DNA of 45,755 nt, the filler included, from Catajapyx aquilonaris (taxonomy: Eukaryota), in the NCBI GenBank assembly GCA_000934665.2. It is 2 parts of 2 records of this genome, joined end to end, with 100 filler letters (N's around TTAATTAATTAA, not from the genome) between each part and the next. Parts side by side here need not be neighbours in the genome. Positions count along the whole stretch, not along the records: positions 22,916 to 45,755 come from JYFJ02005804.1; 1 more part is not named here. One strand, written 5' to 3'. The stretch's first letter is position 1. Each line of letters opens with the position of its first letter. The translations under genes were made by a program, and so were the position numbers. Under the pieces are notes generated by a model. The model worked only from the letters and a program-made list of their open reading frames with translations, was not told where the DNA came from and did not search any database. Of this stretch, positions 1 to 45,755 are shown piece by piece.

Positions 1-3000
1 AGGCACGGGAGTGGTGCACTGTGGGTAGGATGCAAGTTTGGTCAAATAGGGGGTGTTCCAGAAACAGCTCAATACTGTGATGGGTAATACTGTTACAGCA
101 CCTTCAGTCAATGTACTTAGGAGTCCTTGATACAGTAGTAATGTGTACTGTGACGTATTGGTCGGTGTGGGGAGTGCCCCTGAGGTTGTCCTTATCATTT
201 GCAGCGTTTCATCTATTCTAGACTCAGGGGTCAACAGGCTCGGGGTTATGTTTCTTGTCCTGTTGATGGAATGGAAATCTACTATGATCTCAATCATACG
301 ACGTATTGTTTCTGCAGGTTTTATTATCGACCGTTAGTTGTCTCTTTTATCATTTTTCGTCGATGGTCATTGAACCTTTCTTTGGTTCTCTCATCCGCTG
401 TGACCAATCATTATCGTCAATGGTTTATGGTCTCATTTCGAACAACATCGGAAGTGTAATGGATTAAAAATATTTCCCATCTGATTCTTACACATTACAT
501 GACACATTCCGCTCAACTCGAACAAAAATGGCACAGCTCCGTCAGCTATTATGTTTCATTATTTCGCCTCATTTTACTTCTACCGCAGGACACAGTTAAC
601 CTAATTTTTTTCTGCTTATTAAAGATTTCGTGACAGCACATCTAGCACTGGTATTCAACCATTAATACATGTCACTCAAAATGTGATAATCGACCAATAG
701 AAGCGCCCATGATTTATAATGGAAGGAGTATACTATCTACTACCTCCGATCTTCTATTTCTCGATCCTATAATCAGTACAAATCTATTGAGTGATATTCT
801 TTTACGGCCTAATAATGAATATCTTTCAGAAACAGCGCGGCAGCATCACAGGTCGCTGGTAGTCTTTTGCCGCGGAGTTGAAAATAACTAATCAATATTC
901 ATTCACACTATCTTCATCGGGTGGATAATGATATACTTCACACACTTTTCTTTGGAGATGCCTATATTCAAGTGCACTTACATCACATATTTCTCAAAAT
1001 CCAGTCACGGTAAAATCGCATATGATTTTGTAATTGGAGGATTGCGAAACATTGGAAACAATACAGTGATAGTCTCCAGCACTGACAGTTGGGCTGCATG
1101 TACATATTACTTGCTTCATTTGACAGCTCCTAACTTGCCGCTATGTATAGGTTTATACTGTGTTGCGGCACTTCCTCATTTTGTCGTGGGCAACATTTTC
1201 TGATCGTTTTTTAATCGTTTTTGTACTGTTACGGGTTGCAACAAAAGTTAATGTTTCTGCTCAGTTCTACAATCGTACGTAGAAAGATTGCCTTCATTAT
1301 GAGGACAGCTGTCGATTTGGCGTCATGTGACAATCTCCATCTTGGGTACAAACATATACATCTGGTAAAGTACGTGGTGAAAAATATAAAAATGCTGTAC
1401 TTAGAATAGTACATGAAGTAAGAAGGTATGTGTCTCACGTCTGTGCTTGTGATTTTATTATGCTGCCGCAGAGCTTTTTTGGCCATCATTTTCAGGTCAA
1501 TTTCTTTGTGTTTCTACTTCGACATCTCGAGGAATGCGTGAACCTACTGTTGAGTCATGTGAGATTACGGGATGGCCATTCCCTCGGCGTGTTTTTTTGT
1601 ACATTGAATGTATTTGTTCTTATGAATTATGAGCATGTAAAACACGGATTTTGTTTATTGTCAATCCCATATACTGGTATTCCGAAACTACGGAATATTT
1701 CTAGTATAAGCAGCGTCACCAGATATATCTCGAATATTATGGTAAAATCAGTCCAGGAATATGACTTCTAACCTGAATATATCAATGTTATGAAATTTAA
1801 AGCTATAATGATTAAGCCTCATATTGACATTGACGTTCTGGCAGAGTGTAATGTGTTACCTAAAACATCTACAGGGTTAGGTCATGAAGGAGCTACTTTT
1901 CTACCATGGTTGTTGCCCGAGCAAGTTGTTACAGGCGTACAGTGCATTCTTCTTGCAGCAAGTGGGCGAGAGGAAGAGGATGTCGTTCGTACTGCTGATC
2001 TTGGTGGAATTTTGGTCAGTCTAAAATATGGGAAGCTCTGCCAATATGTTCCGTAAGTATCAAGCAGCAATTAGACTTGAAAATGGTTATTTTCATGGCA
2101 ATGTATACAGGACTGGCCCACTATCCGACTTGGATAATGCTTTTCTGTATAGTAGTCATTAAGGTTCAAATTGTCACAGACTGACTTCATTGTGTCGTCG
2201 TCCTTTGTACGTAGTCGCACTTGGTGACCGAGATCGGCACCAGTGGTCAATTGGCAACCGGAGACTGGAGAGCCTGAGTAGTGGCTCTCAAATTGTCGAG
2301 CGATTCTCTCCTGGCATGCTTCGCCGCCTCTGCTGCTCGTAGTCGTACAGGTATTCGTAGCCACAGGGTTGCTGCTCATAGTCACGTTACATTAGTATGA
2401 CCATCTACTGTTGGGATGGAGAAGAGAGATGACAGAGAGTAGGAGAGTTATTTTTTTCCCCAACTGGTACACCTATAACAGTCATTCTACTGGCTGGGTA
2501 CCGCATATATGGTTATTTTGAACTCTCGGCACATCCTTCAATCCATGGTTCATCTCCGTCGTCATCCGCAGCATCTTCCTGATGGCCTCTGCATCAGAGA
2601 GTAGACTTACATTTCATTGCACAGATATCTCAAAAAGCGATAATCATTGATTAACAATAGAATAGCTCGCTATTTGTAATGACAGGAGTTTACAGCAATG
2701 GAAAAGATGCAAGTCGCGTCGCCCTGTGGGATGCATAAAGTCCTCCGGCACCTGGGCTCTCCTTGATTGTACATTTATGACCATGAGAGTTAGCCACTGA
2801 TTTTCCCCTAGTGTTAATAATACAGTACAATCCACTAATCCAATGTACAATGTTAACAATTTACTGTAATTCTCTCCAGGCGCTCTCTCGTTCGGGCTCT
2901 CTACTATTAACTGACCCTGATGTCCCGCCGGTGAAGTCTCCACTTGTGGCAACTATAGAAGTAATAATCGAGCATTTGTGTATTTACAGATGAAAACTGG

Positions 3001-3552
3001 TGGGTATCTAAATATTAGACCTTCACAAAATATGGTTACAACACTTGATTATGGCATTTTCGTCCCATTTTATGCTCATTTCTTATGACTTGCGTGTCAT
3101 TGTACCATGTGAAGGTGGAAAATGTGCAATATTCGGTTCTCTCTCCTCTCTGCCTGGGTGAAATCGTTCAGTTGAGATTGCACTGAATTACATATTACAT
3201 GCCATAGGTATTTCCTACAGTTACGTTATTATTGCTGCAAGGGATTTGGAGGTTTGGAGCACCTTCTTGAGTCTGAGCAACTCTCATCGCGACATTTTCA
3301 TGAGTACGAAATGTGCCCTCATGTCTGGCCACGTTGTCGATGTGTTTTCTCGCAGGTATTTCCTTATCACGTCTTCATAAATGAAATGGGGTACAGGTGC
3401 CATGTTCGTTGTGTCTATGTAAATTGAGGAATAGCTGTACAAAAATAGAAAAATTAGAACACTGGTTAACAAAGTGAAAGCTGGTTATTACAATGGAAGA
3501 GCGTTTCATTGTTCCCCTTATCGTTATCATAATCATTATTATTGGCTTATGT

Positions 3553-3860
3553 CAAGTGTGCGGTACATTCGCGAAATCAATTAGGAAACAGTACCTGCGG
3601 CTTGCGGACCGTTTGATTCGTTGTTTTGCTTGTGGGTTTGAAGTCGGGGAAGTGATCAGGGACCCCGGAATTAATTCCTCAAGCTTGCTCAGAATACAGA
3701 TACTCAGGTCGAAACGTAAGTTTCTAGGTACCTCTTCTACTAGTAAATTAGGTTGTTTACAATTTTAGGCAAAAATTTGGAACCGTCACTAGTATACGCA
3801 CGGATTTGGTGCTCATTCATGCCTGTTTCCTAATTGATTCGGCGAATGCCACACATACTG
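3553..3860. mobile_element. Tc1/mariner-type MITE (~310 bp, imperfect TIRs)
   Basis: Left end GTGTGCGGTACATTCGCGAAATCAATTAGGAAACAG (3556-3591) matches the reverse complement of right end CTGTTTCCTAATTGATTCGGCGAATGCCACACATACTG (3823-3860). The right end is followed by TA; no coding interior. Confidence 0.6.
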
Positions 3861-3908
3861 TAAAGTACATGGCAAAAAATCACAGGATAGGGATCATGTC
3901 TTTAATAT

Positions 3909-4280
3909 AATGTAAGCAATTTATCGGATTCGATAAATATATCTAAGAAATGCGGCACATGCGATTAAACTAGTGATAGTCCAGTTCCATAACTGGTAAG
4001 AGAATGACGAGATTGTTCTTATCTTACATAAAGATTCCTTGCTTACCTGATAATTATCCATTGGGAGATGCTTGACTTCAATAGAGCCGCAGAGGCCAAT
4101 ATGCAAGTACGATGCATCATACATCAGACGCCGTAGCCAGTTCCTCAATCTCTGATATTATAGGCAATAATAATAAAGATTCATGACAATAGTCGAAATG
4201 TAAGCATTTTATCGGATTCGATAAATATATCTGTAAGAAATGAGGCACATGCGATTAAACTAGTGATAGTCCAGTTCCAT
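3909..4280 (+). repeat. Local direct duplication of an ~82-bp unit (3909-3990 and 4197-4280)
   Basis: AATGTAAGCA..TTATCGGATTCGATAAATATATCT..AAGAAATG.GGCACATGCGATTAAACTAGTGATAGTCCAGTTCCAT occurs twice with few differences. Confidence 0.85.
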
Positions 4281-7200
4281 CGATGATCAAAGTGTTGCAC
4301 GGCTGTACCAGGCACATAATGGGTGTTAAAATTCACTCTTTGATTAATGCTAATTATACGTGCCAACAATCGTTACCATGTACTATAACAATACACAATA
4401 TTAACAATGTACAATATTCTGTCATTTCACTGCGCGCGCAGTTCGAACTACAGCTGATGAATTTTTCTTTACATTAGAAGTTAGGGGCGCTAGAAGTACG
4501 AGGTTCTACTGTACTATGTTTCATTACATTATATTCACAACACAAATCATGCGTAACATATTGGTCCCAGGTGGTCTTACAGTGTAACATGTGGGTTGTA
4601 GTACAAATACTTGACAATATTTTCATAATGTAACTGTCCTTGATAGGTATGTTCAAGTATAGCTGGAATGCTTTTTCTGTTTTCTCTCATCCGCCCTGAC
4701 CTTGTCCCTAATGTGTGTCGATCTCTAATGGTCTAAAGGATCGGTAACATTTATCTATCCCAACCTATTTAGAAATCTGCTGAGTGAAAATTTCCTGCAC
4801 TGACAGTTGGGCTGTGAGAATGCGATTGACCTGCTTAAGTAGACTGCAGGTCTTCGCTTCCCGGTGTGGAATTTCATGTTCAGATGGCTCTTTTTGTCGT
4901 ACCGAACATTTCCTATTCTCCTTGGTATTTATCCTGTGATACTTTAAAGGTTTAATTGTTAGCCCTTAACATTGGAGGGTGGTTTCGTGTTAACTGTGGC
5001 TCATGTCATGATGGATCACTCTGGCAGTAAGTTCTATGTGCTCTTATAAATACTACGCAACTAACCATACAAGTTTAGTTTCCTTTGCATTTAACTTATA
5101 CCTCATAAATGGACTGGGGGTTGGGGAGCTTTGTGTATAAAATTATTTGACCTGCACAAAATATTCTCAAGAAACTTTTCATTACATTTTCGATCTTCCA
5201 TGGCAGAAGATTAGGGTCCCATTTATACTCATTGTTCGCTCTCCTTTTCCTGAAGACATGTATAATTTGTGAGAGTTATCCTCCTCATCTAGCCCACTGT
5301 CTCTCTCATTTCCTTGCTTCTACACTGTGGGGGATTATTTTCTCTGGTTTCCTCTTGGCTATAGGCGAATTACGTTGCTGATGTCCATCGCACTTGCGGC
5401 CTCATCTTCCATCATCCTTTCCGTTGACAAGCGTAGGCTCCTTCAGTGTTATGCTTTTATAAGTTGGATTTTCAACAATGGAAAAGATGCAAATCGTGTC
5501 TCCCTTTTGTAATACGAGATCATTGTCAGGTGCAGAGTCGCAGGAGGTGTAAGGGTGTAAATATCTTACACTGTTTCAGGTTCTGACCACAGATTTTTAT
5601 TTCTGTCTCAATCCACATAGTCACTCTTTATGACAAATGCTGGGTATGCAGGTACAGTGGAATAGCTTGGGAGCAGGTAAGTCGGACTGAAAAGTCAATT
5701 GATGTATTATTATAAGCAGGCCTGCTTGGTGCTGTAGGACACTGGTACTCTTTCGGCGGCGCAGTATAGGGTTGTTCGAAGCAGGAGCAGGATGTCTTCA
5801 CTGGGGTCAGTAGGATAGGAAGGCTTGGTTCTTACAATATGACCCTTCACCTGTCTCATGTGCACGGATGCTGCACAATGACTGAGTGGAAATGCGGCGT
5901 GTTGTAAGAATACTTTCAACGCGATGAACTGGTTTTTGATTGTCGCACAGCGCTAGATTCTCTCATTATTGTTGCTATAATTGTTGCTTTCAACCCGGAC
6001 CGGAATGATCCTGATTCCTGGTGTCTTTACGCTTAATTGTTTTTCTACGTTTCACTGTACATACTCTTGGTGTGGACAAGCCAGTTGACTGTTACACTCA
6101 ACAATGATGGAAACGCAAACTTAGACAGCGCCATGTCTTCATGAGAAATGTGATACATGCGAATGCTTAAAGCAGGAAACCATTAATTTGTAAACAAAAT
6201 CTTGAAAAAAACTGGAGAATGTCCGGCCTAGTAGTAAAAGTAATTTTCTTTCACTTATCATGCACAGAACCTGATTTCCTATTCTTGATTTGTGTGGAAT
6301 TGCCTGGGTGTAAAATTCTTCTTTCGGATTTGTGTTTATTTCGTAATTTATTGAGAAGACATTTTCACTCTTGATTTAGAGACAAGATTGGCACTTTATG
6401 GTCTTTGTGTTTCTACTTTGACATATGAGAGGTTTGTATGTAGTATGAAAGGGGCCTGGACAAAGGCGACTTCGAATGGTGAAGCATGTTACATCAGGTC
6501 ACAATACTGCATGTCCCTATCTGGCAAGCACATATAGTAATAGTGTGTCCAGATTCATATGACACTTAGTGCGTCTTGTGTCCGACGTCTCGGTAGTTAT
6601 CACTGGATCCTGAATGTGTTGTTTTGTAAGGATACATGCCAAGTTGCTGGTCTTCTTCAGTGTGTTACAATGAGTTAACGAGCTGAAGGATGGGCGTTGC
6701 TCGTGGTTGATCTGGGCTGCGATGTACAGGTCTGCGATATGTTGTCGGACTGGCTGCTATCAGCTGGACCGGAGTTAGTCGTACTCGTAACGAACTTGTC
6801 GTAATAGTTTCTCTTTGGATTGTCTCCCAATGTTTACACATTGATGCCATGTTGGTGTGCCTAGTCTAAATTGTAGTGGATTTTAAAGAATTCTACAGGA
6901 TGGCTAGAACATTTGATATGCCGTATGTGATGACCACAGGTGACGGAGAGCTGAGAGTGCATCATGTCTCTGTCCTTTTCAATAAATGTAATGATAACTT
7001 TTAATTATTGCTCCTCACGAATTTTTCACGTCTCTCGGTGCTTTTTGCAGCAAGTTCTATTAGCATGGCCAACATCATGTTTCGACGTGCGGCTGCTTCT
7101 GAGCCATGTTTCCATATATGTCATTTTCAATGTTAACTTGTAACAGCAGGACAGTCGCCTGCTACACTCACTGCAGACTGTGAATTTTTGAATCGCAATG

Positions 7201-9324
7201 AACCCTCGGCACATACGGTGTCATAAGCACTCATTCAATAACTGGTTCGTCTCCATCGTCATCCGCAGCACCTTCCTGCTGCCGTCTCCATAAGAGAGTA
7301 GTCATGCATTTCATTGGACAAAATATCTCTCAAAAAGCGATAATAATCTTTACAGATAATGAGAAATTAAGGGCTCCATAGGTTTCATTACTTCTGCATT
7401 TGTATGAGTTTTTATTTTGGCGACGGGAATGTCTGAAATTTTCTTGAATAGTTTAATAAATATGCAGCCTATGACGTTCGGTGTGTTCGGAGGATGGAGT
7501 GATAATGACCTTTTTCAAGATCCCCTACGGGTAAATTCAAATGATGTACACCGCTGTGTTCAGCCTGATGTTAGCCTTGATTATCCTGAAGCGCGAGGTA
7601 AAGGGTATAACATGTAACTACATAATCAGAATTACGTCTAATTATACCAACGAAAATGCTAATATAAAATGGTGTCGCATTGTAGTTGCGTTGACCTAGC
7701 ATGACAGTGTGCTCTGTAACAAGTTAAGGATTATTTAAACAAGGTCAAGAGTATAAATCAATATACAGATACCGAAATTTCCAATGTCAGATCAATGCGG
7801 AATTCTATAAAATTGAATTTTTCAAGCAAATATTAATTGATACTCTCAAATAGTACGGAAGTGTGTCTGTGTCTGGGTGGATTCATCAAATGTCGTCAAT
7901 CAAATTTTCGTCGAGTCTAAACAGAAGTAATTATTCATTGGCACAATTACAGTATACTTGTCTTCGTACTTTCTTTCCTTTGCCTCTTAAGACTTTCACG
8001 TACTTGTACATTTATCGTATGATTTTAGTACCGGCACTCTTGTAGCGATAAGCTGACAAGTGTATAACCCTCTTGTCGTTCACTTTCTTTCTTTCACGAC
8101 CAATTCTCGATCCAGGGAACATTCTCAGTCGCAACATTGTTGTGAGTGGGGCCAAAAGATCTTATTTTCCATACATTTCATCGAATAACGAATTGGCAAG
8201 GTTAGTGCCAGACCTTGTTTATGTCTTAAATATTTGGCCTTCACTAAATGTGCTTAGGACTCGTTTCATGGCAAATTCCGTCCATCCAGATTAGAAGTTT
8301 TGGGGTCCTATTTCCCGCCCGTTACATGCGAGTTTTGCGGGAAACTTAACCCCGCGCCACGCGAGTGATTGAGTGACTCATCCAGGTAGTGGACATCGAT
8401 TTATACTGAGTTTTTGTATGACTTGTTTCCGGTGTTTTACCTTTGGCTAGGCACTTATTGTCTGTGATGATAATGTCACTGTACCACTTCATAATAATTA
8501 TGAGATTTTTGTGGCGCTTTTCTTGATTTTTGTCTTGTGTCCTACAGAAAATTCATGATATTAAAAATCGACAGCGATCTTTGAAAGTGCCAAAACATTG
8601 GTGATGGTTTTCATCTGCTTCTTGTAGTGCAGCTATTTTTGGTGTCAAGGTGTCATAATTTCAAATATGCTCTCATTGCGGTTCACACTTTCATTCTCCT
8701 GATATGCATAATAAGTTTTTTTGGCGTCCCTACTGGTTGTCACAACGGTTCATGTGAGTGCATGGACGGCGCCAAGGGAGCGTGTATATATGCCGGTTCT
8801 TGTAAGAATTTCTTCAACACGATGAGGTGGTTTTTGATTGTCACATACACAGCCTTCAGATGTTGTCTGATTGGTCCTCTTGTCTGCATAAGTTGTAACC
8901 TATCGCGGCAGACATTGAAAAAGGGGTCCAGTAATGGCTGATTAGCAGGTGTGCTATCTTTTCGACTGTAAGTCCACTAGTAATCATGCCTTTGAAGTAA
9001 GGGAGAAGATGGAAGTTGATCTGATCTTGCGTGAGATTATTAATCCTACCAAGGTTAGCACTAAACATGAATGATACACCCGTCATAAAAGGTGCTGACA
9101 GGAGTTATGTAATTGAGCAGGTCCCAATCCCAAACGAACAAAACATTTTGTGGCCTGTAAGATGTTTGAGATTCCAGGATGGCATGGAAGGTGGTGATGT
9201 GGTCATCTGACAGGCACGCGTTGGAGGTGACCTCAGTCACAGGGATGATGCCGACAAAGAGCGTCTCACTGCCATTTTAGAAATGAAGGGGTCTTTTGGA
9301 CAGCCCCAACTGTGCTAATGTTAA

Positions 9325-9482
9325 GACATAGTCGCCGTATACTTTGGTGCACTTGACCCACTGGAAAAGTTGTTTTTCCGTGCCACTGCGGGGCTGTGAA
9401 GCCAGCGGCAGACTGCCTGTTTTGCTGCCTTGTTGCTGAAGTGTTGACCGGCCAGGTGCTTCTTCATTTCAAGGAGAGGGTA
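9325..9482 (-). pseudogene. Mariner transposase C-terminal relic
   Basis: Minus strand reads LEMKKHLAGQHFSNKAAKQAVCRWL, then after a frameshift/deletion SGTEKQLFQWVKCTKVYGDYV. This matches the mariner C-terminal pattern LKxxLxGxxF...VxxWL...GIxxLxxRWxKCxxxxGDYVE. Confidence 0.75.
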
Positions 9483-12400
9483 AGCACATGTTTAAAATCA
9501 TTGCAATAATACAAAGAAATAGCCTCAACTGTGTAAATTATTATATGAACAGTTATATATGAACCAGTTGTTTTAAAGTACATATTATAGGCGCAGGTTG
9601 TTGTGCATCACAACCACTAGATGCACATAATCACAAATACGAAGAAGTACGCCTGATCATACGTATTATACTCATATTATACTATGTTGCATTGCATTAC
9701 AGTCACAACACAAATCGTGCATATGATGGTCTCAGGTGGTCTTCAATGGTTGTTTCTATCCTCCAGCTAAAGCGTCATTGATATAATCACAAGCTTTGTT
9801 ATTACGTTACAATGGTCACTTCAGGTGAGTCATTTCCTCTTACTGTTAGTGCACATACTTTACAATATTTACAGCCTATTACAACTGGTTATTTATGTTC
9901 ATGTACAAGTTATCCCTGTATCTTAACACTGAAATGGTTACTGAGATATAACGTTTAACAAAAGATTAACGGCTACTTTTCTAGACGTTACGTATGTTTA
10001 AATCGGTGGCAGGCAGTTCCTGCTGACGTCTGCATCAGCTCCACAGATGGTCATCATGGCACCTTCAACCATTGTATGGATTCTATTAGGGTTATGGCTG
10101 TTCCACTGTCTGTGTGGACTGTCCCACCTTTTCTTTTGCAGCGTTTCATACATTTGAGTGTCAGGGTCAGCAGGTTCGAGGTTATGTTTCCACAAATAAA
10201 CAAAGTACACTAATTGTCTTTTTGCTGAGTTGGAAATCTAATCCGTATATCAGCATTTCCCTTGATTTTTGGAAAATCATGTAGCATTATTTGATAATGC
10301 AGAATTCGTGTATGAAATGTATTGACTAGAATGATTGAAATCAATCGTATGAAATAAATAGGTCCTGTCACTGAAATTGGTGAGATATAATTACAATATA
10401 ATAATAATTTTGGTGATCATGACAGTGTCAATAGCTATTTGCAAATATATCTCGTGAGGTGAACAGTGCTCCAGCGGCTTGCATAATCGACGCGTTCAAG
10501 TAATCTATTTATGGTAGGCTGATTTCATATTTCTGTGTAGTTCTTCTACAGTACGCTCATTTTTATTGCTGACAATATTACTTTGGCAGTTGGTATGGTG
10601 GTGTGGTATTAGCAGTGAGCAAGCCCTACCAACAAACGCTTACATAGTATAATCAACTGCGAAAGCTGCTGTAGTGTATGAAGGATTGTTTCTGCTAGGA
10701 TTTATTGAACAACGGGCTAATGAGTTTGACTCTTGACCATGTATGGCTGGTGCTATCTCTGAGTCCCTCCAACCGACCCTCTCCTAGATCACTTCCTACT
10801 TGCATGAATCGGCGTATGTGTAGGTGCCAGAGTGTCACGATTCACAGTTGATAGGACATGTGGAGATGAGATGTAATCACATTGGAAAAGTGTCGTCTCA
10901 GTAAGGGCCATCAAAAGAGAGAAAAACTATGAGAGATGATCTTTGTCTGAATTGTATCCAAAGCTAGTCCTTATTTAGACACAAAAGGTTTTGCCGAGGT
11001 TTATAAGTTTCTATTTGACAAATGCCCCGCAAGGATGTTCAAAAGAATCGCTTTGCAGTTATATTGAAAAGTGTACATTCCGCACCCTTGGTCCTTTTTC
11101 GTCTTTCTTCTCGGCATGAAAAGGGTTATGCTACTTTTTTTTTGTTTTGTAATAATAATCTTTACCTAAAATAGTGCAGGATAATAATTTTTATTAACAC
11201 AAAGCCCACCAACTTACAAGCAGAAGTGGAAGGAAAGGCAAGAAAGCAACACTTGTAATATTTTCTGTACTGGACACGCACGTGCCCAGCACTCGTGTCG
11301 TGAGCTGCAATTTCATGTTTCCATCCATGGTGATTGGGTATCTCTCCATAAGTTATCAGCCGGCGTCCAGTCCGTGCACTATTTTTCATCATTTCTTGGT
11401 TGGAAGGCCGACTCCCACGATGGTATCTCAACATCTTTGTTGTTTGATGGCGTCTGCTGCTGTCGCAGTCAACTGGAAATATGCTGACCTCAAAGAAACA
11501 CCCAGCTACTTAAAGGCAGCACAGTCTACTTCTGGTTGCTCTGATTTTGTTGAGTATTACGTAATCATTATTGTCATTGGTTTCGATTGTAATTTGACCC
11601 GTGGGAGCAGAGTGAATGATGTGATGGATGATCATGGACGAGTGTGATTTAATTGACTGGGAAACTGTGTCTGTCATATGTCGTTATCATAGATCGATCT
11701 TGAGTTTGGAGTGCTGAATCGGGACCAATACTTAATCTATCCCAACCTATGTAGGAATCTGCTCAGTGAAAGTCCCCTGCACTGACAATTGGGCTGTTCC
11801 AGTGCGAATGACACATTGAACTGAACGATTTGACAGGTCTTCACTTCCTTGTGTGTAAAACTATGTTCAGATGGATCTCTTGGGTATTTTGTCGTAGCCA
11901 ACATTTCCTCATCGCCCCCTTGGAACTTGTCATGTGACATTTTAATGGTTTGGACTCTGCATCAAAAGCTGGCGGTAACAGGTTTGTTCCCTAATTGTTA
12001 ACCCTGAACAATGGAGAGTGTTTCCGCGTTTACTACGGCTCATGTCATGATATAATATCCGGATGTATCTCTCTAGTAGTAGGTCTCCATATGCTCTAAT
12101 AACACCCTTTCAAATTTCCCCACCCTTCCCACAAGTTTCTTTGGGAATTATTTACCTCACAAATGAGCTCTGCCAATATATTGTTACGTAAATATACCAA
12201 TCAGCACTTGGATTTGAAAATGTTTTATTTTTATGTTTAGCATAACTAACATAAGCGCACAGAATGCTGGTTACAGGCATGCTATCGTTCAGGTTTTGGT
12301 CACATAGGTATTAAAGGTTTTGGTATGTGTTATTTGGAGTCGTGAAGGTGCCTGCGATTTAATGATTCTGTCCCAAAGTGAGTGATACGCATACAGTAAC

Positions 12401-13149
12401 ACATTACTTGCCCAGATAACTATAAGCTACAAAAACTTTTTCTTCTTCTGCAATTTGCTGTGCGCCACAGGTGTGAATGACTTTGTTATTACGAAGCTGT
12501 CCGACTATGATATATGAACATGTCCCCCATCTCGATCTACAATTTATTGCTTTTGTAGTAATCTGTAATTCTTATCCGTGCACAGATTAGGAGCCTACTG
12601 TCCAAAGCTATTGGTTTTTATTAAGAGTATAGGCTGCATGCGAAATAATAATGTCACAAATGGACTTTTTATTTGTTCTGAACTTTTAAGCTATAATATG
12701 AACGCGCATAGTAACTTTTTAGTATTGTAATCACCCCTCTGTGGTTTAAAGTGATTGTATGATTCTTCCCTCCTGATATAAGAGGATGTTAGCATGTCCA
12801 TACAATGCGAGTTACCTCACAAATGGACATATTATATGCCAATATATTGTTACGTAAATACCAATCAGCACTTGGACTTGAAAAGTGGCTATATTTGCCT
12901 GATATGTACCAGACTGGCACACGCTCCTACTGGGATAATGTATTTCTCTATATACTAGTAATTAACTTGAAATTGTCACTGGCTGACTTCTTAATTTCAT
13001 CTTTTTCACAGTTGGTTTTATGGCCAAGATCGGCCCTCTCTATGGCTGCAGGCAGTTCAACCTTTCCATATCCACATAATGAGTTACTAATAAATGACTA
13101 AAAGTGAAATGGGGCATTGTGTTTATTGTCGGCCTCACCCACTGGTAGC

Positions 13150-13831
13150 CAGGCAGGTCCCACTGCCACGTCACCTCACCAGCAGAGGAAAAGATATATT
13201 TGGCAAATGTATTGCGTACACCTCTTGCTGCTGCGGTCAAGTTTCTTGCATGACTTGGCATCATGCTTAGGAAGGTGGTGGTGCCTGAGTCTGGAGCTTC
13301 CGCGCTCTGCCATTGTCCTTGTACCAAGCTGGACCGACCGAGTCTGCAAAACCACTTGTGCAGTAGTATTTTGTCCTTTGAGGAGCACTTTCCTCCGTCA
13401 TTAGTAGTTGTGCAAGTCTACGTATGCCCCTATGACTAAGTCCGCATTCTACCTTCATGCTAGTCCTGGGCAACACAGCCATTTCAAGGAGTTCCAGACT
13501 ACCTTCTTCCAACTGCTGCCTCCGTCTGAGCGGCACCCATATAGTTGCTTATGTCCACCGACAAAAACCTGTAATCAGCATCGACTGCAGCCTTGATCAC
13601 AATGGAGTCTTGTTTTCTGCAATAAAATAATGCCTACATTGAGCACATGAATCACAAATAAAAATTAACACTAGTAACACCACTAACTTTGGCTTTCCGG
13701 TACAGGGATCCACTGATCCGGGGTTGTTCCAGGACCACATGCTTGCCATCTACAGCCCCGCAGCACATGGGAAATTTCCATCGGTCGCAAAATGCTGCAG
13801 CAGCAACGGCCCAGTCTTCTTTTGATGGCTT
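13150..13831 (-). pseudogene. PIF/Harbinger (HARBI1-like DDE) transposase relic with an apparent intron
   Basis: Minus strand: EDWAVAAAAFCDRWKFPMCCGAVDGKHVVLEQPRISGSLY (13831-13688); GT..AG intron 13687-13617; then DSIVIKAAVDADYRFLSVDI..GCRSDGG, NADLVIGAYVDLHNY and ARGVRNTFAKYIFSSAGEVTWQ. Contains frameshifts, stops and an internal deletion. Confidence 0.85.
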
Positions 13832-13892
13832 CTATGCAATGCAAATGATTCACCACATTATTGCCATTAGTGGGAGAGTATAAATAAGCAAT

Positions 13893-14037
13893 TGAAGCGG
13901 CCGTTACCGGTCGCTGATGGTTTATCTCGAGTGACACACAGAGTTCTCAAGAAAACGTCTGTTCTTTTTTAATCTGTAACCAACTCTGTTTATTCAAACA
14001 AACTCCAACAATGAGGTTGTCGGTAGCGACGGCTACA
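13893..14037 (-). repeat. 3' LTR (145 bp)
   Basis: TGAAGCGG...GGCTACA on +. The adjacent CTCCTTCCCCCTT (14038-14050) is a polypurine tract on the minus strand. Confidence 0.93.
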
Positions 14038-15167
14038 CTCCTTCCCCCTTATTTCCCCATCCAGGGGGGTCAGGGGCAAAATGCACCCTTACAAAGTCCT
14101 CTAGGTGTCTCGGTGGTCTACGAGTCCGATCCGAACGCCGCAATATCCCTCTTGGTCCTGCCGGAACCGGTGCCTCCTCACTCGCAGGCTCCAGTTCGGG
14201 CTGGAATTCCTCGTCCGCTAGGCTGCTCTGCTCTTCTACGTTAGCCGAAACAGCCTGGCATCCGTCATTTCCGGCTGTAATTGTCGGTGGATTCCCCTCT
14301 GCTACTGGGATTCCGCCTTGGCCCCCCTCGATTATCCTCCAGCCTCTGTAGACATCATTATGCGGATGCCCGGCTAAATCTCCGTCGTCAGGACTTACCA
14401 CCTCAGGAGGCCAGTCCACCGCTCTCCTGGCAACGTACCTCTTTAAACGGGCTATGTGTGCCAGCCATGAAGGTCGTCTGCCCCTCTTCTTCTCATCACG
14501 GAGAGGGGCCAACCGGTACGTAACCGGTCCCTTCCGTTCCACTACCTTGAACGGCCCCCTCCACCGGCGTTGAAGCTTACGCTGGGAGGGTAGAAGCTCT
14601 TTGATAGAGAGCTTCAAACGGGGCAGGACCACTTCCATCGCTGGAGGTGTTGTACGCAAATGTATTCGCCAACAGCTTACCGTCCTAGTCAGCCGCTTTC
14701 TCCACAAATTTGGCCAGTGACCCCAACAGTGTCCTATTGTACCGCTTCACCAGGCCATTACTTTGAGGATGGTACGGGGAGGTTCTGGCATGTTGAACTC
14801 CAAGCTCCGACAACGTCATCTCCATCAGTTTTGACGTGAAGTGCTGTCCTCTGTCCGACACCAGTACCTCGGGAATTCCATGCCTCCATACCACTTGTTC
14901 CAGCAGGAAGCCTCGTGCCACCTGCGTTGTCGACGTTTTAGTCCGCCGCTTTCTTCCAACTTCTCTTCCCCACTCCGCATTCTTACATGCAGCCTCTCGC
15001 CGCGGCTCGGACAGAACGCTGAGGAGTCGCCATCATGGACCCCATGGCTTCTCTGCCACCTACTTTTTACGGAGTACTCCGGAGTTCTTGCCCCATGAGC
15101 CGCCATCCTGATCCGTCTTTCAATAAGGTCCATCCAGCTCTCAGGGCTGATTCCACCTCTTCCTTCC

Positions 15168-15185
15168 ATCCCACTTCTGACACCA
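15168..15185 (-). promoter_or_regulatory. Primer-binding site complementary to tRNA-Leu 3' end
   Basis: Minus strand TGGTGTCAGAAGTGGGAT, 2 nt inside the 5' LTR boundary; a typical tRNA-Leu PBS of arthropod Gypsy elements. Confidence 0.85.
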
Positions 15186-15187
15186 AA

Positions 15188-15330
15188 TGAAGCGGCCGTT
15201 ACCGGTCGCTGATGGTTTACCTCGAGTGACACACAGAGTTCTCAAGAAAACGTGTTCTTTTCTAATCTGTAACCAACTCTGTTTATTCAAACAAACTGCA
15301 ACAATGAGGTTGTCGGTAGCGACGGCTACA
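15188..15330 (-). repeat. 5' LTR (143 bp)
   Basis: Copy of 13893-14037 with a few substitutions and a 2-nt indel. Confidence 0.93.
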
Positions 15331-17800
15331 CAATGCATTGAATTGACTGTTTTCAGCGCCTAAACTGGCCTAAATGCCTACCTATTTGATGAGAATTTTT
15401 AGAACCTAAAAATCCGTTCCTTAGTTATAATAAATGATGCTTAGTAATTACCTCAGGGTTATGGCTATGGCCAATCTGTGACCCGGGGAGAGAGCCTCCC
15501 TGCTCCGGGGATATTTCATCTGTTTGTCGTGCAGCAAGTGGGTAAGCATGTCAAACAATTCCGATGACGTTCTAGCATATCTCCGAAAGTAATCGCGACA
15601 CACAGTTATTATGCTAATGTTTAAAGCAGGAAACCATTCATTTTTGTAAACAACATCGGGTACTTCACTTCAAACTCAGCAGTGTATGTTCGAAATGTTC
15701 ATCCGGCATTCAAAGAAGCGAATATATGAATGCAGAACAGACAACCCAAATCGGAACATTTCGCTACGAACACACACCGGATATAGTTCAGATACTACAG
15801 AGATATAGTTCAGCGCATACCCGAGGAATCGTGTAATGCATTGCAGACCTGTAAGTTCAAATGAGTAAGTGTTATAATATTAGAAATCAATCGTTTCTAT
15901 GTTTTCTTGCTTTTTCCTCCACCGCCATTGTTAGCACCTTGTAGTAATCTATAGGTCCTATTATGTCTGACTGAAAAGTTTTTAGATTCATGACTTGGTC
16001 AGTCTGCCTTTGTCGATTCTGCGGTTTCGTCCAGCCATTGCATTCTTATTATTGGCCTACAAAATGTAATCGGCCAAGGTCTTGGATTTGTCCAAATGAC
16101 ATTTTCTTAATTTCGGCTAACCTCTGGCGTTAAGGCGTAATTGCGTCCATTCGTGGATGGGCTGTGAGGTTTTGCAAATAATCCCGCTGTGTATGGAAGG
16201 TTGATTTAATGTTTCTGCTAATTCACTTTTAATGCTGGCAATATTATTTAGGCAGTTGGTGTGGTCTCTCAACTTGTCTCAGAGTATGTCGTGCACAAAA
16301 CAGGAGCTTATTCCTTCGATATGTGAGATTACCCGAATGTATACAATCCCTGTCTGTAATCGTCGTATTGTTGAATGTATTGAGACAATCAGATTAATTT
16401 CACCTGATAATAATTATCATGGTTCCATGCGCACATTAAAAGTTTTATTGTCACAAGCAAGATTTATGTTGATTTCGTAATAATTGAGAAGACATTTTCA
16501 CTCTTGATTTAGACGCAAGATGGGCACTTTATGGTCCTTTTTTGTGTTCAGTAATTCTTGAACATCTGATAGGGTTTGTATGTTGCATCAAAAGGGCCTG
16601 GACCGGATTCAAATACTTCGCATGGTGAAGCATACGAGACAGGGATTGCACAAGACTGCATGTCCCTATCTGGCATTACAAGTAGTAACAATGTGTCCGA
16701 CGTCGCGATTGTTGGATGTGCTATTTGCCTGTGACTTTAGTTGTACCTTTTTTTAGCGTGGAGAAGGGTTTTCCTTCACGTATATTCCACCCTCGTACTG
16801 ATCCACTCGTACTGGTGTACTATCATATTTATGGTGGATTTGCTTATTTGTGACTGGAGGATTTTTTTTTTTTGTCTCAATTTGGTGTTGTATGACAGTT
16901 TATATTTGGAGTAGTTATTGTTGAAGGTTTTTAAATTCATATGGGTGAAACATCATCTTATTTTCAATTGTCTAATCATTTTCGCCAATGATTGCGCTGG
17001 TTAAAAATACACGTCAGCGTCGCCCACCGCATGGTTTAACATCATTGTGTAGTTTGTTTATTCCTGATGTAAGAGGCTGTTTTATGTCTTGTGTTTCAAC
17101 TGGTGGTTAACAGGATATATTTATGGAACGTTTCTTAGATTTACATGACCTAAGATGAAATGCCCTATAGTCAAGCCAAAGACTTCCGGCCACATCAGTT
17201 CTGCACTTTTCGGATTGTGGAAGAGAATTTACCGACTGGTGCACCGCCTTTGCATAGTGTCTAGTTAACCTGCAATGAACCCGTCGGAATTTACCTTTGG
17301 CTCGTCTAAATGATGGTGGATTTTTAATTAATTAAAAATTTATTGCGGTAGGCAGATATAGCCTTGTTTGCTTTGCGTCCCTTGACCGCTGAATTAAACA
17401 CGTAATCAGTATTTCAGTCATATCTGGATGTTTTCTAAGTCACCTCATATTTTAATGGAGTCGTCTAATGGTCTTCTTGCTTCAGTTTCATCAATACTGC
17501 TGGTTACATTTTGATTGCGTTTTCCCGGATGAGGTGATATCGTAATATGCATAATAGACTGACAAGTGTGCGATGCGTTTCATTTGATTAAGTCTGCCAG
17601 GAGACTTTTAAAAAAATTTAAAAAATGATGCGGTTGTCAATACATGGTATTGTCAGACTTATGTTAGTCTATGATAATTATTGTGCGTTGACTGCGTGTC
17701 CACAATGGTACTTTCTCCAGGGTTTTCCGAGCCGTCGGACAGTGACATGTATGCGGGAGATCTAAGCCAACATGGTTGTGTATCAAATTGTTTGATCTTC

Positions 17801-17983
17801 TAGCACTAGATCTCCTTCCCCAATTTGTCTGTCTATTGCCTTCTTATCATGGTATAGCTTTTGTTTTTCGAAAGCAATGTTTAGCCGGTTCTTCACAAGG
17901 TCATAGGCTTTTCTGAGACGTAATGACAAGTCCGCTTTATAGTTGTCTCCCGCAACTTTGAAAGTAAACTGATAATCTTCATC
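17801..17983 (-). pseudogene. Second Gypsy integrase C-terminal relic
   Basis: Minus strand NYKADLSLRLRKAYDLVKNRLNIAFEKQKLYHDKKAIDRQIGEGDLVL fits the Y..L..RL..A...V...L....QK.Y.D.......GD.VL pattern downstream of the Gypsy integrase core. Confidence 0.75.
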
Positions 17984-20132
17984 AGTTACACACTGAAGTT
18001 ATTTTTAATGGTTAACAAAAATATTAGCTGATATTAGATAGCTAGCCTCCGTTCCTTTGTTGTGCGCGAGCTACCTTCTCCTCCTCTCAGGGCAAGCAGT
18101 TTATCGGACCTGAAACGCATTTTGTGGCCATATTGACTATGAGCAAACTGGTTGCGGCGTGCTTCAGTTGTACTAACATTTTGGAGTAGTTGTTGTACAA
18201 CTTTCTATCTCACTGAATTATTTTATTCTACCCTTCTGGAAGGTCAATGCTTGTGTAAACTTCTTAATAATCATATAACGTCTACTTTTTGACGTCACCA
18301 CTTGTTGTCTCAACTGTTCATCTGATTGAATCGACGGCGCCAGAAGTGGTCATCACTACCATTGTAATTCTTGTCTTCTCCTTTAAGAGAATACACCTAT
18401 TATAGGAGGCTACTCTTCAGCTGTGTATGATTACCCGAGTGGTCAATCCCTCGCCATAATTGTATCATTATTGAATGCATTGAAATAATCTCAGCACTTG
18501 GGACATGACGTCAAAGGCAATAAAATTTGAATAAATATTAATTTGAAATGGTTATGTTGTCTATGTGGATGACATTTTTACAGATAATGAGAAATACCTA
18601 CGTATGAATTTGAGGACGGGACAGGCGGACGGTTAAGTAGATAACCCGCTTCAGTATGCGCTTGTGCTGTCGGGATGGAAGAGGATAGGTGAACTACATG
18701 ATCCGAATCATGTACTACCTCTCATATAACGCCAACGAAAATCTTCAGCCAAATTAGGCGTCCTTATCCACACGGCTTGTTGTTTCATTATATCTTGAAC
18801 GCATAAGTTGATCGGCTATTTCTTAGTATTTTTACAATGTAAAACCCAGCCAGCATACGGAAACAGTCTTGATATTATTATAACTGTCTCCACCTGCTGG
18901 CAGGGTACAGCGTTATGGTTATTTTAAACTGCAATGATGTCTCGGTACGTATACGGTGTCATTAATATTTCTTCAGTAACTGGTTCGTGTCCAATTATGG
19001 TCCCACAGTGGCCTCACAAACCGGTGTTAATGGCCGTCAATAGTCGCCATTGCACGACGTCCGTTGTTGCCTTATTGTTGGATATGAAGATAAACTATTG
19101 GTCTGAGGAGCCTGCAGATGACATCAGTTTCTTTTTTATCCATGTGTGCATATTAACGCCACTTTATTTATTCCCGTATTGTTCCTATCATTGTGCAGCT
19201 CTCTTGGAGTCTTCTCTGGCATAGTCATTTCACATCTCTCTATTTTCTTATGTCTCCCTTATACGAGCGTACAAGAGGTTCTTAGCATATCCTTGCAATG
19301 GAACTTCCGTATGTACAGTACAGTATTATTCCATGCGTTGAGTTTGGAATTTCCAAGAGCATTCGGACATGAATGGCTTGTCACGTACTGCACAAATGTG
19401 ACTCTTTGTCTGCAATTCAATATTTATGAAAGCCACGTCTGGTCCTCCATGACTTATTCCAAATGCGACACACAACCTTTGAACTATTGCCCTGTGGTGG
19501 AGAGAATACAAAAAGGATAATGTTATTTTGATATTCAGAATTTGGTTGTGTCTGGTCGGGAGATAAGCAATAAGTAACTTTCCCTCCCTTCAAATTGATC
19601 TAGTGTGGCTACATATGCTCAGTTTCGTTATCTTTGTGCTACGTACAATAATTGACTGCTCCTAACCTTTAGAGTAGCCTGTATTGCTTGCCCAATTTAG
19701 CTCCACGGCTCGTTTTTTGGGGATGTGTGAACCCCTGGTTATGGTCTTGGTTGTTACCGCTTCAAAACTTGGTACTTATTTTCCATTCATGATAGACCAG
19801 ATGACAGAGCAGATGGTCGGGATGAAGATGAAGTTCCTACAGCTTCGCGTCGCTGTGTCTCATGACATGACTTCCATAAGGGCTAAGACAATACTATAGT
19901 ACCTCAAGAGTGACACTGTGACGTACAGTACCTTCGTCCACTCTCAAGGTCCGTCGCCCGGTTACACTCAGGTTGTGGTAATTCAAAGACATCTAGGCCT
20001 TATCATAAGCCCACCATTTATTCAGTCACTACCCTTCCATTCCGGCCCTCTCTCTCCTCTCTCCTCCTAGCCCCAAACCAAAACAACGTTGCCACATTAC
20101 ATGGTAGCCAAGGGTATAAGCCCCCTTATATA

Positions 20133-20997
20133 CGAGGGTGGTTCAGTAAATAACCTTACGAGTTGATTTACAAATTTGTACTACACATTATGTGAACTAT
20201 TCTTGCTGTAGATGGTGCGACCATTCGTGTAGTAGGTATGGAGCGTTTCAGATCCACCATGTGACACCAGGTAGTCACGTGACAGCTATTTGAAGATGGC
20301 GGCCCCACTGTAGGTGTGCACCAGAGATGAGGAGTTGGATTTTGGGGAAGACAAGAGTCGCCATCCTTTCCTGGAATGTTTAGTTCTGGCTGGAAGTGAT
20401 GCACCCAGCATACATCGCCAGTCACTATACGACGCAAAAAGTCTTCTTCCTCCTCCTCGTAAAGTCTGAGAAGCGTTGCACACGCATCGACACGCAGTTC
20501 CTTCAATTCATGCGTCAGTTGCCTGGGAACCCATCTGGCCGACACTTTTTCGTGTCTCAGGTGCTCATGTATGATGACCTCAACTGACCCAACACTCCCA
20601 CCATTCACACTGATGCGTTGGTCTTGACAAATAAGCACATATGCGGCCGCTACAGTCTCGTCCATGACATCGGTGTGCGGGAACTTCCACGCCCATTCAT
20701 ACACCTGCTGTAGTGATATACAGGCACTACCATACTGTGCCTTCATCCGACTGTGAATGTCTGTGGGGTTCACAATTTCACTGGCAAGGAAACCGCTGCT
20801 CTTCTATGGTGCACACCTTCAGTGGGGCCGCCACCTTCAAATAGCTGTCACGTGACTACCTGGTCTCACATGGTGGATCTTAAACGCTCCATACCTACTA
20901 CACGAATGGTCGTACCACCTACAGCAAGAATAGTTCACATAATGTATAGTACAAATTTGTAAATCAACTCGTAAGGTTATTTACTGAACCACCCTCG
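20133..20997 (-). mobile_element. Non-autonomous mariner derivative with ~190-bp inverted repeats and TA TSD
   Basis: TA|CGAGGGTGGTTCAGTAAATAACC.. at 20131 and ..GGTTATTTACTGAACCACCCTCG|TA ending at 20999; the IR extends over ~20133-20323 and ~20807-20997. Interior minus strand encodes IHSRMKAQYG..VYEW, ARWVPRQLT and FLRRIVTGDVCWVHHFQPE (mariner WVPHEL and TGDETW motifs), truncated afterwards. Confidence 0.93.
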
Positions 20998-22815
20998 TAC
21001 ATACATATACTAATAAGTGGAGGTAGCTCGTTTGCAAGCCCTTTAGCATGGGAAAGAGTATAACACCATGTCGATACTGAGTTTTCAATAATTATGAGGT
21101 CATGGCTGAATTCTCAAGTTGGGTTTTTGTTGGCAATATTTTTGATTCTTCCTATCATAATTATAGCAAGGATATGTGACTGCATTTTGTGCATTTACAG
21201 ATGAAAACTGTGGCTATATCTAAATATTTGACCTTCACAAAAAATGGTTTACAACACATACTAATACAATGTCTAATTTGCTGCTGCTTCCGAAGTTATT
21301 GTTTGTTTGTGATTTTTTCTTGTGTCGTCTCTTCATTGTTCTCGTCTCATTTCGTTTCCAGATGACATCTGATCGTAACATGCAAAGTGTCGTCCCGTGA
21401 AAGACAAATATGTGAGTCTTACTGCATCAATGTTCCGTTCAGCTTGAACAATAAATGGTACAACGATGGCGGCCCTCGTTGTGAATTATTCATTGCTCTG
21501 TCTCACTTTAATTCCAATGCAACGGACATTGCTGGACAACCCATGTATTTGTTGTTATTTTCTATTCATGATGGATGGTGGGTAAGATGCTAATTACGAC
21601 AAGGACGTTCACATGATCCCATTGATCTCGTTTATTTAATGTCATTGACGAAAATTTAGTGGCATTTCATGACACCCGTTTCAAAAAGTGGTAATCACTG
21701 ATTGGCAAGTGACGCACACCTGATTTATAATAATTGTAAGGCTCTTCAACTAAGAAGGCAATACCAGTTCCTCTACTCAAGATGTCCTTGGTGGTTGCGT
21801 GGTGCTATGTATACACACCGGTCATCAGTATGTGCTTATAATTTAATACTGGGAGGGGCAGCACACGTCCATGTCCTAATTGTATTGAAGCAATAGGCTA
21901 TGCGTGTTGTCCTGCCCCATTTCCCTGATCGAGAAGCATTGTACTACCTGGTTGCCAATATGTCGTTGGTTCTAAATTCTTCTCAGGATATCTGTCTTCA
22001 GTGAGGGTTATTTACTGTAACACAGAGTTGTGAAGAGATGGTGTAGTCCATATTCTAGTTCCATATTTTGTTCAATATTTGCATCCCAGTAGTTCTTTGG
22101 GTAGTATCTGATAAAGTTGTCTTCAAAGTGTGCTAGTTTTCATAATTAATGCCACTGTCAACATATTTATCATTTTTTGAGTCAGTTGCAGCTTCTGATC
22201 ACAGAAATATAACTTTTTAACTGCCTTTTCTCCATTACGAGTCTTTTTCCAAAAGTTGACCGGTTATTTGATACCTGTTAGAAATATAGTATCATAATAG
22301 TACATATTACGTACGGTATTATTTCTGACAGTCCAGTGACAGTCCCACCTTCTGTAAATGTGTGCATATTAATTATATTAGCATGTGCGAGTGATACTGA
22401 TATAATCATATTGTATCACAACAAGTAGACCGACATAACCGGCACGACAGAAGTACGCATGATCATACTTGTTGCATTACATTACATTCACAACGCAAAT
22501 CGTGCATACCATTATGGTCTCAAGTGGTCTTCATTAACCCCCAGATATGCCGAGTGTGCCCTATAGGGGACACCTGCACAGTTATTACATTTTAATTTTT
22601 TGCACAGGTTCTTCTGCTGCTAAAGAGCTGGCAGTAGTGATGGGGGCTTCAGTAGAGTCCCAGCTAACTATACAAGTTCAAACCTGCTCAATTTTGCTTC
22701 AGATTTTTAAGATACAGGCAAGAGCTAATAACTGAGAGCCTCCGAGTGCCCTATCCCTGCCGTATTGCTTGGTTCCCGAACCTCTCCGCGGAACTGGCGA
22801 CTCCCCAGACGGGCT

Positions 22816-22915
22816 NNNNNNNNNNNNNNNNNNNNNNNNNNNNNNNNNNNNNNNNNNNNTTAATTAATTAANNNNNNNNNNNNNNNNNNNNNNNNNNNNN
22901 NNNNNNNNNNNNNNN
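22816..22915. other. Assembly spacer: 44 N + TTAATTAATTAA + 44 N
   Basis: Exactly 100 bp with a central six-frame stop linker; an artificial contig join. Confidence 0.95.
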
Positions 22916-22979
22916 CATATATTGGGTTAGCTTGCGTCTCCCTTCATCGCTGACTACCCCTCATAGGGAAATGTCGTGA

Positions 22980-22980
<1 letters not shown>

Positions 22981-23010
<30 letters not shown>
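22981..23010 (+). repeat. (GTT)n microsatellite
   Basis: About 10 perfect GTT units. Confidence 0.95.
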
Positions 23011-23012
<2 letters not shown>

Positions 23013-23119
23013 GTATGATTTTAAAAATTTTATAATGTTTTGAAAATGGGAATAAATAATTTGCTTACGTATCACATATTTTATTTGGAAACTAAGAAGG
23101 ATGGGTTGTATCAGCCTCC

Positions 23120-24815
23120 AGAGAGGCAGGAGAAATATGAAGACTGCGTCCCTAATCATTCTCCTCGGATCCGAAGTAGTGGTCATCTGCTGGTAGTCGT
23201 TAAAGTGTAGCCAACTACCTTCACCCTTCACTAAAGCAGTGTAGTGGTTGTAATTCATTGAGACTCCATGGTGTAATAGGATTGCACTGCTTTTGAATTA
23301 CTTGAATCCAATTGATATATGGTCACTTAGATCGAAATCTGTTATGCTGGAGTCCGACCTTTCCCCTCCACTTTCAAGGTGCAGGATGAGGCAACCTTGT
23401 ACGTTACTTAAAATGCAGGTCTTGGCAGCTACCCCAGTGCGCTTACAAGACGGGCATGGTACTCCTTCGTCCCTCCGCTGCAACAGGATCAGAGAGAGAT
23501 ACCGCCGAGTTTCCTCTGCCCCTTCCCATCTGGCGTGGCAGAAGGAACACTCATATTCATCGTGGCATCGGTGAGTGCCCCAGTCTCTTAGGTGTAGGTA
23601 CAGGCAAATCTTCGAATAGGAATTCGATGAACTCTAAAGAGTCTTGCTGTTTCTCCCCGTCGAATCATCTCCCCAGAGCTCTTCTGACCCCGAATGACGA
23701 GGGAGCGACGACGTCATTAGTGGCCGGTGCCGTTGTGTTGGATACTCTCCTCTTCGCAGGGGGACGCTGAGAAGGTCGGTGTTGTGCGCGAGCTGTTTTT
23801 AGGGCCCTTAAAACGCTGCTGCTTCCCTTCGAGGCCGAGATTCTTGTCCTGAGGTCTGGCTGCGCGAAGAGACATACCAAGGCAGCGTTGGCATAGCAAG
23901 AAACATTTGGACTTGGATTGTGGAACCCCCTAAGTGATATTTCTGATGCGGAGGAGACTGCATGTGGCCGCTTCGTTGTTTTCCTGGATAAGAGCAATGG
24001 AGGAGAGCAATGGAGTCTATTGTGTTCCCTCACACAGCTCACGTCGGCCTTGATGCAGCGTTCATCTAGGCGAAGGATGTATAGTCTGTCCAGCGCCTGG
24101 ACTCTCGAGAGCGCGACGTACGCCATTCCTCTTGCGAACACGGACTTGCTGAGGTCCACCAAAGCGGAATCCAGAGTGAGCCCCTGAGATTTTGTGGATG
24201 GTGATGGCGTATGCTAGTATCAGTGGAAACTGTTTCCTCTCCGCGTATATGTTGGAGCCGAGCTCGAACTTGACAACACACCTGCAGATCGACTTTTCGT
24301 CGTTTGGGATGTTGTCAAAGTTGATTTTGACTGACGAGATGCGGCGGTTATTCTCCATCCTCCAGCCAGACACGGTGCACATTGCGCCGTTCACCAGTCC
24401 TTCCTGCACGTCGATGTTGCGTCGCAGCATGACGCGGCATCCAACTCCCAGGACGAGGACAGTCTAGAGGCCGGCTGTACGCGAGGAGTCCTCTCGCAGA
24501 CTCTCTAGGTGCTTGCTTCCCCTCTTCCAGCCAGCCTTGTTGCGTGCTGTGAGCTTGTCCTCTGCCTCCAGAAGGACAGTATCCAGGCACGACGCACGAA
24601 GCATACGGTGGTTGAACTCGTGGCACATGTTGTTGGTTGGGAGGAGGCACACGGGATTCAATCCTTCTGCCTTGCACCTGCTGTAGATGCTGACGCATGC
24701 GTCGTTGTTGTCTTTGGATGCCAGCGTGGTGAGGACCCTGCTTGCCAAGAGATGGAGGGTTGACTCGGAGACTATAGGCCCACTCGCACCTCGGCCAGAA
24801 GATGCTGGTAGACGG
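23120..24815 (-). pseudogene. Helitron-type PIF1 helicase C-terminal half fused to a USP (peptidase C19)-like domain, disrupted
   Basis: Helicase motifs: YQHLLAEVRVG, CLLPTNNMCHEFN, LGVGCRVMLRRNIDVQEGLVNGAMCTV, RKQFPLILAYAITIHK(frameshift)SQGLTL, VFARGMAYVALSRV. Continuing in frame: LRGFHNPSPNVSCYANAALVCLF (Cys box), KQQDSLEF (QQD box), CPSC, LILHL, HHGVSMNYNHYTALVK..WLHFND (His box). In-frame stops (~24464, ~23665) and frameshifts are present. Confidence 0.85.
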
Positions 24816-26149
24816 CCTGCTTCTTATGAATAACCTCCGGATTCTTGTTATTGTACCGAGTTTTTCGGCTCGACTTACCGGACATGAATATGAGATGTCA
24901 CATGATAGGAAGAAGTCACACGTTCCAATTCGCTAACTCAATTCGTAATGTCTGTTGCGCAGTTGAGGTTAATTTTTATGCGTCGGTCTCTATAGCAATC
25001 AGTTGTGTCAGTTCTATAGAAACGAAATGGTGTGGGTTACGCGAGGTATTTGTTGATATGAGTTGCGTGGCAATTAGAAAATAAAATAAACTTAATTTAA
25101 TTGATTTTTTATTTAATTTTTTATTTAATTTTTTAATTGGCTGTGAGATGAAATAGGCTAATTTGCATAGAGGTTAGGGGGATAAGTTGGTGCAGTACGG
25201 AGGTATGTTCAAAACTTGAAGTCTCTGTGTGCAAGGATAAGGCCTGTAGAGCTCGGCAAAAAATCGTCCCAACAAGGCAAAAAAATTAATTGTTGGAAAA
25301 CTACCTGACGATCTTACTTATAGGGACTATCGTCCCTACAATTAGTAGTCTATGAGAATCTGCAACACCTTTAATAATATTATGATTGTTCCAAGATTGG
25401 CAAGCGGCTCAAAATTTTCGGCATTAAACTAAATTCGACTGAAACATTTACCATTAATTGCAGAGAGTACGGTAATTCAATTGGACTTACTCGTAATAGT
25501 GTATAGTTGGCAAGAGAGTAGGCTAGTAATAATACCCTCTATAGTCTATAATATCCGCCTTGCCGACCCGACACTTATTATTTCCGAAGAAGTCCTAGAA
25601 ACTTCACGATTGATTTCACAGCCACTTAATAAACGTGCATATACCTCGTCACGACGAGGGATTTCTTGAGAAATCTGGCATTAAATGAGTGTAAGCTAGA
25701 TGCATAAGATTATAATTATAATATCGACAGAATACAAGGACAAATCGATATAAGCAGTGATTTTGTATTTTGGGTACGGCATCATGTTATGATGAAAGTC
25801 TGATGAAAGTACCTGCACCTCATTATTTTAATCTCACTACCCCCCCCCCCCNCCCCCCCCAAAAAAAAAAACGCAATTTTACATATTATCTCCCAATAAT
25901 GGCTACATAACCAGCTTGTTGTATTGTGACATGGGAAGGGATTGCACGAAGTATAGCTTACACAAAATAAATGTAGATTTTGCAACTAACTCAACATTAC
26001 TACGTGTAAGGGAACGTCTCAAGGACAAAGCACGAAGAAATATTTTTTCAAACATGATTGCTGGTTTGGTGATAAAAATGCCTCAAACGAAATAGTCATA
26101 TAAAAGAATAACTCTGCTTATGGCTTTCAGTTCACACCGATCGAAAGTC

Positions 26150-29100
26150 ATGGACAGTTTCTATAATGGACGACATGTCCCGGTCACAGGAGGGGCAGGA
26201 TTCTTGGGGAAAGTTCTAGTTGAAAAGTTGCTTCGGGCCACTCGCATTGATGCACTTTACGTGTTGATGCGTGAGAAGAAAGGTCAGAGTCCACGAGACA
26301 GATTCCAGCACGTGCTTCAGGACAAGGTATACGGAATTTGTGCCTGTTGTTTGCTGTATTGTAATACCCTAGGTCATGGTTGATGGCTTTGAATGGGTGG
26401 GCCAGAGAGAGACTGGAGTGACCTATATCTATGAGAGTTTGGTTTTCAGTTTACGTGCATGGCCAATACTATAAAATCTCGCGAACCTTTCAGCTGCTTG
26501 GCAAGCTGCGAGAGTCCGATCCCGAAGTCTTGTCCAAGATCCGTGTCCTGGAGGGAGACATTGAGCTTCCAGGGTTAGGGCTCGGCCATGAGGACAAGAT
26601 GATGGTCACGGATCAAGTGTCGGTGGTGTTCCACTGCGCTGCATCAATACGATTCGATGACACTTTGAGACGAGCGGCACGCTCCAACCTGGAAGGAACC
26701 ATTAACGTCGCAGATTTATGCAAGGAAATGACAAAACTAGAGGTGAGAATTTATTACTTATACCTGCAAAGGGAATAAAGTGTAAATTACCATTATTTTG
26801 TAATCACATTTGCTAACTTAGCAAGCAGTGTTGCCAAAATTGGGCGACGCGTCGAACTTAGTTTGACAGAAGCGACAACCTTCTTTTATCGTGAAAAATC
26901 GAGGCAAATTGGTAAAATACCATGGCACACAAAGGAGACAGCCAAGAAAAGCCTGCTGCGATGTGTTAAAATATGGCTGATGTTTAAAAATACGCCCGTC
27001 AAAAAACAAACAAACTTAACAACCTGTATTCTACGCAGTACTTCACATGATTAAGGCGAGTCATACGTATTTAAGAGGCATATATAGTTCTCAGTGGTGT
27101 GCCGACAAAGGCAGACCTAACAATGACGGAAACAAACTAACTTGTATCACAAACACACATTCAATGATTATTATTATCGGCACGAAAACAAAAGATGAAC
27201 TACCGTATACTTATTTTGCAGGCTTTGGTCCATGTGTCCACCGCATATGCCAACTGCGACAGACGAGTGATAGAGGAAGAAGTGTGCGAGGCTTCCATCC
27301 CTCCCAGGAAGTTCCTCAAGTGCCTCGACCTGATGGATGACGACGTGATCCAAGCAGTGTCCTCCGAGTGAGTATGCAAACTAACCACTAACTGAACCTA
27401 TAGTCTACACCTGGTCCATTACTTTGTTGGCAACCGACACACCGGCACAAACTGATTACATCATTTCGTGGAGTCACTTACACAGCACTGAGAAAACCGT
27501 GCCCGTTCCGTACGTTGTATATATAAGAAATATTTTTCCAATATGATTGCTGGTTTGATGATAAAAATGTCTCAACCGAAATAGTCATATAAAAGAGTAA
27601 CCCTGCTTATGGCTCTCAGTTTGTCACAAGAACTTATTGCAAGTTTCTGAAGGGCAAGCCGAACTCCTACGTATTCGTGAAGTGTCTGGCTGAGAATGCC
27701 ATGAAGGAAGAGCATCAGAAGGGTCTTCCTGTCACCATTGTGCGGCCCTCGATAAGTATACGAGACAACGGTTCTATATAACCTTACATTGACCATTTTC
27801 ATCATGCAATGAAAAGCAGTCTTCTGATATAAGACCTAATTTATTTTGTTTATTCTCCGTGTAGTTTTCCCTACTTATCAAGAGCCAATAAATGGATGGT
27901 GCGACAACTACTTTGGAGTTGTCGGCATGTCCTACGTGATAGGAATTGGCTTGGTGCATGCAGTTTTGCTGGATAACAGCAAAATGGTGGATATTGTCCC
28001 CGTGGACATGACTACCAATATTATTATAGCTTCTGCCTGGCATACCGCAACGTTCAAGTAAGTATGGGTCAAGAAATAGTGTCTTGGTGTATATGAGGGA
28101 AAAGTTAAGCGCGTTGAAACAGCGCAGTGTATTATTCAGTAAGTTATGCGATCATATGTCGAGATTTTTCTGCGGTCAGATTCTTAACTATACAGGCGGG
28201 ACTGCTGCAGTAGGTACTGGTGTAAAAAGAATAATTACATGCTCTACTCGATTAAATAGTTTTCGATTTTTCGCTCTAATACTTTTAAACTAGATAGCAA
28301 TGAGTGCACAGCTTGTAATGGCAACACCTAACGAGGTATTTCCGTAACAGCATATGTAGTGTATGGTGTAGTGCACTGTACGAGTCCACAGCCCTTTTCC
28401 AATAACGCATATTTCAGGCGGAAGGAAATGCAGGTGTATAATTATGCCAGTGGCAGCCTGGTCCCGATTTCCTGGGGTGACTATTGCTACTGGATGTATC
28501 ACTGTACCAACAAGAATCCTCTTCCCGGGTATCCTTGGTTCCTCACAACCAGCCGCAGAGAAATATTCAAAATTCTGGACTATTGCTTTCACTACCTCCC
28601 AGCGAAAGCGGTTGATGCCATCAACAACTTACGAGGAAAAGAATCTGGGTGAGCAGACAACAATAATAATTAATAAATTCTAAGCTAAATAGAAGGACAT
28701 CAACATAAAATCTACTGTAGTTGGAAATAAATTACATTTTACACAGTATAGACTATACTTGTGCTTTTACGAGCCTGACAATATCGCAGTATTTCTAAAC
28801 CTGGCCTTCTCTCGGATGATACTATGATATTACAGTACTTCATTAGTGTATTTAGTGAATTAGAAATATCTGAAAAATGTAGAACGAAGAATAAAGTCGC
28901 GACTTTTTTTAAATTGCGTACATTCTCTACTGATGTGAATTGGTACTTCGTAGATGAATTGAACCTTATGTTTTCCAAGCAGTCGCCTTTGGGACTGTAA
29001 TATAATATTACTCCCCAAGCAAAAAACTGGCAATATGATATGTCCCATTGTCCCTCAAAAGTATTTCTTCGAGGATTAGAATAAACAATGGTTATCACCG

Positions 29101-29886
29101 TTTCTACCAGAGTCTGACTGATAGTTCTGCATTCCAGGTGTCCGAATTTATGAATCGGATAAAAGTTACAATAATTCTGAACTAAAATAATCCACATATC
29201 AACATGCAAATCCTAATCATGCCTTCTCGCCGTGATTACGATTTCAGATTTGTCAAACGGTACGACCGAATATCTAAAGTAACAGAAGCCGTCAGTTACT
29301 TTTCCATTCGAGAATGGAGCTTTTCGAGCAAGAATGTACTGTCTCTGATGGAACTGATGACACCAGATGATCAAGATCGCTTTAATTTCGACGTGCGTAA
29401 GGTGGATCTCGTGAAAGCAGCGTACCACTGCTGCATGGGCTCCAGGAAGTACACGAGAAACGAGAACTTCGACAACCTTCCTGTAGTTCGTCGTCGACAC
29501 AGAATGTAAGCATTTCAAATAATGTAATTTAACCAATGAACACGTAATAATGTAAAAAGGTTTTAACGTGACTGGTGCTTTGCTAATTGCTACTGTATAT
29601 TAAGAGATAGCCCTTCGAAACAAGTGACGTCATTGGTAAAACGTAGTCGTAGAACCTGTCACTCATGCATGTATGTTTGTACATTCATACATGTAGATTA
29701 ATATGTATATTTTAACATACTGTTCGTGTAATAAGACCACTAAATCTGTCTATATTTTTCAGGCTGTACGTGGCCAACTTGACGATGAAGAGTGTAGTCG
29801 TAATACCTGTCATTTACGGGCTCTACAAGATGTGGATCACAGCTATTCAGAGCACAGAAAGTTTTTTATTTCCAGATAGCATATAA
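26150..29886 (+). CDS. Fatty acyl-CoA reductase, copy A (8 exons, ~496 aa; exon-4 acceptor altered)
   Basis: Exons 26150-26326 (upstream in-frame ATG at 26120), 26494-26742, 27222-27367, 27643(or 27631)-27755, 27865-28057, 28418-28648, 29248-29505, 29763-29886. Motifs TGGAGFLGKVLVEKLLR, VFHCAASIRFD, LVHVSTAY, NSYVFVK (YxxxK), IVRPSI, GWCDN, DIVPVD, F.FDVR, plus a C-terminal hydrophobic tail. Intron phases are consistent. Confidence 0.9.
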
Positions 29887-30549
29887 ATATTTCAATATAA
29901 TATTATCATGCAATTTTTTGGCGTTGGTTATAATGATAATTACAAAATAAGGGACCGGTTATAAGATTATTAAAATATAAAGTACTGTGTAAGAATCACT
30001 GCATTGCAAATACTGTTTCATTGACTTATATTAGTTTCAGAGCAATAATAATAATTATAACATGTGCATTGTGCAAGTATATAGTCCTGACAGCATGGTT
30101 GTCTCTGTCGTACAGTACAGGGTCTCGTGATATACGGTATAATTATATGTTATTACATTGCAGCAATATAAATGCGTCAGAAAAAAATACGAAATACTCT
30201 AGTCTTTTTTCTGCACAGGCAAAGAAGGCATATTGCCAAATGGAGTGTGCCACACTCAGCATCTGCAACATTTGGGAATAATACCTTTTTTCAGACAATG
30301 TTTCACGTATCTGATAGTCAGCCTTTCTTATGGATGCAAGTAATATACCGTACCGTACGTTATATTATAATTATTTTGCAAAGGACAATATCATAACTCC
30401 GGTACACGTTCACACGATATGATTATCCACCCGGAGTTTGATTTAACTGACTCTATCTATATTTCAAAATATTTTCAGTAAAATATTATTGGTAAATGAA
30501 CCTCTCTCCTTATGAATGACTTACTTGTAGGGACAAGATAACCTATGGG

Positions 30550-30657
30550 TTTTGGGAGGTGGCTTGTGACCTTGGCAACCATCGAATCCTGATTGGTCGA
30601 CCGGTATAGGTGGCGGGGCTAATTATGGCTGCCAAGGACACAAGCCACCTCCCAAAA
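30550..30657. repeat. Small foldback / MITE-like element with 33-bp inverted repeats
   Basis: TTTTGGGAGGTGGCTTGTGACCTTGGCAACCAT (30550-30582) pairs with ATGGCTGCCAAGGACACAAGCCACCTCCCAAAA (30625-30657); 2 mismatches. Confidence 0.85.
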
Positions 30658-31362
30658 TAAAACGCATGAGTCGAGTCATAAAAAATTCATTTTGCGGCGT
30701 AACGTCGGCCACTATAGTCAAAAAATGACACTTTTCCGTGTTCTTCTTGCGATACAAAATTATTACACAATGAAGATAGGTAAACAACTCTCATGTATGT
30801 TAAGTAGATTTAAACAAGCTTTCTACGGCTTTCTAATAAGTAGAGTACGTTGCAAGTATGTACTAATAAGTACGTACTTGGGATGTTGATAACTGCTAAC
30901 TATACATCTCGGTACATGCTTTAAAAACATCTACGCCGGAGTACATTGGGATTACTAAAGATTTTATGGCCATTTTCTTTAAATTATCATTACCACGCAC
31001 CATGTATGGTATTTAAGCGATCAGATGGATTCTTGGGCCAATATTCTTGTAACTGCTAGAAATATTCCTTGTTCAAAAGTAACATCTACATAATAATAAG
31101 CAAATGGCAAAAAGATGACATCATTCGGATTCGTTTGTTTCGGTTTGTTTGGAACACACGACTGTTTAGTATCGTTACCATGGCGTCAGTTCCAATCCTG
31201 CAAGATTTTCAGATCACTTCTGGATTCAGCATTCATCTCAGTACCAATGTGAGTACATCCACGAATCGGGTAATGTGCCAGATATAACAGCACCATACAG
31301 TACTGTTTGCTCATACTGTAACAGGCTACTGTGAAACATAAGGATTGTCGTCGAAAATAATT

Positions 31363-34300
31363 ATGACAAATGCACAAGACGGAAAAATGGAAGGCGGTTT
31401 GTACGTGGCACTGCTGCTCCTGATAGCAGCTGAAGGTACTTACTACATCGCACTTACACAACTGCAAGGTGCATTCGTAACCTGTATTTTTTAAATATTC
31501 CAGGCACTTTGGCTGATGGTGACTCGGTTGTACCAAAGCCGAAGCGCGATGTGTGGGCGCAGATGTCCGGAATCAAGACCAAGGTGGGCTACCTGGAGTG
31601 GTTGATCGACGGATGCGCCACGAGTCCTCATCAAGTCTTGTATCACTGCAAGTCCACACCCATCCAGGAGAGGGATTACCAGTCGTTTGATGGATTCGGA
31701 AACAGCGAGGCCTTTCCCACCAGAGGAATGGCCGGTAAGAACTCGCTTTACACTGGAGCCAAAACCGGAGGTAAAGCAATGGGATGCGTTCCAGGATCTT
31801 TTCCATCTCCTCGTTGCACAGCCGCAATTATTTTGTTAGGTTGTTCCTGATTATGTACACTATATGGATAGATGGAAAAGTGGACTTCGGTTTTTCTTTT
31901 TCCCATCCATATGGTATCGGTCGTGCGAAAATCATTGAAATTTTTAATGTTTAAAATTGCAGCAGGAGACGTCAGTAATTACTCGTATTTGCATCCCTTT
32001 TTAGTTAAATGGGAAGCTTTAAGTACTAAATAATTTGCAATTTATTAGACTTTATAAAGTTAAACGCATGGAAAAGTTCTCAGAGACTATGAGGATTAAA
32101 GGAAAAGAAAGTATTTGTGCTATTCGGCATAATATATAAGCTTATGCACAGTAAATGTGACACCCTCGGTAAGTTTAATTTTTCATAAATATATTACTGA
32201 CCGATTAATAAAGCTCTTAATTGCTGTATTAATTACTCTATTAATAATAATCATGGTACATCATGGTCGTACATCTTGGCAAAAACTATTCTGGAAGTTC
32301 TCATTTCGTCACACTCCTGTTTAGAATCGCCTCGTTCAAACGCTCTAAAAAAAAACGTTTCCAACACAATTTTGAACAGGATCCAAAATGAACCAGAACA
32401 TGGTGTACCAATACACGGACCGGGTGTCTAAACCAGGGATGTTGGATGCTCCAAACCCCCTGAAGCTGAGCTACGAGCTGTTCAGGCACGGAAAAATCAC
32501 GACGAGTAAAACCCATAATCGTCTCCTCGTCACAGGAAGGAATCAACTCCTCCACTTTTTCGGTGAAGTATACCATTTTCATATTAAACTTGTCAGCATA
32601 GCGGGATGATAGGTTGGGATTGCAAAGACACTTGTCCTAATCGCTTTTGGGGAACTACAATCCGTTTAAACCAAAGAACGATATGACGTCACGTTCAGCT
32701 CCGCCTCCACCCGGCTCTTCCTTCCACTAATGTCCCCGAATAGCTCTGCAAGCATACTACTGCGCGTACTCAGAAAACACGGTTGGTATGACGTCAGATC
32801 GTTCTTCGTTTAAAAGACTGCAAGTCGCACCAATGCGCACATGCCCAGCTTCCATCATAATAATCGAGAATATAATCGCCAAAATGGGAAGGGTTTCTGT
32901 TCAATGTCTTGATGCAATGTGACATGTGACCGTACCGATAGGCAAGTACGTGGTAGAGGAGCTGGTGAACACCAGGACGATGTCGTGTCCGATGGAGTTC
33001 TTCCACATACCGATCCCCAAAGGCGTGGAGCCCTGGAGCAGCAGCGGTGCCGAGTACATGCCGTTCGTTCGGGCGCAACATGACCCAGGGACAGGGACCA
33101 GCAGCCAGAACCAGCGTCTGCAGGTCAACAAGGTCACCCCTTGGATCGACGCCAGCTCGGTGTACGGCCCGTCTCGCATGTGGGCCAACATCCTCCGGAC
33201 ACGGCACGACGGAGAGATCGAGAAGGACGGGATGCTGGCCTCGGACGGCTCGGGCCTCTACCCAGAATACAACTGGATGCGACTGCCCTTCAACAACCAG
33301 CCTACCTGCGTCAACCATACCTTCTACGAGCAGGTCAAGTTGGGATTCCCCACCGGACGCCTGCACGGGTTCGGACACGTCAACGGGAACGACAACCCGG
33401 CCTTGTTCGCCATCTCCACCGTCTGGTTCAGGTGGCACAACGCCCTGGCCGACTACTTCAGGGCCAAGCACCCCAGCCTCAGCGACGAGGTCATCTTCCA
33501 GGAGGCCAGGAGGTGGGTCATCGCCACCATGCAGAGGGTTATCATGTACGAGTGGTTCAATACCACCTTCACCATGCCTCTCCCGCCATACCAAGGCTAC
33601 GACTTCTCCAACGATCCGCAGATGGAGCTTGCCGTGGCCTCCGCCGCACTCAGATTCGGACACATGCACATTCCGAAAGGTCTGTAAAGTCCTTTAAGCC
33701 AAAGAACGATCTGACGTCACACCAGCTGTGTTTTCTGAGCATGCGCAGGACATGATTGGAGGGACGAGCCGGGTGGAGGCGGGGCTGAAAGTGACGTCAG
33801 ATCATTCTTTGGTTTAACGGACTGTATTGTATAATCCTGGGACACATACAGAGTACGAACCATCATGATAATAATTATGATGTAATACATGATGTGCAGT
33901 GATGAACATGAGGCTTCGGGCATCTTTCTCATGCATCGGACAACCTTACACTGTGGCGGGAGCAGTGGCGAGCAAGACAGGCATCCGGGTGTGCCAGTCG
34001 TACTGGACAGGTCAGGACACCTTCTACCACGACCTGATGAAGCCATCAGGAACGGCCTCCCAGGTGGAACCACCCTACCTCCTGATGGGTCTGGCCAACC
34101 AGCAGGCCAGGTCGGAAGGAAACGTCATGGAGGAGGACGTCAGAGGTTAGGCACTTTACAAAAAAATTCTGTCACTTTAACATCACCCTCTGACACGTTT
34201 ACCACCAATTATTGTTAGAGTATTTGTACGGACCGATGTCGTTCAGTCGACGCGACCTGGCCGCCATTGACATTCAGAGAACCAGGGATTTCGGGGTGCC

Positions 34301-37300
34301 GGACTACAATTCGTGGAGGAAGCACTTTAATTTGCCCGTGCTGACGAAGCTCGAAGAGATTGCTGACACTATTGATGGCCAAGTGGTCAGCAGGGAGGTA
34401 TAGTCACATGTGTCTCTTGTTAATTTCATGCACAATTTTGTTAAACCTACTGGAATCTTCTGCTGATTTTGTTCATTGAGATCCTGCGGAAGGCCGACGA
34501 GATTTACGCAAATGGCAAGATTGACTTGTACGTGGGAGGGATGCTGGAGAGCAGGGGTGAAGTGCCAGGCCCTCTCTTCGAGGCCATGATTAGAAGCTAT
34601 TTCGCGGCAGTCAGAAATGGAGACATGTATTGGTACGAGAACAAGGACAACGGGTAAGTGCGAAAACCTGCAATGCCAACGTGCAATTTATTCGTAGACA
34701 CACAAAATACGCGTAATAAGGAATTCTTCGCAGATTGTCCTTTTCGCACTGGATACGTGTTTGTTTTCTTACCAAAGTACTCCACAGGCGCTTCTCGGAC
34801 GAGGAGATCACCCGCATCAACCAGGTGAAATTCAGCGACATCATGCTGTACGTCACCAACATGGTCGCCGATGACATCCATGAAGACGCGTTTGTTCTGC
34901 CGCGCTTAGGTATAAGCATGTTATCACGGGTGATCTTCAGTTACCCAGTTACGGTATTGCATAACCAATATTCCTCCATGTGGCAGACGACCTGAGGGAT
35001 AACCACAAGTGCAAGCTAACCTTTTCCAAATCGACGAAGACTTGCTACAGGGAAGATTGGTCCGGGGCAGGCGAGAAGTGCTACTTCATTCCCGATGCCA
35101 ACGGTACGGACGAGGTGGAGCCATGCAGCCCATTGAAGCAGTACTCCTTCTTCGCCGGGAACGAGATCAGCATAGCCTTCACCGCCCTTTTCTTCGTTTC
35201 CGTCCTGGCTGGCCTCATGGGCACGCTCAACTTCAAGATCGCATCATCCTCTCAGAAGTGGAGCAAGAGGGCTCCGGAGATGCTGGGCCTGGAGCAGATG
35301 GCCTCCTCCGTGGATAAGAAGAGCTTCACGGCCATGGAGTTCCAAGGGATCAAGAGGGGCTCGCGACAGGTCATTGTGGTGCTCAACTACCATGAGAACA
35401 CCATACAGCTGTGGGGTCCCCTGGGAGGAGAGCTGAGGACGGTGCCGCTCAGCCTCTTCAAAAAGGTCTACATCATCCTGGGATCCGACGGACAGCACCT
35501 TATCGTGAAGGTTCCTTTCGAGTACGATATCGTGCTAGAGTTTGTGCTGGCGTCTCACAGGGACAACGTGATGACTGCGCTGGGTAGTTTCTTCAGCGAC
35601 AACAACATTGCTTACCTCTGCCAGAACCTGAAGCTGAACGCAGCCTTGTCCCAGACTGTGACCTTCGAGGACCGGCAGGCCATCTTGAAGCGGTTCTTTT
35701 CGGTCATTATCCTCCAGACCCAAAAAGTGTACAAGACCACGGAGGCTGTGCTGAGTGCCAGGGAGATCCGGAAGAGGTACGCTCAGGTCGAGGACGTGCA
35801 TCTGAACGAGATCGAGTTTGCTGAGGCGCTCGGGATGAACCAAAATTCCAAGTTCCTGAAAAAGGTGAGCCTCGAGTTTCAGAGGAATGCTGGCACAACA
35901 GGCTAAAAGCTATGAGCGAACACTTTGTACGGACGTGGACAGTGCACCACCCTGTATACGCTTGGGAATTAATTGCAGTACAAAAGGCTTCTTCACTCAT
36001 TTCAGCTGTTCCGGTTGGTGGCAGGCACAAAGGCGTCGTACATCAGCGTGCGCGAATTCCTCAACTTCTTCCTCACGTTCAGTCGAGGTAACTCTAATGC
36101 ACCAAATGAACATTCTCGGTGGCGAAAAGAGCAAGAGTTCAATCAAATCAACTCTTTCTTCCCCTGTAGGACCGGCATTGCGAAAAGTCATGATGATGTT
36201 TCAGATGTACGACACCAAGGGAGCGGGCGTGCTCGGTTTTCCCGAGTTTAAGACCTTGCTAATGTGAGCAAATCTTCGACATCGGGGCTGGGGAAAACAG
36301 CGATGGGTTGTTGGATCCACTCGCGCATGCGCATTCCCACTGGTAGAACTCGATGTGTTAATAAGAAGCGCGAAGTGAGCATGCGCGACTGGAGCCAACA
36401 GTCCATCGCGTTTTATACTCCTCCAAATTGGGGCAAATTGCATACGGTACCCATCCATGTATTGCAGAAATTTGGCAGAAATTTCCATGCCCGGCATCAA
36501 TCAAGGGGACCTCAGTTCGGTGGTGGATGGGCTGATGAAGGACGCGGGAATCTATCACGTGGTAAGTTCAACGGAATTCATTTTTATTTATTTAGCTGTT
36601 TCGGCAGCCTTCACCTAAATCGCGGTCAATCCTTCAGAATGAGTTCAAACCCAGCGATCTGGAGTCGCTCCTTCAGGTGTATCGAAACGTCCTAGGATAC
36701 GCTCACCTGGACTTGTACGGGCCCAACATCCCCGAGACGGGTGGATCGGTGGCGATGCCGTTCAATCAGAGGCACTTGAGCTACTTCGACGCTGCCATGA
36801 TGGCGGCCTCAGACCTGTACGATAAGTCCCCCCTGTACGAAACGATAAGTTTCAATGCCTTGTTGCCGTAGCTCATGCGACTCAAATGGGATCATTTGCA
36901 CGGCCACTGGAGTGGAGCATCAGAATGCATATCTATAAAAATTTTATATATTTGATATTAACACATCCTGTGTATATTGTGAGCTGGAAAAGTAGCAAAC
37001 ATGTATAGCAGACCGGGTACAATTTTCTCATGCCTGTGTAAATGATCCTGCGTGGAATTACCCATATTCTTAATGCAAGTAATGATCAAGCACGCATTTC
37101 CGGCCTCTCCCTTTCCCCATTTATTCACAATAATACATTTCCCCTCAGAACTAATGCTCCGAGAGATGTCTTGAATGACCCAGCAAACACTGCCATTGTG
37201 TTAACGACAAAGACTAAGAAGAAGTCGCCCTTAGGTCAGCTGCTGTTTCAAATCAAGCTCGAATGGAATAAGTACATGCTGCTGTTAATAGTGGTGCTCA

Positions 37301-39545
37301 TTAGCATGGCCATCGCAGGCTCCTCTTTCTATGGTTAGTACATACACAACATCTCTTCCGCGGTATCCCGGTTGAATCAGCGATCTTTACTGGGAATGAT
37401 AACCGTTGTTGTTTTTGCAGGGTACGACAACACCCCAGAGCAGAAGTCCTTGCATGAATTTGTAGGAGTGGCAGTAGTGCTGTCCAAGTCCACGGGCAGT
37501 GCCCTTCTGTTCCTGTACTGCCTGCAGCCCCTCACAACTTGTCGGAACCTGAACTCCTACCTGAGAGAAACCTTTTTCTCCAGCGTAATACCATTCGACT
37601 CGCTGATTGAAATACACAAGACGATCGCTTGGATCGCGAATGTGTTTGGTGGTCAGTAGCATGTACTTTTATCCGTTGGACTATAAGTTGGGCTATACAA
37701 TATTAGCAGCAAGGATAGTGGCGTCATGTCTGCGCAGACATGTTCTGTGCTCACTTGTCTATGTTGATCTTCCTTTCATCTATAGTGATACACTTGATAT
37801 GCAGCAACGTCCATTACGGTTTACTGTCATCCAAAGAGCCAATCTACGTGGATTGCCTTGTGGACTACATGAACCTGGAGTAAGTTATTGCCACCAAGAG
37901 TACATAATGGGGCAGCACATAAGATTTCAAAGAGGTGTAGCCAACCCCTCAAAACAAAACTTGACATTCACTATGGGAAGGAGCCAATCAGATGATAAAA
38001 TGTGTACACTCTGGTTTGCCTGCAGGAGCCACCAGCGAGCGAACTTCAACTTCTGGTTTTGGGGAACTGTAACAGGAATAACAGGAAACATCATGTTTGT
38101 TCTTCTGCTGATCATGACCGCCTACGCCCTGGACAGGAGCCGTCGTAAAGCATTCCGCTGGTTCTGGATATCCCACATGGCCTACATCCTGTTCTATCCG
38201 ATCCTTCTGCTACACTACCTCGGCGACGCCACGGAAGTCAGTCAAATCGTCCTTTCCTAACTGACCTTTCACCTTCGACGCCCACTCCGACTTTTTTTTC
38301 CTTAATTACAGGCACCACCTTCCCTGGGATTCATGTTGATCCCCTTGTTCATGTACATTGTAGACCGCATAGCCCTAGTGAGTCAGCACAAGGTCGCATT
38401 CGACGTGGTGGAATTTGAGCTGCTTCCTTCCAGTAAGTATAACTGCAGCACTGTGCACTAATCTATTGTTACTTCCATCGTTCCACCTTCTTGTCGTGGA
38501 CAGACATGGTGAAGCTGGTGGTCCGGAAGCCATTGCACTTCACCTTCAAGGCCGGTCAGTGGATCCGCTTGGCCTGCACTGCCCTCAACTCGAAGGAGTA
38601 CCACCCTCTGACCATCGCTTCTTTGCCACTGGACAACCGCATGGAATTCTACGTGCAGGTGGTCGGGCCATGGACCTACAACCTGAGGAGCGTCTACAAC
38701 CTGCAGAAAATTCGGAGGGAGAAGTATTCCAAGGTGCGTGTCACGGAGGGATCATCTTGCGGGTCATCTAAATCAACTATAGGGCAACTTCGCCTTGGGG
38801 AATAGCAGGGAACATTTCTGAGCATTGTCTTTTTTTTGTCCAGGTTTTCATCGAGGGTCCGTTCGGATCACTCAGCCAGAATTGGGGCAATTACGAGGTT
38901 TCCATCATAATTACAAACGGAGAAAAGGTCCTTTCGTTCATCTCTGTGCTGAAGGAAGTTGTGTTTCTGGGCAACAAGAGGCTTTCCATATTATGTAAAA
39001 AGGCAAGTTTCATCTTAAAGTCACACTTCCGGTGGAGATGAAAACTATGCAATTATTATTCCAGGTGTTCTTCATATGGTGCACGAGCACTCAGAAGCAC
39101 TTCGAGTGGATAGTGGAGATCCTGCGAGAACTGGAGAGCATAGACCACAAACGGATTTTGTCCACTCACATGTGCATCACAGAGGCGACGGACAAGTACG
39201 ACATCAGGACCGTCATGCTGTACCTGTGCGAGGAGCAGTTCCACAAGGTCAGAGACAGGTCGCTATTCACGGGGCTCAGGATGAAGACGCATTTTGGGAA
39301 ACCCTCGTTCAGGACCTTCTTCACTTCAGTGCGGAACATTTTTAAAGTGAGTCGTACTAAGTGACTTTACTCACTCACTTTTCTGAATGTGTTTTACTTA
39401 CACTGTGTTCATTGTTGGGCAGGTGAGGTCGTACGGAGTGTTCTACTCAGGGGATCACCAGACCAAGAATGATATCACCAATATTATTAATAGCCTCAAT
39501 GAGGCGTCAAATGTGGGCAAATATGAACTTATAACTGTCAAATGA
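31363..39545 (+). CDS. Dual oxidase (Duox)-like protein, 22 exons, ~1638 aa, atypical NADPH-binding domain and EF-hands
   Basis: Exons 31363-31435, 31504-31734, 32380-32562, 32942-33679, 33900-34145, 34219-34397, 34481-34653, 34788-34909, 34987-35864, 36006-36087, 36170-36263, 36468-36561, 36638-36825 (donor uncertain), 37149-37333, 37421-37651, 37786-37879, 38026-38236, 38312-38432, 38504-38733, 38844-39002, 39065-39346, 39423-39545. Total 4917 nt, all phases compatible. Signal peptide, peroxidase homology domain (TPWIDASSVYG, WFRWHN, ALRFGH, FSRRDLAAIDIQRTRDFG), TM1, EF region, ferric-reductase TM domain (TCRNL..LRETF, IPFD..IHK), FAD region (GQWIRLAC, EYHPLT, GPWT, EGPFG), RSLFTGL..THFG. 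Confidence 0.93.
32658..32820. mobile_element. Tc1/pogo-type MITE, copy 1 (Duox intron 3)
   Basis: TA|CAATCCGTTTAAACCAAAGAACGATATGACGTCA ... TGACGTCAGATCGTTCTTCGTTTAAAAGACTG, ~33-bp TIRs; homologous to 33687-33824 in inverted orientation. Confidence 0.85.
33687..33824. mobile_element. Tc1/pogo-type MITE, copy 2 (Duox intron 4)
   Basis: TA|AAGTCCTTTAAGCCAAAGAACGATCTGACGTCA ... TGACGTCAGATCATTCTTTGGTTTAACGGACTG|TA. Interior GAGCCGGGTGGAGGCGGGGCTGAA is the near-exact reverse complement of copy 1's TTCAGCTCCGCCTCCACCCGGCTC. Confidence 0.88.
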
Positions 39546-40200
39546 GGTGGGTCGTGACCTGAATGTGCAAGGTCAGCTCATTTTGAACGAAGCCTGTTCA
39601 TTATTGGCAAATCAGCGTTATTTAAAAAAAATTAGAGCATTTGTTAACTATGTTATTGTTAATAATGACGTGTTTGGCACATTATTGTCTCAAGAGACGC
39701 CATTTTAAAGTTAATAGTTGTTATATAATGTTCATAATGTGATGTCGACTGTGTCAGCTTTGAAATATTCTTGTACGCTATCAAAATAAAAATATGTTTT
39801 CTATGATCTTGCAGTACTGATTGTTGAAAATACACTAACACAAAAGAACTGAGCAAAAGGCGTAACGGGTGAATTGGCCAAGACGTTATGCATGGATCCA
39901 TACTTCAATTGCTCCGAAGGTGTAAAGTGACGTAGGAATCAGGTTTTTCCTCTATTTGCAAACTTTTTGCATTGTCTAGCGGCTTAATCAATGCCTTATT
40001 CACATTTAAGCTGATTAACAAGATGGGAAAGGAGTGGCACAGGGCCCTGTGAACGTTCCCATGTGTGAAGGACGCCCGACATATGAGGCGACTTTGCATA
40101 CACCCAGGTAAAAAGTACGCGACACAACTCGACGAATAATTGCAGCAATCACACGCGATACTAGTCAGCTTCTCGCGTAATAACAGTGATCAACGCAGAA

Positions 40201-40389
40201 ATGGGAGGTATTTCTGATTTTTATTCCGGGCGTAGTGTCTTGATTACTGGAGGCACCGGATTCTTAGGGAAAGTTCTCCTGGAGCACCTTCTACGAGCTT
40301 GCCCACAACTTGAAGCATTGTGCCTAGTAGTTCGTTCCAGGTCTGACCTCGATGCTGGTCAGCGGATCGAACTGATGCTACAGGATAAG
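40201..40389 (+). CDS. Isolated FAR first coding exon (alternative exon 1 of copy B, or orphan exon)
   Basis: MGGISDFYSGRSVLITGGTGFLGKVLLEHLLRACPQLEALCLVVRSRSDLDAGQRIELMLQDK followed by a GTAAGG phase-0 donor. No other FAR exons seen before 42199. Confidence 0.8.
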
Positions 40390-42198
40390 GTAAGGCGACC
40401 AAGTATACTATAGGGTCTCACCTCTTCTTTATTGTTTTAGAATTATAATTGAGCTAGGACCAGTAACGGTCAAAATCACCACTTATAACTCACCTTCAAA
40501 GTGTAGTTAGAGTTACGTACATCGTTGGAAATCCAATTAACATTGTTGATAAACACTAAAGTAATTACTGCAAAGTAATATTAAAAACAAGCAACTTACA
40601 GTCAAAATGATTTCAGAAGTTCCCAGTGACTTCCGCAAAAATTATTCTAACTTCCTGAACTTCCCTGACTTCCATAAGACTCATAATAATTCCTATGACT
40701 TCCTCCAAGGTGTACGAGTGACTTCCTAAGTGACTTATCTCTTGCCCCAAAATAATCAGCTACAGGATGTCAATGTACAGTACTTCACGACCTTGAATGA
40801 TACTATAAGATTTTTTGATATGTCTAAAAGTTAAACGTACTAGATATTAACTCAGAAGTAACAATGATTACAGTCAAAATTGAAATGACTTGGAATATCC
40901 TGCACATTAGCAAATGTTATGTAAAAAACGGTACTCTTTCGCTTTAATACCCTCATAATAAAAATATTGTAAAATATTTATTTTAAAGGCTAATTTTTGA
41001 GTCGCTTTTCCTACATTATGGCATGATACAAACGGTAAGATTTTTATAAAGTGACATCCAAATGTTGAAGAGAAGAAAAATGTCCTGTTGATTTTGGGCA
41101 CTTAGCTAGTAATCGTCTAGTTGCCTATCGACCAGGAATGCAGGATATTACTGTCAGAGATTTTCCAATGTGTTGTCATCCTCATGTGAAGGGCATCATA
41201 ATACACATTGCATTATTAAGTCTCAAGGAGACAGACGGTACTTGTCGTATAGGTATAGCTCAACACATCAGGAGTGAATGCTCACTTGTGATGGCCTCCT
41301 ATGATGATGCTAATGCTAATGCATTTTGCAATATACGTTACATTATGTTATAATTATTAAGAACAACACACATTGAGTAGTTTTGCTGCAAACCTTATGG
41401 AGTTCAGCACGCTAATATGCGACTTTTCCTTATTAGAGTACACACCAAGAAGTACTCGTCACCAATGTAGGCAAAGACAAATAGTGGGGACTAAACTTAA
41501 TATACCATGAAAGTGTAAATCAACATCATACAATTACAGTATTTTATGACCCTGCACCTGCACTTTCTAATGTGTAAAAATAATCACGACAAAAAAAACG
41601 TTCCGAGTCAAAGTAACAAACTTCGTCTTCTTCTAATCACCATAAACCTATTTACCGTCTCTCTTCTAAAACCAACGCCGATGAAGTCATTACATTCGCT
41701 ACTTTTAGAGTACTTAAGAAAACATACTGCTCAAAGAGAGAGTTTATGTCCTTGAAAGGAGTTGATCCCGCTCACTGACCAATATTTACTACTAATTAAG
41801 ATATCTCAGAGGCTGTGTACCTGCCCATAATTTCCAATATTGTCACAGTGACTGTATACCGTTACTAATGGATGCTCGGCCGAAATCGAAAGTGACATGC
41901 CGCCCACTTGTCACTATATTTGAGGCACGCTCAGCATTGCACGCAAATATTTAAGTGTGTCGTAAAACGGGCGAGATCTCCCTTTTCATTTTCCTCTTTT
42001 TTTTCTCTCTCTCTCCTAGCCCCTCCCTTTCCCTTGGAATATTGTTGTAGCCAAAAAGAAAATTCTTCAGTCGGTACACTCTTTTATTGGCTACAGAACC
42101 TCACGGTCTCCCTTCGCGATTTGTCTCCAATCACTTGGCTGCTGACTCATCTGGCGCTTTATATCGTGCATTGCAGCCTTGGGTACATATACTATACC

Positions 42199-44989
42199 AT
42201 GGTCGAGGCACCATCAGACATGGACAGCTTCTATAATGGACGTCATGTCCTAGTCACAGGAGGGGCAGGATTTTTGGGGAAAGTTCTAGTTGAAAAGTTG
42301 CTTCGAGCAACTCGAATTGATACACTTTACGTGCTGCTGCGTGAGAAGAAAGGTCAGAGTCCACGAGACAGATTCCAGCACGTGCTTCAGGACAAGGTAC
42401 TGGATTTGCTTATGTTCTTTGATATCCGACAGTAGATGAAGACCGGATTTAACAATGCCTAGGGCAGTACCAAAGTTAACTGAGTTTAATCTATTGATGT
42501 ATAAGCCCTGAAATTAGTGTCAGGGTCAAAAATGGCATTCAATTATTACCACATAGTCCTTTGATACGCATTGGTTACTGATGTTCGTGTTAAAACCATG
42601 GAGAAAAACCACCCTATGCGCCTTTTTTGCCTTCCTGATTGTCTTGCTTGGGTCTTAAATGAAAGTGGAAGTGTTCGAATATGATGGTCCGCAGTGATTA
42701 ATTATTCATACAATGCATGTGCATTGACAATGAGCCTCACGTGTTAGTACACGATGTACCGTTTTGGTCCGATCCTGACCTTACCCCTCTTTTCCAACCG
42801 CGGGATATGATTCGCATCAGTTTATTTTTATCGTCTTAATTTTATGCATAGCAAGTACCGTGTCTGCCAGCACTAAACCCACCGGGTGTAAAATACGAAA
42901 GCGTCACAACTTATTACATGCACGCTTACGAAGGAGAACGATATGGTAATTCCCACACTGTTACATTCACACCAAGGTGAGGCCTGGCGTATTGTTATTT
43001 TGAACTCGAGTGTATCCTATTTCGTCTCCATAATTTTTTTGCATGTCATGATGGGCATGAAGGGCACTCGACTCAGAAAGATGACGAGTGTGTAATCGAA
43101 GTTATAGGTCAGGGTTGATGGCTCTCAATGGCCGCAGCAGAGCGACACTCGATTGATATCAATCACTCGTTAGTTTTCAATCTTTACGTATAGGAAAGAG
43201 ACAATGACGCATAAATTGAACCATGAATAGCACATTATGAACATTATGAAAATAATATCTCGCGAACCTTTCAGCTGTTTGGCAAGTTGCGAGAGTCCGA
43301 TCCCGAAGTCTTGTCCAAGATCCGTGTCCTCGAGGGAGACATTGAGCTTCCAGGGTTAGGACTCAGCAATGAGGACAAGAAGATGGTCACGGATCAAGTG
43401 TCGGTGGTATTCCACTGCGCTGCATCAGTACGATTCGATTACACCTTGAGACGAATGGCACGCTCCAATCTGGAAGGGCCCATTAACGTCGCAGATTTAT
43501 GCAAAGAAATGACAAAACTAGAGGTGAGAATTACTCTTTATGTTCACAGGGATTAGAGTAAAGTATTGCAGGAATTGATTTATTTAGTCGTTTGAAATGA
43601 AAGTGAATCCTATAGAATGGGTCATTTTCTATGAAAGATTTGGGTTCCATATCAAGTATAGAGCTAGGAAGAATATTCACAGTAGTTAATCTGGCGACTT
43701 CTGTGAGTACATATTAATCGGTCTCATGTTATATACAGTATGCTTGGATTATACACCCTTAGTCATTTTTGACTATAGCACACTGGCGATTTTATGGAAA
43801 GAGCAATGTTTAATCCTGAAATATTTAAGCGATGCTTTAAAATACCCCGGTACACAATAAACCTCTTGGCAAAATAAATGGCCAATTTCGAAGAGTTAAA
43901 ATACGTCTGCTGTTGAAAAATTCCAGACCTGGCACACATAAAAAGCTTATTGACAGCAACTTTCACTTTATGATTAAGGCTCAGTCTATTCAAAAGGCAT
44001 CAACAAGGTGTTCTCAGGAGTGTGCCGACAAAGACTGATGTAAAAACAGCTACTTGTCACACAAACACATTGACAAATTTACGGAAGGATTGTTGTATAA
44101 AACATATTGCTTATTTTGAAGGCTTTGGTGCATGTGTCCACCGCATATGCCAACTGCGACAGACGAGTGATAGAGGAAGAAGTGTACGAGGCTTCCATCC
44201 CTCCCAGGAAGTTCCTCAAGTGTCTAGACCTGTTGGATGACGATATGATCCAAGCAGTGTCCCCCGAGTGAGTAGACAGAGTAGTTATCATTGGGTACAT
44301 TGACATATCCTCAAAATGAACAGGACCTGCTCTGGACCCGGTTCACTAACATGATTTGCAGCCCACAGACAAACTGATCATAATATTGTGATTGAATGGA
44401 ATCATTTACATATAACAGAAAAACCGGACTCGTTTTGCAACTATGCCATTGTCTGGTCAATAACCATCTAGTTGACCCTGAGATGTGTAAATGGTCCCAT
44501 TGTTTTATTGTGAGGAACACTTATATTGCAGGTTTCTGAAGGGCAAGCCGAACTCCTACATCTTCATGAAGTGTCTGGCGGAGAATGTCATGAAGGAAGA
44601 GCACCAGAAAGGTCTTCCTGTCACCATAGTGCGGCCCTCGATAAGTACGAGTCATACGACATACAGCATAACTGAAGTGATCGTTTGTGTTTAAATTCCG
44701 GTTTGCCATATACTACGTACCTTATCAGTAAATTCATCGCTTCATCATGAAATAAAAATTTAATTTGCTTTTAGGTCATACTGATTTTTTTTCCAGTTTG
44801 CCCTACATATCAAGATCCAGTAAGTGGATGGTGTGACAACTATTACGGAGTAGCTGGCCTCTCCTTCATGATAGGAATGGGCTTGGTCCGTGCAGTTCTG
44901 CTGGATGACAGCAAAATGGTTGATTTTGTCCCCGTGGACCTGACTGCCAATATTATTATAGCCTCTGCCTGGCATACCGCAACTTTTAA
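42199..44989 (+). CDS. Fatty acyl-CoA reductase, copy B (exons 1-5; presumably continues beyond the window)
   Basis: Exons 42199-42396, 43275-43523, 44122-44267, 44532-44644, 44797-44989. Same intron positions as copy A and near-identical coding sequence; TGGAGFLGK, NSYIFMK, IVRPSI, DFVPVD. Confidence 0.92.
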
Positions 44990-45755
44990 GTAAGTACACT
45001 AGTACAGTATGGGACGGTAGGGCGGTAGGGGGTCGAGAGAACAATAAATGCGAGTTCATATGCACGTGGGAAGTGGTGCGATAAATTATTTTAAGGTACG
45101 GTATGAAAAACCGTCATACCATTATGAATAACCCGAAATGCAAAATAATGTTTAAGCAACTCTTTAAAACAAGAGAAGATTTGAATGAGGTCGATGTTAA
45201 AGGGCATTTCATGATATATTCCAGTCCATTACTTTGAACAGCCACAGCATGCGTGAATGCGACGTAACTTATATTACTGGCATAATTTTTGGATGATAGA
45301 GCGTCATAAAAATGTGACGTATAAAATGGCAGAGCCTTGGGCAGAGCATTAATATTATTGTCTAAAAAATTGCACTGTGTGAACGTGTAGAAAAATATCA
45401 CATAAAATGTGGTCTGAGAATACTCATTAATGAGAAAAACCTGCCGCTAAAACTGTCTGATCATGTGATGATTAAATTAGTTATATGCAGGGTGTTCCAA
45501 ATTCATGGGTAATGTCGCCCGATAATAGTTATTTTTGTAGCTTGTTGTGCCCCTAACCAGGTGCTAAATTCGATAATAACTGCTATATTCAACTCCCTGG
45601 GAGTGTACTGCAAAAAGGTGGTGCACTACACAACAGGGAAGGTATATAGACTATACATGGTGTCTATTGTAACTCTGCAAAGACTTTCAGGGATAATAGA
45701 GGGGACCAAGACAAGTATTTTTGACATAGGAAACCGTGTCCGGAAACGCCATCTA

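What the first reader, a model, noticed from the sequence alone, without database searches (positions are those of the whole stretch)
38844..39545. Intact Duox-like gene whose canonical NADPH-binding motifs are all replaced: candidate Duox pseudoenzyme or neofunctionalised paralogue
Seen: the 22 exons splice into an uninterrupted ~1638-aa frame with GC-rich third positions. In the dehydrogenase domain the NOX/DUOX motif GGGIGVTPF reads TNGEKVLSF (38913-38939), WVTR reads WCTS, VFSCGP reads VFYSGD (39438-39455), and the terminal ENF is replaced by TVK*. Flanking structural residues (EGPFG..W..YEVS, QKHFEW, DIRTVMLYLCE, RSLFTGL, THFGKP) are well kept. Known: GxGxxPF, the WxxR arginine, CGP and the terminal ExF form the NADPH site of FNR-family/NOX enzymes. 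Inference: loss concentrated on cofactor residues in an otherwise preserved gene suggests a maintained protein that no longer oxidises NADPH, e.g. a scaffold, a regulatory partner of true Duox/DuoxA, or a heme protein using another electron donor.
Basis: partly seen in the sequence, partly recalled or inferred. Interest (0 to 1): 0.9.

Follow-up and report, generated by a model that had tools for sequence, protein, structure and literature searches.

The report
Dual oxidase paralogue without NADPH site
An arthropod-like genome carries an unbroken but very divergent copy of the hydrogen-peroxide-making enzyme Duox that has lost the residues for binding its fuel (NADPH), its calcium switch and its oxygen site, so it is probably a kept, non-catalytic relative rather than a working oxidase.

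Summary
A 22-exon gene (31387-39545, + strand) splices into one open frame of 1630-1644 aa with full Duox architecture. Aligned without gaps to human DUOX1, GGGIGVTPF reads TNGEKVLSF, the NADPH 2'-phosphate arginine R1424 is Ser, R1495 is Lys, SCGP is YSGD, and the ..ENF end is absent. No alternative exon with canonical motifs exists in the window. Independent contigs of the source sample give the same DNA.

Both EF-hand calcium loops are degenerate. The oxygen-reducing pair R1087/H1148 is Lys/Ser. All four haem histidines, the FAD motif (HPLT, GPWT) and the PHD-membrane disulfide cysteines are kept.

The gene lies in the arthropod Duox clade on its longest branch (2.42 against a median of 0.99), at about 30% identity to every Duox. 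No orthologue was found. Within-sample differences are 7 synonymous to 4 non-synonymous (p 0.004).

Similar degenerate paralogues exist in weevils and a horseshoe crab. The best reading is a maintained pseudo-oxidase. Expression and the presence of a canonical Duox in this genome are untested.

The parts
31387..31435 (+). Exon 1: start codon and hydrophobic signal-peptide-like N-terminus
   Evidence: Read from the sequence; phase-1 donor joins exon 2 in frame; hydropathy peak at residues 1-19.
31504..34653 (+). Exons 2-7: extracellular peroxidase-homology domain (31504-31734, 32380-32562, 32942-33683 or -33679, 33913 or 33900-34145, 34219-34397, 34481-34653)
   Evidence: Spliced alignment. PF03098 An_peroxidase hits in exon 4 (E 1.2e-46), exon 6 and exon 7. 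Aligns to DUOX1 105-336, and the Cys matching C118 is kept. 68 of 83 near-invariant columns are kept.
34788..35864 (+). Exons 8-9: end of the PHD, extra membrane helix M0 (residues about 687-711), PH-like linker
   Evidence: Two in-frame junction solutions exist (34929/35040 or 34909/34987). No Pfam hit. tblastn to canonical Duox gives 25-27% identity.
36006..36867 (+). Exons 10-13: EF-hand module with degenerate calcium loops, and a linker
   Evidence: Alignment: EF1 loop AGTKASYISVRE and EF2 loop DTKGAGVLGFPE, against canonical D-x-D-x-N...E loops. EF-hand_1 scores only 21.9 bits, below its cut-off of 25.4.
37149..38432 (+). Exons 14-18: six-helix ferric-reductase membrane domain. Four haem histidines are kept. 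The oxygen-centre Arg is Lys and the His is Ser
   Evidence: Gapless alignment to DUOX1 1079-1138 puts Lys on R1087 and His on H1130. PF01794 scores 26.4 bits in exon 17, below its cut-off of 28. Hydropathy.
38504..38733 (+). Exon 19: FAD-binding subdomain (HPLT, GPWT kept)
   Evidence: PF08022 FAD_binding_8 at E 3.7e-12. 22 of 28 near-invariant columns are kept.
38844..39002 (+). Exon 20: EGPFG motif and the degenerate NADPH glycine loop (TNGEKVLSF at 38913-38939); GC donor at 39003
   Evidence: Gapless alignment to DUOX1 1365-1416. 9 of 17 near-invariant columns are kept.
39065..39346 (+). Exon 21: core of the NADPH-binding subdomain. WCTS stands in place of W-V-T-R (R1424 to Ser), and R1495 is Lys
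   Evidence: PF08030 NAD_binding_6 at E 4.8e-07. DUOX1 1418-1508 at E 3.6e-31. 22 of 31 near-invariant columns are kept.
39423..39545 (+). Exon 22: last strand (GVFYSGD for GVFSCGP), a divergent tail and the TGA stop; no ..ENF end
   Evidence: No PDB chain is matched at E up to 10 except chance hits. 3 of 7 near-invariant columns are kept.

Best explanation
This is an intact, selectively retained but fast-evolved paralogue of arthropod dual oxidase that has become a non-catalytic 'pseudo-oxidase'.

Shown:
- It keeps the whole Duox body plan: signal peptide, extracellular peroxidase-homology domain disulfide-stapled to the membrane domain, M0 helix, six-helix bis-haem domain with all four histidine ligands, and an FAD subdomain.
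- Both ends of the electron path and the switch are gone. These are the NADPH glycine loop, the 2'-phosphate arginine, the Cys-Gly-Pro strand and the C-terminal aromatic end; the Arg/His pair of the oxygen-reducing centre; and 5 of the 8 side-chain calcium ligands of the two EF hands.

Inferred:
- The protein still folds, is inserted in the membrane and probably still binds haem (and perhaps FAD) as structural cofactors.
- It cannot take a hydride from NADPH, is not calcium-gated and does not reduce oxygen.
- Its retained function most likely lies in its best-kept part, the extracellular peroxidase-homology domain, and in assembly. It could be a non-catalytic subunit or competitor in Duox/DuoxA-type complexes, or an extracellular-matrix-facing scaffold. 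This would modulate, rather than perform, peroxide-dependent cross-linking or defence.
For: - Gene integrity: 22 exons, no stop, every ambiguous junction has in-frame solutions only.
- Composition: exon GC3 is 0.75 overall, against intron GC of 0.34-0.51.
- Branch length: the terminal branch is the longest of 26 rows (2.42 changes per column, median 0.99), yet the frame is open.
- Within-sample differences: of the 24 differences classified (9 further rows lying in high-copy intronic repeats were left out), 11 are exonic, 7 synonymous and 4 non-synonymous. Sites are 1088 synonymous and 3802 non-synonymous. Binomial p is 0.0038.
- NADPH site by gapless alignment to DUOX1: G1387T, G1388N, I1390E, G1391K, T1393L, P1394S; R1424S and R1495K. 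R1424 and R1495 bind the NADPH 2'-phosphate (PMC7794343, passages read).
- SCGP reads YSGD and the C-terminal Phe column reads Ile.
- Oxygen centre: R1087K and H1148S. The roles of these residues are from PMC7794343 and PMC8129163.
- EF ligands: EF1 keeps 1 of 4 side-chain ligands and EF2 keeps 2 of 4. The ligand list, and the statement that mutating them abolishes calcium activation, come from PMC7794343.
- Kept residues: the equivalents of H1130, H1144, H1225 and H1238, HPLT, GPWT, R1214, D1128E, and the cysteines matching C118 and C1165.
- Retention of near-invariant columns: PHD 68 of 83 and FAD 22 of 28, against exon 20 at 9 of 17 and exon 22 at 3 of 7.
- No second glycine-loop or C-terminal exon exists in 45.7 kb. 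A regex search found none. 9 of 9 loop queries hit exon 20 only at E of 3e-9 or better, and all other hits have E of 0.12 or worse.
- Parallel cases: 4 of the 65 hit rows I printed (of the 150 listed) have a substituted glycine loop, three from weevils and one from Tachypleus. These also lose the Pro, the CGP Cys and the terminal Phe.
Against: - There is no expression evidence at all. No RNA run was listed.
- No orthologue was found, so there is no dN/dS.
- The polymorphism test rests on 11 sites seen between contigs of one sample, and none of them lies in exons 19-22.
- GC3 of exons 20 and 22 together (52 of 94) is lower than in the rest (1150 of 1537, Fisher p 9e-5). This could mean that this end is drifting freely, or that exon 22 is not used.
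- Several splice sites are weak.
- EF-hand degeneracy alone does not prove inactivity. Edens et al. 2001 note poorly conserved calcium ligands in the active C. elegans Duox1 (PMC2196470).
- The membrane domain keeps only 21 of 36 near-invariant columns, so haem binding is inferred, not shown.
- I could not check whether the genome also holds a canonical Duox or DuoxA.
- The proposed partner or scaffold role is pure inference.
Confidence: 0.55

Rival explanations
1. Unexpressed or recently released pseudogene. A duplicated Duox served some function for a long time, is now decaying, and has not yet acquired a stop or frameshift.
For: No RNA holder was listed and no orthologue was found. It has the longest branch in the tree. 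GC3 of exons 20 and 22 has fallen to 0.55. Some splice sites are weak and one donor is GC. Ce-Duox2 is a precedent: a duplicate lacking part of the NADPH site, with no significant expression (PMC2196470).
Against: About 1630 codons over 22 exons carry no lesion, despite about 70% sequence divergence from every relative. Exon GC3 is still far above intron GC. Segregating differences are biased to synonymous sites (p 0.0038). The haem ligands, the disulfide pair and 82% of PHD invariant columns are kept.
Confidence: 0.17
2. The protein is still redox-active but rewired. It would be a bis-haem (and FAD) membrane protein taking electrons from another donor or partner reductase and passing them to an acceptor other than oxygen, or acting as a haem-based sensor.
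For: All four haem histidines and the FAD motifs are kept. So are the membrane-domain residues that contact FAD in DUOX1: R1214 is kept, D1128 is Glu and R1131 is Lys (roles from PMC7794343).
Against: In this fold FAD is reduced only through the NADPH subdomain, which is degenerate. The Arg/His oxygen centre next to the outer haem is also lost. The C-terminal aromatic residue that caps the flavin is absent. No new domain or insert that could dock another donor was seen.
Confidence: 0.15
3. It is a working NADPH (or NADH) oxidase of a fast-evolving lineage that binds the nucleotide in an unusual way. It could be the organism's only Duox.
For: The overall architecture and the haem and FAD residues are retained. 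One canonical relative (a mayfly protein, P0001) already has Lys for the R1424 arginine. The own genome could not be searched for another Duox.
Against: Six of nine glycine-loop positions are changed, including charged Glu and Lys inside the loop, and the Pro is replaced. R1424, the CGP Cys and the C-terminal Phe are all lost together. The oxygen-centre Arg and His are lost. All 18 canonical Duox proteins from chordates, molluscs, crustaceans and insects keep these columns.
Confidence: 0.08
4. It is an artefact: a mis-assembly, or a wrong gene model that skips the true exons.
For: The model is built by homology only, and four junctions have two solutions. The window holds 89 N.
Against: One contig per run spans 33884-39650 with 0-2 differing letters plus one inserted base in X4. 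The N runs lie outside the gene. There is no other match to glycine-loop or C-terminal queries in any frame of the window. The degenerate motifs lie inside exons that otherwise align without gaps to DUOX1.
Confidence: 0.03

Closest known systems
Canonical animal dual oxidase (human DUOX1-DUOXA1, PDB 7d3e/7d3f; arthropod Duox such as the crayfish and insect proteins P0035, P0037, P0002)
   Same: Same domain order and homology throughout: An_peroxidase, M0, EF module, ferric-reductase domain, FAD_binding_8, NAD_binding_6. The four haem histidines, the FAD motif and the PHD-loop C cysteines are kept. The gene is placed inside the arthropod Duox clade.
   Different: Identity is only about 30%. The NADPH glycine loop, R1424, the CGP Cys, the C-terminal ..ENF, the R1087/H1148 oxygen centre and most EF-hand calcium ligands are replaced.
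C. elegans Ce-Duox2 (Edens et al. 2001, PMC2196470, passages read)
   Same: A Duox duplicate predicted not to have a working NADPH-oxidase domain while keeping the peroxidase-like part.
   Different: Ce-Duox2 is a recent copy, 94% identical to Ce-Duox1, disabled by a stop codon that removes the C-terminal end. No significant expression was seen. The gene here is full length, old and highly diverged, with point replacements at the cofactor positions.
Degenerate Duox paralogues found here: weevils (CAG9759534.1 Ceutorhynchus, XP_050314844.1 Anthonomus, XP_076267168.1 Rhynchophorus) and horseshoe crab (XP_076336192.1 Tachypleus), all annotated simply as 'dual oxidase-like'
   Same: All are full-length Duox-like proteins. 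The glycine-loop Pro, the CGP Cys, the C-terminal Phe and the R1087 arginine are all replaced.
   Different: They are not orthologues by similarity, at 23-25% identity to the window protein. The weevil set is nested within beetles next to a canonical weevil Duox (support 98-100). They keep EF1 calcium ligands. Two of the four have lost haem histidines (Anthonomus 2, Tachypleus 1) and three of the four have lost the FAD-motif His; the window protein keeps all of these. A common origin with the Tachypleus copy is not rejected (AU p 0.17).
X. tropicalis Duox2 and C. familiaris Duox1 as noted by Kawahara et al. 2007 (PMC1940245, section 9 read)
   Same: These Duox isologs were flagged as probably unable to make ROS because a conserved cofactor residue is missing.
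   Different: There a haem histidine (Nox2 His-115) is Leu and the NADPH and FAD sites are intact. Here it is the reverse. Those cases were not followed up and may be sequence errors.

Membership tests
NOX/DUOX family, Duox subfamily (by descent) | Domain architecture: N-terminal animal-haem-peroxidase homology domain, extra helix, EF module, six-helix ferric-reductase domain, FAD and NAD(P)H subdomains | tested here: met
   PF03098 in exons 4, 6 and 7; PF08022 in exon 19; PF08030 in exon 21; PF01794 at 26.4 bits (cut-off 28) in exon 17; EF-hand_1 below cut-off in exon 11. Hydropathy. Full-length alignment.
NOX/DUOX family, Duox subfamily (by descent) | Groups with Duox proteins in a tree | tested here: met
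   It falls inside the arthropod Duox group (SH-aLRT 85-92, not starred) with a very long end branch of 2.42. The exact sister is unresolved.
NOX/DUOX family (as an enzyme: NADPH oxidase) | Four haem-ligating histidines on helices 3 and 5 (H1130, H1144, H1225, H1238 of DUOX1) | tested here: met
   All four are His. H1130 is fixed by a gapless alignment.
NOX/DUOX family (as an enzyme: NADPH oxidase) | FAD motif H-P-F-T and G-P-W | tested here: met
   It reads HPLT and GPWT. Canonical members also vary at the Phe (HPIT, HPMT).
NOX/DUOX family (as an enzyme: NADPH oxidase) | NADPH glycine loop G-x-G-x-G-x-T-P-F | tested here: not met
   TNGEKVLSF stands against GGGIGVTPF of DUOX1 1387-1395, with 6 of 9 positions changed.
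NOX/DUOX family (as an enzyme: NADPH oxidase) | Arginines binding the NADPH 2'-phosphate (R1424, R1495) | tested here: not met
   R1424 is Ser and R1495 is Lys. Roles are from PMC7794343. The third, R1036, could not be aligned (one search gave no hit).
NOX/DUOX family (as an enzyme: NADPH oxidase) | Cys-Gly-Pro strand and C-terminal aromatic end (..ENF) | tested here: not met
   It reads YSGD and ends ..ITVK. Exon 22 matches no solved chain.
NOX/DUOX family (as an enzyme: NADPH oxidase) | Oxygen-reducing centre Arg (M2) and His (M3, four after the outer-haem His) | tested here: not met
   R1087 is Lys and H1148 is Ser. Roles are from PMC7794343 and PMC8129163.
Duox subfamily (regulation) | Two canonical EF-hand calcium loops (D, D, N, E side-chain ligands in each) | tested here: not met
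   EF1 keeps 1 of 4 and EF2 keeps 2 of 4. The ligand list is from PMC7794343. The active C. elegans Duox1 also has poor EF loops (PMC2196470).
Pseudoenzyme (catalytically dead but retained homologue) | Loss of catalytic or cofactor residues within a conserved fold | tested here: met
Pseudoenzyme (catalytically dead but retained homologue) | Maintained by purifying selection | tested here: inconclusive
   The frame is open on a very long branch. Differences are 7 synonymous to 4 non-synonymous, p 0.0038, but from one sample and 11 sites. There is no orthologue for dN/dS.
Pseudoenzyme (catalytically dead but retained homologue) | Expressed as RNA and protein; no catalytic activity on assay | not testable with these tools
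   No RNA run was listed. This needs the bench.

The most novel reading that the evidence does not exclude
Arthropods have repeatedly (weevils, horseshoe crab, this lineage), or in part anciently, turned spare Duox copies into full-length, membrane-anchored 'dead oxidases'. These keep the extracellular peroxidase-like head and the haem-binding core but cannot use NADPH. They would act as non-catalytic partners that shape where and how much peroxide the true Duox/DuoxA complex delivers for cuticle or gut-barrier cross-linking. This would be a class of NOX-family pseudoenzyme that I did not find described in the papers searched.
Probability: 0.3. Interest if true: 0.75.

Novelty: new variant of a known kind. 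Interest (0 to 1): 0.55.

Why it matters
Duox enzymes supply the peroxide for cuticle, eggshell and gut-barrier cross-linking and for mucosal defence. Every member described so far is treated as an oxidase.

A full-length, apparently maintained copy that has lost electron entry, electron exit and the calcium switch, while keeping the haem core and the extracellular head, would show that the Duox scaffold has a function apart from making peroxide.

Similarly degenerate copies sit unremarked in public annotations of weevils and a horseshoe crab under the name 'dual oxidase-like'. This suggests a recurrent route and warns against counting such genes as ROS sources in comparative genomics.

The pattern of kept and lost residues also gives a natural experiment on which residues the fold needs (haem ligands, FAD motif, PHD-membrane disulfide) and which only catalysis needs.

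Tried and rejected
- Own genome search for a canonical Duox or DuoxA: no genome is held for this window.
- RNA evidence: no RNA holder was listed for 37300-39700. Run X5 (kind unknown) laid only 4 short pieces on intronic repeats.
- Orthologue searches. An exhaustive HMMER search with exon 21 gave 432 hits at E of 0.001 or better, 0 at E of 1e-30 or better, and a best identity of 56% on a 131-aa fragment. Word-indexed searches found 2 proteins with exon 21, 11 proteins of at most 41% identity with exon 4, and none among 3108 candidates with exon 9.
- Alternative-exon idea: rejected.
- Solved-structure matches for exons 2, 3, 14, 16 and 22: none, or chance only. R1036/E1039/N1040 and the PHD dimer contacts R50/E41 could therefore not be mapped.
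- Earlier notes of this scan: nothing on this window, on look-alike sequences, or on a Duox gene in this genome.
- Literature. 'dual oxidase' with 'pseudoenzyme' gave 0 papers. 'dual oxidase' with 'catalytically inactive' and 'paralog' gave 3 papers, none relevant by title or abstract start. The Duox / NADPH-binding / arthropod / paralog search gave 62 papers, of which 20 were listed. I opened two of them (PMC5372347, PMC1940245) for passages and found no arthropod dead Duox.
- Supplementary tables of those papers were not opened and may list exceptions.
- Clade test: whether the window gene and the Tachypleus copy form one clade was neither supported nor rejected (p-AU 0.17).
Full report
**What is there**

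The stretch 38844-39545 holds the last three exons of a 22-exon gene on the + strand, 31387-39545. I built the model by a spliced alignment of the window to two canonical Duox proteins and then inspected the junctions.

- The base model is 4893 nt, or 1630 codons, with a single terminal stop.
- Four junctions (4/5, 8/9, 13/14, 16/17) each have a second solution. Every solution is in frame, giving 1627-1644 aa.
- Exon GC3 is 0.51-0.85 and intron GC is 0.34-0.51.
- Intron 20 has a GC donor with the extended consensus AAG|gcaagt. It is the only donor that keeps the homologous frame.
- Pfam finds An_peroxidase in exons 4, 6 and 7, a sub-threshold EF-hand in exon 11, Ferric_reduct in exon 17 (26.4 bits, cut-off 28), FAD_binding_8 in exon 19 and NAD_binding_6 in exon 21.
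- Hydropathy shows a signal-peptide-like start, the extra M0 helix and the helices of the membrane domain.

**The observation**

HMMER aligns exon 20 without gaps to human DUOX1 1365-1416 and exon 21 to 1418-1508 (E 4.8e-07 and 3.6e-31).

- On that register GGGIGVTPF (1387-1395) reads TNGEKVLSF, with 6 of 9 positions changed, including Glu and Lys inside the loop and Ser for the Pro.
- W-V-T-R reads WCTS, so R1424 becomes Ser.
- R1495 becomes Lys.
- In the multiple alignment GVFSCGP reads GVFYSGD and the protein ends ..ITVK instead of ..ENF.
- Exon 22 on its own matches no solved chain.

According to the human DUOX1 structure paper (PMC7794343, passages read), R1424 and R1495 bind the 2'-phosphate of NADPH. 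That the glycine-loop Pro and Gly positions are sites of NOX2 loss-of-function mutations is recalled, not checked here.

The DNA is sound. One Logan contig per run (three runs of the source sample) covers 33884-39650 with 0-2 differing letters plus one inserted base in X4, at single-copy depth.

No other exon could supply the motifs. A motif scan of all six frames found none. In a sensitive tblastn with 19 pieces of 10 canonical proteins, the 9 glycine-loop pieces hit only exon 20 (E 8e-13 to 3e-9), with every other hit at E of 0.12 or worse. The 10 C-terminal pieces hit only the end of exon 21, apart from noise.

The loss is not limited to the NADPH site.

- EF hands. In DUOX1 the ligands are D828, D830, N832, E839 and D864, D866, N868, E875, and mutating them abolishes calcium activation (PMC7794343). 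Here EF1 keeps only the Glu (loop AGTKASYISVRE) and EF2 keeps the first Asp and the Glu (loop DTKGAGVLGFPE).
- Oxygen-reducing centre. This is the invariant R1087 on M2 and H1148 on M3 (PMC7794343). The corresponding csNOX5 residues are Arg256 and His317 (PMC8129163). Here they are Lys (gapless alignment) and Ser.

Against this, the following are kept:

- all four haem histidines;
- the FAD motif (HPLT; canonical members also show HPIT and HPMT) and GPWT;
- the membrane residues that contact FAD (R1214 kept, D1128 as Glu, R1131 as Lys);
- both cysteines of the PHD-loop C disulfide, C118 and C1165.

Across 229 columns that are near-invariant in 18 canonical Duox proteins, the window protein keeps the following:

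| Region | Kept | Of |
|---|---|---|
| PHD | 68 | 83 |
| PH-like linker | 11 | 12 |
| EF module | 9 | 14 |
| Second linker | 0 | 1 |
| Membrane domain | 21 | 36 |
| FAD subdomain | 22 | 28 |
| Exon 20 | 9 | 17 |
| Exon 21 | 22 | 31 |
| Exon 22 | 3 | 7 |

The entry point, the exit point and the switch of the electron path are degraded. The cofactor-holding core and the extracellular head are the best kept parts.

**Relatives**

- The protein is 23-32% identical to every full-length Duox compared. Canonical Duox proteins of different phyla are 36-49% identical to each other in the same alignment.
- In a 26-row tree (1637 columns, IQ-TREE quick, LG+C20 PMSF) it lies within the arthropod Duox group beside the crayfish 'dual oxidase 2' and the insects (SH-aLRT 85-92, no starred set). 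It has the longest end branch, 2.42 against a median of 0.99.
- No orthologue turned up. The exhaustive search with exon 21 gave 0 hits at E of 1e-30 or better and at most 56% identity. The word-indexed searches gave at most 53%, at most 41%, and nothing. The window's own protein is not in those collections.
- Among the 65 hit rows whose upstream region I printed (of the 150 listed), 4 have a substituted glycine loop. Three are weevil proteins and one is a Tachypleus protein, all named only 'dual oxidase-like'.
- These four also replace the loop Pro, the CGP Cys, the terminal Phe and R1087. Unlike the window protein, they keep EF1. Two of them (Anthonomus, Tachypleus) have lost haem histidines and three (all but Rhynchophorus) the FAD-motif His.
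- The weevil set is a clade next to a canonical weevil Duox (support 98-100), so it is an independent, lineage-specific event.
- Holding the window gene and the Tachypleus copy together costs 2.03 log-likelihood units (p-AU 0.17). A shared origin is neither shown nor excluded, and long-branch attraction would act in the same direction.

**Live gene or pseudogene**

For a live gene:

- An open frame of about 1630 codons over 22 exons on so long a branch cannot be kept without selection for most of that time.
- Exon composition is still far from intron composition.
- One search listed 33 letter differences between contigs of the source sample and the window. I left out 9 that lie in high-copy intronic repeats (32720-32768, 33790). 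Of the other 24, 13 are intronic and 11 exonic: 7 synonymous and 4 non-synonymous, on 1088 and 3802 sites. The binomial p is 0.0038. Random errors would bias the other way.

Against a live gene:

- The polymorphism test rests on only 11 sites from one sample, and none lies in exons 19-22.
- No RNA run was listed.
- Some acceptors are weak.
- GC3 of exons 20 and 22 together is 52 of 94, against 1150 of 1537 elsewhere (Fisher p 9e-5; the exons were chosen after seeing the data). This fits local relaxation exactly where the NADPH motifs were, but it would also fit a tail that is no longer used.

**How it most likely works**

Shown: the residue pattern above.

Inferred: the protein folds as a Duox, with the peroxidase-like head outside, stapled to the membrane domain, and with haems (perhaps also FAD) bound as structural cofactors. 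It cannot accept a hydride from NADPH, is not switched by calcium and does not reduce oxygen.

DUOX1 works as a 2:2 complex with DUOXA1 in which the two heads pack against each other (PMC7794343). A dead copy could therefore join or compete in such complexes, or present its head to the matrix. This would tune rather than perform peroxide-dependent cross-linking or defence.

I put 0.55 on this reading as a whole. For the components, I put about 0.8 on 'no NADPH oxidation' and about 0.75 on 'maintained gene'. The partner or scaffold role is a guess.

Rivals:

- a recently released pseudogene (0.17);
- a rewired redox protein with another donor and acceptor (0.15), weakened by the loss of the oxygen centre and of the only route to the flavin;
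- an odd but working oxidase (0.08);
- an artefact (0.03).

**Comparison with what is known**

By descent this is a Duox. By the functional definition of an NADPH oxidase it fails five tested features: the glycine loop, the phosphate arginines, CGP and the C-terminus, the oxygen centre, and the EF ligands.

Precedents in print are thin:

- Ce-Duox2 is a 94%-identical recent copy truncated by a stop, with no significant expression (PMC2196470, passages).
- Two vertebrate Duox isologs have Leu for a haem histidine. They were noted in one paragraph as probably unable to make ROS (PMC1940245, section 9).
- An arthropod NOX survey does not mention such copies in the passages I read (PMC5372347).
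- My searches for a Duox pseudoenzyme or catalytically inactive paralogue found nothing relevant. Supplementary tables were not opened.

I rate it a new variant of a known kind. It is of moderate interest because it is unproven at the RNA and protein level. Interest is raised by the recurrence in weevils and a horseshoe crab.

Noticed in passing
window 39003-39064 (intron 20); 38995; 39019-39342: Intron 20 is a GC-AG intron (AAG|gcaagt). A GT eight bases upstream (38995) would join exon 21 in frame 1, which happens to be open across the whole exon. That would give a product with an unrelated Arg/His/Gly-rich tail.
   Followed up: partly
window 32665-32816 and 33685-33826 (introns 3 and 4): Foldback repeats of about 150 nt with a TGACGTCA core sit in inverted orientation on both sides of exon 4 (arms 84-89% complementary). 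Summed contig depth there rises from about 30 to as much as about 3000-4000, so this is a high-copy MITE-like element.
   Followed up: partly
window 26422-28058, 40165-40410, 41896-44990 (+ strand): The Duox-like gene is embedded in a tandem array of fatty-acyl-CoA-reductase-like genes (PF07993 NAD_binding_4 hits, E down to 2e-22), with near-identical peptide stretches in the copies on either side.
   Followed up: partly
window exons 20 and 22 (38844-39002, 39423-39545): GC3 of these two exons together is 0.55, against 0.75 in the other 20 exons (Fisher p 9e-5). Exon 21 between them has 0.79. Exons 1 and 14 are also low (0.56, 0.58).
   Followed up: yes
proteins P0038, P0153, P0155 (weevils) and P0050/P0161 (Tachypleus): Public 'dual oxidase-like' annotations carry a degenerate NADPH loop, no CGP Cys and no terminal Phe. 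The oxygen-centre Arg is replaced, and in some a haem histidine is lost. The weevil copies form a clade beside a canonical weevil Duox.
   Followed up: partly
window about 22.8 kb and 25.8 kb: Two runs of N (89 in all) appear as X in the six-frame translation. Both lie upstream of the gene.
   Followed up: no
window 14001-16000: GC rises to 0.50 with a negative GC skew (-0.14). Long open frames rich in Pro, Ser and Arg appear on several frames, which looks like a repeat or mobile element.
   Followed up: no
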